Of a stretch of 64,000 nucleotides of DNA, positions 1 through 64,000 are shown piece by piece. Numbering within the stretch: position 1 is the stretch's first letter; every line of letters begins with the position of its first letter. Under the pieces are notes generated by a model. The model did not search any database and was not told the origin of the DNA. It was given only the letters and a program-made list of their open reading frames with translations. Origin of the DNA: Candidatus Yonathbacteria bacterium RIFCSPLOWO2_01_FULL_47_33b (GTDB taxonomy: Bacteria > Patescibacteriota > Minisyncoccia > Phycocordibacterales > UBA1550); assembly GCA_001823575.1 (NCBI GenBank), contig MHUW01000016.1, positions 2,099 through 66,098 of the forward strand. The letters are read 5' to 3'. Both the position numbers and the translations under genes were made by a program.

Positions 1-481
1 TGTCCAGCTCGTCTTTTACTACTGGGGCGACGACTGCTTCTTCGGCTACTACTGCAGGTGCCTCTTCCTCTGCAACCTCTGCTAACATTTCTGTATCGCG
101 TGATTTTGCGTTTGATGAAGGGAATTTCTTTGAGATGAAGGTGTTCTCGCGAGGTGTCTTTACGACAAGATAGCGAAGCACATTATCATCCTTTTTAAGC
201 TCTTCCTCGAGGGTGGCAATATCTGAAGGTGTGGCCTCAAACTTGATCCATCCAAAGTATGCGTCGTCGAAACGCTTGTTCTTGTGCTCGACCGTTTTCA
301 CGATCTGATAGGCGAGGTCAATGAAGACCGGAAGTTCCTCGGCAATAATGTCCTTGGAAATCCGTTCGATCATGCCACGCACGGCTCCCGACGCTGCGGG
401 GATTTGCTCCTCTGCAAGGGTCGGAACAAGATGGTAGCCTAGCTCGTAAACGCGAGGCTCCGTGTGTTCATTATGATCCAT
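1..481 (-). CDS. rpsF: 30S ribosomal protein S6, partial (C-terminus runs off window start)
   Basis: Minus-strand ORF with ATG at 479-481, not in the ORF track because it is truncated by the window edge. Translation MDHNEHTEPRVYELGYHLVP...GMIERISKDII...YLVVKT with an acidic C-terminal tail resembles the S6 fold and length. Confidence 0.55.
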   Translation of the reverse strand, partial: MDHNEHTEPRVYELGYHLVPTLAEEQIPAASGAVRGMIERISKDIIAEELPVFIDLAYQIVKTVEHKNKRFDDAYFGWIKFEATPSDIATLEEELKKDDNVLRYLVVKTPRENTFISKKFPSSNAKSRDTEMLAEVAEEEAPAVVAEEAVVAPVVKDELD

Positions 482-550
482 ATTTTTCAATTTTGGGGTT
501 TCCCCCGTTAACCTAGTAACCCGTGTATCCTACCAGACAAAGGGAAGGAA

Positions 551-587
551 GTCAAAATCCCCTAGGACCGTCCTAGGGGATTTTGAC
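551..587. terminator. Perfect hairpin with 17-bp stem (gtcaaaatcccctagga/tcctaggggattttgac) and 3-nt loop
   Basis: Inverted repeat read directly. It lies between the tatD stop and the rpsF start. Confidence 0.5.
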
Positions 588-603
588 GATAGGTCGTCAA
601 CGA

Positions 604-653
604 CCCCTAAAACAGCAAATTCTCGCTATCGCGAGAATTTGCTGTTTTAGGGG
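604..653. terminator. Long perfect-palindrome hairpin (~23-bp stem, cccctaaaacagcaaattctcgc ... gcgagaatttgctgttttagggg)
   Basis: Inverted repeat read directly. It is the second of two tandem hairpins downstream of tatD (minus strand). Confidence 0.55.
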
Positions 654-685
654 CACATAATTTACGAGGGATCGGTCTTCGTAAA

Positions 686-1510
686 TTATGAATGTAGTGT
701 AATATTGAAGACGCGGAGGGCGTTCTGGACTGTAGCGGCGCGGACGGTTTCGAAGTCTTCACCGCGAATCTCGGCAATCTTTTTTACGACTTCTTCAACA
801 TAGATAGGCTCATTACGGCTCCCTCGATACGGCATCGGAGCAACATACGGAGAGTCTGTTTCCGTCATAATGCGCTCAAGGGGTGTCAGCCGAATAACCT
901 CATCGTACTCGCGACTAAAGGTAATAACCCCTGTAAATGAAATAGTGAAGTCGAGAGCGAGGTACTCACGAGCAATATCAAATGTTTGTGAAAAGAAATG
1001 CACGTTTCCTCGGAGGCTTGCCCCTGCTTCTTTTTTCTTTTCTCGCAAGATTGCCAAAATATCACGATGGGCATCCGCGAGCGCCTTGTCGCTGTCGCGA
1101 CAATGAATCATGAGGGGGAGGTCATGTGCAAGCGCAAAGTTGATTTGTGCTTCAAAAAGTTTGCGCTGACGGGCTTTTTCAGCGTCAACATCAGGGACAT
1201 CAGAAAGACGTGAATAATCAAGACCACACTCGCCCATCGCAACAACACGCTTCCCTTTTACAAGCTCGTCAAAAAAAGGTTCAAGAAAACGCGCTTCCTT
1301 GTCGTCGATCGGATGTACACCAATACAAGCAAAAACCCCTTCATCAACAAATGACGCCATCATTGCAGAATCCTGAGAGCTTTTGAAATCGGTTCCGACC
1401 ATAATAGTCGCAACACCTTTTTCCTGAAGACGTTCAAGTACCGCGTTGCGATCCTCGTTAAACGCTGCGTCCCATACATGTGCATGAATATCAAAAAATC
1501 TTGGTGTCAT
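686..1510 (-). CDS. tatD: TatD-family metal-dependent hydrolase/DNase
   Basis: 274 aa with TatD hallmarks: N-terminal FDIHAHV, internal GECGLDY and HCRD motifs. Confidence 0.85.
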   Translation of the reverse strand: MTPRFFDIHAHVWDAAFNEDRNAVLERLQEKGVATIMVGTDFKSSQDSAMMASFVDEGVFACIGVHPIDDKEARFLEPFFDELVKGKRVVAMGECGLDYSRLSDVPDVDAEKARQRKLFEAQINFALAHDLPLMIHCRDSDKALADAHRDILAILREKKKEAGASLRGNVHFFSQTFDIAREYLALDFTISFTGVITFSREYDEVIRLTPLERIMTETDSPYVAPMPYRGSRNEPIYVEEVVKKIAEIRGEDFETVRAATVQNALRVFNITLHS

Positions 1511-1515
1511 TGGGG

Positions 1516-1546
1516 TAGTTAATAGTTAATAGCCAATAGTCATTAG
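1516..1546. repeat. Five tandem 7-nt units each starting with TAG (tagttaa tagttaa tagccaa tagtcat tagggta) in the metG-tatD spacer
   Basis: Exact 7-nt phasing of TAG at 1516, 1523, 1530, 1537 and 1544. Shares the 10-mer CTATTGGCTA (minus strand) with the ileS-recO spacer. Confidence 0.5.
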
Positions 1547-1561
1547 GGTAAATAAACACTC

Positions 1562-3127
1562 CTACTCCTTGCGCATAAAAAGCGGCTCGGTAGGAACATG
1601 CGAAGCAAACACTCGCTCCCCTTCCTTTTCTGAAGCGCCAAGGAGGGCCTTGATCTTTGCAGCAGTATCTGGCAAAAGTGGCGTAATCATGTCTGCAACT
1701 TCGGTGATGCCATACAATACACTCCAGATAACCTTTTCTGCTGCATCTTTGTCGGTTTTTACGAGCTTGAACGGTTCGTAGTCGGCAATATACTGATCAA
1801 GAGAGCTGATGAGCTCCCAGACCGCGTCTGAGGCCTTGTTAATCTCATAGGCGCGCATGTGAGCATGGTAGCGAGGGAGAATATCATTGGTAATGATATA
1901 GGGAACAGTAAGGCCTGCAAGGTCACCCACCACGGAAACCTCGGTAATACGAGTACGCAAAGGAAGAGCTGTCGCAACACTACCCGTTACCTGCCCTCCA
2001 AAATACTGCTCTGCCATTTTAAGAGTACGAGAAACAAGGTTTCCCAGTCCGTTGGCAAGGTTTGCATTGTAGGCTTCTTTGAATTTCTCGGGAGTAAGGT
2101 CCCAATCCTCGGTCGGAGTCACCTCGCGCGCAAGATAATATCGGAGAGCATCAGCGCCGTATCCGTCGATAAAATCGTGCGGTTTGAGTACGTTACCAAG
2201 CGTCTTCGACATCTTTTTACCACCCGATGTTACGAACCCGTGCACCAAAAGTTCTTTAGGGAGCGGGAGCTTTGCAGAAAGAAGCATCGCTGGCCACAGG
2301 AGCGCGTGGAATCGCACAATGTCCTTGCCGAGCACTTGCACGTCCGCAGGCCAAAAGGTATCGAAAAGTGTTTCGTCTTCGCGACCGTACCCGAGCGCAG
2401 AAATATAGTTTGAAAGCGCGTCACACCAGACATACATAAGCTGACCAGGGTCATTGGGGACAGGGATGCCCCACGGAATAGAACCTTCGGGACGTGAAAT
2501 ACTCACATCAGCAAGCGTCTTTTCGCTTCCCTCCCCACCAAACAACGCTATCATTTCATTTGCACGCGTCTGGGGGGTTACTTTTAGCTCGCTACTTTCA
2601 AGAAGTCGCTTGAGTTCGGGGGCATGCTTCGAAAGTTTGAAAAAATAATTTTCCTCTTTAATGTGGTCAGGGGCGGTATCGTGGTGTGGACACTTGCCAT
2701 CAACCAGCTCTTTCTCGGTAATAAACGCTTCACAACCAACACAGTAGAGCCCTTCATAGACACCCTTGTAAATATCCCCCGCCTCCTCAAGTGCTTTCCA
2801 AAGTTTTTGTGCTCCCGGCCAGTGCGACTCCTTGTCTGAAGTACGAATGAACGCGTCATTTGATATCGCAAGCTTTTTCATAAGCTCTTGGGCTTTTGCA
2901 ACATTGTTGTTCACAAATGCTTGAGGCCCTAAACCTTCTTTTTGTGCAGCACGAACAATCTTTTCTCCGTGCTCATCAGAACCGGCAAGAAAAAACGTCT
3001 TGTCCCCTATTCCCCGATGATACCGCGCAATAATGTCAGAAAGAACGAGCGTGTAAGTATGCCCGAGATGCAACTCTGCGTTTGCATAAAAGATTGGGAT
3101 AGTGAGGTAAAATTTTTTTTCTTCCAT
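1562..3127 (-). CDS. metG: Methionyl-tRNA synthetase (minimal form without C-terminal extension)
   Basis: 521 aa class I aaRS. Has the HLGH signature (ELHLGHTY), KMSKT (KMSKS-type) and a CVGCEAF...CPHH zinc knuckle typical of MetRS. Confidence 0.85.
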   Translation of the reverse strand: MEEKKFYLTIPIFYANAELHLGHTYTLVLSDIIARYHRGIGDKTFFLAGSDEHGEKIVRAAQKEGLGPQAFVNNNVAKAQELMKKLAISNDAFIRTSDKESHWPGAQKLWKALEEAGDIYKGVYEGLYCVGCEAFITEKELVDGKCPHHDTAPDHIKEENYFFKLSKHAPELKRLLESSELKVTPQTRANEMIALFGGEGSEKTLADVSISRPEGSIPWGIPVPNDPGQLMYVWCDALSNYISALGYGREDETLFDTFWPADVQVLGKDIVRFHALLWPAMLLSAKLPLPKELLVHGFVTSGGKKMSKTLGNVLKPHDFIDGYGADALRYYLAREVTPTEDWDLTPEKFKEAYNANLANGLGNLVSRTLKMAEQYFGGQVTGSVATALPLRTRITEVSVVGDLAGLTVPYIITNDILPRYHAHMRAYEINKASDAVWELISSLDQYIADYEPFKLVKTDKDAAEKVIWSVLYGITEVADMITPLLPDTAAKIKALLGASEKEGERVFASHVPTEPLFMRKE

Positions 3128-3156
3128 AAAATAAGATAAATAACGAATGAGCAGCC

Positions 3157-4221
3157 TTACGCGGCAAGGTGCTTCTTTTTCTCTATATCGTCCACAAGCT
3201 CCATAATAGCGGCAATGACCGGGACCGAAATGAGAATACCGAGGAACCCAGCGAGCTCAGCGCCAACGATAAGGGCAAGGATAACGAGAATTGGGGGGAC
3301 GCCGACAATCTTGCGCACCACAAGCGGGTAAATCAAGTGACTTTCAAACTGTTGAACAAGGAGGTAGAACCCGGTGATGATGAGAGCAAGGCTTGTTCCT
3401 CCTGATGAGAAGGCCAGGGCGACGGCTGGAATCGCGGCAATAATTGGCCCAAATACAGGGATGATTTCAAGAATACCCGCAAGTAAAGCAAGGAGGAGTG
3501 CGTACGGGATACCAAATATCGTGAGCCCCAAATATACCAAAATAAAGATAAGCACCCCGAGAAGGAGCTGGCCTTGCATCCACTTACCAATCTTTTCTTT
3601 TGATCGTTCCCAGAGGTTGATTGCGTAATCTTCTTTTCCAAAAGGAATAACAATCTTTAGGAAGTTCTCGATACCACGCTCTTGCATGGCAAAATAAAAT
3701 GAGAGAACAACAATAAGCACAAAGCTGAACAGTCCTCCAAATACCGACCCTGCCGTCGTCGCGAAACCTTGTGATGAACGCATAATATTACTCATGGTCA
3801 CCAAAAGCTCGCTGGCTGGTGCTCCTGCAGAAAACTGAGTGAGGAGGAGTTCCCCCTTCTTCATTATTCCATCGTTCCCCATAAAGATATCGGGGGTAAC
3901 TTCACGAGCCACTCCAGGAAGCCTGTTCGCAAAATCATACACCTCCCCCAAGAGTGGCGGTACAAATGCATAAAAAAGACCGACAAAAAGCCCGGTAAGG
4001 GTCACGTAAACGCCGAGCACGGCAGGAATACGATGAACGCGATACTTACCCAAGAATTTTACCGCTGGCTCGATAGAGGAAGCGAGTACGACCGCGGTCA
4101 GAATGACAAGTACGAGATCACGCAAAAGGTAAAGAGCCCAGAAACCCACGAGTATGGCGATTCCTTTTACGATAGTACCTGCAGTGATTGAAATGATCGT
4201 GTCTTTTTCGCGATTCGGCAT
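3157..4221 (-). CDS. AI-2E family (UPF0118/PerM-like) transporter
   Basis: 354 aa polytopic membrane protein with the architecture and conserved C-terminal region of AI-2E family transporters. Confidence 0.65.
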   Translation of the reverse strand: MPNREKDTIISITAGTIVKGIAILVGFWALYLLRDLVLVILTAVVLASSIEPAVKFLGKYRVHRIPAVLGVYVTLTGLFVGLFYAFVPPLLGEVYDFANRLPGVAREVTPDIFMGNDGIMKKGELLLTQFSAGAPASELLVTMSNIMRSSQGFATTAGSVFGGLFSFVLIVVLSFYFAMQERGIENFLKIVIPFGKEDYAINLWERSKEKIGKWMQGQLLLGVLIFILVYLGLTIFGIPYALLLALLAGILEIIPVFGPIIAAIPAVALAFSSGGTSLALIITGFYLLVQQFESHLIYPLVVRKIVGVPPILVILALIVGAELAGFLGILISVPVIAAIMELVDDIEKKKHLAA

Positions 4222-4263
4222 ATACTGATATACTACACGATTTTTTCTGGTTTTGCGAGGCTA

Positions 4264-5535
4264 TTAATTTAAGACTAAAACCTTCTTGAATTCCTCGCCA
4301 TCCTTGGCTGGCCCAATAAGGGCGAGGTTGAGATTCTTTTCGGTAAATATTTTGCGTGCCATCATGCGAATATCCTCCGCGGTTACCGCGCGAATGAGGC
4401 GCTCTTTTTCTTTCGGCGTACGAATATCGCGACGCATAACCTCTTGTATGCCATAATACTCAGCAAGGTCGTCCGACGACTCAAGGCCAAGATACATCAT
4501 GCCTACGAGGTGTTCTTTTACTTTAGCGATTTCTTCGTCCGACACAAGCTCATGTTTGAGTGTTTCAAATTCTACAAGAACCGCCTGAAGCACCTCCTCC
4601 ATACGTGCATTAGCAACTCCCGCTGAAACTGAAAAGTAGCCATGGTCAGTAAACGCCGTGTTTCGTGCGTTCACATAGTATCCTACCCCCATCTCATCAC
4701 GGAGCTTGCGGAAAAGGCGCGAGGACATACCACTGCCGAGGATACCACTGAGCACTGAAAGTATGGGGTTGCGCTCGTCGTAAATCGGGAATGTGCGCAC
4801 GCCGAGAATAAAGTGTGTCTGATCGGTCTCTTTGTGTACTGCCGCAATTGCCGGCGCTACCTGCTTATCTATCGTTTTTTTCTTGCCGCCTTTCTTCCCT
4901 TCAGTGACACCTTTAAATTTTTTAGCGATATCTTTGAATGCTTGTGCGGCATCGATGTTGCCGGTCACGATAACCGTTGTCGCCAGTGCGATGTAGTGCG
5001 CTTTGCGGTAGGCAAGAAAATCCTTGCGCGTCATTGCGCGGACCACCTCGCGCTCCCCCGCTATCGGCCACCCCGCTGGTTGGTCGCCATAGAGAAGCGT
5101 CATCCATACCTCGTGTACTTTGCGCATAGGGAGATCGTCGTACATATTGATCTCATCCACAATCACGCCTTTTTCTTTTTCGATCTCATCATCCTTAAAA
5201 AGCGGATTGAGGTAGAGGTCAGCAATGACATCGAGGAGCTTCGGAAAATCGGCTGCTTTGCCTTTTGCGTAGTAGCCGGTGTATTCCTGCCCGGTAAAGG
5301 CATTGTATTCACAACCGAGTCCGTCGAGCTCTTTGGAGAGGTCGCTCGTGTTCGGGCGGTTGGTCGTCCCCTTGAAACACATATGTTCGAGGAAGTGCGA
5401 GAGGCCGTTCTTTGCCTTCGTCTCATATTTTGAACCCGTCTCAACGAGTACCAACACGGTTACGGTCGGATTGTCCGCCATCGGCACCGTAATCATACGC
5501 ATGCCATTGGGTAATGTTTTTTTCTTGAATTTCAT
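4264..5535 (-). CDS. M16 family zinc peptidase (insulinase/pitrilysin-like)
   Basis: Inverted zinc-binding motif HFLEH (SHFLEHMCFKGT) near the N-terminus. About 420 aa. Start chosen at MKFKKKTLPNG. Confidence 0.8.
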   Translation of the reverse strand: MKFKKKTLPNGMRMITVPMADNPTVTVLVLVETGSKYETKAKNGLSHFLEHMCFKGTTNRPNTSDLSKELDGLGCEYNAFTGQEYTGYYAKGKAADFPKLLDVIADLYLNPLFKDDEIEKEKGVIVDEINMYDDLPMRKVHEVWMTLLYGDQPAGWPIAGEREVVRAMTRKDFLAYRKAHYIALATTVIVTGNIDAAQAFKDIAKKFKGVTEGKKGGKKKTIDKQVAPAIAAVHKETDQTHFILGVRTFPIYDERNPILSVLSGILGSGMSSRLFRKLRDEMGVGYYVNARNTAFTDHGYFSVSAGVANARMEEVLQAVLVEFETLKHELVSDEEIAKVKEHLVGMMYLGLESSDDLAEYYGIQEVMRRDIRTPKEKERLIRAVTAEDIRMMARKIFTEKNLNLALIGPAKDGEEFKKVLVLN

Positions 5536-5584
5536 ATGTTGGCAGTGTAGCACAAACCCCTCCCTATAAACAAAATCTTAATCG

Positions 5585-5618
5585 TCATGCAAAACAAGTC
5601 ATGACTTGTTTTGCATGA
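5585..5618. terminator. 34-nt perfect palindrome (tcatgcaaaacaagtca|tgacttgttttgcatga)
   Basis: Read directly. Intergenic, between the M16 peptidase start and the next gene stop. Confidence 0.4.
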
Positions 5619-5635
5619 CAGTAGGGCAAAAGAAA

Positions 5636-5660
5636 AACGGCTCAAAAAACTGAGCCGTTC
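5636..5660 (-). terminator. Hairpin aacggctca-aaaaa-ctgagccgtt overlapping the stop of the 5659..6021 gene
   Basis: Inverted repeat with A/T-rich flanks. Shares the sequence gaaaaacggctc with the hairpin at 6087-6111. Confidence 0.5.
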
Positions 5661-6021
5661 AAGGTGGGAGTGCGATCTTTTCAATCAGAACTCCCTGGGT
5701 AAGCATCACGTAAAGCCCATGAACCTCTTCAACATCCATCGACTTAAGGTCGACAAAAACATCGAGATATCCTCCGGGAATCACCGGAACATTCCCGCCA
5801 TTTAAAGAGGCGAGCCGACGTATGTGTCCACAATCGTCCCTTCCCCAATAACCATCGAGAAGTGCTGAGATCCTTATGCCGAGATCAAGACGTGCAAGGA
5901 CCATGGGGTACGTGTGCAAATTCTGAGCGCCGAAATGTATTGCGTGCTTGACCTCAATACGAAGAGGTGTTCCTGGAGGAATATCCAGGAACGGCAGTCC
6001 GTCAAGACAGATGATGTTCAT
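5659..6021 (-). CDS. Hypothetical protein (120 aa)
   Basis: Clean ORF between two terminator hairpins. No family recognised by eye. Confidence 0.4.
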   Translation of the reverse strand: MNIICLDGLPFLDIPPGTPLRIEVKHAIHFGAQNLHTYPMVLARLDLGIRISALLDGYWGRDDCGHIRRLASLNGGNVPVIPGGYLDVFVDLKSMDVEEVHGLYVMLTQGVLIEKIALPP

Positions 6022-6086
6022 TACGTTCTCCTAAAAAGTTGTCTTCCCCCACCTTAGCGTCTTTTGCAGGGTGTGTCAAAAAGAAA

Positions 6087-6111
6087 AACGGCTCGAGAGT
6101 ATCGAGCCGTT
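6087..6111 (-). terminator. Hairpin aacggctcga-gagta-tcgagccgtt followed by a T-run
   Basis: 10-bp perfect stem, 26 nt downstream of the 6137..6523 gene stop. Confidence 0.55.
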
Positions 6112-6136
6112 TTGAGAGACAGAATCCGCTAGGGTT

Positions 6137-6511
6137 TTATTTGGGAACAAAGAACCGGTCGTTGCCGCTCCCTTGGACGGAGAAGTGAACGAAGGAGCCT
6201 GCTGACCCAGAGCTCCCACACATGAGGACGCAACCATTCTGGTCACGCAGAATAGCAACGGAGCTCTGATTATTGAATTTCGCAACATCCACCACCTTGT
6301 AAATCTCACGCGGGAGTTCGTTTTCAGGAATGGCGCGACCAAGCCACGTTTGCCTTCCCTCCTCTTTGCCAAACTGGACAGCAGCCGAAAGCGTAGGGAA
6401 ACCGAAGATTACGGCGGGAATCAGCAGGAGCCATGTTTTTGAATAAATTGCAAGAACAGCCACTAGCAAACTCACTGCAAACAGGCACCCTGCCAGAAAA
6501 AGCTTATTCAT
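6137..6511 (-). CDS. Hypothetical small membrane-anchored/secreted protein
   Basis: N-terminal hydrophobic segment (MNKLFLAGCLFAVSLLVAVLAIY). Start uncertain (6511 or 6523). Confidence 0.4.
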   Translation of the reverse strand: MNKLFLAGCLFAVSLLVAVLAIYSKTWLLLIPAVIFGFPTLSAAVQFGKEEGRQTWLGRAIPENELPREIYKVVDVAKFNNQSSVAILRDQNGCVLMCGSSGSAGSFVHFSVQGSGNDRFFVPK

Positions 6512-6564
6512 ACATACCTCCAAGAGTTATTAAAAGACCAAAGAATCCAAACCTCTAAAACCTA

Positions 6565-7872
6565 CTAAAGTATAGCAGTTTTTAGGTAATTTGTCAATTC
6601 GCTGACGGGGAGGCGCTGTTGCGTGCCGGTGTCGCGGTCGCGGACCGTAACGGTGTCCAAAAGCTCGGGGTTCTCACCCAGCGTGTCGAAGTCGATGACG
6701 ATACAGAATGGCGTGCCAATCTCGTCCTGGCGGCGGTAGCGCTTGCCGACGTTGCCGTTGTCATCCCACATTATTTGCGGGACCTCTTGCTTGAGCATTG
6801 CGTACACGGCGCGTGCTTTTTCGACGAGCTCGGGCTTGTTCTTGAGGAGGGGCGAGACCGCAGCTTTAATTGGTGCAACGCGGGGATGAAGTTTTAGATA
6901 GGTACGCGTTTCGCCTCCCATTTCGTCCTCGGTATATGCCGAAAGAAGTACGGCGAGGAGGGTACGGTCAACACCAAACGACGGCTCGATGACGTGTGGC
7001 ACGGTACGCTCCCCTGTCGCTTCCTCGAAGTACGAGAGGTCAACTTTGCTTGCCTCGGCGTGGCGTGAGAGGTCAAAGTTCGTGCGGTATGCAAGACCAT
7101 ACAACTCTTTCTGTCCAAATGGATAATCAAATTCGAAATCAATAGTACGCTTGGAATAATGCGCGAGATCCTCGGGTGCAATCTCTACCTCATGCGTGCG
7201 AGCGCGGTCAATACCGACGAGCTCAAGCCATGCATTCATTGCCACGCGCCATTCTTCGAACGCACGCTGCCAATCATTTTCTTTTACAAAATATTCAATC
7301 TCCATCTGCTCGAGCTCGCGCAGGCGAAAGATAAAGTCACGCGGCGTGATTTCGTTACGAAAGGCTTTACCAATCTGCCCGAGACCAAACGGGAGCTTGG
7401 GATGGAACGAGTCCACCACATTTTTAAAATTAACAAACATCCCCTGCGCCGTCTCGGGGCGAAGGTATGAGGTCGCCGACGAGTCCTCCGTCGCGCCAAC
7501 TTTGGTCGAGAGCATCATATTGAACTGACGCTCGGGTCCTAAAGCACCACCACACTCAGGACACTTTGTTTTATCCTCAAGATGGTCGGAACGGAAACGA
7601 CGCTTGCATTTAGTGCATTCAACGAGAGGATCGGCAAAGCCGGCAACGTGTCCGGTTGTCTCCCATACACGAGCATTCATGAGGATTGCCGCATCCATAC
7701 CATACATATCATCGCGGCCATCCACAAACATCCTCCACCAGAGGTTTTTAATATTGTTTTTGAGCGCAATACCAAGAGGGCCGTAGTCGTAGGTGCCGGC
7801 GAGACCACCGTAAATCTCGGAGCCTTGATAAATAAAGCCGCGTCGCTTGGCGAGCGAGATGAGCTTTTCCAT
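6565..7872 (-). CDS. glyS: Glycyl-tRNA synthetase, class II homodimeric (archaeal/eukaryotic-type)
   Basis: MEKLISLAKRRGFIYQGSEIYGGLAGTYDYGPLG is a canonical GlyRS N-terminus. Class II motifs follow. Start trimmed to MEKLIS; upstream M codons at 7893 and 7995 are possible alternative starts. Confidence 0.85.
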   Translation of the reverse strand: MEKLISLAKRRGFIYQGSEIYGGLAGTYDYGPLGIALKNNIKNLWWRMFVDGRDDMYGMDAAILMNARVWETTGHVAGFADPLVECTKCKRRFRSDHLEDKTKCPECGGALGPERQFNMMLSTKVGATEDSSATSYLRPETAQGMFVNFKNVVDSFHPKLPFGLGQIGKAFRNEITPRDFIFRLRELEQMEIEYFVKENDWQRAFEEWRVAMNAWLELVGIDRARTHEVEIAPEDLAHYSKRTIDFEFDYPFGQKELYGLAYRTNFDLSRHAEASKVDLSYFEEATGERTVPHVIEPSFGVDRTLLAVLLSAYTEDEMGGETRTYLKLHPRVAPIKAAVSPLLKNKPELVEKARAVYAMLKQEVPQIMWDDNGNVGKRYRRQDEIGTPFCIVIDFDTLGENPELLDTVTVRDRDTGTQQRLPVSELTNYLKTAIL

Positions 7873-7892
7873 CGTTTCTGGAGGGTAATTCA

Positions 7893-7980
7893 TACAAGTC
7901 TTAAAGTCAAAAGTCTTAAAGTCAAAAGCTGGTGCAAATGCATTTACTTTATAGACTTTAGACTTTTTAACTTTTAGACT
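7893..7980. promoter_or_regulatory. Quasi-palindromic 88-bp intergenic element containing a perfect 15-bp tandem repeat (gtcttaaagtcaaaa x2 at 7898-7927) and an opposed tagact-rich arm
   Basis: Read directly. The central aaatgcattt palindrome is flanked by arms that are approximate reverse complements. Sits in the glyS upstream region. Confidence 0.35.
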
Positions 7981-7981
7981 G

Positions 7982-9889
7982 CTATTGTACCACAACCCCT
8001 TGATTTTGGCTAAACTGTGGATCCGAAGAGAGGTTCGTTGTTACGGGAACCTTGCGGTCGCTCAGATTTGTTTTAGTAAATTCATCAACAGCAGTCAATA
8101 CACTTTCTCCGGTAAGAAATGGCGCCTTGCGGAGTTGGCTCAAGCTTGGCAAAAACGAGATTTGGAACGCAGCCTCACGTGTCCCCCCTGCGGGGATGCG
8201 CCCCACATTCCAAGAGACTTCCGAGTTCGTGGCGTTCCAGACCATGTCCTCCCCTGCAGGGGAAATATTTCCCAACCACTTCACATAGACAGGCAAGGTT
8301 GTCTTCACGATTGCGTTGGAAACATTATTTGATCCATTTCGTACAACCCACTTAACAGTGTAGCTCGTCTCAACATCTACGAGAGGAGGGAGTGCTCCGG
8401 TGTTTTTGAAGGGTCCAGCATAATAGAGAGACTGAGCGGCAAGACGAATATCCGTATCAAACTTAACCTTGCGAGATGCGAAGGTGGACACCGTCTCGGG
8501 AGACGCAGTGTTTGAAGTGCGGGCTCGTGCACGTACCTCAAACACAATCTGTGGGTTCTTGGTTGTGCGCACGGCATCCACCCCAAGAGGGACGGGCGAA
8601 AAACTAAAACTTATCGTACCGCGTTCACCAGGCTCGATACTCCCAAGCTCTGGTTTTGTTGTCTTATTCCACACGATTGAGTTATCGAGGGAACGATAGA
8701 AGCCACTGCCATCAGAGTAGACCGAATACTTATTCAACGCATCGCCCTTGAGCGCAATCTCTATAACCGTATCTACAATAGGTGTTGGGCTGTTGCTTTT
8801 CCAAGTAATATCCACGCGGACCCCCCTACCCAGAGGCGCTGCGTACTCAGCAGAACGATCGCCGTTTATAGAAATATCAAGAGCCAAAAATGGTTTAGTG
8901 AGGGTGAGTGTCTCGGTGACAGAATTATATGCCACACCTACGCGACGCTCGTCCTTGAGGTCGGGGGTACCGACCAACACTCTGACCACTTTTTCTTCAT
9001 GTTCCTGCCCTTCAATAATACCTAAAACCTTTATGGTGCGTTTTTCTTGGGGGGCAAGGGTTCCGATATTCCATACGTTGTTCCCTTGCGCGGGAGCAAT
9101 GTCGGCACTTTGAAAAGTGAAGCCGAGTGGGTACGAAACTTCGAGAAGAAGGCCTTGGAGGGAGTCTTTACTATTTGACTCAACCACAATCGCAAGCTCA
9201 ACTTCCTGTCCTGAAGATATTTCTTTTGCAATATCAAGCTTTACATTCACGGGCGAAGCTGAGACACGCAGAGAGTAGGCTGATGATTTTTTAAGGGTCG
9301 CATTTGAGCCCGTCATGCGGTACTCCAAAACAATACTTACTTCTCGTTCTGCGTTTTCCTCACCATACAAAATCGTATTGATACTCTCAGTTACCGACTG
9401 TCCAGGCTGGATTACGCCAAGTTCTTTTGAGATACGTGGTAGCTCAGCCTTATCGGTTGCGGCATAAAACCCTGAAGGATATTCCAAAAATAATGTTGCT
9501 GCTTCAATGGCGACCTTGTTTTCATTGGTTATCGTAATCTTACTCTCAAAAGGCTCCCCGCCAGCAACGGCGAGAGGGGCAACTGTTTCTATCTTTATAT
9601 TCTCACCCGAAATAATATTCGAGCCACGCCACCACACAAGAGCCGCAACGACTGCTGCGAACACAAAGAACCCTAAGGAAATATAGACGATTTTTTTTAT
9701 CATAGTATGACGAGCCTTTGCACGCTCCTGCTCGTGTGCAGATGCACGCGCCTCGCTTTCAGCGTCCCACGCGGAAGGAACAACTATTTCTTTTCGCTCA
9801 AGAGTGTCTTCGACCTCATGCGGTTTAAACTCTCTCCCATAGAGCTCTTTTTCAAGCTCCGCAATTTTGCTTTTCATGTCATCTGCCAT
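7982..9889 (-). CDS. Membrane-anchored protein with N-terminal cytoplasmic coiled-coil, one TM helix and a large extracytoplasmic beta-rich repeat region
   Basis: TM segment IVYISLGFFVFAAVVAALVWW after a charged N-terminus. The remainder is T/S/V-rich with repeated beta-domain character. Start set at MADDMKSKIAELE (ATG at 9887-9889). Confidence 0.5.
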   Translation of the reverse strand: MADDMKSKIAELEKELYGREFKPHEVEDTLERKEIVVPSAWDAESEARASAHEQERAKARHTMIKKIVYISLGFFVFAAVVAALVWWRGSNIISGENIKIETVAPLAVAGGEPFESKITITNENKVAIEAATLFLEYPSGFYAATDKAELPRISKELGVIQPGQSVTESINTILYGEENAEREVSIVLEYRMTGSNATLKKSSAYSLRVSASPVNVKLDIAKEISSGQEVELAIVVESNSKDSLQGLLLEVSYPLGFTFQSADIAPAQGNNVWNIGTLAPQEKRTIKVLGIIEGQEHEEKVVRVLVGTPDLKDERRVGVAYNSVTETLTLTKPFLALDISINGDRSAEYAAPLGRGVRVDITWKSNSPTPIVDTVIEIALKGDALNKYSVYSDGSGFYRSLDNSIVWNKTTKPELGSIEPGERGTISFSFSPVPLGVDAVRTTKNPQIVFEVRARARTSNTASPETVSTFASRKVKFDTDIRLAAQSLYYAGPFKNTGALPPLVDVETSYTVKWVVRNGSNNVSNAIVKTTLPVYVKWLGNISPAGEDMVWNATNSEVSWNVGRIPAGGTREAAFQISFLPSLSQLRKAPFLTGESVLTAVDEFTKTNLSDRKVPVTTNLSSDPQFSQNQGVVVQ

Positions 9890-10030
9890 ACTGTTCAGTA
9901 TACCCCCACACTTACTTTTTTCATAGACTATTTTTATCAAAAAATACCTCAAAACAACAACTGCCTAACCTTAGGCGCAAAAGTAAGTGTGGGGGTATAG
10001 CAATATTTTCAACGACAGAGAATACAAAAA

Positions 10031-10618
10031 CTATAACTGAGATGAATGAAGGGCGGCGTTTATTGCGGGGATAGCGCTTGTCCGTATTTTTTCAAAATCG
10101 TTAAGGATTTCTCGTGACCACATTCCTGGCTCAAGGAAACGCTCGTAGGACCCTGGGTCAAGATACCCCAACCACACAAGACTGCGCAGGGTTGCCAGCG
10201 TCTCGAAAGAAAGCGTGAGCTCGTCGGGGATTGCATCCTGCTCTAAAAAACTGAGCGCACCGAGAAGATCCTGAAAAAGCTCATCCTCTCTTCCCTCTCC
10301 GTGAATCAACCGTGAGAGCAGTGCGCACATCCTGGCAAAAAGTTTCAATCGCACGGTGTCGCCCTTTATCCCTGGAAAAAACTTTTCTTCTCCTGCGCTC
10401 GTAATGCGCCAAACTTCTTTGCCGCGTACGAGATCAACATTGATAAGCGAAAAATCCTGCAGCACGTAGCGAAGCTTTGACTCCTCTTTGCGTACCGATT
10501 GCGCCGAAGCACCCACAAGGCCGAGCTCTTCGGTAAAAATCTTATAGAATCGGTTTGACTCACCGATAGGCACACTGCCGAGAATGATTCCGCGGGTGTG
10601 GTAAATATGATGCGCCAT
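10031..10618 (-). CDS. recO: DNA repair protein RecO
   Basis: 195 aa. N-terminal OB-fold pattern (HTRGIILGSVPIGESNRFYKIFTEELGLVGASAQSVRKEESKLR) typical of RecO. Confidence 0.7.
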   Translation of the reverse strand: MAHHIYHTRGIILGSVPIGESNRFYKIFTEELGLVGASAQSVRKEESKLRYVLQDFSLINVDLVRGKEVWRITSAGEEKFFPGIKGDTVRLKLFARMCALLSRLIHGEGREDELFQDLLGALSFLEQDAIPDELTLSFETLATLRSLVWLGYLDPGSYERFLEPGMWSREILNDFEKIRTSAIPAINAALHSSQL

Positions 10619-10622
10619 AAAT

Positions 10623-10660
10623 TAGGAGTTAGCCAATAGCTTCTAAATACTAGTGACTAA
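10623..10660. repeat. Six TA(G/A) triplets phased every 7 nt across the ileS stop/recO start spacer
   Basis: TAG/TAA at 10623, 10630, 10637, 10644, 10651 and 10658. Contains CTATTGGCTA on the minus strand, as in the 1516-1546 spacer. Confidence 0.45.
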
Positions 10661-13600
10661 TAGCGAAGGTAAAGGGTATCCCATCAATATCGGTTCTTTC
10701 ACCCACAACCTCGATAAACACAATATCTTTAAGGAGTGCAGTTTTTTTGAGGTCTGCGCTAAACTCTTCGACAAGCGCGCGCCCTTCGTCGTTCGTCGCG
10801 ACCTCGAGTGTCACCATGTCGGCGGGAGTAAGGCCGGTCTTTTTACGGAGCTCCTGTACGGTGCGCACCAGGTCGCGGAATTGTCCTTCACGTTTGAGCT
10901 CGGGGGTGATAACGATATCGAGAGAAACCTCTTGTTCAGCTGTTTCTGTAAAAATAACTTTTTTAACATTGAGTTCGTCGGTAATAATAGACGACAGTGC
11001 AGAATTAAGGACAACGCCCCGCACGGTGACCGAAGCCAGCGGCTGGCGAACCTTGATTCCCGCCTTGGCGCGCGCCTCAAGGGCAAGTGATACGACACGG
11101 CGCACTTCGGCCATATCGGTAAGTATGAGATTGTCAGACACAGAAAACTCTGGCCATGACTCGAGGTGCACACTTTCTTTGTCACCGCCTGCATGAGCGT
11201 AAAGATGTTCCGCAAGGAATGGCATCACGGGTGCGAGTAGTTTTGAAAATTCACGAAGCACGGTGCGTGTCGTTGCAATAGCATTTGCGCGATCATCAGC
11301 ATCGTCCGACTTGAAACGGTCGCGCGAACGGCGGATGTACCACGTTGAAAGATCATCAACAAAGAGGCCTATGGGCTTTGCGGCGCGGTCGAGCTCGTAG
11401 GTATCGAACGAACGCGTCATTTCATTTCCTAGTTCTGCAAGGCGTGCAAAAATCCATTGATCGAGAGGGCTATTACTCTTCCCTTCTTTGCTTTGCGCGG
11501 ATTCTTCGGGATACATTTCGTAAAATGAAAGTACGTTCATTAGTCGCACGATAATCTTTTTTACCACCTCATCAACGCCACGCTCAGAAAATGCCAGATC
11601 CTCGGCGTGCACAATGGGTGACGCAAGCATATAGTACCGCACCGCATCCGCACCATATTTATTCAAAACCTCAATAGGGTCGGGATAGTTCTTGAGTTTC
11701 TTGGACATCTTTTGTCCGTCCTCAGCAAGCACCATGCCGTTCACGATGACGTTTTTAAACGGTGATTTATCAAAGAGCCCCACCGACAAAACGAGCATAT
11801 TATAAAACCATCCACGCGTTTGGTCCACACCCTCGGCGATAAAATCTGCGGGAAAATTCTTTTCAAAAAGTTCTTTGTTTTCAAACGGATAATGAAACTG
11901 CGCGTACGGCATTGACCCCGACTCAAACCAACAGTCAAACACGTAGGGCGTACGCGACATCGTGCCACCGCACGGGCACGAAACAACCACCTTATCGATA
12001 TATGGCCTATGAAGGTCAAATTCAAAATCAGCATTGTGGGGAAACGGCGCAAAAGGAAGCTCGCGCACTTCGCCGGTTAGCAAAAAATCATCTCTGTTTT
12101 CTTTGAGCAATACCGCTTGGTTAACCGTTGCGCCCGCTGTTCCCGCTACCAACATCCACGCGGGGTACTCGTGGGTAACAATAAGTATGGTTTTCCCCGC
12201 ATAGCGCGCTTCGAGTTCCTCGAGAAATGGCATCACCCGGAGCTTTACATCAAGGAGGCACTCTCCTCCGTCGGGACGTTTAGTAAGCTTTTCTTTAATA
12301 GAAGAAAAATTGCCACGATATTCCTCGATAGGTCGTCCATCAAAAATACCCGTGTCGATTTCCTTGATGCGTTCGTCAACAACGATCTGTCGGGTATCGT
12401 AGCCAATAGCAGCAGCAACAATCTCGGCGGTCTCTTTGGTGCGCACAAAGGGCGACGTAACAATGAGGTCGATACGCTCTCCTGTAAGTTTCTTACCTGA
12501 CTCTTCTGCAGAGACGCGACCTTTTTCGGTAAGCGAAAATTCTGCGTTCGTCTCGAGTTTTGAACTTACCACGCCACGTGCATTACTTTGTGCTTCCCCG
12601 TGACGCATTACGAGATAGCGATTACCTGACTTTTTTGTTTTTTCCGCAAGCTCGGCGCGTGAGCCAAACACCTCGCGTTTTTCGCATGAGCTGCAGTGCC
12701 ATACAGGAAGTGGTGCTCCCCAATAGCGTGAGCGTGAGATAGCCCAGTCGCGTGCATTCTCAAGCCACTTACCAAAACGGCCATCACGCATATTCTCGGG
12801 CACCCATGATGTTTTCGCATTTTCTGAAAGAAGTTTTTCTTTGAGTTCGGGCGCGCGCACAAACCACGAACCAGCGGCGTAGTTCAAAAGCGGTGTATCA
12901 CAGCGCCAACAATGAGGGTATGAGTGAATGATTTTTTCTTTTGAAAAAAGTGCGCCCATCCCTGCGAGATGTTTAATGATGAGAATATCGGTTGCTTGAT
13001 GGTCCCCTTTTGGCTTGACGGCGATACCGGCAAAGTCCCGCACTTCGGACTTCATGAGTCCGTCCATACCCACGTGCTGCACAAAAGGAAGCTTCTCGCG
13101 CGTTCCGAGTGCCATATCATCCTCGCCAAAAGCAGGCGCAATATGCACGATACCCGTACCGCTCTCCATCGTTACAAACGACGCGCCATACACCTTCCAA
13201 CCGTTCTCGCGGTGAGCAAGGGCGCCCTGTGACGCGTAATAATCAAAAAGTGGTTTATAGGAGCGACCAGCAACATCAGCGCCGCGCATTGTTTTTATGA
13301 TGCGATGTTCTTTTCCTTCAAATACTTTTTCTACGCGCGCGTTTGCAAGAATATAGCGCTCATCGTTAAGAGCAACTTCTGCGTACTCCTCATCGGGGTT
13401 CACCGCGAGAGCAACGTTGCCGGGCAGAGTCCACGGCGTTGTCGTCCACGCAAGGAGGTAAGTATGTGGCTCATCGGCAAGTGCAAATTTTACGGTCACC
13501 GAGATATCCGTGATATCCTTGTAGCCCTCGGACACTTCATTATTTGAAAGTGTCGTCTCGCAACGCGGGCAAATGTGCATGGGTTTGAACCCTTGATACA

Positions 13601-14111
13601 CGAGCCCTTTATCATGGAGCGTCTTGAACGCCCACCAAATTGACTCGGTATAGTTCGCATCCATCGTGCTGTACGCGTGTTCCATATCGATCCATCGCCC
13701 AAGGCGCGGTATCATTTTTTTCCACTCAGCATCATAACGAAGCACTGACGCACGCGCTGCTTCGTTGAAATTTCCGATACCATAGTCCTCAATATCTTTC
13801 TTGTGCGCAAGACCAAGCTCGGCCTCGATCAAGTTCTCAATCGGCAATCCATGACAATCCCAGCCCCATACGCGGCGTACGTAACGCCCATTCATCGTCT
13901 GATAGCGTGGAATAGTGTCCTTGATCGTGCTGGCGAGTAAGTGCCCATAGTGCGGGAGTCCTGTTGCAAAAGGTGGCCCGTCATAAAAGACAAATTCCTC
14001 CCCGCCCTTTGTTTGTGCAAGAGACTTCTCAAAAACCCCCTGCGATTGCCATGCCGCCAGGGTTTCCTCTTCGCGCTTCGCGATATCAGACTTTTTCTCT
14101 AGTTCGTCCAT
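10650..14111 (-). CDS. ileS: Isoleucyl-tRNA synthetase (type 2/eukaryote-like) carrying an internal histidine-phosphatase (PGAM-like) domain
   Basis: 1153 aa. HYGHLL (HIGH) and KMSKKLKNYPDP (KMSKS) motifs. CP1 editing domain. Conserved FDCWFESGSMPYAQFHYPFEN...DQTRGWFY block. Inserted RHGEAQSNARG...SPFVRTKETAEI...LIVTHEY domain at about aa 497-685. Confidence 0.9.
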   Translation of the reverse strand: MDELEKKSDIAKREEETLAAWQSQGVFEKSLAQTKGGEEFVFYDGPPFATGLPHYGHLLASTIKDTIPRYQTMNGRYVRRVWGWDCHGLPIENLIEAELGLAHKKDIEDYGIGNFNEAARASVLRYDAEWKKMIPRLGRWIDMEHAYSTMDANYTESIWWAFKTLHDKGLVYQGFKPMHICPRCETTLSNNEVSEGYKDITDISVTVKFALADEPHTYLLAWTTTPWTLPGNVALAVNPDEEYAEVALNDERYILANARVEKVFEGKEHRIIKTMRGADVAGRSYKPLFDYYASQGALAHRENGWKVYGASFVTMESGTGIVHIAPAFGEDDMALGTREKLPFVQHVGMDGLMKSEVRDFAGIAVKPKGDHQATDILIIKHLAGMGALFSKEKIIHSYPHCWRCDTPLLNYAAGSWFVRAPELKEKLLSENAKTSWVPENMRDGRFGKWLENARDWAISRSRYWGAPLPVWHCSSCEKREVFGSRAELAEKTKKSGNRYLVMRHGEAQSNARGVVSSKLETNAEFSLTEKGRVSAEESGKKLTGERIDLIVTSPFVRTKETAEIVAAAIGYDTRQIVVDERIKEIDTGIFDGRPIEEYRGNFSSIKEKLTKRPDGGECLLDVKLRVMPFLEELEARYAGKTILIVTHEYPAWMLVAGTAGATVNQAVLLKENRDDFLLTGEVRELPFAPFPHNADFEFDLHRPYIDKVVVSCPCGGTMSRTPYVFDCWFESGSMPYAQFHYPFENKELFEKNFPADFIAEGVDQTRGWFYNMLVLSVGLFDKSPFKNVIVNGMVLAEDGQKMSKKLKNYPDPIEVLNKYGADAVRYYMLASPIVHAEDLAFSERGVDEVVKKIIVRLMNVLSFYEMYPEESAQSKEGKSNSPLDQWIFARLAELGNEMTRSFDTYELDRAAKPIGLFVDDLSTWYIRRSRDRFKSDDADDRANAIATTRTVLREFSKLLAPVMPFLAEHLYAHAGGDKESVHLESWPEFSVSDNLILTDMAEVRRVVSLALEARAKAGIKVRQPLASVTVRGVVLNSALSSIITDELNVKKVIFTETAEQEVSLDIVITPELKREGQFRDLVRTVQELRKKTGLTPADMVTLEVATNDEGRALVEEFSADLKKTALLKDIVFIEVVGERTDIDGIPFTFAISH

Positions 14112-14158
14112 ATTTATTCAGAATAACACAAACAACATTGCTCACCAAAAAATCCCCT

Positions 14159-14206
14159 CCTTTTATCACAGACTCGTAGCTATAGCTACGAGTCTGTGAT
14201 AAAAGG
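14159..14206 (-). terminator. 48-nt perfect palindrome (ccttttatcacagactcgtagcta|tagctacgagtctgtgataaaagg) flanked by CCCC/GGGG
   Basis: Read directly. 17 nt downstream of the argS stop, upstream of the ileS start. Confidence 0.6.
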
Positions 14207-14222
14207 GGTCAATGGATAACCT

Positions 14223-15893
14223 TTACATTCTCTCGGGTGCCGAGATGCCGAGAAGGCTCAATCCGTTCTTCATGGTCTGAGAGACCGCCTTCACGAGAGC
14301 AAGTTTGTAGGGTTCGTCTTCTTTGCCGTCGAGAACTATTGTATTCCCATAGAATGAGTTGAACTCTCGTGCGAGCTCTATCAAGTATGTCGCAATATGA
14401 TGAGGTTCGCGCTCCTCGTTTGCGCGCAGAACGATTTCAGGGAAATGAAGGAGGCGCTTGTGGAGCATGTTTGTTCCCGTGTGTACGCCCAGGGCGTCGA
14501 TTGTTTTACCCCCTGCTTTCTCGAGAAGCGATCGTGTACGCGCGTAGGTGTACTGCAAGTACGGACCAGAATCCCCTTCGAACGAAAGTGACTGCTCAAA
14601 ATCAAAAATAATATCCTTACCCGATGCTTGACGAAGGATAGAGTACTTAATGGCGCCAATGGCAATTTTTTCTGCAAGCTCATCTTGTTCATCCGAAGAG
14701 AACAATTCTGTTGAGATTTTGGTGCGCGCTTTTTCTTTGGTATCAGCGATGAGCGACTCGGCAGTAATAACGTCACCTGTGCGTGAAGACATTTTGCCAG
14801 TCGGCAAGCGAAGCATACCGTGAGAAATATGAATCGTTTTTAAAGCCAAGTCAGGGAAAACTTTTGCCATCGCATCGAGAAGCACTCTAAAGTACGCATT
14901 CACTTCATTGCCTGTGATTACGATAGAAGCATCGTACGGATACGTATCGTATTTTATTTTTGCCAAACCAAGCTCTTTTGCCTCGTATGTAGGTAACCCT
15001 TCGGAGTTAATGAAAACGCGAGTGTGCAACCCTTTTTCTTCATCGCCTTTATATACAATAGCGCCCCCCTCCCCTTGTTCAAAAATTGCAGGATTATCAA
15101 GAACAACTTTTTTTCCAAATTCTCCTGTTTTTGATTCAAAAAAATAGTAATCAAACTTTGTGCCGAGTTTTTTGTAAATCGTTTCAAAGTAGTCGAGGCT
15201 CACCTTAAGTCCATTATTATAAAGTTCGTCGACCTGAGCATCTGAATGCTCGTATATTTTTTTATTAATTTCAATAATTTCTGTTTTTGCTTCAACATTA
15301 TTCTCATACCCTGTCGCTCCTAGGGAATAAGCGATTCCAAGTCTTTGAATAAGCGTTGCGAGATGAGGGGTACCCTCTGAAAGTTTTTTAATCCCCCAAA
15401 TTGTTTTCGCCACATGCATCCCCACATCGCCCTGGTAGCACGCGCGCCTTGTCTCCGCGCCGCTCGCTTTAACGATGCGCGAAATGGACTCGCCGATGGC
15501 GTTCGACATCAAGTGCCCAATGTGAAATTCCTTGAATGGGTTCGGGTCGGTATATTCGACGATAACTTTTTTACCCTCAAGCTTTTTATTTTCACCCCAC
15601 TGTGCCCCTTGCTCTAGGGCGTCCTTGAGTGCCTGTGCAAGATATTCGTCAGAAAGTCTGAAGTTAATAAACCCTGGGCCGGCAATCTCAAGTTCTTTAA
15701 TTTCCTCAGTAGGAGTTTCGAGTATTTTCTCCACCAGTTTTCCTGCGAGTTCTCGTGGTGAAATACCAGCAACTTTTGCGTACGCAAGCGCGACGTTGGT
15801 GGCATAATCCCCATGCGACGAATCCGCGGGGCGCTCAAGCACCACAACGCCCGCCTCGATACCGAGCGCTCCCAACGCCTCCACAACGACCAT
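14223..15893 (-). CDS. argS: Arginyl-tRNA synthetase
   Basis: N-terminal Arg-tRNA-synthetase additional domain, HIGH motif (FHIGHLMSNAIGE), GKMSSRTG (KMSKS-like). The ORF track begins at a GTG at 15938; ATG at 15893 is preferred because an AAGGAG Shine-Dalgarno lies 9 nt upstream. Confidence 0.85.
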   Translation of the reverse strand: MVVVEALGALGIEAGVVVLERPADSSHGDYATNVALAYAKVAGISPRELAGKLVEKILETPTEEIKELEIAGPGFINFRLSDEYLAQALKDALEQGAQWGENKKLEGKKVIVEYTDPNPFKEFHIGHLMSNAIGESISRIVKASGAETRRACYQGDVGMHVAKTIWGIKKLSEGTPHLATLIQRLGIAYSLGATGYENNVEAKTEIIEINKKIYEHSDAQVDELYNNGLKVSLDYFETIYKKLGTKFDYYFFESKTGEFGKKVVLDNPAIFEQGEGGAIVYKGDEEKGLHTRVFINSEGLPTYEAKELGLAKIKYDTYPYDASIVITGNEVNAYFRVLLDAMAKVFPDLALKTIHISHGMLRLPTGKMSSRTGDVITAESLIADTKEKARTKISTELFSSDEQDELAEKIAIGAIKYSILRQASGKDIIFDFEQSLSFEGDSGPYLQYTYARTRSLLEKAGGKTIDALGVHTGTNMLHKRLLHFPEIVLRANEEREPHHIATYLIELAREFNSFYGNTIVLDGKEDEPYKLALVKAVSQTMKNGLSLLGISAPERM

Positions 15894-15932
15894 TTCTAGT
15901 TTCTCCTTCATAACGCTGAGCATAACAAAAAA

Positions 15933-15963
15933 CCCCACAAAATGACAATGTCATTTTGTGGGG
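15933..15963 (-). terminator. 31-nt perfect palindrome ccccacaaaatgaca-a-tgtcattttgtgggg
   Basis: Read directly. Between the tmk stop and the argS start. Near-identical copy at 17147-17177 with compensatory G/C to A/T changes. Confidence 0.6.
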
Positions 15964-15979
15964 TTACTGCATTGCTTCA

Positions 15980-16621
15980 TTACTTCCAGCCACAATGCTC
16001 GCTCACGATTTTGTACACTTCTTCGTGAATCGCCTCGGGAGACCGATCGCCGTCAATCATGATAACATGGTTTGGCAGATCCTCGCGAAGGGACTGGAAT
16101 CCCTTGCGCACCCGCTCATACCACTCGAGGGGCTTTTTATCAAACAGCGACTTGCTGCGACTCGTGTCGGCATCAACGCGCCGCTTTGCCTCTTTTGCCG
16201 GCAGGTCAATAAAAAGATAAAGCGTCGGAGGATGTTTACCAAAAATCATGCTTCGTATCCGCCAGAACTCGTCCTCAAGCTCTGGTGCTTCTTTTGCATA
16301 CACTTGGTATGCCATCGTCGACGAATCACATCGATCAGAAATAACAGGAACTCCTTTCTCAAGGTTTGGTAGCACAACCCTTTCAAACCAATCCGAGCGT
16401 GCTGCCCACATCATAAAAAATTGCGTTCGTGCACTTGCAATGGCACCCTCAGGCGAGCTGAAGAGGTCACGGATTTTTTCACCGAGCGGCGAACCACCTG
16501 GTTCGCGTGTGTCGACAAACTGACGATGTGCGTGAAGTGCACGATCGATCAAAAGTTTAACCTGCGTACCCTTCCCTGAGCCGTCCATGCCGTCAAAAAC
16601 AATAAATGGTGCTTTTTTCAT
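15980..16621 (-). CDS. tmk: Thymidylate kinase
   Basis: P-loop FIVFDGMDGSGKGTQ, 213 aa, dTMP kinase length and motifs. Confidence 0.85.
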   Translation of the reverse strand: MKKAPFIVFDGMDGSGKGTQVKLLIDRALHAHRQFVDTREPGGSPLGEKIRDLFSSPEGAIASARTQFFMMWAARSDWFERVVLPNLEKGVPVISDRCDSSTMAYQVYAKEAPELEDEFWRIRSMIFGKHPPTLYLFIDLPAKEAKRRVDADTSRSKSLFDKKPLEWYERVRKGFQSLREDLPNHVIMIDGDRSPEAIHEEVYKIVSEHCGWK

Positions 16622-16691
16622 ACATCCTCCCTTAGTTAACGAACATTTACTCCTGCCAACGTTCTACCAAGAAACAGCACTCATTGCAATA

Positions 16692-17117
16692 CTACTCCTT
16701 CCCCGTACTTCCGAAACCACCCTCGCCTCGTACTGTCTCAGAAAGTTCTGCAACTTCGATGATCTCTGCTCGCTCAACTTTTTGAATCAGCATCTGCGCA
16801 ATTTTGTGCCCTGCACTGATTGTGTACTCCTCGGTACCCAAATTCACCATCCCCACTTTTACCTCCCCGCGATACCCCGCATCCACCACCCCGCCAAGAG
16901 TTTTGAGCCCGTGCGTCGTCGAGAGTCCGCTCTTGTCCCAAATGAGCCCCACGAATCCGTCGGGGATGTCCATCGCAATCCCTGTGCCAATCAGCACGCG
17001 CACGCCGACAGGAATCGCCACCTCCTCAATCGCATACAGATCAAACCCCGCATCACCCGGGTGTGCATACGACGGCACTTTTGCATCAGTATGCAGTTTT
17101 TTTATTTTAAGTTCCAT
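16692..17117 (-). CDS. dut: dUTP diphosphatase (trimeric dUTPase)
   Basis: AHPGDAGFDLYA, GLIWDKSGL and RGEGGFGSTG motifs. Start at MELKIKK (ATG 17115-17117). Confidence 0.9.
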   Translation of the reverse strand: MELKIKKLHTDAKVPSYAHPGDAGFDLYAIEEVAIPVGVRVLIGTGIAMDIPDGFVGLIWDKSGLSTTHGLKTLGGVVDAGYRGEVKVGMVNLGTEEYTISAGHKIAQMLIQKVERAEIIEVAELSETVRGEGGFGSTGKE

Positions 17118-17146
17118 TCCACATATTATATCACGCAAAGAAAAAG

Positions 17147-17177
17147 CCCCGCAAAATGACAATGTCATTTTGCGGGG
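17147..17177 (-). terminator. 31-nt perfect palindrome ccccgcaaaatgaca-a-tgtcattttgcgggg
   Basis: Read directly. Between the dcd stop and the dut start. Paralog of 15933-15963. Confidence 0.6.
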
Positions 17178-17191
17178 CAAATGCTACCTTG

Positions 17192-18292
17192 CTATTTGAA
17201 ATGCTTGGCAAGCTTCGGACCGCTTTGGTTGCCATAGTTGCACTCGGCCTTTTCGTCGTAATGAAGAATGGGGGGCTTGGTCATCTGCTCAAACTTTATT
17301 TTCGCAATCGGATGATTTTTGAAAATAACCAAATCTTCAAACGGCCGCACTTCGAGGGTCAGTGGTCTTCCTTTTCCTTCGCCATCTTTTCCGTACCCCC
17401 ATCCTGGATCAATAAACCCAGCATAGTGTGAACGGAACTCGCCACTCCTTTCGTCCATCGGCACCATCTCGCACGCAAGACATGGTGGCACGCGCACCGC
17501 TTCGGCCGTTGAGAGAATGTAAAATCCTCCACGACGCAAATAGATGCGCTCGCCACACACGTTGATAGGCTCGAAAAAATCTTCCGCATCATACGCCTTT
17601 TTCCCTTGCGAAAAATCGAGGATTCGCTGTCGCCCGGTGTATTCATACCCGGCAACCGCGCTATCAAGATCAAGGGTTAGAATAATCGACCCGTCATCAT
17701 CGCGTATCTGCACATCACCATACGAAAGTTCTTCTCCTGAAAGAGTGTGCAAAAGTTTCCAGCGCGAAAATGCAATCTCGATTTCCTCCTCCGAAAGGCG
17801 CGTGTTGGCATTGAACAACCGCAGTTGACTGAGCGGCTCGCCTGTGGGAATAATCACGGGGTATGAGCGCGAAATAATCACGGCCCACAATTCCCCCAGG
17901 AACCCCGTAGGAGTCACCGCATCGTACCGAGGTACACCATCAGCAAGAACTCGCACATGCACGTCATGCCGACCAGTCGACGACTTTGGATTGCAATACC
18001 CGTAGACACCTTGAGGCAGCGTGAGTGATTCGTTCAAGCGAGCAAGATAGACAACTTCTCGTTCAAAAGGAGCACCGACCACATGCTGGCGAGCATCAAG
18101 TCGCTCAATGAGACTTCTGATGGTCTCGCCTATTCGTGGTTGAAACATCCCGTTGACTCGATACACTTCGTCTGAAATACAGAGGTCGAGAGAGGCAGGC
18201 CCAATGTTGCGAGAAGACGCGCCCTTGATAAACCCAGCATCCACCAAGTCCTGAAGCAAACTATCCGGCAATGCGCCAAGATTTTTTGACAT
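17192..18292 (-). CDS. dcd: 2'-deoxycytidine 5'-triphosphate deaminase, long (~360 aa) form
   Basis: 366 aa with the dUTPase-like beta-barrel pattern in tandem, consistent with the long DCD family. Called by context (dut/tmk/thyA neighbours) and overall similarity. Confidence 0.55.
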   Translation of the reverse strand: MSKNLGALPDSLLQDLVDAGFIKGASSRNIGPASLDLCISDEVYRVNGMFQPRIGETIRSLIERLDARQHVVGAPFEREVVYLARLNESLTLPQGVYGYCNPKSSTGRHDVHVRVLADGVPRYDAVTPTGFLGELWAVIISRSYPVIIPTGEPLSQLRLFNANTRLSEEEIEIAFSRWKLLHTLSGEELSYGDVQIRDDDGSIILTLDLDSAVAGYEYTGRQRILDFSQGKKAYDAEDFFEPINVCGERIYLRRGGFYILSTAEAVRVPPCLACEMVPMDERSGEFRSHYAGFIDPGWGYGKDGEGKGRPLTLEVRPFEDLVIFKNHPIAKIKFEQMTKPPILHYDEKAECNYGNQSGPKLAKHFK

Positions 18293-18365
18293 AGCATTTC
18301 TCCTAAGCTGTGAAAGAATTAACCTTTATATATTATAGCACAAATTTGTTTCAAAGTCCAGGCGC

Positions 18366-18394
18366 TTGACGGCCCCCTCTTTGTAAGGTAGTTT
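18366..18394 (+). promoter_or_regulatory. Putative sigma70-like promoter for thyA: TTGACG-N17-TAGTTT
   Basis: Read directly, ~45 nt upstream of the thyA ATG. An AGGAGC Shine-Dalgarno sits at 18424-18429. Confidence 0.35.
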
Positions 18395-18436
18395 GATGGC
18401 AGTAGTACTTTTTCAACAACCTATTAGGAGCAACAA

Positions 18437-19231
18437 ATGAGACAATATATTGACCTCATGCGTCACGTTCTTGAAACGGGCAACAAAAAAGGTGATCGTA
18501 CGGGCACCGGCACCTTCAGTGTATTTGGGCATCAAACAAGATACAATCTTGCTGACGGCTTCCCTCTTGTTACCACCAAGAAGTGTCATTTGAAATCCAT
18601 TATCCATGAGCTCTTATGGTTCCTGCAGGGCGACACCAACATCAAATACCTCAAGGAGAACGGTGTCAAAATTTGGGATGAATGGGCAGATGAAAATGGC
18701 GAACTGGGGCCAGTGTATGGCTCCCAGTGGCGCTCGTGGCCAACCCCTGATGGCAAGCATATTGACCAAATCAGTGAAGTGGTTGCTCGCATCAAGGAAA
18801 AGCCTGACGACCGGCGTCTTATCGTCTCTGCTTGGAACGTGGCTGATATTGCAAAAATGAGGCTTCCGCCTTGCCACTGTTTCTTTCAGTTTTATGTGGC
18901 AGACGGAAAGCTTTCATGCCAGTTGTATCAGCGGAGTGCTGATATATTTCTTGGTATGCCGTTCAATATTGCTTCCTACGCACTTCTCGTAATGATGGTT
19001 GCGCAAGTATGCGAGCTGGAGCTTGGTGATTTCGTGCACACCCTTGGTGACGCACATCTCTATTTAAATCACCTGGAACAGTCATTGCTTCAAGTCAGGC
19101 GTGACCCGCGGCCGCTTCCGACGATGCGCATCAATCCCGATGTGAAGGATATCTTCAGTTTCAAATATGAAGACTTTACACTCGAAGGGTACGATCCGCA
19201 CCCGGCAATCAAAGCATCTGTTTCTGTGTAG
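18437..19231 (+). CDS. thyA: Thymidylate synthase (ThyA, folate-dependent)
   Basis: Canonical ThyA sequence throughout (RTGTGT, active-site region [10 protein letters not shown], 264 aa). Confidence 0.95.
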
Positions 19232-19249
19232 GTTGCAGTAAAAACTCAA

Positions 19250-19282
19250 AGGCCGGCAATCTTACGATTGTCGGCCTTTTTT
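19250..19282. terminator. Bidirectional intrinsic terminator aggccggcaatc-ttac-gattgtcggcct followed by TTTTTT (preceded by AAAAA)
   Basis: Read directly. Serves thyA (+) and rplK (-), which converge here. Confidence 0.65.
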
Positions 19283-19321
19283 CTTTATGAGTTTTGAGCT
19301 TGTCCTGAGCTCATTGAAGGA

Positions 19322-19744
19322 TTATTTAACCTCGATACCTGCAGAGCGAGCTGAGCCGGCGATGATCTTCATTGCTGCCTCAACATCGTTTGCGTTCAAG
19401 TCTACCATCTTACGTTCTGCAATCTCCTGGAGCTGTGCCTTGGTGATTGAGCCTACCTTGCTGGTGTTGGCCTTCTTTGAACCCTTCTGAATGTTCGCTG
19501 CCTTGAAGATAAGTGAAGTTGCGGGAGGCGTCTTCATCTTGAAGTCGAAGGTACGGTCCTCGTACACGGTAATAACCGTAGGCACAAGGTCGCCCATCTT
19601 GTCGCTCGTTGCGGCGTTGAACTTGGTGACGAAATCACCGATGTTTACACCCGCCTGACCGAGCGCAGGCCCCAAAGGAGGCGCTGGTGTTGCCTTGCCG
19701 GCCGGGATGATAACTTTAACTCGTTTTGTAATTTTCTTTGCCAT
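19322..19744 (-). CDS. rplK: 50S ribosomal protein L11
   Basis: [35 protein letters not shown] is canonical L11. Confidence 0.95.
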
Positions 19745-19809
19745 AATAGTTTCGCTGTATTTGAATTCCCCGAGTCTACCTTAGATTGCGGGATTTTTCA
19801 AGTTTTGTA

Positions 19810-20355
19810 TTAAATCTTTCTTATCTGGAGGAAATCGAGTTCCACGGGGGTCTCGCGACCGAACATTGAAACAAGGACCTTTGCGCGACCACGCTCGTCG
19901 TCTACCTCGGCAACCTTACCCTCGAGGTCCTTGAATGGACCGTCGACAATAGACACCTGATCGCCCACAATGAGGTCGATATTGTGCTTTGGGGTGCCCG
20001 CAGACATACGGTTAAAGAGCGACTCTGCCTCTGACTTTTCAAGAGGAACGGGAGTTACTCCTGCTCCAACAAATCCAGTAACGCGCGGTGTGTTACGCAC
20101 GACGTACCATGAATCATCGGTAACAATCATGTCCACAAGAATGTAGCCCGGGTAAATTTTCTCTTCCACCTCTACGCGCTTGCCGCCCTTGACCTTGATC
20201 TTTTTCTCCATCGGAACAACCACATTAAAAATGCGGTCCTCCATACCGAGAGACTCAATGCGTTGCTTCAAGTTGCGGAGTACGGCGTTCTCGTATCCCA
20301 CATACGTGTGGATAGCGTACCAATTGCGCTCCCCTGTTGTTTCTTGTTTTGCCAT
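19810..20355 (-). CDS. nusG: Transcription termination/antitermination factor NusG
   Basis: NGN domain (WYAIHTYVGYENAV) plus C-terminal KOW (GDQVSIVDGPFKDLEGKV). Confidence 0.95.
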   Translation of the reverse strand: MAKQETTGERNWYAIHTYVGYENAVLRNLKQRIESLGMEDRIFNVVVPMEKKIKVKGGKRVEVEEKIYPGYILVDMIVTDDSWYVVRNTPRVTGFVGAGVTPVPLEKSEAESLFNRMSAGTPKHNIDLIVGDQVSIVDGPFKDLEGKVAEVDDERGRAKVLVSMFGRETPVELDFLQIRKI

Positions 20356-20372
20356 AGGATAGTTAAAGGTGA

Positions 20373-20558
20373 TTAACGAACGATGACCAATTTCTTGATA
20401 AGTGAGGTGAAGAGTGCGTCAAATGCCCCGAGGTAAATCGAGGTAAGGATAGAGATTACGATAACAAGCACCGTAAAAGCGACCGCCTGGCGGCGCGTAG
20501 GCCACACTACGTGGGTCAACTCTCCTTTTGTGTCGCGTAAATATTGAATGAATGCCAT
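20373..20558 (-). CDS. secE: Preprotein translocase subunit SecE
   Basis: Small single-TM protein immediately upstream of nusG. Contains the ELTHVVWPTRRQ motif typical of SecE. Start at MAFIQYL. Confidence 0.8.
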   Translation of the reverse strand: MAFIQYLRDTKGELTHVVWPTRRQAVAFTVLVIVISILTSIYLGAFDALFTSLIKKLVIVR

Positions 20559-20674
20559 ATTTCTTGGTTGTTGCGCTGTGGCGCTTAGCCCTCCCATTTA
20601 AAAAACCGCCCCGCAGGGCTTTATTTCATAATACTCTTCCAATCGAAAAAAGTCAACCATGCCGACCATAAAAA

Positions 20675-20702
20675 ACACCCCGCGAGCAAGCCCGCGGGGT
20701 GT
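20675..20702 (-). terminator. Hairpin acaccccgcg-agcaagcc-cgcggggtgt
   Basis: 10-bp GC-rich perfect stem, 15 nt downstream of the stop of the 20717..21496 gene. Confidence 0.5.
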
Positions 20703-20716
20703 AAATACTGCAAATT

Positions 20717-21496
20717 TCAAGCATTTCCGTGATAATCAACAACCGTGGAACGGTGGGATGAATGCTTCATACCAGCACCTGATTGCATCTGGCGATGATT
20801 TGCGATGATATCCGTGAGGAATTCCCACATCTTTTGACAATCACCAGCATGCGAACCCTTGAAGTCGGGAGTGCATTCCCTTTCGAGGGTGCTGTGGTAC
20901 AAAAACGTCCCCGGCCGGCTATAAGTACCGAGAGGATGTTCGTAGTCAACAGAAACGAGTTCCACCAAGGATGCCTGCCGTGCGCCCACGAAACGAGAAG
21001 TGCTTAGTTTTACCCGAAACACCGCCCGCTTGTCTTGCGCGTCAAAACAATACACACCCGACAACCCTGACATGAAATCCTCAACGGAGGCCGAGGTTTT
21101 CATGTCCTCCTTATGCTTCTGTTCAGGAGTGGGTTTCGCCTTGAGTACGGTTTTGATTCCCGCCGCAACAAAGACGCCGTGCAAAAAGTTCCAGATGCGC
21201 TGTTGCTCCAACCATTTGGTAGACCCCTCACGCAACCGGGAACGAAACTCACCCAGGTGCAACTGAGCCACAGTGATATACACATCCGATTCGTCAATCC
21301 CGTAGAGCTCGGTGCCTTGTGGTGCCGCAAGAAGATGCACAACCTTCACCTTGCGGTCGTCAGGCATTTTCTTTGTCCTGACCTCAAATCGCATCCCTGC
21401 GATCTCTACCGGCCCGCTCCAACTGTTCCAGATAACGATAGGGTCTGTTTGAACTGGCACTCTTCCTTCTCCGCCTTGATTCTGAATGGAAGTCAT
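20717..21496 (-). CDS. Hypothetical protein (259 aa)
   Basis: Long clean ORF. No recognisable family. Confidence 0.4.
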   Translation of the reverse strand: MTSIQNQGGEGRVPVQTDPIVIWNSWSGPVEIAGMRFEVRTKKMPDDRKVKVVHLLAAPQGTELYGIDESDVYITVAQLHLGEFRSRLREGSTKWLEQQRIWNFLHGVFVAAGIKTVLKAKPTPEQKHKEDMKTSASVEDFMSGLSGVYCFDAQDKRAVFRVKLSTSRFVGARQASLVELVSVDYEHPLGTYSRPGTFLYHSTLERECTPDFKGSHAGDCQKMWEFLTDIIANHRQMQSGAGMKHSSHRSTVVDYHGNA

Positions 21497-21711
21497 GGTT
21501 CTGTCCTCTCAAAAAAGTTGAAATATGCTGCCAAGGTACTACCAACTGCTAAATAAAGTATAGCAAATTATTATGCTTTTGTCAATAGCACTCAACCTTA
21601 GAGCGAGGTTCTTCGGTTTGAAATGCCTTGCGCAAGCGCGACGGCGCGAGCAGAGCAAATTTTTAGTAAAAAATTATGCGTGCAATTCAAACTGAACGGA
21701 CCGAGTGGCCT

Positions 21712-22512
21712 CTATCGTATCTCGTACGTCACGGTCACCTGCGAGGTAATCTTTTGCTCGCCTTGTGGAATCTCTGGGAGACTTGGCGCTGGTGATGCAT
21801 CGACTTTTTCGGCACTCATCATCGTGCGCGCATAAATGGGATAGTTCTGCCCTTCAGAGAACGACACGACACGCACGAGGGATACACCGAGATCACGAGC
21901 AAGCACTTCTGCTTTGGTGCGTGCTTTTTCTATCGCCTGCTTGCGTGCTTCTGCTTTGAGGGTGTCCTCCTTGTCGATGGCAAAGTTTGGCCCCTGCATA
22001 TCGGTTACCCCTGCGGTTCCCAACGCCTCGATGATCGCGCTCGTTGTGTCGAGGTCACGCACGGTAACCGTCACTGACTGTGAGACCTCGTACCCAATGA
22101 GCACCTGGCGGCCAGGCTGTGGTGGCGGACAATTCAGCCCCATGCATGAATACGTTGCTTCGTGCCATTCATACTTTGGATATGAACTATAGTTCTCTGT
22201 CTTGATATCTTTGTCGGCAACACCAAGTTTGCGCACCGCCGCAAGTGCGGCCTTTGTCTTCACATCTACTTTATTCTGCGCGTCAGCAACTTTTTTTGCT
22301 TCTTCACGCACACTGAATGATACCGTCGCGATGTCGGGCGATGCGGTCACTTCCCCTTCACCAGAGACTGAAATAGTGTTCGTTGCGGCTACGCCACCAC
22401 CGATAAAGCGATACCCTTTGATTTCTGAAACAACCATCGCTCCCACGAGCACCACCGTGATGAGGGTGAGCACCGTAAGCGCTTGGTACAATTTTGTTTT
22501 GCTGTCTTCCAT
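21712..22512 (-). CDS. SIMPL-domain (DUF541/YggE-like) periplasmic protein
   Basis: N-terminal TM anchor. ISVSGEGEVTASPDIATVSFSV start and ITSQVTVTYEI end are typical of the SIMPL domain. Confidence 0.75.
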   Translation of the reverse strand: MEDSKTKLYQALTVLTLITVVLVGAMVVSEIKGYRFIGGGVAATNTISVSGEGEVTASPDIATVSFSVREEAKKVADAQNKVDVKTKAALAAVRKLGVADKDIKTENYSSYPKYEWHEATYSCMGLNCPPPQPGRQVLIGYEVSQSVTVTVRDLDTTSAIIEALGTAGVTDMQGPNFAIDKEDTLKAEARKQAIEKARTKAEVLARDLGVSLVRVVSFSEGQNYPIYARTMMSAEKVDASPAPSLPEIPQGEQKITSQVTVTYEIR

Positions 22513-22526
22513 GGTATGTATAAAAA

Positions 22527-22907
22527 TTATTCTTTAAACACATCTCCGACCTGGCGCAAAATAGCGTCAATCGAATAGTCTGACTTAATAATATACCCGC
22601 GCACCCCGAGCTCAACTCCCTCACTCATCTTTTCAAGGTCGGAGAGCTGCGTCTCTACAATCACCGGAGTCTCCTGTCCCCAATCCTCGGCACGAAGCTT
22701 TTTCAAGAACTCGATGCCGGTAACTTTCGGCATCATGAGGTCAAGCATGATGAGATCCGGTTTCTCGCGTGAGGCAACCTCAAAACCCTCTTCCCCATCA
22801 AAGGCAGTCACGACCTCATATTTCCCTTGCCCTCCAGCGACCAGTCCGTCACGAAGAATCTTTGAGAAAATCTTGTCATCATCAATAATCAATATTTTTT
22901 TCATCAT
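22527..22907 (-). CDS. Single-domain response regulator (CheY-like receiver)
   Basis: ILIIDDD...phospho-acceptor D in LIMLDLMMP...T...K pattern. 126 aa, no output domain. Confidence 0.9.
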   Translation of the reverse strand: MMKKILIIDDDKIFSKILRDGLVAGGQGKYEVVTAFDGEEGFEVASREKPDLIMLDLMMPKVTGIEFLKKLRAEDWGQETPVIVETQLSDLEKMSEGVELGVRGYIIKSDYSIDAILRQVGDVFKE

Positions 22908-22914
22908 AAATATA

Positions 22915-24681
22915 TTATACCACCTCTAGCGGAAGCGTGAAATAAAAGGTGCTGCCTGAACCAAGCTTTGACCCCACCCCCACCGTACCCCCATGCGCCT
23001 CAACAATACCCTTCACAATGACGAGCCCCAGACCGGTTCCTTTATGTTCGGCCCCTTTACGTGCGGTTGAAGTAAACTGCGTGAACTTATTCCAAAGCTT
23101 ACCAACATTTTCGAGAGAGATACCTTCGCCCGTATCAGTGACGGCAACCACCACACTTTTTGCTAGGTTTGCGGTGCTTTTTTCTGCTGACTCAGCGAAC
23201 CACGGCATACCAAAGCGCAACGCCTCAGCGCCAATCTCGGTTCCCTGCGTATGCAAGAAGCACTCTGCGGTCACGGTGCCACCCTTGGGGGTATATTTGA
23301 GGGCGTTAGAGAGGAGGTTGTTCACGATTTGTGCGGTCCTCTTGGTATCCATCGAAACCACATCAGGAACCCCTTCACCGAGAGAGATTTTAAGCGCGAC
23401 AGAGGCATCACGCGCCGTCGTGTCAAAGAACTTTACTCGTTCAACTAAAAGTTCTTTGATGTTTCCCGGCTGGCGGTCGACCTCAAACTTCCCCGCCTCG
23501 AGCTTCGACACATCGAGGAGGTCGTTCACGAGGTCGAGCATTGACGACGAGCTGTCGTAGAGCATTCCCGCGTACTCGGTCGAAGCCTCTTTGTCTTCGA
23601 GAATCTTTGACGACTTCATGAGTTCGCCGATCTTTTTAATATTACCGAGTGGTGAACGAAGTTCGTGAACCATCATGGAGGTAAAATCACTGCGCATTTT
23701 TTCGGCCTCTTTTTCGTGCGTGATGTCATGAAAAATAATGACGCCGCCAAGGACTTGCCCCTTCATTGCCCCTTGGTTTGATTTCACGGGTGATAAAAGA
23801 ATTTGATAATACTTGTCGCCCAAAACAGCGCCATCAAGCGTGATCATCTTGTCGAGCTTGATAGACTCTTCAAGCTTTTCCTGAAGGTTGAAGATATTTT
23901 TGAACTTTTCAACAATATCAAACATGGTGGGCTCGCCTGTCGGTGTATATCCGACAATAGCTCGCGCTGAAGGGTTCATGGCAACAATATGATAATCACG
24001 GTCAGTCATGACCACTCCCTCGACCATACTTTCGAGCATGGCGATTATTTTCCCCTGCTCTGTTTTCACCACCTCACCCAAGCTTGTCACCGCCTGCGAG
24101 GCTTGGTTCACGATCTTGTAAAGAATCGCCATTTCTTCTTCTTTGTAGAGCCCTGCTTTTGTGTGCGCAATGGTCAACACCCCCACAAGCTGTCCGCCAA
24201 TGACCAGTGGAATATTAAAAAAGGACTGCACCAGCTCATCGACATCGTCGAGCATAATAGCCCCCGTGAGGGTTTCCTCTATCTGCATGTCAGCAAGAGG
24301 TCGCCCCAAAAGCGCCTCAAGCGACCCGAGCATTCGCCCACGAATATCCTTTATAAACTGCGGCGAAACCGACTGATCAAGGTCTGCTTTGAATATAATC
24401 TTTGATGGCTCGAGGAGCATGTAGGACGCCGCGCTATACTCAATGAACTGTCGCAAAGACCCCGCGATAACATCGAGTATCTTTTGAATATTCAGTGAGT
24501 ACCCGGTGCGGTCCGAGATTTCTTTTAGGATAGCGATCTCGTACAAACGGTGCTTGATCTCACGCTCTTTTGCTTCGATCTCGCGTCTAACCCTTCGAGC
24601 CCACCAATACGAAAGAGCGACCACAATAACATAAAGTCCTATCAATCCGACAGCCAGGGGGAGTAACTCGCGAGGAAACAT
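22915..24681 (-). CDS. Sensor histidine kinase (TM + GAF/PAS-like sensor + HisKA + HATPase_c)
   Basis: H-box HELRSPL. N, G1 and G2 boxes (NLLSNALKYT, DTGEGI, GTGLGL). N-terminal TM helix. Confidence 0.9.
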   Translation of the reverse strand: MFPRELLPLAVGLIGLYVIVVALSYWWARRVRREIEAKEREIKHRLYEIAILKEISDRTGYSLNIQKILDVIAGSLRQFIEYSAASYMLLEPSKIIFKADLDQSVSPQFIKDIRGRMLGSLEALLGRPLADMQIEETLTGAIMLDDVDELVQSFFNIPLVIGGQLVGVLTIAHTKAGLYKEEEMAILYKIVNQASQAVTSLGEVVKTEQGKIIAMLESMVEGVVMTDRDYHIVAMNPSARAIVGYTPTGEPTMFDIVEKFKNIFNLQEKLEESIKLDKMITLDGAVLGDKYYQILLSPVKSNQGAMKGQVLGGVIIFHDITHEKEAEKMRSDFTSMMVHELRSPLGNIKKIGELMKSSKILEDKEASTEYAGMLYDSSSSMLDLVNDLLDVSKLEAGKFEVDRQPGNIKELLVERVKFFDTTARDASVALKISLGEGVPDVVSMDTKRTAQIVNNLLSNALKYTPKGGTVTAECFLHTQGTEIGAEALRFGMPWFAESAEKSTANLAKSVVVAVTDTGEGISLENVGKLWNKFTQFTSTARKGAEHKGTGLGLVIVKGIVEAHGGTVGVGSKLGSGSTFYFTLPLEVV

Positions 24682-24690
24682 AGAATTATA

Positions 24691-24960
24691 TTAACTCAAC
24701 TGCTTGATCGACGGATATTTGGTAAAGATTGGTCCAAGGGCATTCTTTACAATCTGCCCCGAAAGCTCGACGTAGGAGTCTATAAGTTTCTCAAGCGCGT
24801 CTGCGGGGTCACCATTCACCCCCATCACGAGGCCTTCTGGGGAGACTTCGAGCCCGTTGACCTTGCGCGCTCGCGCCACAGCCATATCAGGCCCCAAGAT
24901 AACACTTTGTTTGGCGATGATTTCCGCCATCATTGCTTTGTATTGTTCGTTTTGGTCCAT
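24691..24960 (-). CDS. Hypothetical small protein co-transcribed with the HK/RR
   Basis: 89-aa ORF, 9 nt upstream of the histidine kinase gene on the same strand. Confidence 0.4.
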   Translation of the reverse strand: MDQNEQYKAMMAEIIAKQSVILGPDMAVARARKVNGLEVSPEGLVMGVNGDPADALEKLIDSYVELSGQIVKNALGPIFTKYPSIKQLS

Positions 24961-24971
24961 AGCAGTATTTA

Positions 24972-25361
24972 TTATTCTCCTTTAATAACCTTGAGGAGTT
25001 TGCTTGCCGCAATACCCATCACGATATACCCCACAATAAAGAGTGAGTCATGAACAAGCTTCAAATAGAGAGGTGAGATGTTAGAAAACCAAGGCATCTC
25101 GAGTACAATCCCCACAAAGACAAGGCTCATGCCGATACTAAAGTACGTGAGAACCTGACCCAAAACACCTCCGTGCATCTTGCGACCGCCAACCCACACC
25201 ATGGCGCTTGTAACAAATGCCACAATAAGCATCGACCAAAGAGAAATTGAAGAAAAGAGACCGGAATCATCGAGTGCCAAGAGTGTATCCGTCACTCCCG
25301 CAAACGCCACCGCAGGCAAAAGAACTAAACTTAATAATGCAAGATGCTTCATAGGACTCAT
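24972..25361 (-). CDS. Hypothetical 4-TM membrane protein, first gene of the TCS operon
   Basis: Hydrophobic helices. Start set at MSPMKHLALLSLVLL (ATG 25359-25361). Confidence 0.4.
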   Translation of the reverse strand: MSPMKHLALLSLVLLPAVAFAGVTDTLLALDDSGLFSSISLWSMLIVAFVTSAMVWVGGRKMHGGVLGQVLTYFSIGMSLVFVGIVLEMPWFSNISPLYLKLVHDSLFIVGYIVMGIAASKLLKVIKGE

Positions 25362-25482
25362 AATATGATTACTGATAAATATGGTTTTATTATACCATAC
25401 TAGCAAGAATGCAAGCGAGGGTTCTTTTAGTAACCCCTCACGCACCTCTGTTTGTCATATAAAGGAAGATGGATTGCATTTA

Positions 25483-28400
25483 CTAATTCGTCTTCTGGTC
25501 GGGTATCGTCGTTGCACCCGTGCTCGTTGCGGTGTCACTTGGCGCAACTACGAGTGGCGCAGACGAAACGACATTTACCGTACGCTCTGCGGTCGTCGTG
25601 GCGTTGTTTTGGTCAACGACTGAATACACAATCGTGTGTATGCCTTCTACGGAAGTATCGAGACTTATCTGACTAATGTCCAACTCTGGTCCCCCGTCGA
25701 GCGATGCTTTGATGCCAAAGTTTTTAGCAGACTCCGGTGCGGTAATGAGTGCACCAAGGTCGCCGTAGATATCGCCGATACTGAGTGTGGCAGGGTTGTT
25801 ACCGTTTATGAAAATTATGATGGGGGTTGTCGTTGCCGTAGTGATCTCTGTCGTTAAGATACCACTCACCGTGGTATTGCCAGAAAGAAGCAAGTCTAAC
25901 TGATCTTTAGTAATACAGGTCTCATTCCCCGACTGTCCAACACAAATCTTTTCTTCAGCGTGAAATTCTTTTCCGCGAAATACCCTCGCAACGACCTCCC
26001 CAATTCCATTCGCCGTGTCCGCAAGCCACCCCGTCATCCGATCAAAGAACCTCCCTGCAAAAGTCTTGCCTCCTGTCGTATCAGTCATTGCCGTCGTCGT
26101 AGACGCAAGTCCTTCAAGATTGAGGTCAAGCTCCTTGAGTCCTTGCAGGGTTAAAATAGGGAGCATTGAGTAGTTGACCCCGAGGTAACCGTTTGAGGTG
26201 GTAGCTACCATCCCAGGGAGTACCCGTGCAACGTCCTGTGCGATCAGACCATAGTTGAGAGTAGTGGTGGAGTTATGGAGTTCGTTTCCTGCTATATCGT
26301 TCCAGTAGAATGTTGAAGGAGTGAGCTTGGTGAGGTCTGCCAAGACACTCCCCATCGGCTGGATGTTGGTCTTGAGGGTTGCGTCAGACGAACACACCCC
26401 CGTAAGCGCCGTACCCGCAAAGTTTTCCACACAACCGTTAGTTCCCGAGGTCCCCACACGAATGTCACCTACAACCTGCAAAGATTTTGCAGGTGCTGCG
26501 GTGCCGATGCCGACGTTGCCAGTGTTCCTTATGGTAAAGAGCGTCGTTGTTGCGCTTGCAGTTGAACTTGCAATCGCAAAGAGGGTAGTATTATTTTCAC
26601 CATTGTACGCATGCACGGAGAGTTTGGCGTACGGCGAAGTAGTCCCCATACCAATGCGTCCGCTGGATTCAATGAGTGATGGAGTATTGTTATCAAAAAG
26701 CTGTCCACCGGCAGCAACTGTGCGCGAGATACTGGTCCCATCCATTCGAGTTACATTGTACAAACGCACCACGGAATCCGCGGTCATATTCAAATCGACG
26801 CCGTATGTCCCACTCGTGTGATTGATGTTACCATTTCTTATGACTACATTCGCAGTACTAACATCAATCCCCCTCCCTGTGCCAGAAGAATTTTCGTCAA
26901 TAAGCGATAGATTGTTTATCTCATAGTCACCAATTGACCCTCCTGCCCCAATCACAATAGCTCCTTTTGTTGGATTGGGGCCGATGCCGTGCCTCACCGA
27001 AATATTATTCAAGATCTTTTTGTGGGTATTCCCGCCGGTTGAATAACTATTCATGTATACAAACAAAGCTTCATTATAACCATCGTTATCAATAGACAAA
27101 TTATCTACCCGAACATAGTCTCCAAACAGACGGAGTGCGTGCTCTACTTCTCCTTTAACAACAATATCTGATGCAACAATCCCTGAAAGCGAACCATTAT
27201 CAAAAATGATCGAATTAGAAGACCGCCATTCAATATTTTTAAGCCGCAGGAACGAAAGACCGTCATCTTGGTTTGGCCACAGATAGGTGTCTGAATCCCC
27301 ATTAATAAGTCGCACATGAGAAACAACATTCATGATAGAAAAGTAACCAAACAATGGAATTGCCAATGCTCCATTCATGGCAGGAAGAGTATCTGTAGTG
27401 CCTACGATGTGGTTATTCTGTCCATCAATGGTAATATCAGCTCCTTCGGGCAATCCAACGTCCAGCCCAAGGGGCGTTTCTGCGTCCAGCAATACAATTC
27501 TGTAACGCACCGGCCTTCGAATAACCAAAGGGACATTTGACTGCGATGCCCCAAAAATACCCGTCGCCAAGGTGATGTTCTCGGGGGTAATTGCAGCGTC
27601 AGTTCGCAAGATAGGATAGTTATGTGTGGTATTCTCGCCGCCAACTCCATCGAGAGCAACCATCGCATCATTAGTCACATAGAGAAGATCTCCTGATCGC
27701 ACATCTGCGTTAGCACTACACACCACGCGATTGCTTCCACTCGTCAGGGTACATGTAATCCCCGTATTGGTCACCGTGGTATAGGTATCTCGGGCGGAAA
27801 TATAATCCAACGCATCCTGAATTGTCGCAAAACGACCACCAGTACCTACGGTTAGAGTGTTTGCTGCCGTGGCGCCAACACACGTACCGTTTGCATCCTG
27901 GAAGCATCCCGAGGAAATTTGAATGCCGCCCGAAAATGTCGATGTAGATACACTCGTGCCGGTAAAATAGGACGACACAGTTTCGCCTACTACGGAGAGT
28001 GCGGCGTATGGTGATGTGGTGCCGATGCCGACCTTGCCGGTCGCACGATACACATCACTACCCGAAAGGGTCCAACTTCCGACTGAGCCACCAATAACCG
28101 AGCCTGCCCAATAAAGGTTGCCGGAGTTACTGTAGAGTCTGTTGGTGGTGACACTTGGTGCGGAGACATCGGCAAGGTAGGTGACACCATTCACCGCAAA
28201 GGTGTCTGAGGGGGTGGTGGTGCCGACACCGAGGGTGGTAAAGGAGCCCGTGGAGCCTACGAGATCACCCGACATGGAGCCACCTGCTGTAGGGAGGTAC
28301 CCCGCGATGGTTGTGCCGGTAATAGAAGCACCGGTGATGGTGGGCGACGAGAGGGTGACCGAAGAGAGGTTGTTGATGCGGTTCATTGGTGCCATCGCGA

Positions 28401-28800
28401 GGTAAAGGGCATTGTTGTCGGCCACTGCTTGGGTTTTGCCTCTCGCAATCTCGTTTAAAAGTTCACTACGGAGAGCGGTAATCTGAGTTTCAAGGTCAGC
28501 GGCTGTAATACCGGAAAGAACGCGTGTGTTTGTCGTAGGAGCAGGAGTAACGACGACTTGAGCCGTAGGTCGAGTAGGTGTCATCGACTTGGGAGTCGAA
28601 CTCCCAAGTGATGCTGGCTGTGGTGCGCGTGCTTGCGGAGTTACGGGAAGGGTTGTCGCTGGTTGAACTGGAACAAAGTCCCGACCTTCGGGAGTACCCG
28701 CAAGATCGGGACTTTCAGATGTAGGTGTATTAAAAAGATTATTCCAGAAATCTTGTACCGCGGTGTACACCGAGGCAGCTTGTGTTCGCAATGGAGACAA
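25483..28800 (-). CDS. Giant surface protein with phage tail-fibre-like architecture: P/T-rich linker, GxGTTSPxAxLSV tail-fibre motifs (x2), beta-helix-like repeats, peptidase S74/intramolecular-chaperone domain, C-terminal Ig-like (DUF5011-like) domain
   Basis: Repeated VGIGTTSPYAALSV and IGMGTTSPYAKLSV motifs. IAQDVARVLPGMV...VNYSMLPILTLQGLKELDLNLEGL matches the endosialidase-chaperone (S74) domain. C-terminal DGGPELDISQISLDTSVEGIHTIVYSVVDQNNATTTAERTVNV is Ig-like. The true N-terminus is probably the signal peptide beginning at 28919 (see findings). Confidence 0.75.
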   Translation of the reverse strand: MSPLRTQAASVYTAVQDFWNNLFNTPTSESPDLAGTPEGRDFVPVQPATTLPVTPQARAPQPASLGSSTPKSMTPTRPTAQVVVTPAPTTNTRVLSGITAADLETQITALRSELLNEIARGKTQAVADNNALYLAMAPMNRINNLSSVTLSSPTITGASITGTTIAGYLPTAGGSMSGDLVGSTGSFTTLGVGTTTPSDTFAVNGVTYLADVSAPSVTTNRLYSNSGNLYWAGSVIGGSVGSWTLSGSDVYRATGKVGIGTTSPYAALSVVGETVSSYFTGTSVSTSTFSGGIQISSGCFQDANGTCVGATAANTLTVGTGGRFATIQDALDYISARDTYTTVTNTGITCTLTSGSNRVVCSANADVRSGDLLYVTNDAMVALDGVGGENTTHNYPILRTDAAITPENITLATGIFGASQSNVPLVIRRPVRYRIVLLDAETPLGLDVGLPEGADITIDGQNNHIVGTTDTLPAMNGALAIPLFGYFSIMNVVSHVRLINGDSDTYLWPNQDDGLSFLRLKNIEWRSSNSIIFDNGSLSGIVASDIVVKGEVEHALRLFGDYVRVDNLSIDNDGYNEALFVYMNSYSTGGNTHKKILNNISVRHGIGPNPTKGAIVIGAGGSIGDYEINNLSLIDENSSGTGRGIDVSTANVVIRNGNINHTSGTYGVDLNMTADSVVRLYNVTRMDGTSISRTVAAGGQLFDNNTPSLIESSGRIGMGTTSPYAKLSVHAYNGENNTTLFAIASSTASATTTLFTIRNTGNVGIGTAAPAKSLQVVGDIRVGTSGTNGCVENFAGTALTGVCSSDATLKTNIQPMGSVLADLTKLTPSTFYWNDIAGNELHNSTTTLNYGLIAQDVARVLPGMVATTSNGYLGVNYSMLPILTLQGLKELDLNLEGLASTTTAMTDTTGGKTFAGRFFDRMTGWLADTANGIGEVVARVFRGKEFHAEEKICVGQSGNETCITKDQLDLLLSGNTTVSGILTTEITTATTTPIIIFINGNNPATLSIGDIYGDLGALITAPESAKNFGIKASLDGGPELDISQISLDTSVEGIHTIVYSVVDQNNATTTAERTVNVVSSAPLVVAPSDTATSTGATTIPDQKTN

Positions 28801-28862
28801 AAGTCTGCTTTGCGCAGGTGTAGGAGTTTCTGCTGCAAAACTTACGGGAGACTTATAGAGTA

Positions 28863-28871
28863 CCCCCCCCC
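28863..28871. repeat. Homopolymeric C9 (G9 on the coding strand) tract within the 5' end of the tail-fibre-like gene
   Basis: Nine consecutive C read directly. One extra base (10) would fuse MNPRRVIFVLTLSLILGGG (ATG 28917-28919) in frame with the 1105-aa ORF. Confidence 0.7.
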
Positions 28872-28948
28872 GAGGATGAGTGACAACGTAAGGACAAAAA
28901 TAACTCTGCGAGGGTTCATATATATGAGTATACTAAATGCGTATGACG

Positions 28949-28977
28949 GGTGCAAGAAAAATTATTTTTTGCACCCA
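28949..28977 (-). terminator. Hairpin gggtgcaa-gaaaaattatttt-ttgcaccc downstream of pgi
   Basis: 8-bp stem with an A/T-rich loop and flanks, ~100 nt after the pgi stop. Confidence 0.4.
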
Positions 28978-29075
28978 TCTACGTAACCCTCCTTTCTTGT
29001 TTCTCGCTAACACGTATTCTAAGTCATGACTACAAATAGGTTACGAAAAGGATACATCTCATAGCCATAGTAATA

Positions 29076-30413
29076 TTACTTCCCCCCTAGGATGCGGCGC
29101 GTTGCTTCCTTGTAGGTCTCCACATTCGGCTGATCAAAAGCGTTGATGTTAAGGAGGTTTGCCAAATGCATCACCATACACATTTCGAACTGAAGGAGCG
29201 CACCGAGTGACTCGAGAGTGAGGTCAGGGAGCTCTATTTCGGCAAACTGCACGCCGCGAGTACGGTATGCCTCTTTTACGCCCTCGTAGATTGCGTCCAT
29301 AATATGGCATGGGGCGCGCCCAGCAAGACCGGGAACAAGGGGCGCAAATACACGATCAGAAGCGAGGAATTCATGCTCCCAATGTGGCGCATTTACTCGT
29401 ACGAGCGTCCGAGCAACAAGAGATGGAAATGCGAGATGCATTTGTTCCGCCGAATGGAGGTCTGTTGAACCGATAGACACCGTAGGTATCATGCGGTGCG
29501 TTGTTGAGGTGCCGTTCTTGGCGGTTTCCTTGCCGAGTGATTCCGCAAAAAGCTGTCGGTACCATTTTCCTAAACTTTCAAACTCTGGTTGAAACAAAAA
29601 CATGTCGAAGACAAGGGCACCGTTTTCGTTCCATGCGAGCACATCTTCAGCGGCACGATATGCGTTACTTTCCACACCACGCTCCACAGAGTCATGCACC
29701 GCCTCTTGTGCACCTTTGAGCATGCGGTCGACTTCGAGCCCCACACAGAGAAGCGGGAAAATACCGACAGGTGAGAAAACTGAATAGCGCCCTCCCACCA
29801 TTTTAGGTATCGGCAAGAGATGAAACCCCTGCTTCTCCCCTGTTTGCCACAGCACCGACCCTTCGTCCGTAATACAGACAATACGGGAAGAAAGCGAGCC
29901 AAGTTTTTGTTCGAGGGCCGTGATTAAAACCGATGCGTTGACGATGGTTTCAGTCGTTGTACCCGACTTGCTTGCTACCACAATAATAAGTTCTTCGGGT
30001 GAAATGATTTCATTTACCAAAATCTCGGTGATGTCAGAGAGGATTTCTGGGGAACACGTATCAGCAAAAAGCATTTTGGGAGCAAACGGGCTGTGAGCAT
30101 CAAGCGTGCCGAAGATCGCTTCGTATACCGCTTTGGTACCCAAATTAGAACCTCCGATACCAATAGTGACCACGTAGTTAAGTTTTGGGCCAGCAAGCTT
30201 TGCCGCCAAGACCCGCGACTTTTCATACAGCACACTATCAAACGGTAGCCGGAGCGACGCTTCGGGAAGCTTGTAAGAACTGTCGCTCATCGCCGCCCGC
30301 ATCGTGGCAGCATACTCCGTTGCTCGGGCGTGGCCTGCCTGAGCGTTGCTCGCAGTCAGGTCACTTACACCCTGTTCCCCACGGTCATTTTTTGCAGAAC
30401 TTTGGTATTTCAT
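29076..30413 (-). CDS. pgi: Glucose-6-phosphate isomerase
   Basis: IGIGGSNLG and SKSGTTTET signatures and GGRYSVFSPVG. Start uncertain (30413 MKYQ or 30473). Confidence 0.85.
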   Translation of the reverse strand: MKYQSSAKNDRGEQGVSDLTASNAQAGHARATEYAATMRAAMSDSSYKLPEASLRLPFDSVLYEKSRVLAAKLAGPKLNYVVTIGIGGSNLGTKAVYEAIFGTLDAHSPFAPKMLFADTCSPEILSDITEILVNEIISPEELIIVVASKSGTTTETIVNASVLITALEQKLGSLSSRIVCITDEGSVLWQTGEKQGFHLLPIPKMVGGRYSVFSPVGIFPLLCVGLEVDRMLKGAQEAVHDSVERGVESNAYRAAEDVLAWNENGALVFDMFLFQPEFESLGKWYRQLFAESLGKETAKNGTSTTHRMIPTVSIGSTDLHSAEQMHLAFPSLVARTLVRVNAPHWEHEFLASDRVFAPLVPGLAGRAPCHIMDAIYEGVKEAYRTRGVQFAEIELPDLTLESLGALLQFEMCMVMHLANLLNINAFDQPNVETYKEATRRILGGK

Positions 30414-30478
30414 TCTTCTATTGTACACGAGAACGAATACTTCCCAAACACCACAAACTTTGCTACCATACACGTATT

Positions 30479-31132
30479 ATGGATACACAAAAAAGAATCA
30501 TTGTTTGGGTTTCGGCAGTTTTGGTTATTGGCATTACCGCCGTCGCGGCATGGCAGATTGCGAAAGGCCCAAAGACACCAGTAGTGCGCGCAGGAACCCT
30601 CACGGAGGTGGTTTCGGAAAGCGACTGGACAAAGGGCGCAACGAGCGAATCCAAAAAGGCGGAACTCGTTGAGTATAGTGATTTCCAGTGCCCTGCATGT
30701 GGTATGTTCTACCCAATACTTGAAGAAATAGCGGCGAGCCACAAAGACACCCTCTCATTCACCTATCGCCACTTCCCTCTCCCTCAGCACAAAAACGCTC
30801 TTGCCGCAGCCTATGCGACAGAGGCAGCCGGACTACAAGGTAAGTTCTGGGAAATGCACGCAAAAATATTCGAGAGTCAGGACGAGTGGTCTGAGACCGA
30901 CACCGCGGAGGCAACCTTTGAAAAATTTGCGACCGAGCTTGAGCTCGACATGGCGCGCTTTACAACTGACCGTGATTCACAAACAACCAAGGATGCTGTC
31001 GAGTATGACAAAGAGACTGGACTAAAGTCTGGCGTTAACTCAACACCCTCGTTCTACTTGAACGGAAAGAAGATGGCACAGCCAAAAAGCGCAGAAGAAT
31101 TCAAGGCAACCATTGAAGCTGCTCTTAAATAA
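30479..31132 (+). CDS. DsbA-family thiol:disulfide oxidoreductase (thioredoxin fold, membrane-anchored)
   Basis: N-terminal TM anchor. Active site CPAC in the FQCPACGMFYP context. Start at MDTQKRIIVW (30479); the ORF track's longer 30185 start overlaps pgi and was rejected. Confidence 0.8.
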   Translation: MDTQKRIIVWVSAVLVIGITAVAAWQIAKGPKTPVVRAGTLTEVVSESDWTKGATSESKKAELVEYSDFQCPACGMFYPILEEIAASHKDTLSFTYRHFPLPQHKNALAAAYATEAAGLQGKFWEMHAKIFESQDEWSETDTAEATFEKFATELELDMARFTTDRDSQTTKDAVEYDKETGLKSGVNSTPSFYLNGKKMAQPKSAEEFKATIEAALK

Positions 31133-31133
31133 A

Positions 31134-31583
31134 ATGAACAAAGTTCTTCCTACATCCCTCATTGTCGTAGTCATCATACTCGCCCTCGTCGGGTTCGCTG
31201 ATTCGACGTTCCTCCTTGCCAAGCGCTTGTCTGGCGGGCCAATCCCCTGCGTCCTCGGCTTTACGGGATGCGACACCGTATCAAAGTCTCCCTACTCGGT
31301 ACTCTTTGGCATTCCTCTCTCCGCATACGGTATGGTGTTTTATCTCGGTATCGGCATTCTCGGGCTTTTGTATCTCGACACCAAGAAAGCGCTCTTCGCG
31401 CGCCTTCTCCTCCCCGCAACCGCACTCGGTTTTGCAATGTCCGCGTACTTCATCTACGTGCAAAAGTTTCTCATCAAAGCTTTTTGTGTGTACTGCATCC
31501 TCTCCGCAATCATTTCAACGATGTTGTTTTGTTTGGGGGTAATAATCCACAGGAAACTAAAGGCTTCAGCTGCTCAGCAATAG
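31134..31583 (+). CDS. Vitamin K epoxide reductase (VKOR) family protein
   Basis: 4-5 TM protein with loop cysteines PCVLGFTGC and TM CxxC (CVYC). Start 2 nt after the dsbA-like stop. Confidence 0.75.
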   Translation: MNKVLPTSLIVVVIILALVGFADSTFLLAKRLSGGPIPCVLGFTGCDTVSKSPYSVLFGIPLSAYGMVFYLGIGILGLLYLDTKKALFARLLLPATALGFAMSAYFIYVQKFLIKAFCVYCILSAIISTMLFCLGVIIHRKLKASAAQQ

Positions 31584-31646
31584 GGCGCACTATAAAAAAT
31601 ACCCCACTTGTAAAAAAGTGGGGTATTAAGGTTACAACGAAGGAGA

Positions 31647-32855
31647 CTAGTACAACTGGTTCCAATCAACCCACTTCCATGCTGTCCACTGACCAAGATC
31701 GGGGTCGTAGTAACTCGTATTTCGTATTAAACGATTTGCTTTGTATGTGATTTGATTCACATACGCAATACGACCATCAGCAAGCTGAAAGGCCATTTTG
31801 TGAAGATCCCATGCTGGATCCCAATTTGGGTCGTACTCGTATGGATTGCTTACATCCATTTTTACGTACACAAACCGAGCATCGTTTTCCACAGCATGGA
31901 GCATATCGATTCGGGCACGATCCTTTTGAAAGTTATTGCGCGGCACCAAAATGTGATACGTCACCCCTGCGAGTAACGGCTTGAAACCATACTGCTTGCC
32001 GTTCTCAAAAAAGTTGGCATCAACATCAAGGTAGTAGTACCAAGACCCGGCGCTATCAAAGATAACTCCTTCCGCGTCTATCCATCCGGCGGCGATAGCT
32101 TGCTTGAGCGTTTTCTTTTGACCCTGGTATTCGACATACGTCGTAGAGGACGGCGCATTCCCTGTCATGGTAAAAGTATACCAGAAACCATCGGCAGGGA
32201 GCGTGTAGTCCACGGAATCGCGACGGTCGTCCACAATTAGCGATGGTGCACGATACTGCAGCGCTTGACTTTTGATAAGAGGATTTTGGTATGGGTTAGT
32301 CGTAAGGGGAATATTGAGGTCCCACTGAGCCTCCCAGTGTAGGTGCGGAATCCAACCACCCGTACCGCCAATATACGCCACTGGCTGCCCTTGGGTAACA
32401 ATACTCCCTGAATTGGGAACTCCTGATGTCCAAGTAATCCCCGTCGCAAAGCCATTCAAGTGAAGGTACGCGCTGTCAAACGTTACCAGCCCACCCGCTT
32501 CTTTTGCGTATGGGAAAGAATAACGAATATAAAGTTGCTTACCTTTTGTAGAGTCATCAACGGCATCAAGGTACGTCACCTGTCCATCAGCAATAGCGAC
32601 TAGTGGGGCATCGAGATCAGTACTGCCACCACATACACCATTCCAGTCTTCACCAAGATGATATTTGGTGAAATCGGGATTCAGCTGCATGTGATATTGA
32701 TCCTGTTTGTACCCGTTCCCTTGGCCACACGCGGGTGTCCACACTTCATTTTCATTGTACGGTGGTTGAAATTTCCCAGCCGTACCAGCAAGTGCCGCGG
32801 AGCAACCCAGTGCGAGTACCATACACACCGTTAGTACCGAACTTTTAACGTCCAT
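31647..32855 (-). CDS. Secreted M23-family (LytM/lysostaphin-like) metallopeptidase domain protein with additional C-terminal domain
   Basis: Signal peptide. HxxxD (YHLGEDW) and HxH (PHLHWE) motifs characteristic of M23 peptidases. Confidence 0.55.
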   Translation of the reverse strand: MDVKSSVLTVCMVLALGCSAALAGTAGKFQPPYNENEVWTPACGQGNGYKQDQYHMQLNPDFTKYHLGEDWNGVCGGSTDLDAPLVAIADGQVTYLDAVDDSTKGKQLYIRYSFPYAKEAGGLVTFDSAYLHLNGFATGITWTSGVPNSGSIVTQGQPVAYIGGTGGWIPHLHWEAQWDLNIPLTTNPYQNPLIKSQALQYRAPSLIVDDRRDSVDYTLPADGFWYTFTMTGNAPSSTTYVEYQGQKKTLKQAIAAGWIDAEGVIFDSAGSWYYYLDVDANFFENGKQYGFKPLLAGVTYHILVPRNNFQKDRARIDMLHAVENDARFVYVKMDVSNPYEYDPNWDPAWDLHKMAFQLADGRIAYVNQITYKANRLIRNTSYYDPDLGQWTAWKWVDWNQLY

Positions 32856-32955
32856 TTGAAACCTCCTTCGTAATTTGAAAAGAACAAAATCGGTTGCCTG
32901 TCAACCGATTTTTGTATCATAGCACAGTAACGTTTTTTTTTGCAACCTTTGGTTA

Positions 32956-33546
32956 TCAAATAAGTTTAAAAGAAAGGAGGATTTGTTCTAATACTTCATA
33001 GTAATCACCTGGTACCGTAGACATACGGTAATCAAGCACATGAAACATATACGAATTATCCCCCGCAAAATTTCCGAGCACTGTAGTTGTTGCAATAAAA
33101 CCACCAGCAGCACGAACTACATATCCATTTGCATTATTGGTTATAATTTTTTTATAGTTTGATGATTCTTTTATTTTGGAAATATAATCATTTACCGGTG
33201 TTTCTTTTATAAAAATATAAATACCGTTATCATCCCCATGGAAAGGTCTCTGGTCGTAAATTGCGACAAACCCACGATCATCTTCTCCAGAAGTTACCCC
33301 ACCGGAGACTTTCCATCCCTCCGGATACTTCACCTCAAAACCAAATTCTTCACTTCGGTATGTCTCCCAATCAGAAGTATCTAGAGTGTTGTTAGGGAAG
33401 GTAAGTTGCGAAAGTGTCTCTTCTGGTGCAATTTTAATAACCTCGTTAGGGAGCCTGGGAACTCGCTGTTTTTGAAAAACAAAGAACACGCTGACAACAA
33501 GGGCCATGGCGACCAAGATGTACATTATTCTATTCTTTGTTGTCAT
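32956..33546 (-). CDS. Hypothetical membrane-anchored protein
   Basis: N-terminal TM (ILVAMALVVSVFFVF). No family recognised. Confidence 0.4.
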   Translation of the reverse strand: MTTKNRIMYILVAMALVVSVFFVFQKQRVPRLPNEVIKIAPEETLSQLTFPNNTLDTSDWETYRSEEFGFEVKYPEGWKVSGGVTSGEDDRGFVAIYDQRPFHGDDNGIYIFIKETPVNDYISKIKESSNYKKIITNNANGYVVRAAGGFIATTTVLGNFAGDNSYMFHVLDYRMSTVPGDYYEVLEQILLSFKLI

Positions 33547-33603
33547 CTTTTAAACACTAGCATGTGTTATGGTGTTCACGCAAATAAGATCTAGCGCCCT
33601 AAC

Positions 33604-34218
33604 CTAGAACCCCAGTTTTTCTTTCACGAAAATAACGGTAAGGTGACGGTTCGGCATTATTTCGCGCTCGATAACAAGTACGCGGCCAATCGTGCTTCCC
33701 GGATACCCTGCGTTCTGCATCCGTTTATTCTCAAGAGGAAATACATAATCCTCAATGCGCCTGAACGCTGCTTCGCGGTCGGGAACAATTTTTTGCGCAC
33801 CCACAACCCAGATGACATTGTCTGATGAAAACGCATAGCTCGGAATCTGACTTCCTGACGCCGAAGCGTCCAATAACTGTCCTGCCTCCGTCACCGCATG
33901 TACACTCCCGAGGAAGTAGTCTGCAAGCACGGACTCTTTGCGGAGACGCTCTTGTTTCGCCGAGTCTTTTTCCTTCAAAATCTCTTCGTGCACGTTGTTC
34001 CATTCATGCGTCCCTTCTTTGAGGTAGCCGACGAAGCCAATCTCTTGAAGTGTTGTTGAGGAACCATTCATCACCGACGCTCCGGCAGGAATGAGGCTCT
34101 TTATTTTCTCGAGCGCCTCTGCACGCGTATCCACCACGACCGCGTTGATGTTGCGCTCCTTGAGGGCGGCGATTACTTTTTCAATAGTTTCTTCTGATGC
34201 TAGATGTTCGTAGTTCAT
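33604..34218 (-). CDS. LUD-domain (LutC/YkgG-like) protein
   Basis: Pattern EKVIAALKERNINAVVVDTRAEALEKIKSLIPAGASVMNGSSTTLQEIG typical of LUD/DUF162. Start set at MNYEHLAS. Confidence 0.6.
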   Translation of the reverse strand: MNYEHLASEETIEKVIAALKERNINAVVVDTRAEALEKIKSLIPAGASVMNGSSTTLQEIGFVGYLKEGTHEWNNVHEEILKEKDSAKQERLRKESVLADYFLGSVHAVTEAGQLLDASASGSQIPSYAFSSDNVIWVVGAQKIVPDREAAFRRIEDYVFPLENKRMQNAGYPGSTIGRVLVIEREIMPNRHLTVIFVKEKLGF

Positions 34219-34225
34219 AATATTT

Positions 34226-35077
34226 TTACTTAGATTCAAATAAAGTCGGCTGCTCAACCTCGCGCATGTTGATGAAGATAACCAACGCAAAAACAAGAAG
34301 GGAGAGATATGCTGGCACAAAGAAGAATCCACTGATGTTGAAAATCGTTTTCAGAAACAGCCCCGGGATGACCGCATATATACTCATCTTGTACGCTCCG
34401 CTGTACGTAAGTGGCATCTTTCTTACTTTAGCAAGAAGGAACGGAATGAGCGCAAAAAGGAAAAGAGGTATAAGGTACACAACATACCCAAGGAATAACG
34501 AAACGAGGGTAGCCAAAATACCGAGCGGTACCAAGTATGGAAGCCCGGCCTGTATTTTTCCAACGAACGCAAGAAGTTTTGTCTGGTCAATGATCGTATC
34601 GGGAGTGTTGCGCAAACTCTGAATTGTTACATTACCTTTATTGTTTTGCGTTGCAACTTCTGTTTTGGTGAGCAAGATGAGTGTCTTGTGCTCTTCAAAC
34701 ATTTTCATATTGAAGTCATGCACCGTATCAATAACCAGCAAATTATCGAGATTATCTTCCTGGAGAATATCGCGAGTCACCCCGGACCCCACAACAACAA
34801 ACGGCTCGGCAATATTGGTTGATACTTCTCCTTTCTTTATCGTTACCACCATCTCTGTGGGGTAATACGATCTCACCAAAGAGGGCGCGCTGTCTCGTAT
34901 AAATCGCACTCCTCGTGGGGCCAAAATGATAGAAAAAGCAATGGTCGCCACAACCGCTAGAACAAATATGGCTTTTACATAATACCGAAGAGCGCTGCCC
35001 AACGATGCACTCGCGACCCCACGATAAAAATCGGGGTTATGTAAACTTTTTTTGAAGGTCTCGAAAATGGTTTTCAT
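34226..35077 (-). CDS. Hypothetical polytopic membrane protein (possibly DUF1189-like)
   Basis: N-terminal TM, central soluble region and C-terminal TM cluster. Family tentative. Confidence 0.35.
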   Translation of the reverse strand: MKTIFETFKKSLHNPDFYRGVASASLGSALRYYVKAIFVLAVVATIAFSIILAPRGVRFIRDSAPSLVRSYYPTEMVVTIKKGEVSTNIAEPFVVVGSGVTRDILQEDNLDNLLVIDTVHDFNMKMFEEHKTLILLTKTEVATQNNKGNVTIQSLRNTPDTIIDQTKLLAFVGKIQAGLPYLVPLGILATLVSLFLGYVVYLIPLFLFALIPFLLAKVRKMPLTYSGAYKMSIYAVIPGLFLKTIFNISGFFFVPAYLSLLVFALVIFINMREVEQPTLFESK

Positions 35078-35134
35078 GGGTATTTTAAATTATGGTTACT
35101 TCAAGTATATCAGGGTGTCCCCCCGATGCAACCA

Positions 35135-36328
35135 TTACGGACTATTCTGTGCTTCCCTTTTTCCGTTGGTGATAATTGTTGAAAGGAGGAGAACGCCGAC
35201 GACAACACACATACCCGCCACAACAAGTGCCGTAGGCGCACTAAAACGTTCCCAGAGATACCCGCCGCCGACACCGGCAACCATGAGGCCAAACCCCATC
35301 GTTGCATTCACGAGCCCGTATGCCCCTGCGCGATATTCTGGCGGTGAAAGCTCTGCCGCCAACGCGCGTGCTACCCCATCGGTAAGCGCCGGGAAAAGTC
35401 CGAGGACTAAAAATCCGAGGATGAGCGCAGGGGTACTTTTTGCAAATACGATTACCGTATACCCAACCAAGAGCACGAGGTAACCAATGCGTAACACTTT
35501 CCTCGGACCAATCTGGTCACTCAATCCTCCTGCGCGGAGAGAGAACCCTACGAACGAGAGGTTGTAGAGCATATAAAAAAGCGGGATTGATGCAATGGCG
35601 AGACCGATGTGTTGTGTGGAGAGCAAGAGAACCGCCACAGGCATACTCCCCATCGCAAGTAAAAAAAGTGCGATGAGATAACGCTTGAAATCCGCAGGGA
35701 ATACGGCAATCGATGCAAGAGTAATACCGTTTTTTTTGAGATCACCAACCGTGTCTTTTACAAACACGAGCGACGCAAGAGCGAGGAGCCCTATGATGAA
35801 TGCGACGATAAACACGGTATCAAATGCATTGGGGTTTGCACGCAAAATGAGGTACGCGACGAGCGGCCCACCGAGGGCGCCCAGTGTGTCCAACATACGA
35901 TGATACCCAAACGCTCGCCCGATCTCCTCTTTGGGTGTCGAGAGCGAGATGATGGCGTCGCGCGGTGCTTCGCGAAGACCCTTGCCAACACGGTCGGCAA
36001 AACGAAGCCCAAGCACCCCACCAACCGATGCCGTAAGGAGATACACGGGGCGTGTAACCACCGACAGCGCATACCCCACCACCATGAAAGGTTTTCTTTT
36101 TTGCGTCGCGTCAGAAAGTCGCCCCGCATAAATCTTAATGATGTTTGCGGCACCATCCGCAAACCCCTCCACGAGACCGAGCGACCCCGCCCCTGCTTTC
36201 AACACCGACGTAAAGAATGCGGGAAATATGGAAAGCACCATTTCAGACGAAAAGTCATTGAAAAAACTCGTGAGCCCAAGAAGGGTTACGTTACGCGACG
36301 GGCGATATTTCTTTACAGAATCAGGCAT
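35135..36328 (-). CDS. Major facilitator superfamily transporter
   Basis: 12-TM topology. MFS motif GRLSDATQKR between TM2 and TM3. Confidence 0.85.
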   Translation of the reverse strand: MPDSVKKYRPSRNVTLLGLTSFFNDFSSEMVLSIFPAFFTSVLKAGAGSLGLVEGFADGAANIIKIYAGRLSDATQKRKPFMVVGYALSVVTRPVYLLTASVGGVLGLRFADRVGKGLREAPRDAIISLSTPKEEIGRAFGYHRMLDTLGALGGPLVAYLILRANPNAFDTVFIVAFIIGLLALASLVFVKDTVGDLKKNGITLASIAVFPADFKRYLIALFLLAMGSMPVAVLLLSTQHIGLAIASIPLFYMLYNLSFVGFSLRAGGLSDQIGPRKVLRIGYLVLLVGYTVIVFAKSTPALILGFLVLGLFPALTDGVARALAAELSPPEYRAGAYGLVNATMGFGLMVAGVGGGYLWERFSAPTALVVAGMCVVVGVLLLSTIITNGKREAQNSP

Positions 36329-36336
36329 ACCGACGA

Positions 36337-36948
36337 TTATTGAGCCAGGTTCTTTTTAGGTTTACGTATCACAAAGAACAACACGATAGCAAGAAGCGCT
36401 CCCAACGTATCCATCGCCATATCCCTTTGCGCGTCCCAAATATCACCCTGACTGCCTAGGTATGCCGCACCCGCGAGAGGGTCGGCACTTGTGGCATACA
36501 ACCACTCAATGACTTCGTAACCCATTGCCACAAACGCAATAGCGAAGAGCGGATAGGTGAACAGGAGAAAACGATTCGTCACGAGACGTTTTACGAGGAG
36601 CCACTCCGCAACAGCAAACGCATAAAAGCCGACCGTGAAGTGTGCAATGCGGTCGTAGTGATTGCGCTCAAAACCAAAGAAGTTAGTGAACCAATCAAAA
36701 GGAACCTTGGCAAATGTGTAATGCCCACCGAGTGTGTGCATAAATATGAGCACCGCACCCAGTGCATAGGCAAGATTTGAAAAACGAACCCCGCGCACCC
36801 ACAAAACAACGAGTGTTCCTACAATAATCCACACGGTCGCATTCTCGGCAAACCATGTTGGGCGATCAATCGGGTTGAATGCGAGAATAGCAAAAAAAAT
36901 CACATAGAGACCCAGGAGTGTTGCGGGGAATGTTCCGTTTGACGACAT
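36337..36948 (-). CDS. DUF2238 (YjdF-like) membrane protein
   Basis: About 200 aa, 6 predicted TM helices. Similarity recalled, not searched. Confidence 0.45.
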   Translation of the reverse strand: MSSNGTFPATLLGLYVIFFAILAFNPIDRPTWFAENATVWIIVGTLVVLWVRGVRFSNLAYALGAVLIFMHTLGGHYTFAKVPFDWFTNFFGFERNHYDRIAHFTVGFYAFAVAEWLLVKRLVTNRFLLFTYPLFAIAFVAMGYEVIEWLYATSADPLAGAAYLGSQGDIWDAQRDMAMDTLGALLAIVLFFVIRKPKKNLAQ

Positions 36949-36965
36949 ATCCTTTATTGTATACC

Positions 36966-37763
36966 TTATTGCCCCTCTTTCAAAAAATCATCAATAGCTT
37001 GATATGTCTCTGGAAAGGCAAAGAGGTCATTGTGTCCCGCACCAGGAATAATAATCATTTTTTTATGAGGAGTCGTGAGCTGCGCGAACAATTTCTGCCC
37101 GAGTGCGAGCGGAATGATATCGTCTTTGTCGCCATGCAGTAAAACAACCTCCTTTTGGAAATCTTCCAGCAGGTGCGCGTTGTCGAATTCATCCCTCACC
37201 AAGAGAGAGATCGGATAAAACCAAAAAGCTTCCCGCGCAATATCGACCAGTGTCGTAAATGAGGAAATAAGAAGAAGTTTTTTCGGAGGTAATAGTGATG
37301 CATGATAAGACGCGAACCTATCGCCCACACTCTCCCCTACGACAACCACTTCTGAAAAATTTCGTGTGCGTAAAAAATCCACCGCATGTTCCACGTCTTT
37401 TTTAATGCGTTCGTGCGACGGCTTCCCGTTATCATTCGAGTATCCAGCGTATTCCGGTAAAAGATACGAGTACCCTGCTTGCTCAAAGAGCCCAGCAATA
37501 AATGCGCGGTCACACGCCGACCCAAAGTTGCCATGGTAGAGTACGGCGACCCGCGGACCATTGTCCTTAAAATACATTCTCGTTCCCCCGTGCGTTATTT
37601 TTTCTGCCTGCACTAAATTAGGGCACGTCGAAAAATCTTGTGGCGAGGGTTGATAAATGATGCTCTCTTGTCTGACCGTTAAAAAAATACCATACACGAC
37701 GTAGAACACGACAAAGAACCACACGGCTGCAAGAGAATTTTTATCGTACAATGATAGTGCCAT
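36966..37763 (-). CDS. Alpha/beta-fold hydrolase (serine hydrolase, GxSxG = GESVG)
   Basis: Nucleophile elbow VVGESVGD. C-terminal LLHGDKDDIIP...GAGHNDL. Confidence 0.8.
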   Translation of the reverse strand: MALSLYDKNSLAAVWFFVVFYVVYGIFLTVRQESIIYQPSPQDFSTCPNLVQAEKITHGGTRMYFKDNGPRVAVLYHGNFGSACDRAFIAGLFEQAGYSYLLPEYAGYSNDNGKPSHERIKKDVEHAVDFLRTRNFSEVVVVGESVGDRFASYHASLLPPKKLLLISSFTTLVDIAREAFWFYPISLLVRDEFDNAHLLEDFQKEVVLLHGDKDDIIPLALGQKLFAQLTTPHKKMIIIPGAGHNDLFAFPETYQAIDDFLKEGQ

Positions 37764-37767
37764 GTTG

Positions 37768-38847
37768 TTAGAGTAGTTTGATCACAAGGGTGGAGAGCGT
37801 GGGAACTCTTTCTACCGTAAACCTCGTGCGCCCCAGATACTGCCCTTGCTCGGTGACCACATTCACCCGCCACTCCCCTGCAAAAAGGTTACCCTTCACT
37901 GAGTACCCGCGATACCCCCCATCGCGCCCACCCGTAACCTGAAACTGTAGGCGGTCGGTGGTCACCCATTCATTTTTTATATCATCAAAATACTGCCACT
38001 CGTGGAAAATGGGCACGCTCAGATGTGTTGGTGCAAAAACCGAACTGTAGAAATAGAGGGGTTCATTCGCCAAACGATGAATGGTTGGGTGGTACCGCGA
38101 AACAAGGTCGTACCACGCGACTCCTTCGGTTTGCGCTTGATATCCACCACCCTCTGTCCGCTCGACTACGTGATACACACCAGCTTGTTTGAGAGAAAGC
38201 GGAATTGGCGGAATGATGTTGGTGAAATAGAGGATATTGATTACCACAAACGCGGACCCCAGACTGACCTTCAGTACGGGTCTCATATTTTTCATTACCT
38301 CAGGAATGATTCTCGACAACACAAAAACAAGCATCATCATCACGAGCACACTCACGGCCCCACTTACTAAAAACGCCCAGACATCCATCCTGTTCAAAAC
38401 AATAGGCGTATAAAGAATCGTAAAGAAAAAGATTGCGACAAAGAGAATGTTTATCTGAAACTCAAATCGCTGGTAGTAATTTTTGAAAAATTCATTCCCC
38501 AAGAGAACAGCCGCGAGTAAAACAATAAAGGCCCAACTACTCGTAAGCGAAGCGCTTCGTGTAAAAAATACAAAGTAACCACTAAAGAGCGCACCAAATG
38601 AAAACTGCGCAAGGAAAGGCGCCAGAGAAAAGAGCCGGGCGGCGAGAGGACCACGCACCTCCCGTCGCTCCGCAAAGGCAGTGAGGAGTACCGCAATGAC
38701 CGCAACCATAAGGTACGAAAGCAAAACAAGACTACTCCACAGAACGTCAATGCGGACGAGCGTAAGATTGTCGACCACAAACCCCACCAGAAACGCGAGC
38801 GACATCAACCGCTCACGTTTTGAAAAAAGAAATTGCCAGATAGCCAT
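37768..38847 (-). CDS. Polytopic membrane protein with C-terminal soluble beta-rich domain (DUF2914-like, tentative)
   Basis: Six to seven TM helices followed by a ~150-aa hydrophilic C-terminus. Confidence 0.35.
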   Translation of the reverse strand: MAIWQFLFSKRERLMSLAFLVGFVVDNLTLVRIDVLWSSLVLLSYLMVAVIAVLLTAFAERREVRGPLAARLFSLAPFLAQFSFGALFSGYFVFFTRSASLTSSWAFIVLLAAVLLGNEFFKNYYQRFEFQINILFVAIFFFTILYTPIVLNRMDVWAFLVSGAVSVLVMMMLVFVLSRIIPEVMKNMRPVLKVSLGSAFVVINILYFTNIIPPIPLSLKQAGVYHVVERTEGGGYQAQTEGVAWYDLVSRYHPTIHRLANEPLYFYSSVFAPTHLSVPIFHEWQYFDDIKNEWVTTDRLQFQVTGGRDGGYRGYSVKGNLFAGEWRVNVVTEQGQYLGRTRFTVERVPTLSTLVIKLL

Positions 38848-38859
38848 AGGCTAATAGTA

Positions 38860-39447
38860 TCAGAAAAAACCAACTCTGGCTTTCTTGAGTTCACTATGGA
38901 GAGCGCGGTGATTTGGTATTGCCTGCTCAACCAAACTCCAAAACTTTCGTGAATGATTGAATTCTTTTAGGTGACACAATTCGTGCACAATAATATAGTC
39001 TGAAATGTGCGCAGGAAGTAACGCGATTTTGTAATTAAAATTGATGTTACCTTTCTTTGAGCAACTTCCCCACCGCGTCTTTTGGTTTCTGATAGTCACC
39101 TTGCCCCAACTAAGTTGGTAGACTTCATTGAAATGCGCCATCCTCTCTATCGCAAGGACACGTGCTGACTCCTTGTGCAAGGCAAACTCCTGTTTAGTAT
39201 TCTTGAGTAAAATTCTGCCTGAAAACTTCTTGAAATACTCTATCTTATCAATAACCCATTGCGACTTTCTCACGATAAACTGCTCAATAGTGTCCAGCCC
39301 AACAAACTGTGGCGTGGTCACCACAAAATCTCCGTTCCCATAAATAGCGAGTCGCATCCTTCGTGCACGTTTGCTCACTTTGAGCGTGTACTCAACTCTT
39401 TTCTGATGCAGTTCAATCTCTTTTTTCATAAACAATTTGTATTCCAC
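38860..39447 (-). CDS. YgjP/DUF45-family metal-dependent hydrolase (M48/WLM-like HExxH)
   Basis: HELCHLKEFNH zinc motif near the C-terminus. About 190 aa, typical of the family. Confidence 0.7.
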   Translation of the reverse strand: MEYKLFMKKEIELHQKRVEYTLKVSKRARRMRLAIYGNGDFVVTTPQFVGLDTIEQFIVRKSQWVIDKIEYFKKFSGRILLKNTKQEFALHKESARVLAIERMAHFNEVYQLSWGKVTIRNQKTRWGSCSKKGNINFNYKIALLPAHISDYIIVHELCHLKEFNHSRKFWSLVEQAIPNHRALHSELKKARVGFF

Positions 39448-39479
39448 TATTTTACCCTACTCGGTAGATATACAGAAAG

Positions 39480-39866
39480 TTAGCTCTGAAAAACAACTTC
39501 AAATGGATACATACCCATACCGCACATCCCCTGAAGGGTGCCTGCTTTACCGACACCTATATCAATATCCGTCACACCCGTCTGGGGAAGTGTTTTACTT
39601 ATCCCTAGGCTTGGAACACGGACTGACGATGAACAGTCAAAGGTGCCATTCGTATCAAACCTCAATATGGTGGGGATGCCTGCCTTAGCAACACTTTTCC
39701 TTGGTTGATAACCACCCCTAGCTTTTATCTCGACAATCTGTTTACCATCAACGATGGTGACATTGTTTGCGTTGACCACTTCCACTCCACCACTGCTCCT
39801 CGTGAGCACAAAAACTCCTCCGATAAGCACGAGTGCGACAACCATTGATAGTACGGTAGATTTCAT
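39480..39866 (-). CDS. Membrane-anchored cupredoxin-like domain protein (copper binding)
   Basis: N-terminal TM. C-terminal GTLQGMCGMGMYPFEVVF resembles the Cupredoxin_1 copper site. Adjacent to copA. Confidence 0.6.
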   Translation of the reverse strand: MKSTVLSMVVALVLIGGVFVLTRSSGGVEVVNANNVTIVDGKQIVEIKARGGYQPRKSVAKAGIPTILRFDTNGTFDCSSSVRVPSLGISKTLPQTGVTDIDIGVGKAGTLQGMCGMGMYPFEVVFQS

Positions 39867-39879
39867 AACTATAAGTATA

Positions 39880-40905
39880 TTAAAAATTAAATAACGGCGG
39901 AATCAAACCCACAACAACCAAACTGTTTAGTATATTGAATACCGCGAACATCATAACGATAAGCCCTGCAGTCTTGAAAAATACCCCGGCCTTTGAACTG
40001 TTTTGAATACTGAATGAACTAAAACTAATGAGCGCGAGCACCGGAAATGTCCCCAAGGCAAACGAGAGCATCGTAAGTCCACCTTCCATGAAACTCCCTG
40101 TCGTGAGGGTATAGAGCTGCATCGACTGCGTGAACCCACAAGGCAGGAAAAAAGTGGCAACACCTACGAGAAGCGGTGTGAGGGTGTGGTTGAGTTTTGA
40201 CACCCCGTGGGCACGCTTTGCAACAGACTCCGGCATTGATAGCTGCAACTTCTTTGCCCACGGAAAAACATCAAGGAGGTTGAGTCCGAGGATAAGCATC
40301 ACCATGCCGATAATTAAACCAAGGGTAAAGGTCGCCGAAGCACTGAGTGTAAACGCTGACCCAAGAGCACCAATGACTCCACCAAGCACAAAAAATGAAA
40401 CAATGCGCCCGCCATGAAACATGAGCTGTGGTTTTATTTTGTCACCCTCTTTTGCAAAGGTCGCAGACATTGAAAGAACGAGTCCGCCCACAACCGCCAT
40501 GCATGTTGAGAGTGAAGCGATAATACCAATCACAAACGCCGTACCGTACGTAACATCGCCCGCGCTAACGAGATTCACGAGCCCTATTTTTTGCAGCACT
40601 ACAAACAGTACCGCAAAAGCTATGGCCACTGGTACGGCAATCCTGAAATCAGACCACTTGTTTTCTTTTACCTTCTTTTCAACAGACACCGTATACCCGT
40701 GAGACCTCAACGGTATCGTAAGTTCCTCGGCAATCAGCTCAGCTACCTTCTCTCCAAAGTTTCCCTCTACTTCCACTGAGTGATTTTTGAGGCTTGACTT
40801 CACATGAGTGATATACGGCAAATCTCCAAGCTCGCTTTCGATCATAAGGACGCATGAATTGCAGTGCATGCCCTGTACATGAAATGTATATTTTTGTGTA
40901 GTCAT
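39880..40905 (-). CDS. HMA-domain (GMHCNSC) protein fused to a DsbD_2/TauE-like permease
   Basis: N-terminal heavy-metal-associated motif MHCNSC. Polytopic membrane domain with conserved cysteines (STCMAVVGG, LPCGFTQ) follows. Confidence 0.5.
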   Translation of the reverse strand: MTTQKYTFHVQGMHCNSCVLMIESELGDLPYITHVKSSLKNHSVEVEGNFGEKVAELIAEELTIPLRSHGYTVSVEKKVKENKWSDFRIAVPVAIAFAVLFVVLQKIGLVNLVSAGDVTYGTAFVIGIIASLSTCMAVVGGLVLSMSATFAKEGDKIKPQLMFHGGRIVSFFVLGGVIGALGSAFTLSASATFTLGLIIGMVMLILGLNLLDVFPWAKKLQLSMPESVAKRAHGVSKLNHTLTPLLVGVATFFLPCGFTQSMQLYTLTTGSFMEGGLTMLSFALGTFPVLALISFSSFSIQNSSKAGVFFKTAGLIVMMFAVFNILNSLVVVGLIPPLFNF

Positions 40906-40910
40906 AATGA

Positions 40911-43205
40911 TTATAGTTTCTTAGCCTTAATTCTGAGCGAGTTGGACACCACAGATACACTTGAGAACGCCATCGCAAACCCTGCAAAGACGGGGTTCAA
41001 GAGCCACCCAAAAATCGGATAGAACACTCCTGCCGCAAGAGGGATTCCCACGATGTTGTAAATGAATGCCCAAAAGAGGTTCTGCTTGATGCCGCGCATA
41101 GTCATTTTTGAAAGCTTGATTGCTTTCACGAGCTTGGAAACATCTCCCCCGAGGAGCGTGATGCCGGCTGACTCGATAGCCACATCCGTACCTGTACCCA
41201 TCGCAATACCCACATCAGCTACCGCAAGTGCTGGGGCATCGTTCACGCCATCACCTGCCATGGCCACTATTTTCCCTTGCGACTGTAATTCTTTTATTTT
41301 TGCTAATTTATCTTGTGGTAATACATGGGCGACCACTTCATCAATGCCGACGAGTGCCGCCATATACTTTGCCGCTTTCTCATCATCTCCCGTGAGCATA
41401 ATCACTTTGATCCCCAGCTTGTGGAGGTCGCTCACTGCTTGCTTTGATTCAGATTTTATTTCGTCGGCGACCATCACAAACCCGAGTACCTTTTCTTTCG
41501 TGGCAAGGATGACCGGAGTTTTTCCTTGTGCAGTAAACTCTTCAATTTTCGAAACATCAAATGCAACACCGAGGTCTTTCATGAGTTTAATGTTGCCCGC
41601 ATAGTATTCAATGTCTTTGACTGACCCCTTGAGTCCTTTACCCTGAATACCTTCGAAGGCAGCGACATTTTCTATCACCATATTCTTTTCTTGCGCGTAA
41701 TTTACGATCGCATGCGCAATCGGGTGCTCTGATTTTTTCTCAAGCGATGCAAGTATCGATATGAGTTCGCCATCTTTTATTTCCGAGAGATTTTGAATAT
41801 CGACAAGGGTTGGTTTGCCAATAGTAATCGTCCCCGTTTTATCGACAATAACCGTATCCACCTTGTGCAACTTTTCGAGAGTTGCGGCGTCCTTTATCAA
41901 AATTCCCTCTTTGGCTCCCTTGCCTACTCCTACAATGATTGCCGTTGGTGTCGCAAGCCCAAGCGCACACGGACAGGCGATAACGAGAACACCTACGAAT
42001 GAAACAAGCCCAAACGACAATGCTTGCGAAAATCCAAGGGGTCCATACCCAAACACGAGCCACGCACCCAAGGAAAGGAACGCGATTACAAGCGTAATAG
42101 GGACAAAGACACTTGAGATTTTGTCTGCCAATGCCTGAATGGGCGCCTTACTACTTTGAGCATCCTCTACCATTTTTATAATTTGTGCAAGCAACGTTTC
42201 TGCCCCAACTTTGGTTGCCTTAAAAGTAAAAGCTCCGCTAGTATTTATGGTTCCCGCAACCACACTGTCCCCTACTTTTTTCTGGACGGGCATTGGCTCT
42301 CCCGTAACCATCGACTCATCGACAAACGAGGACCCTTCCGTTATTAGCCCATCAACAGGAATCTTTGCGCCCGGCTTTACCACAATGAGGTCACCGTGCT
42401 TTACTTCGCTAATTGAAATCTCTACTTCTTTTCCATCACGAATAACCAGAGCAGTTTTTGCCTGGAGATTAAGAAGCTTTTCGATAGCATCTCCCGTCTT
42501 TATCTTTGAACGAGCTTCGAGATATTTACCAAGCGCAATAAACGTAATGACGATAATCGTGACATCGTAATATGTTTGGTCAACATTGATAAATGGTCTC
42601 AGCGCATCCTCAAACGAGCTAATAGTAAGACTGTAAAGAAAAGCCGCGGATGTACCGATACCAATAAGGGTGTCCATATTCGCTTTACCGTAACGAAGGA
42701 AGCGGTAGAAACCGAGGAGATACGGTTTACCAACTACAAAAAGTGCGTAGGTTGCAAAAATAGGAAGGAGGTGATGAAAAAACTCGTAAAGCGTGTGACT
42801 CATTTCAGGAACTACTTTATATTGTCCGAGAATGTCCCAACTCATAACAAAAACACTAAAAATAGCGAGAGGAATTATTGAAATGACTTTTGAACGCATA
42901 CTCTCAACTTCAGCAAGTTTCTCTTTTTTTGATTGGTTGAGTCCAAGATGCCCTGCGTGTTCGTCGGCCGACATTCCCATCTCTACAGCGGTGGGGATAA
43001 TAAGGGAGTAGCCAAGCTTTTCTATTTTTTGTGAGAGGTCTTGAGGGTTCGTTTTTGCTTCATCAAAAACAACCTTCACCGTTTCCGTGCCGGGATTTAC
43101 TTCGGCTGATTGCACGCCCTCTGTTTTTTTGAACGTTTTCTCAATGATACCGGCGCACGAGGCGCAATGCATTCCTCTTACATTATATGTTTTTGTCGTG
43201 TTCAT
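40911..43205 (-). CDS. copA: Copper-translocating P1B-type ATPase
   Basis: [17 protein letters not shown] ([12 protein letters not shown]). DKTGTIT phosphorylation site. GDGVNDAP hinge. Confidence 0.95.
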
Positions 43206-43210
43206 ATTTT

Positions 43211-43474
43211 TTACTTACGTTTAAGTCGATACACTTTTAGTATTTCCTCTATGGCCTTTCCTTCCTTCCCCTTCTTGATCTGCTCTATCGCACAGGAGCC
43301 TAGGTGGCTCTCCATGAGCGCATCCTCGACACCCGAGAGAGCCTGCTTTGCCGCAGATATTTGTGTAATGATATCAATGCAATAAACTCCTTTTTCTAAC
43401 ATGTCTTGCAGCCCGCGCACTTGCCCCTCAACAATCTTAAGCCTCTTGATTAACTTTTTTGTCGATTCTTTCAT
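43211..43474 (-). CDS. csoR: CsoR-family copper-sensing transcriptional repressor
   Basis: 87 aa DUF156 fold with Cys (GVYCIDI), His (MESHLG) and Cys (GSCAIE) ligands in the canonical C-H-C arrangement. Confidence 0.9.
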
Positions 43475-43485
43475 ATTTAAATGAT

Positions 43486-43502
43486 ATACCCCCTAGGGGT
43501 AT
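43486..43502. promoter_or_regulatory. Candidate CsoR operator: ATACCCC-cta-GGGGTAT dyad
   Basis: 7-bp perfect arms around a 3-nt centre, 12-28 nt upstream of the csoR ATG. Matches the GC-rich TACCC...GGGTA type of known CsoR operators. Confidence 0.55.
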
Positions 43503-43535
43503 CGTGTCAAGCTATCTCACGTTCGTCTGTTTTTA

Positions 43536-43568
43536 ACAAAAAGCCCCGCATAAATTATACGGGCTTTT
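43536..43568 (-). terminator. Imperfect hairpin aaaaagccccgcata-aatt-atacgggcttttt after phosphoketolase
   Basis: Read directly. Immediately downstream of the xfp stop. Confidence 0.45.
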
Positions 43569-43570
43569 TG

Positions 43571-45937
43571 TTACTGCCACTTCCAGTTGAGAATCTCGGG
43601 GAGGTCCTCGCCGTGCTTGTTGATGTATTCTTTGTGCTCGATGAGTTTATCCTGCATCATTTGCTTGAGGTACGCACCCTTTGATTCAAACTTGGGCAAA
43701 CGGCCGACGACATCCATCACGAGATGGTAGCGATCCATGTCATTAAGAACCGTCATGTCGAAGTTTGTCGTAATGGTTCCCTCTTCCTTGTAGCCACGTA
43801 CGTGGATATTTTTATGATTGTTTCGTCTGTACGTAAGGCGGTGAATAAGCCATGGGTAACCATGAAAGGCGAACATAACTTGTTTGTCTTTCGTAAAGAG
43901 CGAATCAAAGTCAGTGTCACTCAGTCCGTGTGGGTGCTCAGATTGTGGCTGCAGTTTCATAAGGTCGACAATATTCACCATACGAATTTTTATTTCAGGG
44001 ATATGTTCGCGCAAAATCATAATAGCAGCAAGAATCTCTCGCGTTGGCACATCACCGCAACTCACCATGACAACATCGGGTTCAGCACCTTGGTCATTAC
44101 TTGCCCACGACCAAATACCAACGCCCTCAGAGCAGTGCCTTACCGCAGCATCCATAGAGAGCCATTGCGGTGCTTGATATTTACCGGCAATCACCACATT
44201 CACATAGTGACGGCTACGCAAACAGTGGTCGTAGACAGAGAGAAGGCAGTTCGCATCGGGAGGAAGGTACACGCGCACCACCTCAGCTTTTTTATTGACC
44301 ACCGTATCAATAAACCCTGGGTCCTGATGCGTGAAACCATTGTGTGCCTGCTGCCACACGTGTGATGCGAGCAGATAATTGAGTGATGCGAGTTTTCTGC
44401 GCCATGGTAGTTTCAAGGTTACCTTGAGCCACTTTGCATGCTGATTGAACATTGAGTCAACAATATGTATGAATGCCTCATAACTGTTAAAGACCCCGTG
44501 ACGCCCCGTAAGGAGGTAGCCTTCTAGCCACCCCTCACATTGATGTTCACTCAACATTTCCATTACCCTCCCGTCTGTTGAGAGAAATTCATCACCCTCT
44601 TGTGTTCGCGCATTCCACTGACGATTAGTAACATCAAATATCGAGTTCAGCCGATTAGAGAGTGTTTCATCTGGCCCAAAAATCCTGAAATTGCGAGCTT
44701 CTTTATTGAGCTCGATGATGTCGCGGAAAAATCCTCCAAGAATTTCAGTGTCTGCGGCTAAAACTGAACCAGGAGAAGGGACGTCTACGGCATATTTTTC
44801 AAAATCAGGAAGAATGAGGTCTTTAAGGAGTAGCCCTCCGTTAGTATGAGGATTGGCACCCATTCTGCTCTGCCCCTTCGGCGCGAGCTCGGCAAGTTCA
44901 GCTATGAGTTTTCCCTCTTCATCAAAAAGCTCCTCGGGGCGATAACTCTTCATCCACTGTTCAAGCTGCGCAAGATGCTCTGGATGTTTGCGGTCTATAG
45001 AAAGTGGTACCTGGTGCGAACGGAAGGATCCCTCGTTGGGTAGTCCGTCAACTTCCTTTGGCCCCGTCCAGCCCTTTGGTGTCTGGAGAACAATCATTGG
45101 CCAACGTGGGCGTGACGCATCTCTGTGGACGCGCGCATGTTGTTGTATCCGTTTAATTTCACTGATAGTCTTGTCGAGCACAGCAGCCATTTGCTGATGC
45201 ACAATTTCCGAGTCGCTACCTTCGACAAAATACGGCTCCCATCCATACCCACGAAAAAGCTGTTCAAGTTCCTCGCGTTCGATACGTGCAAAAATGGTGG
45301 GGTTTGCAATCTTATATCCGTTCAAGTGGAGGATCGGGAGCACGGCGCCATCGGTGATGGGATTAAGAAATTTATTTGAATGCCATGAGGTAGCGAGTGG
45401 CCCCGTCTCTGCTTCACCGTCACCTACCACGCACGCAACCACGAGATCGGGGTTATCAAAAACAGCGCCAAAAGAATGACTAAGTGAGTACCCAAGCTCC
45501 CCCCCCTCATGCATAGAACCAGGGCACTCGGGAGAGACGTGACTCGGAATACCACCAGGGAAAGAAAACTGTGTAAAGAGTTTTTTCATCCCCTCTTCGT
45601 CCTGACTAATGTTTGGGTAGGTCTCGGTATAGGTTCCCTCAAGATACGTGTTTGCCACCAGTGCAGGCCCGCCGTGCCCTGGACCCGAAACATACAGCAT
45701 ATTGAGGTCAAAATTCTTGATGACGCGATTGAGGTGTACGTAAATAAAATTCTGTCCCGGTGTTGTCCCCCAATGCCCGAGCAAGGTTGGCTTCACGTGT
45801 GAAAAATCAAGTGGTTTTTTAAGGAGCGGGTTATCAAAGAGGTAAATTTGTCCCACCGACAAATAATTCGCGGCATGCCAATAAGCATCCATCTTGCGGA
45901 GGAGTTCAGGAGAAAGTGGTTTTTCTATGGTGTGCAT
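43571..45937 (-). CDS. xfp: Xylulose-5-phosphate/fructose-6-phosphate phosphoketolase
   Basis: 788 aa. N-terminus [15 protein letters not shown]...[10 protein letters not shown] and GPGHGG are canonical XFP signatures. Confidence 0.95.
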
Positions 45938-45946
45938 ATTTAAAAA

Positions 45947-47116
45947 TTACTTACCTAATTCACTCGCAATCCGCGCGATCATAAGCTCCTCGTTCGTACG
46001 CATCACCCGCACGCATATGGGTGCAGATGAAGAAGAAATAATTTCTTTGTTTCCCTCGTTGTGTGCCCCGTCAATCGTGATGCCTAAAAATTCCAACCCT
46101 GCGCATATGCGGGTACGGATGCGCGGGGCATTCTCGCCCATCCCTCCGGTAAAGATTACTGTATCAACACCGCCCATCGCCGCTGCGTACGCACCGATGT
46201 GCTTTTTTACCTCATAACAAAAGAGATCAACGGCTTCTTTGGCACGCACATCATTCGCCTGCGCCTCAAGGAGGTCGTACATATTAGAACTGGTCTCCGA
46301 GATTCCCAAGAGTCCCGACTCATGATTGATGAGGTGACTGAGGGATTCAAGCGAGAGTCCCTCACTTTTCATTATATACCAAAGTGTGCCAGGGTCGAGG
46401 TCCCCTGTGCGCGAACTCATCGGAATTCCCCCTGTCGGCGTGAAGCCCATGCTCGTATCAACACTCTTCCCTTCTTTTACCGCCGTAACACTCGCGCCGT
46501 TTCCCAAATGCGCAATGATTACCCGCCCTTCGGCTTTTGATGGATCCACTCTACGTAACTCTTCTATGAGGTAACTACACGAAAGCCCGTGGAACCCATA
46601 ACGACGTACTCCTTTTGCGTCAAATCGTCGAGGAATCGGGAGCAACTGCGCAACGCGTGGCATATCGTGATGGAACACCGTATCAAAACAGGCGACCTGT
46701 ACGAGTGTAGCGTGACGCTCTGCAAATGTTTCGAGAATCGCTATCTCAAGCGGTAAATGCTCGGGGTCGATAGGACTCGTGTCTTTAAGCTCGGCAATAA
46801 GCTCGCTCGTCACCACCGCATGACGGTCACGACCCATCCCATGTACAATGCGGTGCCCCACCACAACAATGTTATTAAAATCAACCTCCTCCCCAAGAAA
46901 CGAATTCAACATTTCTACCGCTGCCCTATAATCTACGAGAGGGGTTTCGCGCACTACCTCCTTGCTTTCTCCTTTAGAGTAAACGAGAAATGACCCCGGC
47001 AGTCCAATGCGGTCAATCTTTCCAATCATTGTCCGCGCAAATGAACCGTCGGCCACATAGAGCGCAAACTTGATACTCGATGACCCCCCGTTGATGGTGA
47101 GAATATATTTTTCCAT
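45947..47116 (-). CDS. ackA: Acetate kinase
   Basis: ILTINGGSSSIKFALY N-terminal ATP-binding motif, acetate/propionate kinase fold. Start at MEKYIL. Confidence 0.95.
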   Translation of the reverse strand: MEKYILTINGGSSSIKFALYVADGSFARTMIGKIDRIGLPGSFLVYSKGESKEVVRETPLVDYRAAVEMLNSFLGEEVDFNNIVVVGHRIVHGMGRDRHAVVTSELIAELKDTSPIDPEHLPLEIAILETFAERHATLVQVACFDTVFHHDMPRVAQLLPIPRRFDAKGVRRYGFHGLSCSYLIEELRRVDPSKAEGRVIIAHLGNGASVTAVKEGKSVDTSMGFTPTGGIPMSSRTGDLDPGTLWYIMKSEGLSLESLSHLINHESGLLGISETSSNMYDLLEAQANDVRAKEAVDLFCYEVKKHIGAYAAAMGGVDTVIFTGGMGENAPRIRTRICAGLEFLGITIDGAHNEGNKEIISSSSAPICVRVMRTNEELMIARIASELGK

Positions 47117-47233
47117 TACCGTATATGTTTGATTACTTTTCATCTATCAGTATATCAGATTTTATGGGGAACAGAATTTCTAACCAAAACGAAAAGCTGG
47201 CAAAAAAGAAGCTAAGTCGTCATCACTCACTTG

Positions 47234-47620
47234 TTAGCTGCATGCAATTTTGTAATGCTCTTTGAGCATAGTTTTCCATTCTGCTGTTTCGTTTTTACCA
47301 CGCAAGTCTGTTTTTGTGTAAACGAGTAAAACGGAAACAGATTGTTTTTCTTTGTTCAGGGCAACGACACACCTATTCCCTGAGGTCTTTGAAGACTCCT
47401 TTGTTCCCGCAACCCTGAATTTTGTTTTGATTATCTGTACGCCATCCGCGTCACTGATAACTTCCGCACGGTCAGTAAGGAGGAGATTGTCGATATGCTC
47501 AAGCTCAGCCACAATAGCAAGTCGCGTCGTATCCCATTTCCCTTGATACTTCTTTTGAAAACTTTTGATGAAGTGCCGTTCGGCAAAGTCCTCGATTGTT
47601 ACTGAAAAATTTCCTTGCAT
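47234..47620 (-). CDS. Putative toxin partnered with the Panacea-domain antitoxin (family unknown, possibly RelE/ParE-like fold)
   Basis: Immediately downstream of, and overlapping, the HTH-Panacea gene. C-terminal NRCVVALNKEKQSVSVLLVYTKTDL resembles the RelE-type C-terminus. Start uncertain (47620 or 47698). Confidence 0.35.
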   Translation of the reverse strand: MQGNFSVTIEDFAERHFIKSFQKKYQGKWDTTRLAIVAELEHIDNLLLTDRAEVISDADGVQIIKTKFRVAGTKESSKTSGNRCVVALNKEKQSVSVLLVYTKTDLRGKNETAEWKTMLKEHYKIACS

Positions 47621-47631
47621 GGTCTTGGGTC

Positions 47632-48333
47632 CTAATACACCACCTCGGGGTCTTCTTGAGTAATAAGCTCGTAAGGGATAAGCTCGTTGTCTCGACACAA
47701 AAAGTATGGAAGTTGGTTGTGGGTAAAGTTCACAATATCATTCGTATTTTTGTCTTTCCATTTTGTCGCAATCTTTTTCATAAGCGCCCGCTCTTCTACC
47801 GAAAGCGTCTGTATCTTTTCGTTCTTGTTACTGTCAGACTCACTCACTAAAAGCATATCCTTGCCGTCTGCATTTTTGCGCTCTATCACAATCTTGCCAG
47901 ACTCCTCAAGCTCATCAAGGGCGCGGAAAAAAGTGTCCGGAACAGGACCATAAGCGATCTTGCGATATTGCATACCGCTCATACTTTCAAGGTTTTCGTA
48001 GAACCAAGCAAAATCTGCAAGATACAACAGTTTGGCAAGTTTTGTTTTCGTAACTTTGCCGTCATCTTTCTGCGTTAGGCTCATGCGTAAAAAAGAGAGA
48101 ATCATGTGCTTATACTTCCCAATATTGGGGATAGCGCCAGAAAGCAGAGCGTCTACGCCGATACTAAAGAAGCTTGCGAGTTTCTTTGCCTCCTCAACAT
48201 CAAGAGGCTGCTTCCCCGCCTCTATGGCAGTATAGGTAGAACGAGAAACCCCAATAGCCGTAGACACCTGTTCCTGAGAAAGCCCCCTTTCCACACGAAG
48301 ATTCTTGATAAATTGCGCATATTTATTAGTCAT
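47632..48333 (-). CDS. XRE-family HTH fused to Panacea (DUF4065/SocA-like) antitoxin domain
   Basis: N-terminal LSQEQVSTAIGVSRSTYTAIEAGKQ HTH. C-terminal KLAKLLYLADFAWFYENLESMSGMQYRKIAYGPVPDTF matches the Panacea core. Confidence 0.6.
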   Translation of the reverse strand: MTNKYAQFIKNLRVERGLSQEQVSTAIGVSRSTYTAIEAGKQPLDVEEAKKLASFFSIGVDALLSGAIPNIGKYKHMILSFLRMSLTQKDDGKVTKTKLAKLLYLADFAWFYENLESMSGMQYRKIAYGPVPDTFFRALDELEESGKIVIERKNADGKDMLLVSESDSNKNEKIQTLSVEERALMKKIATKWKDKNTNDIVNFTHNQLPYFLCRDNELIPYELITQEDPEVVY

Positions 48334-48457
48334 CCACACATTATACACAATTTTATGCATAAAAAGCAAGCATTTTTGGTTAAGGTTTCATACAATGTGT
48401 GCTATGGTTAAAATACTGGCGTAGTCGAGCCAGTGTAACCAAACTAAACAAACCGCG

Positions 48458-48664
48458 ATGGCAAAATATTACGTAAACAAAAACGCGCAACTGAATGGTG
48501 ATCATGAAGTGCACATTATTAATTGCTCACGATTACCAAACCCAGAAAACAGGTTGTATTTGGGAGACCTTGTCTATTGCTGGCAAGCAGTAAACGAAGC
48601 AAAGAGACACTATCGGCAGTCTAATGGCTGCTATTACTGCTCAAACCCTTGTCACACACAGTAG
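48458..48664 (+). CDS. Small Cys-rich hypothetical protein (68 aa)
   Basis: ORF with C-x19-C ... NGCYYCSNPCH cysteine pattern. Function unknown. Confidence 0.35.
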   Translation: MAKYYVNKNAQLNGDHEVHIINCSRLPNPENRLYLGDLVYCWQAVNEAKRHYRQSNGCYYCSNPCHTQ

Positions 48665-48714
48665 CCCAGGGTGAGGTCAATTGAGTAAAATGTGACGGAC
48701 TATTGAGAGCCAAT

Positions 48715-48808
48715 GGAGAAGGAGGAATGATTGAGTTATGACCACTCCCCTACGGCGCTAGAAAGGCACATCTCACTCATAACAAAACCCACTTTCGTGG
48801 GTTTTGTT
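48715..48808. repeat. Copy A of a ~95-bp repeated element (GGAGAAGG..ATGAT...ACGGCG.TAGAAAGGCAC...CTCATAACAAAACCC-hairpin-GGGTTTTGTT)
   Basis: About 75% identical to 50410-50510. Ends in a terminator-like hairpin aaacccac-tttc-gtgggttt. Confidence 0.6.
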
Positions 48809-48903
48809 ATGATTCGACTTCGGACATAAAAAGCGAGATCAAAAAACTTACCTGCTTATAATACTATTTGATTAGATAATTTTTACCTAATCAATATGAT
48901 TCA

Positions 48904-50268
48904 TCAATCAAACAGAGTTGGTTGTTTTATTTTTGTATCGCTGATGTCTTTCTTTACCCCGATTTCTGATTCAAACCACCACTTCAACGGCTGGTATTCG
49001 TCCGTAAGCCCAAAATAAACCATCTTCCCTTTTCTTTCTTTCTCCTCAAGAATGCCGAGATCTTTTAGGGGTTTAAAATAGTACCCAGAAATATTAGAAG
49101 ATTGTTTCCCTAAAATAGTAGATGCCTCTTTCGTACTTATATATTTGTTATTTTTCACAAGAAATGTGAGGATACTTTGCTTCCCTGGCGACAAGTCTGA
49201 CGACACTCTTTCCCAGCGCTCTCGGCCAAGAAGTGTCATTGCTTCATTCATCGACAACGGCTGCACCACGCGATCACTACATTGTCCGAGGATGTCCTTA
49301 ATACCTGTCATGATTGAGCGAATGTCGCCATGATACAGATCGTGCAGTCGAAAAACGACCTCGTCGTCAATCGGCTTAATATACTGTTGAACATTTTTTG
49401 ATTTTAAAAGTTCCATTCTTTTTTCAAAAGCACGCACTACCTCGGTTTTACTCAAAGGTTTCACAACAAGAGGTGTGCGAGTAAAAATACTTTTTACTCG
49501 TTGCTCGGGGGCAATTATTTGACTATAAAAATCTGATGGGCCAAGAAACAAAGAGTACACATCTTTCGTTTGAAGAATGTCTCGGATTTCATTAAAAAAT
49601 GAAATTACCTTTTTCTTGTTATTTTTATCCTTCAAAACAACATCAAAATTGTTTACATGAATAACAAGCCCATAATACTGACGTCCTCCGATTGTTTTTG
49701 TCTTAATAAAACCCAGGAGGTTTAAAAAATGCTGTTCAATTGATGTGGTTGTTAATTTTATAGGTGAGGAGGTGTTTCGTTCTTTACTAAAATTAACCCC
49801 GCCCCCAAAACCAGCGACATCCGCAGAAATACCACCAGAAATTGACATCATTTGGGTAAAATCAATAATAGCATTGAGCTTTGCGAGTGTTGGGTCGGTT
49901 AAAAGCTTCGGCTCTACTAGGGCTATTTCTCGAAGCATCGACCCTATCACCTCCAACAGAAAATTCTGTTTATCCAAGAGTGTGTCCGATGCCTCAATCT
50001 CTCTTCGGCATGAAAAAAGTGGCTTCTCTTTGTCTTGTTTCCAAATAAACTTCTGAAAGTTTGCCAGACTTGTTTTCCCAACACCAGTATCCCCGCACAC
50101 CGTAAGACAAATATTGTTTTCTGACTTAAAAAGACTGCTGAGAAGTTTTCTTTCGTGATCGCGACCAATAAAAGCATCCTCAAGAGAAAGCTCTCCGCCG
50201 TCAACAAGAGGAAGTGTGTCGTATGGGTTTGTTTTCAGCCCGAATTGTTGCCAGCTAATGATTTGCAT
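48904..50268 (-). CDS. AAA+ ATPase, ORC/Cdc6- or STAND-like (Walker A GDTGVGKTS)
   Basis: NPYDTLPLVDGGELSLEDAFIGRDHERKLL then P-loop, the FxGRExE + P-loop arrangement of ORC/Cdc6-like AAA_16 ATPases. C-terminal region is wHTH-like. Confidence 0.55.
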   Translation of the reverse strand: MQIISWQQFGLKTNPYDTLPLVDGGELSLEDAFIGRDHERKLLSSLFKSENNICLTVCGDTGVGKTSLANFQKFIWKQDKEKPLFSCRREIEASDTLLDKQNFLLEVIGSMLREIALVEPKLLTDPTLAKLNAIIDFTQMMSISGGISADVAGFGGGVNFSKERNTSSPIKLTTTSIEQHFLNLLGFIKTKTIGGRQYYGLVIHVNNFDVVLKDKNNKKKVISFFNEIRDILQTKDVYSLFLGPSDFYSQIIAPEQRVKSIFTRTPLVVKPLSKTEVVRAFEKRMELLKSKNVQQYIKPIDDEVVFRLHDLYHGDIRSIMTGIKDILGQCSDRVVQPLSMNEAMTLLGRERWERVSSDLSPGKQSILTFLVKNNKYISTKEASTILGKQSSNISGYYFKPLKDLGILEEKERKGKMVYFGLTDEYQPLKWWFESEIGVKKDISDTKIKQPTLFD

Positions 50269-50409
50269 AATTCTATACTATAGGCTTTTCAAATTCATCT
50301 ATATCTATCTATAATGGCTTATTATAAGGCGAAAAGCAAGTTATCCACAGCTTAAATTTATGTGTAAAAATATATAACTAATAACCATACTGGATTATAG
50401 GGAGCCCGC

Positions 50410-50510
50410 GGAGAAGGGGGGATGATAGGTTGCGACTACTCACCAACGGCGATAGAAAGGCACCCCTCGCTCATAACAAAACCCCACGTAAATATTTACG
50501 CGGGGTTTTG
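50410..50510. repeat. Copy B of the ~95-bp repeated element
   Basis: Aligns to 48715-48808. Hairpin ccccacgtaaata/tttacgcgggg at its 3' end, directly after the stop of the 50516..51016 gene. Confidence 0.6.
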
Positions 50511-50515
50511 TTTAA

Positions 50516-51016
50516 TTACTTCTGCGTCGATTCTTTTTTGTTTATCAAGCGATTATTATTTCTTATTATTTTTTTCAAAATCATTACATTATAGTTAGAC
50601 AATTTTGCAACCAACTGGTTATATGTTCTTTGTTTTTTCTGAGCCTCCTTGTTCAAGTCTTCAATTGAATGATCTAGTAACCGATGAACAAGTTGTATTC
50701 TGAATGAATTAAACTCATTCAACTGAGAAATTATCTCCTTGTCGTCACAATACCGCGAGAAAATACCGATAAGTTGACCGAGTGTTTTTTCTCTTAACTC
50801 CTTTGGTTTTGTTTTTACAAACCTTAACTTACTTTTCTTTAATAATCTCACAAACCATTCTTCTTGATATCCTATAGCATTTTGTAATATATGCTCGATT
50901 ACCGCCAAATATAAATAAGACGCCTCTAGAAAAAAATTATTATTTGTTAGCTCATCAATTCGTGGATCGATATATTCATCCCAGTTTTTATTTCGGTCAT
51001 TCATTAGATTCATCAA
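50516..51016 (-). CDS. Hypothetical protein with HEPN-like R-x4-H motif (FRIQLVH)
   Basis: 166 aa, K/E-rich. Motif R-I-Q-L-V-H is paralogous to R-N-Q-L-L-H in the 52095..52700 protein. Confidence 0.35.
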   Translation of the reverse strand: MMNLMNDRNKNWDEYIDPRIDELTNNNFFLEASYLYLAVIEHILQNAIGYQEEWFVRLLKKSKLRFVKTKPKELREKTLGQLIGIFSRYCDDKEIISQLNEFNSFRIQLVHRLLDHSIEDLNKEAQKKQRTYNQLVAKLSNYNVMILKKIIRNNNRLINKKESTQK

Positions 51017-51025
51017 AGTGGTTAC

Positions 51026-51799
51026 TTACCTACTCGTATACTTCTTATATAACTCAAATAAAAAAATGAATGCAGGAATTATTAGAGTTATGAGTTTAAA
51101 AAATACAAACGATAAGGCTAAGAAAGTTGCAAGAAAAAATACCAAACGGGCTCTTATATAGATCGACGAACTTGATGTATCAATAGCATATCCCCCAACA
51201 AGGTTACGCACTACGGATATCTTTCTTCCCCCGTCAAGATTTAGCTCCTCCATCCGAGCTAGCCCCAAATAACTATATTCAATTGTTGAACTTGCGTATT
51301 CTTTCAATTTTTTTGTCTCCAACTGGAAACACTTTTGAGGTGAATTAAATTCACGATAAATTTCATCAACAGAAAGACCGTTTTGATAGTACAAACGTAC
51401 CGCCATAGAACCAAGTTTATTACTTTTACCAAAATCACTTTTATTTAGGTCGTCTGTGTAGAAAGTAAACGGTACCCCTGGACTATTGCTATCAGCATGA
51501 AAAAACCGAAAACTATTTTTGTTTACTAAACACATTTCATGTTTATTAAAAGGAAGGTAAAGGCTTCCATTTAAAATTTCTTTTATATCTTCCCCGATTG
51601 GTAAATCTATTTTGTTGATTTCCTGATCTATTCCGATACTAAATCCGTCAAGAGGGAATCTCTGATAAACCGGCCAATAAAGGAAGGTGGTTAATACTAG
51701 CGCTAAGGTAGCAGAAATTAAAATTATTAAAGACTTACTATTCCCCGAACCAATTGCAGTTCGCTGGAGTGCCTGCTCATCTTGGTTATTTGAAATCAT
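51026..51799 (-). CDS. Hypothetical membrane protein (N- and C-terminal TM segments)
   Basis: 257 aa. TM near the N-terminus (LIILISATLALVLTTFLYW) and C-terminus (LVFFLATFLALSFVFFKLITLIIPAFIFLF). 10 nt upstream of the HEPN-like gene. Confidence 0.4.
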   Translation of the reverse strand: MISNNQDEQALQRTAIGSGNSKSLIILISATLALVLTTFLYWPVYQRFPLDGFSIGIDQEINKIDLPIGEDIKEILNGSLYLPFNKHEMCLVNKNSFRFFHADSNSPGVPFTFYTDDLNKSDFGKSNKLGSMAVRLYYQNGLSVDEIYREFNSPQKCFQLETKKLKEYASSTIEYSYLGLARMEELNLDGGRKISVVRNLVGGYAIDTSSSSIYIRARLVFFLATFLALSFVFFKLITLIIPAFIFLFELYKKYTSR

Positions 51800-52094
51800 T
51801 ATATGTTTCGATGCGTGTCGGTCTTAAGACCAACCGCTGACTCAGGGGTCAGTATCCAAATTTTATTATCTCCCTATTAGAGGACGCAGAATATATGGAA
51901 AGTTTGTATACTAAATATGTGAACATTAGAACGGTTTTAGGGCGAGAGTAATTCAGACTCAAATACCGTTCGATGGGTATAATATGACATTGGAGCCTCT
52001 TTAGGCCAACAGTTCCCTGTTACAAGTTCAATTCCTTGTAGGGAGTCAAGGGGTTTAATGCTTTCCTTATGGGTACTCTGAACACGGGGGCGCA

Positions 52095-52700
52095 TTATCT
52101 TAACCTTGGCAAGAAGGTGTCATTCAAATAAGTTTCTTTGAAGTTTTCTTTTCCACTTGCAGTAAGGGGTGAATCTAGTTTGTCTAAATAAAATCTCATC
52201 CCTTCAAAAATAAACTGAAAATTCAATATGTGTCTTTTTAGGTTTTCTAAATTTATATTTTGTTTTAACCTAGAATGCCTATTTGTCCTACCATCAAATA
52301 CAGTACTAATTGCGTGACCGTGAAGTAATTGATTGCGCATCGCAGAAAAATCTTTTAAGTTTCCTATTATACTATGGTATCTAGTTGCCTCTCTTAATTC
52401 CTCCTCGCTTGTGAAGTTAAATTTTGAATTATAGATGAACATAATTGTTTTATCTATAAAATTAACAGAATCTACATTCTTTATTATTTCAAATGTATCC
52501 ACATCTTTTTTAATTGACAATAGAGATAAATTTCTAAAAAAAGCATTGAGGCTAACCTCAAGCACTAAATGTAGGCTGATGAATATATCAATCATATCAT
52601 TTGCTGACAAATCAGAGTCCCTGATTAGGATCGAGCATCTTTCTTTGTTTGAGCTAATTAAATAACCTGATTCTGTTCTCATAGAAATTTCTTCATTCAT
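52095..52700 (-). CDS. Hypothetical protein with HEPN-like R-N-x3-H motif (AMRNQLLHGH)
   Basis: 201 aa. The R-N-Q-L-L-H motif fits the Rx4-6H HEPN signature, with the RNxxxH subtype. Confidence 0.35.
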   Translation of the reverse strand: MNEEISMRTESGYLISSNKERCSILIRDSDLSANDMIDIFISLHLVLEVSLNAFFRNLSLLSIKKDVDTFEIIKNVDSVNFIDKTIMFIYNSKFNFTSEEELREATRYHSIIGNLKDFSAMRNQLLHGHAISTVFDGRTNRHSRLKQNINLENLKRHILNFQFIFEGMRFYLDKLDSPLTASGKENFKETYLNDTFLPRLR

Positions 52701-52711
52701 TATTTTTTAAT

Positions 52712-55153
52712 TTAGTTATATATGTAAGTTATGGGAGTTGGTTTATACCACCATACTTCTATCCCCAACGGTTCAAGTTTTTCTTTTAAGACCCTAATAT
52801 TATCGTCAATCAATGACCTGTTTTTACCGTCCAAAGATGCGAATATTAAAACATTAGGTTTTATTTTTTTAGCAAGCTTCAGCGCTTCTTTAAAGTGTTT
52901 TTGTTGGAACAGGTCAGAGTTTTGTTTTATTTCTCCCATAATAAATTTCCCGTCTTGTATGCAGGCAATGTCTAAGTCACCGAGATGCTTTTCTTTTCCT
53001 TTTTTGAGTCGCTGGTGCAAATCTAGGCTAGTGCTGTAGATAAAAGATGAGCGCGCGCTATCGTACAACTCTCCAAGAGTAAGGAGTACGGGTATTAATC
53101 CATGTTGACTTACTCCGTCTTGCACAAGATTATTGAGTCTATAGAACCAAGGCTGTTCAGGTGGAAGATCAAAGACGTTGCCACATCCACGACACTCTGA
53201 TTTTTGCCGAATTTCGTTAATTTGATACCAATTTGAATATCCGCAAAATGGGCAATGTGGCTTAACTCCCACTAATAGAATATTTCGCTCAACCAATTTC
53301 TCAATGTCTTCTTCAATGTCTTCTTTTATTTCTTTGATTCTATTTTTACTCAACTTAATAACCCTGCCTTCTTTTTGAAGTGCTTCTTGCAGTTGTTTTA
53401 TTCGTTCACTCAAAAACACTGAGAATGTAATCTCCCTCCCTAGCTTACCGTGCTCCTTGGAGAGGCGTAGGATGTATTCAGTAAGCCATTTAATTTCGTT
53501 GTTCCTCTCCGCTTTATTTTTAGGGATTGCCTTTAGACTCTTATGCAATTTGTTTGAAATATTTCTTTTTTTTGCCTCCTCATTTGATTTATCGCTAAGA
53601 GCTAACATCTCAAAAACATTCCCCCAGAAAGGTTCTCTAAATTGAGAGAAAGCTGGCCACAGTCCGCCAAATAACCCAACGAGCCCATCGAGGTACCTAC
53701 CCTTATCAGAACGGCTGGTGTTAAAGTATGTCTTATTGTCAATCAAGGAAGCTCGAGGGTCACCTGTGTAGATAGGTCGATTGTGCCCATAAATAAACAA
53801 TCGGATTATATCCCTGTCTTCGGGTATTTTTATTGTTAAGTTTGATTCGTCAGGCCTAAAAGAAGATTTTGTTTCCATCAGAACGCTAGGTATCCCATTT
53901 TTTTGAATACGAGCAATTTTATTAGGGAAAAAACTATGGGCAATGTGGTTTCGATTAGGAAGTCTCCACCAATGTCTAATGTTTGTATAACTGTATCTTT
54001 CGGGCCTATATTGAATATGAACATCTAACATCCAATTACCACCCTGGACACCCTCTGGTAATTGGAGATCATTAATTACTATATTTTCTTCGTTGCTATA
54101 TGCCTGATAGAGCTCCATCCCTTGTCGAACACTGAAGTAGTTCTTATCCAAACCATAGTCTGGGAATACTTGTGTTGGTTTAAGGACCTCTACTCTTTTT
54201 CCAGCCCATACTTTCTCCCCTAAAGAGTCAGCTATTTTTTTCAGCCTCTTTTCTGTAAGTGAGAAACTCACAAATTTAATATATTTTCCATTGTTACTGT
54301 TCCCAACTTGTGCTGCTCTACGTTGAAAATAAAGCTGCAACCCTTCTTTCAGTTTTTCGTCTTCGGCTAATTCTGCAGGAAGCCAGATATGGCAAATATC
54401 AGGGCGTAGCCAATGCGGGACAGAGAGACTCCGATTCCAATAATGAACTAGATCATAGGGTGAATTGCCAACAATAACAGTAAATTGCTCGTTGTCGTGG
54501 TTATACTCAACATCTCTTGCGTTATTTGGGAAAGTAGAAAGTTGTACTGGATAAACTGGATGTTTTTGCATCTTTGATAAGTCGCCTAATGCTACATTAA
54601 TACTTTCTGATGTATCGAGGTTAAAAATTTGTTTGGGGTCAACCTTTTCTCCGATATGTTCAATCATCCATTCGTCATAAGTGCCAAAATTAAAGTGTAC
54701 AAATTGTTTTTGTTTATCATCAGTAATGTTTTTTATATTGAATAACACGAAAGTCGAGGGCTGATAGGCATGTGTAGACGAAAGCCTAGAGATCAAGTCT
54801 TTGGTTGGCTTGTTTATTGAGATATCTTGCCCATATCCGCTTATGTGTTCGTTTGAGTCTTGTGTCTCAACTACATACGGAGACAACCAGTCTTCAATTT
54901 TTTGAAGCAAAACTTTTTCTGGTTTGAGTAAAATTTTGATGACATCAGGGTCGAAATCTTTTAAGAATTCCCATCCTTCGTTGGTCAGATTTTTTCCATC
55001 CGTAAAAACAACTGGATTAAAACGCCCGTTATATTTATTTAAATTAAAATCAAAAATTTTAGAAAAGCTTTCACACGTAAATTCCTTAGGATTAACCAAG
55101 AAAGCGGTTTTAACCGGTCTTTTATTGAAATAAATGGGGTATGGGGTGCTCAT
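52712..55153 (-). CDS. Large hypothetical protein (813 aa) with C-terminal zinc ribbon (CPFC...CRGC) and PD-(D/E)xK-like nuclease motif (LDIACI...GEIK)
   Basis: Motifs read directly. No other recognisable family. A degenerate FTVIVGNSPY motif was noted. First gene of a two-gene module with the 52095..52700 HEPN-like gene. Confidence 0.45.
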   Translation of the reverse strand: MSTPYPIYFNKRPVKTAFLVNPKEFTCESFSKIFDFNLNKYNGRFNPVVFTDGKNLTNEGWEFLKDFDPDVIKILLKPEKVLLQKIEDWLSPYVVETQDSNEHISGYGQDISINKPTKDLISRLSSTHAYQPSTFVLFNIKNITDDKQKQFVHFNFGTYDEWMIEHIGEKVDPKQIFNLDTSESINVALGDLSKMQKHPVYPVQLSTFPNNARDVEYNHDNEQFTVIVGNSPYDLVHYWNRSLSVPHWLRPDICHIWLPAELAEDEKLKEGLQLYFQRRAAQVGNSNNGKYIKFVSFSLTEKRLKKIADSLGEKVWAGKRVEVLKPTQVFPDYGLDKNYFSVRQGMELYQAYSNEENIVINDLQLPEGVQGGNWMLDVHIQYRPERYSYTNIRHWWRLPNRNHIAHSFFPNKIARIQKNGIPSVLMETKSSFRPDESNLTIKIPEDRDIIRLFIYGHNRPIYTGDPRASLIDNKTYFNTSRSDKGRYLDGLVGLFGGLWPAFSQFREPFWGNVFEMLALSDKSNEEAKKRNISNKLHKSLKAIPKNKAERNNEIKWLTEYILRLSKEHGKLGREITFSVFLSERIKQLQEALQKEGRVIKLSKNRIKEIKEDIEEDIEKLVERNILLVGVKPHCPFCGYSNWYQINEIRQKSECRGCGNVFDLPPEQPWFYRLNNLVQDGVSQHGLIPVLLTLGELYDSARSSFIYSTSLDLHQRLKKGKEKHLGDLDIACIQDGKFIMGEIKQNSDLFQQKHFKEALKLAKKIKPNVLIFASLDGKNRSLIDDNIRVLKEKLEPLGIEVWWYKPTPITYIYN

Positions 55154-55178
55154 ATCAAAACTCTATCATTTTTAGTTC

Positions 55179-56292
55179 TTTTAAAGAGAGTTAATTAACA
55201 AATAGTGTTGGTGTCATTTCCAAAAGAGCAAGGTGAAACCTTGCTCTTTTCCGCATTTGGAACACAATTATGGAATGACCATCCATAATCACACAAAAAA
55301 AACGCTGTTTGAGATGCAAGAAGAGGATGATTCGCTGGGGATCAACCAAGCAAGGAAAGCAAAGATTTAGGTGTGCAGAATGCCTGCACACAGGGATCAA
55401 AAAACGTCCTGATACGGAGGAAAAGAATCGAGAGATTTTGTTTGAACGATGGCTACTAAAAACGGAGACCCTCGAACGACTGGCTCATGCGCGCCACACC
55501 AAGCCGTCAGCATTAGTGAAGTCATTTAGTAATTTTTGGAGCAAGGAGATTGAACCGCTGCCCTACCAAGGGAATGGTCGCATCCTGATTGTTGACGGCA
55601 TCATCATTGAGCGGGGCGCTTGTGTCCTCATTGCGATTGACGGAGAGGGTATCCCCATCACATGGCTGTCGTGCCGAAGAGAAAATTTTGACAGTTGGAT
55701 TCGACTGTTTGAGTTGGCAAAAAGGGAGGGGGTTCGCAGTCCCTCAGTCATCATCTCAGACGCGCAAAAAGGCTTGCTGGGGGCGATGAAGTGGGAATTC
55801 CCTTTAACTCCCCACCAACGATGCCTCACGCACGTTGTTCGTCTTGCTCAGGCATGGCTTACCAGAAATCCAAAAACAATTGCTGGGCAAGATCTGCGCT
55901 TGTTGGTTGGCACATTGTATGGAATTAAAACGAGAGACGATGCTTTGTTCTTCACGAAACAATTTGATGCATGGAAAACAAAGCATCATCATTTTCTCAA
56001 AGAGATGAGCCTCTTTCCTGAAACAAAAAGACGATGGTACACCCATCGTCGACTGCGGGGAGTGAGGTCGCTTCTCATAGGTGCTCTCCCTAACATTTTT
56101 ACCTTTCTGGAAATCCCTGATACGCCAAGAACAACCAATCAACTTGAGGGAGGGGTGAACAGTCCGATCAAGGCTCTTTTGAGGCATCATCGTGGCATGT
56201 CGACAGCCCACCGACAAGCACTTGTTTTTCGTTTTTTGCGAGCGCGACAGAAGAAGAAATACCAACACTAAATGTTAATTAACCCTTTAAAG
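55179..56292 (+). mobile_element. IS1595-family insertion sequence (~1.1 kb) with ~19-21-bp imperfect terminal inverted repeats
   Basis: IRL ttttaaagagagttaattaac (55179-55199). IRR gttaattaaccctttaaag (56274-56292). Single transposase ORF inside. Confidence 0.6.
55309..56271 (+). CDS. IS1595-family (ISXO2-like) DDE transposase with N-terminal zinc ribbon
   Basis: N-terminal CxxC...CxxC (RFRCAECLHTG). DDE-type core (LIVDGIIIERG, VIISDAQKG). Length 320 aa. Confidence 0.55.
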   Translation: MRCKKRMIRWGSTKQGKQRFRCAECLHTGIKKRPDTEEKNREILFERWLLKTETLERLAHARHTKPSALVKSFSNFWSKEIEPLPYQGNGRILIVDGIIIERGACVLIAIDGEGIPITWLSCRRENFDSWIRLFELAKREGVRSPSVIISDAQKGLLGAMKWEFPLTPHQRCLTHVVRLAQAWLTRNPKTIAGQDLRLLVGTLYGIKTRDDALFFTKQFDAWKTKHHHFLKEMSLFPETKRRWYTHRRLRGVRSLLIGALPNIFTFLEIPDTPRTTNQLEGGVNSPIKALLRHHRGMSTAHRQALVFRFLRARQKKKYQH

Positions 56293-56594
56293 AACAGGGC
56301 CAATTTATTCTACAACCCCTCCATAAGCGTTCCTTAAACCATCCTTGAACCTTCCTATAACCGACCAGGAACCAACCCGCTACCGTCTGTAAGCCATCTG
56401 GGAACCGACACTTTGTTTATCCTTATACTGTCCTATAAGCGACCCATAACCGACTTAGAGGGATTTGACCGTATTTAAAACCGCGTACAATCGGTTGTGC
56501 TGGGCGGAATACGTTGAGAGGTAAAATGGTACTACTTCGACTATCAACTATGGTTTACGAAAGGACTAGAGGGTGATAAGAAGGGGCTTAGTGT

Positions 56595-57230
56595 TTATGG
56601 ATTAAGGTTTCCAACATTATCATCTAAGGGTGGAGGGAGATCTAATGGGTCAAGGAGCTTAAATGAGTTATCTTCCCACAAGAAATAGTATGGGCGGACT
56701 TCGACAAGGTCTCGTCCTGGTGGATTTGTACAGCCTGTTTCTTTAGCTATTTTTTTAATTAACCAAAGAGGGTCGACAATAAGGAGGTTGCTATCTTTTT
56801 TATATTCAAAACCCATATTGGCAACATAGGGGAATGGGTACGCTTTGCCCGTGTTAGTATCTACGACTGCGAGCTCGTTACCAATCCCTGTGAAGCCCCA
56901 TTCTGCAATGACATAGTGCCCTGCAAAGTTTACATCATTTTTTAATGCCTCGTTGATCGTTGTCTTAAATCTGCGAGCAATGAAACTACTGTTGAGGTCT
57001 AATGGTGCTGTTGCCCCCGTAAAGATGTCTTCTGGTGGGTACTGTTCAAAAGTTGTAAAAGGTTTTTCATTGCCCCAGTTGGTAGCTATTTCGTCGGAAC
57101 ATTGGATATCAAAGGATTCGCTAGTAGTTTTCTCTTTATAGCGCAAACCCAAAAACATAATCCCAACAATAGACAGAGCCAGGCACACAATAGCTGTTTC
57201 GTTGATTGTAGGATGTTTCTTAAATTTCAT
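56595..57230 (-). CDS. Hypothetical secreted/membrane-anchored protein
   Basis: Signal anchor MKFKKHPTINETAIVCLALSIVGIMFLG is paralogous to the N-terminus of the next gene. Confidence 0.4.
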   Translation of the reverse strand: MKFKKHPTINETAIVCLALSIVGIMFLGLRYKEKTTSESFDIQCSDEIATNWGNEKPFTTFEQYPPEDIFTGATAPLDLNSSFIARRFKTTINEALKNDVNFAGHYVIAEWGFTGIGNELAVVDTNTGKAYPFPYVANMGFEYKKDSNLLIVDPLWLIKKIAKETGCTNPPGRDLVEVRPYYFLWEDNSFKLLDPLDLPPPLDDNVGNLNP

Positions 57231-57246
57231 ATTTTTATAGATAGAG

Positions 57247-57900
57247 TTACTGCTTATCTTCCACCTCAATATAGCCAATTTGTTGCTCAAAGATGGGAAC
57301 AAATAGACCATTTTTATAGACAAATCGTGTTCTGGTATTTCCCGTTGCACAGCACCTCCCTCCTGGAAAATCCTCATTTTTGTACCAGTTAGCATAAAAA
57401 CCATTGAGGGTTGCTGTGGAGTCTATCCAACCCCCATCTGTCACAAGTGTAAAGATAACTTTGCCACCCTTTACTACTTCTTGCCGATCAGGGCAGTGAT
57501 TTGCCCCATCAGAGCAAATACTAACTATTCGTTCCTTGTTCCCGTCGTTATCTACATCAAAGTAAGCAGCGTCAGAACTAACCTCCCCATCTTTTAGCAG
57601 TTGTTCAGTAGTGGAAGCCTGGTGTTTTTCGTTAGAATAAGAATCATTAGAAATTGTTATGACTGTCGTCGGATATGAGCGAGACTCTACCTCGCCTGAA
57701 AATTGTGCCCAAGTGTCGGTTCCACCGAGCCACCCACCTTCAGGGAAGTATTTTAAGGGGAAGTTCAGTGTCTGTTTGTCTGTCTCTTTTTCTAATTTTT
57801 GAGTTGAAGTCTTTTGTGTGTACAAAAAAGTTAAGACAATAAGAAGTAACACTGAGCAAGCGATGGCCGTCTCATTAAGTTTTAGATATTTTTTGAGCAT
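57247..57900 (-). CDS. Hypothetical secreted/membrane-anchored protein (paralogous N-terminus)
   Basis: Signal anchor MLKKYLKLNETAIACSVLLLIVLTFLY. Confidence 0.4.
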   Translation of the reverse strand: MLKKYLKLNETAIACSVLLLIVLTFLYTQKTSTQKLEKETDKQTLNFPLKYFPEGGWLGGTDTWAQFSGEVESRSYPTTVITISNDSYSNEKHQASTTEQLLKDGEVSSDAAYFDVDNDGNKERIVSICSDGANHCPDRQEVVKGGKVIFTLVTDGGWIDSTATLNGFYANWYKNEDFPGGRCCATGNTRTRFVYKNGLFVPIFEQQIGYIEVEDKQ

Positions 57901-57913
57901 ATTTAGGAGTTAT

Positions 57914-58831
57914 TTATCTTTTAGCGCAAACTCTTCCGTAAAGACCATCGTAGCAGTGAATTTGATAGGAGCTTCCGTCTGGCGTATGAGCCGTTCCGAA
58001 ATCTGTGTTTAGTTCATCCATGCGAAATTCTATTTTTTGAGGGAACGAACTTGGTGCATTTGTAGGGACAGACAGGTCTTGCAGTAAGGGTCTTTGCATG
58101 TAATCACTCAAACTGCTAGCCCCACTGTAGTTTATACTTTGACTCGTCGGAGTATCGATATGCAAAGATCTGTTTGGGCGATATGAATCATCGACAGCAG
58201 AAGATGCTTGGATCCGTGCGATTTCCATCTGTATCTCAAGTGTGCAGTACTCATCAAGGCATTCGTTACCCTTGAAGGTAAGGTTTTTCTTTACTGTAAC
58301 TTGATTCTTTTCGGTTGCTAATAATTCTTGGTGTGCGAAATACAGACGATCGGCCGTATCTCCTTTGTGTTGGTCGAAGTTTTCCCACCACTTATCATCT
58401 AGTTGTTTGTATGCCGACCCTTCTCCTGTGCCATACTTAGGGTCGTATTTTTTGTATGTTTTGAAAAACTTGATTACCTTATCCTTAGCTTCTGGGTTTA
58501 AAATTTTGTATCCCTCGTCGGCAAGCACCAATCTTTCCCAGAGTAACACATCTTCTTTTTTAGCCTTTATTTTGGCTTCTTGTTCTTCAAGTTCCCTCAT
58601 CTCTTTGTCTGTAAGAAAATCTGGTGCAGTGAAACTATTTTCAGGTTTCATAGTTTCTTCGTCGGGCTTAAACCCATCAAGGCTTTGGGATGAAATCGGT
58701 TCCATAGTTTTCGGAGGTACTACGACTGTTTGCTTAAAAAAGTTCCAACTAAAAGGGTTCCACCAAGATGCGTAGCTTACTGTTGGATAGGCGAATGTTA
58801 TGAGTATCGCTGTAAATAAAATCTTTTTCAT
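57914..58831 (-). CDS. Hypothetical secreted protein
   Basis: Cleavable signal peptide MKKILFTAILITFAYPTVSYA. W/K/E-rich. Confidence 0.45.
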   Translation of the reverse strand: MKKILFTAILITFAYPTVSYASWWNPFSWNFFKQTVVVPPKTMEPISSQSLDGFKPDEETMKPENSFTAPDFLTDKEMRELEEQEAKIKAKKEDVLLWERLVLADEGYKILNPEAKDKVIKFFKTYKKYDPKYGTGEGSAYKQLDDKWWENFDQHKGDTADRLYFAHQELLATEKNQVTVKKNLTFKGNECLDEYCTLEIQMEIARIQASSAVDDSYRPNRSLHIDTPTSQSINYSGASSLSDYMQRPLLQDLSVPTNAPSSFPQKIEFRMDELNTDFGTAHTPDGSSYQIHCYDGLYGRVCAKR

Positions 58832-59020
58832 ATCTCTGTGTTAATTTCGGCTTAAGACAAAGGTGGTAACCCCCAGTGCCATAAATAACCCACCACCAAT
58901 CACTGCGCCAAGAGATGATCCGCTATCTATGCTTGCAAATATACCCAGAAAAACCGCCCAAACTCCAATGAGTATTGATAAACTCCCTAGAATTTTTGTG
59001 AATGTGTTCATATTTTTATT

Positions 59021-59761
59021 TTAAGTTCTACTTTGGTTATGGACAACCGAGTTATCCGCATTACCTCCTTCGTGTCGTCGTTTCCATCGATCTTTGTTCT
59101 CTTGTGTGTGCGTTATGCAGTTTTCGTCTGTGCAATTAACAGCAAGGCATTTTGCGCAAAGAGGTTCGTCGCAGAGGCATATTTTTGTAGAGCCTGAATT
59201 TTTAGTATTTTTTAAACTATCAACGAGGTTTTGCAAATCTCTATAGAAACTATAACCCCAGAGCACTTTATCTGTTTCTCTTAAGGTGCCTAGATTAAAT
59301 TGTTTTTGTATCGCAAGACACCACCCTCGGTACTCGAAGTATTTTTCTGGTGTCCAGTTGTCTGGGTTTATCTTTATTTCTTCTTCATTATAAATATCTT
59401 TGATTGAATCTACGGCTCGATAGTCAGCAATAGTAAAGTCTTTAGGGAAGCAAACAGACAAAACAGCAGAAGCAATGGGTATCCCTATCCCATCGATATC
59501 AGTAAGTAGTGCTAGTCTTTCTTTGTCGTCCTTTGTTTTAAAAATATCATTTGTTAGTTCTTCGATAGATTTCTTCGATTTCAAAATACCCTTTAAAACT
59601 TTCGTTTTTGACCTGTTGGATTTCCAAATTATGATTGAAAAAAATTCTTGTTCAGTTAGGCTTTTGTTGGATTTAAAATTCTCACTAATCTCATTAAAAA
59701 GATACTCTTCTAAAGAATAGTATTGTTCGTAGGTGTTTAAATTTTCTATAGTTTTTTGCAT
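59021..59761 (-). CDS. Hypothetical protein with helix-hairpin-helix motif (LTDIDGIGIPIASAVL) and C-terminal Cys cluster
   Basis: HhH GIG motif read directly. CLCDEPLCAKCLAVNCTDENC cluster at the C-terminus. Start set at MQKTIENL. Confidence 0.35.
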   Translation of the reverse strand: MQKTIENLNTYEQYYSLEEYLFNEISENFKSNKSLTEQEFFSIIIWKSNRSKTKVLKGILKSKKSIEELTNDIFKTKDDKERLALLTDIDGIGIPIASAVLSVCFPKDFTIADYRAVDSIKDIYNEEEIKINPDNWTPEKYFEYRGWCLAIQKQFNLGTLRETDKVLWGYSFYRDLQNLVDSLKNTKNSGSTKICLCDEPLCAKCLAVNCTDENCITHTQENKDRWKRRHEGGNADNSVVHNQSRT

Positions 59762-59948
59762 ACAAAAAGCCCACCACATGAGTAACGACCGAAATCGTTC
59801 ATACAAGTTTCCCTGTATGGCCCGGAAAGACAACCCCATATGATGGGTTTTTTACGTCTTTCCGGGACTTTTTCGCCATGCCACTGATTACTCAAGGGTT
59901 TAGGCTACTTCTTTATTCAGTTGTACTTAAATCCTAACAGTTTTACGG

Positions 59949-60752
59949 TTGAATGGGAAGAAATCTGGTTTTTACGTTGTTTTTGGTATGATTACTACAA
60001 TGAGTGACAATCTGCACAGAAACATAGACTGGGATAAATTAAATAAAGTTCTCGCAAAAGAAGGAACAATTAAAGAAGAACTTTCTGGGGAACTTTTTAA
60101 TCTAGCAGATGGTATCAGTCCTGCTTACCGTAAAAATTTGACCACCAGAGAAATTCAGCTTGGCTTCTTCATTGCAGGAAGCACAACAAAAGAAACAATC
60201 GAGGATGAAGCTGTTGGGAATATTAAATTAACATATTTAGAGAGTCTTCAAAAAAGCAACATCATTGAATTTGTAAAACCAAAAACGACACGCGGGGACG
60301 AGTCTGGGAATAACGACATCTTCTTTCACTCTGCTGAAATAGTTTTTTACCCCAACAAACTCATGGGCTTCCTAAAAAAAGACCTCTCTTCTTTTGGTCA
60401 AAAAGTAGACCAATTAGCCTACTCTGAGCATGGCATTGGGTTCTTATCACTGAATGGGCAGAAGGTCCAAATTGGTTCTGACAAAAATATCAATTTCAAA
60501 CTACTAGAAACATTGTGTCCATTTGGTGAAGAAAAAGCGATGGAGACTGTATTCAGAGCCACGACCACCAGTAGATCAAAACATATAAATTCAAACTTAT
60601 CTCCCCTAGAAAAGCAAGGGGTTCTTCGTATGAGGATTAAAGAATTGCAGGACATACTCAAAAAAGAGGGTGTAAGGGTAACCTTAGGGTTTAACCACAA
60701 AGCAGGAACAGTCTACTTAAAAGAAAAGGAAGAGGGAGTGGAGGGGAAATAG
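59949..60752 (+). CDS. Hypothetical protein (267 aa)
   Basis: Clean ORF in the AT-rich element. No family recognised. Confidence 0.35.
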   Translation: MNGKKSGFYVVFGMITTMSDNLHRNIDWDKLNKVLAKEGTIKEELSGELFNLADGISPAYRKNLTTREIQLGFFIAGSTTKETIEDEAVGNIKLTYLESLQKSNIIEFVKPKTTRGDESGNNDIFFHSAEIVFYPNKLMGFLKKDLSSFGQKVDQLAYSEHGIGFLSLNGQKVQIGSDKNINFKLLETLCPFGEEKAMETVFRATTTSRSKHINSNLSPLEKQGVLRMRIKELQDILKKEGVRVTLGFNHKAGTVYLKEKEEGVEGK

Positions 60753-61026
60753 CGGGGATCTCCCCCGATATTAAGAAGGTAAAAAAACGAGCCTTATAAA
60801 GTTAGGTTCGTTTTTTTATTTTTCCTATCACCTAAAAAGTTATTGACATCAAAAAAGAGGTTTTGGTCAGATATCACTATGTCATCGACAAGTGAGGCCA
60901 AAAACAAAAAACAACCCTTGGACGAGGCAGTTGATTTGTTTGCTTCTATTATGGTCTCACTCATCGATGAGGTGGGTTTAGCAAAAAAAGAATCGCAAAG
61001 AGTCATCAGTAATTTATCCAACAATA

Positions 61027-61524
61027 ATGGAACCAATCAAAAAAATAATAGAGTCCTACCAACTCAACTCTAGTCCACGCTCACAAGGGGGTGCGAACAG
61101 GCAAGAGCCAGAATACGAGCAAGCTTTTACGAGACCTGCGGACTTCTCTGATAAACAGACAACATATTGCACTGTTTACAACGGACTTACTCCAAGATTT
61201 GATTTAACACCAATTGAAATTCTTGTCCTAGCGATGACAATAGGGCTTTCAAGGAAAAATAAACCCTGCATAGCCAGTCAATTGACGTTTGCGAGTACAT
61301 TCAATGTGTCCGACCCGACAGCACAAGAGGCATTAAAACGCTTAGAGAAGAAGGGCGTAATAGAGAGGACAGGTAGATTAAGTAGATACCGTACACACGA
61401 ATTAGTGTTAACCAAACAGGCAAGTGATTACTTGAGAAATTTGCAGGCGCAAATCAAACTCAAAAAAATACACAACGAAGAAGAGCGTAATCGGTCTAAA
61501 GATTCTTTAGATAATAATTATTAA
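61027..61524 (+). CDS. Winged-helix DNA-binding protein (possible regulator/directionality factor of the adjacent recombinase)
   Basis: IEILVLAMTIGLSRKNKPCIASQLTFASTFNVSDPTAQEALKRLEKKGVIERTG is wHTH-like. Directly upstream of the serine recombinase. Confidence 0.4.
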   Translation: MEPIKKIIESYQLNSSPRSQGGANRQEPEYEQAFTRPADFSDKQTTYCTVYNGLTPRFDLTPIEILVLAMTIGLSRKNKPCIASQLTFASTFNVSDPTAQEALKRLEKKGVIERTGRLSRYRTHELVLTKQASDYLRNLQAQIKLKKIHNEEERNRSKDSLDNNY

Positions 61525-61680
61525 TAATAAAGAATTAAATTTAACCTTCTTTATTTAAATAATTATTGTACCAAGTTTCTTTAGATGTGAGTTTGAGTTT
61601 CTTTATAGGTGCTCCTGCGAATGCGGATAACTCAGGTTGTCCTCTACAAGGTCGGAATATATTATTAAAAGCAAAGCATT

Positions 61681-63264
61681 ATGAAAAAAGAAAAAATTGC
61701 CGTGGGGTATTGTAGGGTTAGTACTGATGACCAAGCAGACAATGGACTTTCCCTTGATTACCAAGAGAAGCAATGTAAAAAATCAGCAAAAGAGGATGGG
61801 TATGAAAAAGTGACCATAATTAGAGATGAAGGTAAAAGTGGAACAAGTATAACCAAGAGGCCGGGGATGCGAGAAATAATACAAATGACTGAGAACAGCG
61901 AAATATCCGCTGTGTATGTAACCCACTCTGACCGTCTAGCACGCAGTGTGGTAGATCATTCTCTCATCAGAAATATATTCCGCAAGAATGGAGTAACTCT
62001 AAAATATCTCAACGGGCAATCCTCTGGCGATGACGCCTCTTCAATCGTTGCTGATAACATGTTCGCGGCTTTCAATCAGTACCATAGCGACAACACCAGA
62101 GAAAAAACAAAACAGGCTACAGACTCAAAAGCAAGAGCGGGGTACTTCCCCACTCACGCCCCTACGGGCTACATCAACGTCGCAAACCCTGACAAGAATT
62201 GTGAGAAAGTTGCAAAAAGAATTATTGTACCAAACCCTAAAACATCACCCCTCGTAACTGAGGCTTTTAATTCGTACGCAACAGGAAGATACAATGCATA
62301 CGAACTCAATGACCTACTGTATGAAAAAGGTTTAACCACAAACGCTAACAAAAAACTTACGCACAGCATGTTTTATGTGATGCTAAAAAACAGACTATAT
62401 CTTGGAGAAATCCACTGGCAGAGTATCCACATTAAAGAAGGCAAGCACGAGCCTCTCATTGATGAGGCGACTTTCAATCAAGTACAAAAAGTTATGTTAG
62501 AAAAATCTGGTAGTCGCTGTCGTCGAAGAAAATACTTCTGGCTTCTTAATGGATATGTTTTCTGCCCTGTTCATAACCGCAGGTTTACAGCAGAATGGCA
62601 CTTACCCAAAGGAAAGGCATACTATCACTGCCCGAACAAGAGTGGGTGTGGAAAATATATTGAGAAATCGGAACTTGAAAATCAAGTTGCGGAAAAATTC
62701 AAGGATCTACAATTCGACCCCACCTTTGTGGAATCCATTATTGAAAAAGTTAGGGCTACTTTTCAAGGAAGGAGAAAGGATTATGACTCCAAACAAAGGA
62801 CACTGATCAATCAAAAGAATGCGTGGGGAGCGAAACGCAAAGTCGCAGAAGACCGTCTGCTCGACCTTACCATTTCTAAAGAAGCCTATACTCGCATAGT
62901 TGATGAAATAGACTCTGCTATCAGTAGTTTGGACGACAAACTAGGGCAACTCAAAAAGGATAAGGATATCGACATTGAGCGAGCCGACGAGGTGCTTGGC
63001 TTCACCCAAGACCTCTACGGCACTTATATGAGCGCACCAGAGGCTCTACAGAAGCTTTTTATAGACTTCTTCTTTGACGGATTTGATGTCGTTGATGGGG
63101 TTATAATAAAAACGCGATACCGTCCATTATTTGAGGAATTAATGCGACTAAAAGTCATTACTTACAAAACACCGAAACTACAAAAACCCGTTGATAACGA
63201 AGGAAAGTCCTCGGTTATAATAAACCCACAATTGGGTGGCTACTGGGAATTGAACCCAGATTGA
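61681..63264 (+). CDS. Large serine recombinase (resolvase catalytic domain + recombinase domain + zinc ribbon + coiled coil)
   Basis: N-terminal VGYCRVSTDDQ with SDRLAR. Zinc ribbon CPVHNRR...CPNKSGCGKY. 527 aa. The last 30 nt overlap the tRNA-His 3' end. Confidence 0.85.
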   Translation: MKKEKIAVGYCRVSTDDQADNGLSLDYQEKQCKKSAKEDGYEKVTIIRDEGKSGTSITKRPGMREIIQMTENSEISAVYVTHSDRLARSVVDHSLIRNIFRKNGVTLKYLNGQSSGDDASSIVADNMFAAFNQYHSDNTREKTKQATDSKARAGYFPTHAPTGYINVANPDKNCEKVAKRIIVPNPKTSPLVTEAFNSYATGRYNAYELNDLLYEKGLTTNANKKLTHSMFYVMLKNRLYLGEIHWQSIHIKEGKHEPLIDEATFNQVQKVMLEKSGSRCRRRKYFWLLNGYVFCPVHNRRFTAEWHLPKGKAYYHCPNKSGCGKYIEKSELENQVAEKFKDLQFDPTFVESIIEKVRATFQGRRKDYDSKQRTLINQKNAWGAKRKVAEDRLLDLTISKEAYTRIVDEIDSAISSLDDKLGQLKKDKDIDIERADEVLGFTQDLYGTYMSAPEALQKLFIDFFFDGFDVVDGVIIKTRYRPLFEELMRLKVITYKTPKLQKPVDNEGKSSVIINPQLGGYWELNPD

Positions 63265-63307
63265 GAGTTCCACAAACTCTAGTGTTAACCATTACACCAT
63301 AGCCACC
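63235..63307 (-). tRNA. tRNA-His (anticodon GUG) with encoded G-1
   Basis: Hand-folded: G-1; acceptor GTGGCTA/TAGCCAC; D-stem GTGT/ACAC; anticodon stem AGAGT/ACTCT with loop TTGTGGA; T-stem CTGGG/CCCAG with loop TTCAATT; discriminator C. Confidence 0.8.
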
Positions 63308-63341
63308 ATGCATTTTTTGCCCTTACGGCCACACATGCCGT

Positions 63342-63911
63342 CTACTTGTACGTAGGCGGCTCCTCCGTTATACCAGATTTATGGTTCACTTGTCGAGCGA
63401 GCGCATAGAGGAGGCTGGAAAGGCGGTTTAGGTACGCAAGGGTCTCTTTGCCGACAGGAGTCACCCCCTCATCTGCCACCCCCACCACGCGGCGCTCGGC
63501 ACGGCGCGCAAGCGTGCGGGAAAAGTCGAGCGTAGCCGCAAGCTCAGTACCACCAGAAACAAAGAAACTCGTAATAGGTGGCAGCTCAGCCTCTATCGCG
63601 TCGATCATTACCTCCAGCCCCTTCACCTTGGCAGCTTCGATGTGCTTGTCTGCTCCCGCAACCTCCGCTTGGATGATAAAAAGATTTTGCTGAACCTCAT
63701 CAACGACACCCGCAAGAGAGAACGCTGTGTCGGGACCACCAGGCACGACAACCTCGGCCGAACGTGGGTTTACTTTAACCACCCCAAGAAATGAGTTTAC
63801 TTCATCAAGTGCACCCAGAGCCTCGGCAACCGCCGAGCTTTTTGAGATGCGCTGATCGCAACAACCAAACGTCTTGGTCGTGCCGTTGTCGCCTTTACCT
63901 GTGTAGAGCAT
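63342..63911 (-). CDS. PduO-type ATP:cob(I)alamin adenosyltransferase
   Basis: N-terminus MLYTGKGDNGTTKTF and overall 189-aa length are canonical for the PduO/MMAB family. Confidence 0.8.
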   Translation of the reverse strand: MLYTGKGDNGTTKTFGCCDQRISKSSAVAEALGALDEVNSFLGVVKVNPRSAEVVVPGGPDTAFSLAGVVDEVQQNLFIIQAEVAGADKHIEAAKVKGLEVMIDAIEAELPPITSFFVSGGTELAATLDFSRTLARRAERRVVGVADEGVTPVGKETLAYLNRLSSLLYALARQVNHKSGITEEPPTYK

Positions 63912-63939
63912 TTTTTAATCATACCAAACTTTGCACAAA

Positions 63940-63968
63940 TTGACAATAATGGTAATTTTTGATATAAT
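63940..63968 (+). promoter_or_regulatory. Consensus sigma70-type promoter TTGACA-N17-TATAAT driving a + strand gene that begins just beyond the window end
   Basis: Perfect -35 and -10 hexamers with a 17-nt spacer, read directly. AAGGAGG Shine-Dalgarno at 63994-64000. Confidence 0.55.
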
Positions 63969-64000
63969 TAGAACAGTTAATTCTTTGATTTTTAAGGAGG

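What the first reader, a model, noticed from the sequence alone, without database searches (positions are those of the whole stretch)
61681..63307. Large serine recombinase ORF terminates inside tRNA-His; integrated element boundary
The 527-aa serine recombinase (VGYCRVSTDDQ catalytic domain plus zinc ribbon) is encoded on the + strand. Its last ~10 codons (..GGYWELNPD) are encoded by the 3' acceptor/T-arm of the convergent tRNA-His(GUG) gene at 63235-63307. Integrative elements that target tRNA genes typically reconstitute the tRNA 3' end from element DNA. The AT-rich block from about 47.2 kb to 63.26 kb contains a TA module, ATPase, HEPN-like modules, an IS1595 and secreted proteins. It is therefore best explained as an island or prophage-like element integrated at tRNA-His. 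A wHTH gene (61027-61524) sits just upstream as a possible directionality factor or repressor.
Basis: partly seen in the sequence, partly recalled or inferred. Interest (0 to 1): 0.6.

Follow-up and report, generated by a model that had tools for sequence, protein, structure and literature searches.

The report
Serine integrase gene fused to tRNA-His
This is the right-hand junction of a 16-kb mobile island inserted at the tip of a tRNA-His gene by a serine integrase whose own last codons form half of its attachment site, a layout shared by more than 100 relatives in Patescibacteria that target tRNA genes, which is rare for this enzyme class.

Summary
A 527-aa large serine recombinase (LSR) ORF (61681-63264, +) ends 30 nt inside the convergent tRNA-His (63235-63306, -). 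A low-GC block (0.39 against 0.48 and 0.51) runs from about 47.15 kb to the tRNA.

The overlap is a family trait. Relatives of 33-74% identity in Patescibacteria also read into the 3' ends of tRNA-His, -Asn and -Phe genes and of tRNA genes holding group I introns, always in the same register.

A minority read instead into a non-tRNA arm. That arm mirrors the conserved motif in the ORF's last codons (GTTATAAT, coding V-I-I) and carries a T-loop-like TT(A/C)GAAC exactly 5 bp further out than the tRNA's own T-loop. This is the known attP/attB geometry of serine integrases.

So attP lies in the gene's 3' end. The crossover is predicted at GT 63236-63237 (tRNA nt 72-71). The element restores at most about 3 nt of the tRNA. 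The last 9 codons are host tRNA DNA.

No attL, empty site or circular form was found, and the island is fixed in its population. Two closely related genomes carry different cargo at the same tRNA-His.

The element also carries a LOOT RNA, which recurs in about half of the related loci searched. I rate it a new variant of a known kind.

The parts
61681..63264 (+). Large serine recombinase gene (527 aa). The catalytic Ser lies in VGYCRVSTDDQ. The last ~10 element-derived codons double as the P half of the attachment site, and the final 9 codons plus stop are tRNA-His DNA.
   Evidence: TP901-1 catalytic domain; A118 integrase C-terminal domain matched to residues 216-436; AlphaFold model; residues 499-527 have pLDDT <50; phrog_95 integrase, E 6e-77; 490 homologues
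63235..63307 (-). tRNA-His(GTG), intact, including G-1 at 63307. It is the host (B') half of the junction. Nucleotide 73 is at 63235.
63214..63221 (+). P-arm motif GTTATAAT (codes V-I-I), at -21..-14 from tRNA nt 73. It is conserved at the DNA level across the family and is the inferred binding motif for the zinc-ribbon domain (half-site positions about 16-23).
   Evidence: 26 loci: G17/T22/T21/A23/T17/A25/A15/T20; geometry compared with Rutherford 2013
63236..63237 (+). Predicted crossover dinucleotide GT (tRNA nt 72-71), uncertain by about 1-2 nt.
   Evidence: This is the dyad centre between the P and P' motifs in attP-like junctions. It also fits the point where tRNA-type and attP-type relatives stop being identical. 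Inferred, not shown.
63248..63255 (+). T-loop/T-stem of the tRNA read on the + strand (AATTGAAC). It matches the P' motif TT(A/C)GAAC but lies 5 bp closer to the crossover, which is attB-type spacing.
61027..61524 (+). wHTH protein (165 aa), conserved just upstream of the recombinase in relatives. It resembles the wHTH domain of replication initiators.
   Evidence: HTH_36 and others, all below cut-off; 27-47% identical in L099, L101, L010, L100
59949..60752 (+). 267-aa ORF of unknown function, first gene of the + strand module. An ORF of similar size sits in the same position in relatives, but its sequence is not detectably conserved.
59784..59906 (-). LOOT RNA (Rfam RF03000, 83 bits), 22 nt upstream of the 246-aa gene on the - strand. 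It marks the point where the cargo strand and the recombinase module diverge.
59021..59761 (-). 246-aa gene directly downstream of LOOT. It is conserved in L011 (38%) and L183 (55%).
47144..63234 (.). Low-GC island (0.392), about 16.1 kb. The left edge is set only by the GC shift and the end of core genes (ackA start at 47143). No attL was recognised.
47234..48369 (-). Cargo: 128-aa ORF plus an HTH-Panacea (SocA-like) antitoxin-type protein, a probable toxin-antitoxin pair.
48904..50268 (-). Cargo: 454-aa P-loop NTPase. The nSTAND1 match covers the N-terminus only and is marginal.
55187..56286 (+). Insertion sequence inside the island. It has 26-nt inverted repeats, a TTAAAG target duplication and a 320-aa Mutator/IS256-type transposase.

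Best explanation
The finding is the attR junction of an integrative element of about 16 kb. The element entered the 3' tip of the host tRNA-His gene through its own large serine recombinase.

In this recombinase family the attachment site attP sits inside the 3' end of the recombinase gene:
- The left (P) arm is the last ~10 codons and includes the motif GTTATAAT, which codes V-I-I.
- The crossover is a dinucleotide that matches tRNA nt 72-71 (GT at 63236-63237 here).
- In the unintegrated form the ORF continues into the right (P') arm, which carries a mirror-image motif ..GTTAGAAC.

The host site attB is the tRNA 3' end. Its T-loop (..TTCGAAC on this strand) supplies the same motif 5 bp closer to the crossover. 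This is how serine integrases tell attB from attP.

Integration therefore joins the P arm to the tRNA. The tRNA stays intact because at most about 3 nt at its tip (plus the trailer) come from the element and are identical to what they replace. The recombinase ORF loses its own tail and instead ends after 9 codons of tRNA DNA.

What is shown: the overlap, the family-wide pattern, the motif positions, the 5-bp shift, and the variable cargo at a conserved host site.
What is inferred: that the non-tRNA junctions are genuine attP sites, the exact crossover, and that this recombinase moved this island.

The island shows no recognisable left attachment site and is present in every sampled contig of its population. 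It may no longer be mobile.
For: Enzyme. The protein has canonical LSR domains and fold.

Family pattern. Relatives read into tRNA genes as follows:
- tRNA-His: window, L014, L101/L102, L182, L183.
- tRNA-Asn: L016, L106, L107, L110, L113, L116.
- tRNA-Phe: L103.
- tRNA genes split by a group I intron that starts right after the ORF stop: L011, L100, L015, L017, L111.
. The register is always the same, with nt 73 at codon position 1, giving D/E-S-N tails in 53 of 120 proteins.

attP-like junctions. In L090, L092, L099, L109, L112, L120 and L181 the sequence is identical to the tRNA-type junction only through offsets 0-2..5. It then carries TT(A/C)GAAC (TTCAGAAA in L109) at offsets 19-25 in 7 of 7 loci, against 14-20 for the tRNA T-loop. 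P0116/L179 has the same type of tail at the protein level (..LNEVRTCI), but its DNA junction was not aligned. This equals the 5-bp shift of the zinc-ribbon motif between attP (bp 16-24) and attB (bp 11-19) shown for Listeria integrase (PMC3783163). The P-arm motif at -21..-14 mirrors the P' motif about offsets 1-2.

Close pairs. L112 (attP-like) and L110/L111 (tRNA-Asn) share DNA up to GGCTCC and then diverge. L090 reads TTGGGTGCC|GTCGTGG.., against TTGGGTGCC|TACTGG.. in L182.

Hot spot. The window, L182 and L183 have recombinases 69-74% identical, fused to tRNA-His next to syntenic host genes, with different cargo.

Composition. GC is 0.392 inside the block against 0.482 and 0.512 outside.

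No repeat. There is no duplicate of the tRNA 3' half, as expected for a 2-bp core.
Against: - No attL (B-O-P') was found in the window or within 10 kb upstream in any related locus.
- No empty site and no circular form were found. All 14 contigs read that carry the identical adenosyltransferase, and all 12 that carry the identical ackA, have the island wherever they reach it.
- The attP-like junctions all lie in larger, apparently chromosomal contigs, not in free circles. Two of them sit upstream of a second element that is itself fused to a tRNA (L181, L115). How an intact attP comes to lie there is unresolved.
- The dyad centre falls on a base rather than between two, so the crossover is uncertain by 1-2 nt.
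- The related sequences are not independent samples, so the 7 of 7 count overstates the statistical weight.
Confidence: 0.72

Rival explanations
1. Classical tRNA island. The element carries its own copy of the tRNA acceptor/T-arm. The crossover lies deep in the tRNA, so the ORF tail GGYWELNPD is element DNA, and a displaced tRNA fragment marks the other end.
For: This is the usual design of tRNA-targeting islands with tyrosine integrases (PMC4383910). An LSR-driven case with a 20-bp repeat exists at the Dehalococcoides tmRNA gene (PMC3146451).
Against: No second copy of any part of the tRNA 3' half exists in the window (39 nt with up to 3 mismatches; short-word BLAST; core search). attP-like relatives share only 3-9 nt with the tRNA end and then diverge. 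The acceptor-stem base at offset 4 co-varies with the 5' strand, which is certainly host DNA: GTGGCTA/TAGCCAC in the window against GTGCCTA/TAGGCAC in L182.
Confidence: 0.07
2. Accreted array. The 16-kb low-GC block is not one element but several generations of insertions at tRNA-His. Only the right-hand module (LOOT, 267-aa ORF, wHTH, LSR; about 59.0-63.24 kb) belongs to the current recombinase, and older elements have lost their recombinases. This is compatible with the main explanation for the junction itself.
For: Tandem arrays exist in relatives. L181 has two elements, each with its own LOOT and LSR. L115 has a second LSR next to tRNA-Asn. No attL lies at the GC boundary. The block holds an IS insertion and repeated intergenic elements.
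Against: No remnant of a second recombinase or of an internal P-O-P' junction is present in the block. The gene layout, with cargo on the - strand up to LOOT and the module on the + strand, matches single elements in relatives.
Confidence: 0.3
3. Immobile relic or domesticated recombinase. The gene is kept for another role, or is simply not yet decayed, and the overlap with the tRNA is a frozen accident with no current function.
For: The island is present in every sampled contig. No attL was found. The relative L090 has an N-terminally truncated copy lacking the catalytic serine.
Against: The ORF is intact, with all family-invariant residues. The same junction geometry recurs in many lineages with different cargo, which needs repeated recent integration.
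Confidence: 0.2
4. Chance read-through. An ordinary gene that happens to lack a stop codon before the neighbouring tRNA.
For: Compact genomes often have overlapping convergent genes.
Against: The same register and the same distance (21 nt from GTTATAAT to tRNA nt 73) occur in 26 loci spanning 33-74% identity and at least three tRNA species.
Confidence: 0.01

Closest known systems
Phage large serine integrases with solved attP/attB logic (Listeria A118/LI integrase, TP901-1, Bxb1, phiC31)
   Same: Same domain order: resolvase catalytic domain, recombinase domain, and zinc ribbon with a coiled-coil insert. Short att sites with a tiny core. The zinc-ribbon motif lies 5 bp closer to the centre in attB than in attP.
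   Different: Only about 28% identical to A118 integrase, the best phage hit. The target is the 3' tip of tRNA genes, with the universal T-loop acting as the attB motif. attP lies inside the integrase ORF, so the protein's tail changes on integration. The hosts are Patescibacteria.
Dehalococcoides ssrA genomic islands (DsiB, a CcrB-like serine recombinase)
   Same: A serine recombinase that integrates islands at the 3' end (T-loop region) of a tRNA-like gene. Tandem islands and accretion occur downstream of the target.
   Different: [quoted passage not shown] A second small serine recombinase (DsiA) is encoded alongside. The target is tmRNA only. Here no repeat and no partner recombinase are present, several different tRNAs are used, and the ORF overlaps the target.
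tRNA-targeting islands with tyrosine integrases (Islander-type signature)
   Same: Integrase gene next to the tRNA 3' end, an intact tRNA after insertion, and a variable island at a conserved site.
   Different: A different enzyme family and chemistry. Those elements carry a long tRNA fragment and leave a displaced copy, and this one does not. In 2014 serine integrases were stated not to be known to target tRNA genes (PMC4383910).
Elements whose attP lies inside a gene so that integration alters the product (SSV1-type archaeal integrases; integration-dependent immunity of mycobacteriophages BPs/Brujita). Recalled from my own knowledge, not checked here.
   Same: Integration changes the C-terminus of an element-encoded protein because the crossover lies within its coding sequence.
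   Different: Those cases use tyrosine integrases. In the mycobacteriophage case the altered protein is the repressor and the effect (loss of a degradation tag) is demonstrated. Here the swapped tail is predicted disordered and no effect is shown.

Membership tests
Large serine recombinase (serine integrase) | N-terminal resolvase-type catalytic domain with the serine nucleophile | tested here: met
   PF00239, E 1.5e-30, residues 7-154. S14 lies in YCRVSTDDQ. R12 and V13 are invariant and S14 and T15 nearly invariant in the family. The TP901-1 catalytic domain matches at 9e-13.
Large serine recombinase (serine integrase) | Recombinase domain followed by a zinc ribbon with an inserted coiled coil | tested here: met
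   PF07508 at 5.5e-12. PF13408 scores 23.7 bits, just under its 25.3 cut-off. Four invariant Cys (C280, C295, C317, C323). The A118 integrase C-terminal domain aligns to residues 216-436. The AlphaFold model has long helices at 347-394 and 400-423.
Large serine recombinase (serine integrase) | attP and attB with mirror-image half-sites, and the zinc-ribbon motif 5 bp nearer the centre in attB | tested here: met
   By comparison only. P motif at -21..-14, P' motif at 19..25 in 7 of 7 attP-like junctions, and the tRNA T-loop motif at 14..20. Reference geometry.
Large serine recombinase (serine integrase) | Catalyses attP x attB integration, with excision needing a directionality factor | not testable with these tools
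   No empty site, circle or attL was found. No directionality factor can be recognised from sequence.
Classical tRNA-gene island (tDNA plus displaced tDNA fragment) | Direct repeat of the tRNA 3' part at the far end of the island | tested here: not met
   No match to the 39-nt tRNA 3' half at up to 3 mismatches. No significant short match. TTGGGTG occurs on the + strand between 40 kb and 63.3 kb only at the junction itself.
Prophage | Virion, packaging or lysis genes | tested here: not met
   Pfam, PHROG and PADLOC scans of the larger island ORFs give no structural or lysis hit. A protein-based scan of viral contigs found no relative of the recombinase. Small ORFs were not scanned.
Dehalococcoides-type ssrA island | 20-bp repeat of the target 3' end, and a paired small serine recombinase (DsiA) next to the large one | tested here: not met
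   No repeat. No second resolvase-domain ORF in 47-63 kb.
LOOT RNA (Rfam RF03000) | Score above the curated gathering threshold over the full model | tested here: met
   83.1 bits against a threshold of 46.4, model positions 1-121. Eleven further copies in ten related loci.
   The transposase matches Transposase_mut (4e-10) and MULE (4.8e-8). The only Zn_ribbon_IS1595 hit is weak and lies in a different 813-aa protein.

The most novel reading that the evidence does not exclude
A clade of Patescibacterial serine integrases uses the universal tRNA T-loop as the attB zinc-ribbon motif. This would let lineages hop between tRNA species by changing only the inner half-site. These integrases also keep attP inside their own coding sequence, so integration swaps the protein's C-terminal tail. 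The tail swap, and possibly the second exactly conserved GTTATAATAAA copy 114 bp upstream and the element's LOOT RNA, would act as a built-in switch. The switch would tell the enzyme whether it is in the free or the integrated state, by changing its stability, activity or directionality.
Probability: 0.15. Interest if true: 0.8.

Novelty: new variant of a known kind. Interest (0 to 1): 0.62.

Why it matters
Serine integrases are prized genome-engineering tools. They are textbook examples of enzymes that do not use tRNA genes as targets; a 2014 database paper says so outright. The only tRNA-like precedent I found is the tmRNA islands of Dehalococcoides.

This family would add three things:
- A large, natural set of integrases (more than 100 sequences) aimed at several different tRNAs. 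Their att sites can be read directly from the end of each gene, which is useful for mining new site specificities.
- A clear natural illustration of the 5-bp attP/attB rule.
- A first look at how small, streamlined Patescibacteria acquire islands that carry toxin-antitoxin, NTPase and unknown cargo.

It also gives the orphan LOOT RNA motif a genomic home.

Tried and rejected
- **Duplicate of the tRNA 3' half, or of the core, in the window:** none found.
- **P'-like arm at the left GC boundary.** The consensus search found nothing. Looser motif scans gave only hits inside genes or with the wrong spacing. A peptide-level look-alike at 47462 (..IRVTDNFRTV..) lies antisense inside the 128-aa gene and lacks the core, so I rejected it. 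A 13-nt match of 47178-47190 to the L112 P' region (E 0.02) has no GT core at the right distance and no counterpart in other loci, so I rejected it as chance.
- **attL within 10 kb upstream in 18 related loci:** none credible. The best hit (L101 position 365) lies inside an ORF whose sequence looks like a peptidase motif by eye.
- **Empty sites.** Exact look-ups of the flanking adenosyltransferase and ackA proteins returned only occupied contigs.
- **Scans cut short.** The viral-contig scan found no relative.
- **Circularity of short attP-like contigs:** no terminal overlaps.
- **Rfam at relaxed threshold over 46.9-52.3 kb:** nothing credible.
- **Literature:** the nine full-text searches turned up no description of this family or of what LOOT RNA does.
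Full report
**1.

ORF 61681..63264 (+) encodes 527 aa. It has Pfam Resolvase, Recombinase and a near-threshold Zn_ribbon_recom domain. It matches the TP901-1 catalytic domain and the A118 integrase C-terminal domain among solved structures. It hits the PHROG integrase family at 6e-77. The AlphaFold model has the expected fold with a long coiled coil.

tRNA-His(GTG) lies on the opposite strand at 63235..63306, with G-1 at 63307. The ORF's last nine sense codons and its stop (GGT GGC TAC TGG GAA TTG AAC CCA GAT TGA) are the reverse complement of the tRNA's discriminator, acceptor 3' strand and T-arm.

GC falls from 0.482 (1-47143) to 0.392 (47144-63233) and rises to 0.512 beyond the tRNA (profiles). 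The left flank is core metabolism: phosphoketolase and acetate kinase. The right flank is a cobalamin adenosyltransferase homologue followed by cation efflux and ribosomal protein L19.

**2. The overlap is a family trait**

A protein search returned 490 homologues. The named ones come from Patescibacteria (Yanofskybacteria, Nomurabacteria, Minisyncoccia and others).

Among the best 120, 53 end in peptides that translate a tRNA T-arm in one fixed register (..DSNP....SNLRP....SNQRP..). Most of the other 61 unclassified tails stop a few codons into the tRNA (..LGA..LRG..LPG).

At the DNA level the ORF reads into:
- tRNA-His in L014, L101/L102, L182 and L183;
- tRNA-Asn in L016, L106, L107, L110, L113 and L116;
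- tRNA-Phe in L103.

In L011, L100, L015, L017 and L111 no tRNA was called. A group I intron starts right after the ORF stop on the opposite strand, flanked by tRNA exons. These targets are therefore intron-containing tRNA genes.

In all 26 aligned loci a DNA motif GTTATAAT (coding V-I-I) sits exactly 21 nt before tRNA nucleotide 73, and nt 73 is always at codon position 1.

**3. A second kind of ORF end reveals the attachment site**

In L090, L092, L099, L109, L112, L120 and L181 (first recombinase) the ORF does not enter a tRNA. P0116/L179 has the same type of tail at the protein level, but I did not align its DNA junction.

In the seven aligned loci, the sequence after the shared P arm matches the tRNA end only for 3-9 nt. 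For example, L090 reads TTGGGTGCC|GTCGTGGAGGATGTTAGAAC, against TTGGGTGCC|TACTGGGAATCGAACCC in L182 and TTGGGTGGC|TACTGGGAATTGAACCC in the window. L112 reads GGCTCC|ACCTT.., against GGCTCC|GCGGCC.. in its 92%-identical relatives L110 and L111.

In all seven a motif TT(A/C)GAAC (TTCAGAAA in L109) lies at offsets 19-25 from nt 73. It is the reverse complement of the P-arm motif, placed symmetrically about offsets 1-2. The tRNA's own T-loop gives the same motif at offsets 14-20, exactly 5 bp closer.

Rutherford et al. (PMC3783163) showed for Listeria integrase that the zinc-ribbon motif occupies half-site bp 16-24 in attP and bp 11-19 in attB. With the crossover at offsets 1-2, the motifs found here fall on those same positions.

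I therefore read the non-tRNA junctions as P-O-P' (attP-like) and the tRNA junctions as P-O-B' (attR). The crossover falls at GT 63236-63237 (tRNA nt 72-71), give or take one or two nucleotides. The conserved peptide motifs V-I-I, D-S-N and V-R-T are simply translations of these DNA-binding motifs.

**4. Consequences for the finding**

- The tRNA is not rebuilt from an element-borne copy of its 3' half. At most about three nucleotides plus the trailer come from the element. This explains why no repeat of the tRNA exists anywhere in the window.
- The nine tRNA-encoded codons are host DNA that replaced the element's own tail.
- That tail region (residues 499-527) is predicted disordered. The simplest reading is that the swap is a harmless by-product of placing attP at the very end of the gene.
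- A regulatory role remains possible but untested.

**5. The tRNA-His site is a hot spot**

L183 (recombinase 69% identical) has the same host flank: adenosyltransferase 78% identical, then cation efflux. L182 (74% identical) has L19, pseudouridine synthase, PilM, tRNA-binding protein and RuvX, as in the window's own contig.

Both relatives have the recombinase fused to tRNA-His, but the cargo differs:
- L183: reverse transcriptase, DnaJ, an AAA_25 helicase-like protein.
- L182: SNF2 helicase, RNase T-like exonuclease.
- Window: toxin-antitoxin-like pair, P-loop NTPase, an 813-aa protein, secreted-looking proteins and an IS.

**6. What could not be shown**

- No attL was found at the left GC boundary or elsewhere.
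- None was found in 18 related loci.
- All contigs carrying the identical flanking proteins are occupied.
- No circular contig was seen.
- The attP-like junctions lie within larger contigs. In L181 the first element is followed by a second one with its own LOOT RNA and a divergent serine recombinase fused to tRNA-Asn. In L115 a second recombinase lies next to tRNA-Asn. These are tandem or composite arrays, and the order of events that leaves an intact attP inside them is unresolved.
- In L090 an attP-like junction lies 3.7 kb from a tRNA-His that is not fused to any recombinase.

The window's island may therefore be a single 16-kb element with an eroded left end, or an accreted array. Its present mobility is unknown.

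**7. Architecture of the element**

Cargo genes run on the - strand from the left edge up to a LOOT RNA (59784-59906, -; 83 bits). LOOT sits 22 nt upstream of a conserved 246-aa gene.

From there a + strand module runs: 267-aa ORF, wHTH protein, recombinase. The wHTH protein is conserved upstream of the recombinase in relatives. It resembles the DNA-binding domain of replication initiators more than a repressor.

LOOT recurs in L010, L011, L092 (twice), L100, L110, L179, L180 and L181 (twice), and the same region is conserved in L183. It was not found in about half of the other loci searched.

**8. Comparison with what is known**

The enzyme is a bona fide large serine recombinase, but only about 28% identical to the nearest phage integrase, A118.

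Serine integrases were stated not to be known to target tRNA genes (PMC4383910). The nearest precedent I found is the Dehalococcoides tmRNA islands, which differ in having a 20-bp repeat and a partner recombinase. My literature searches found no description of this family.

I rate it a new variant of a known kind: a known enzyme class and known att logic, combined with a new target class, an att site embedded in the enzyme's own coding end, and a new host phylum.

Noticed in passing
window 59784-59906 (-); L010 1-120; L011 8223-8344; L092 8014-8133 and 13806-13922; L100 7504-7625; L110 2862-2985; L179 7617-7738; L180 4993-5123; L181 3427-3557 and 9238-9365: The orphan LOOT RNA motif (RF03000) is a frequent part of these elements. 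In most loci it lies 1.7-2.5 kb upstream of the recombinase; in the second elements of L092 and L181 it lies 4-5 kb upstream. It is usually on the opposite strand. In the window it sits directly 5' of a conserved 246-aa gene. No function for LOOT turned up in the literature I could search.
   Followed up: partly
L011 11577-11761; L100 11591-11839; L015 11516-11707; L017 11508-11728; L111 11522-11737 (all - strand): Several target tRNA genes in relatives are split by group I introns, which is why ARAGORN missed them. The recombinase still reads into their 3' exon.
   Followed up: partly
window 63100-63110 and 63214-63224: The exact 11-mer GTTATAATAAA occurs twice in the recombinase gene, 114 bp apart. 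One copy codes the conserved DGVIIK and the other is the P-arm motif. The upstream copy is conserved at synonymous positions and at the same distance (-135) in 10 of 26 loci. This hints at a DNA-level constraint such as an accessory binding site, but AT-rich codon bias could also explain it.
   Followed up: partly
window 55187-56286: An insertion sequence inside the island, with 26-nt inverted repeats, a TTAAAG target duplication and a 320-aa Mutator/IS256-type transposase with an N-terminal zinc ribbon.
   Followed up: yes
window 48735-48790 and 50429-50484: A 56-nt direct repeat (84% identical), each copy overlapping a terminator-like hairpin. The two copies flank the P-loop NTPase gene.
   Followed up: no
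window 51837-51954; L183 608-725 and 1976-2053: A conserved non-coding element with core GTCAGTATCCAAAnnnTATTATC. It lies between cargo genes next to a hairpin, once in the window and twice in the related island of L183.
   Followed up: partly
window ~52010-52060 (+): A sequence that looks like a tRNA T-arm plus acceptor 3' strand (..CAAGTTCAATTCCTTGTAGGGAGTCA) lies in the long intergenic region 51800-52094. Neither ARAGORN nor Rfam calls it, even at the relaxed threshold.
   Followed up: partly
L181 5495-7120 and 13453-15078; L115 2942-4036 and 11913-12905; L180 7061-8686: Tandem or composite arrays. An upstream recombinase with an intact attP-like site is followed by a second element whose own, divergent serine recombinase is fused to tRNA-Asn. 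L180 has the same first element followed by a different element with a tyrosine integrase and a primase. L180 and L181 stay identical until 387 nt past the first recombinase's stop.
   Followed up: partly
L090 10001-11584 and 15335-15409: A syntenic relative has an N-terminally truncated recombinase with an attP-like tail. A tRNA-His that is not fused to any recombinase lies 3.7 kb downstream in the same orientation. The stretch between them holds cargo including a Tad4-family protein and a methyltransferase.
   Followed up: partly
L183 11552-11560 against 11615-11623: In L183 the tRNA-His acceptor stem has a G4-U69 wobble (3' strand GTGACTA against 5' strand TAGCCAC). The window and L182 have compensatory G-C and C-G pairs at this position.
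   Followed up: no
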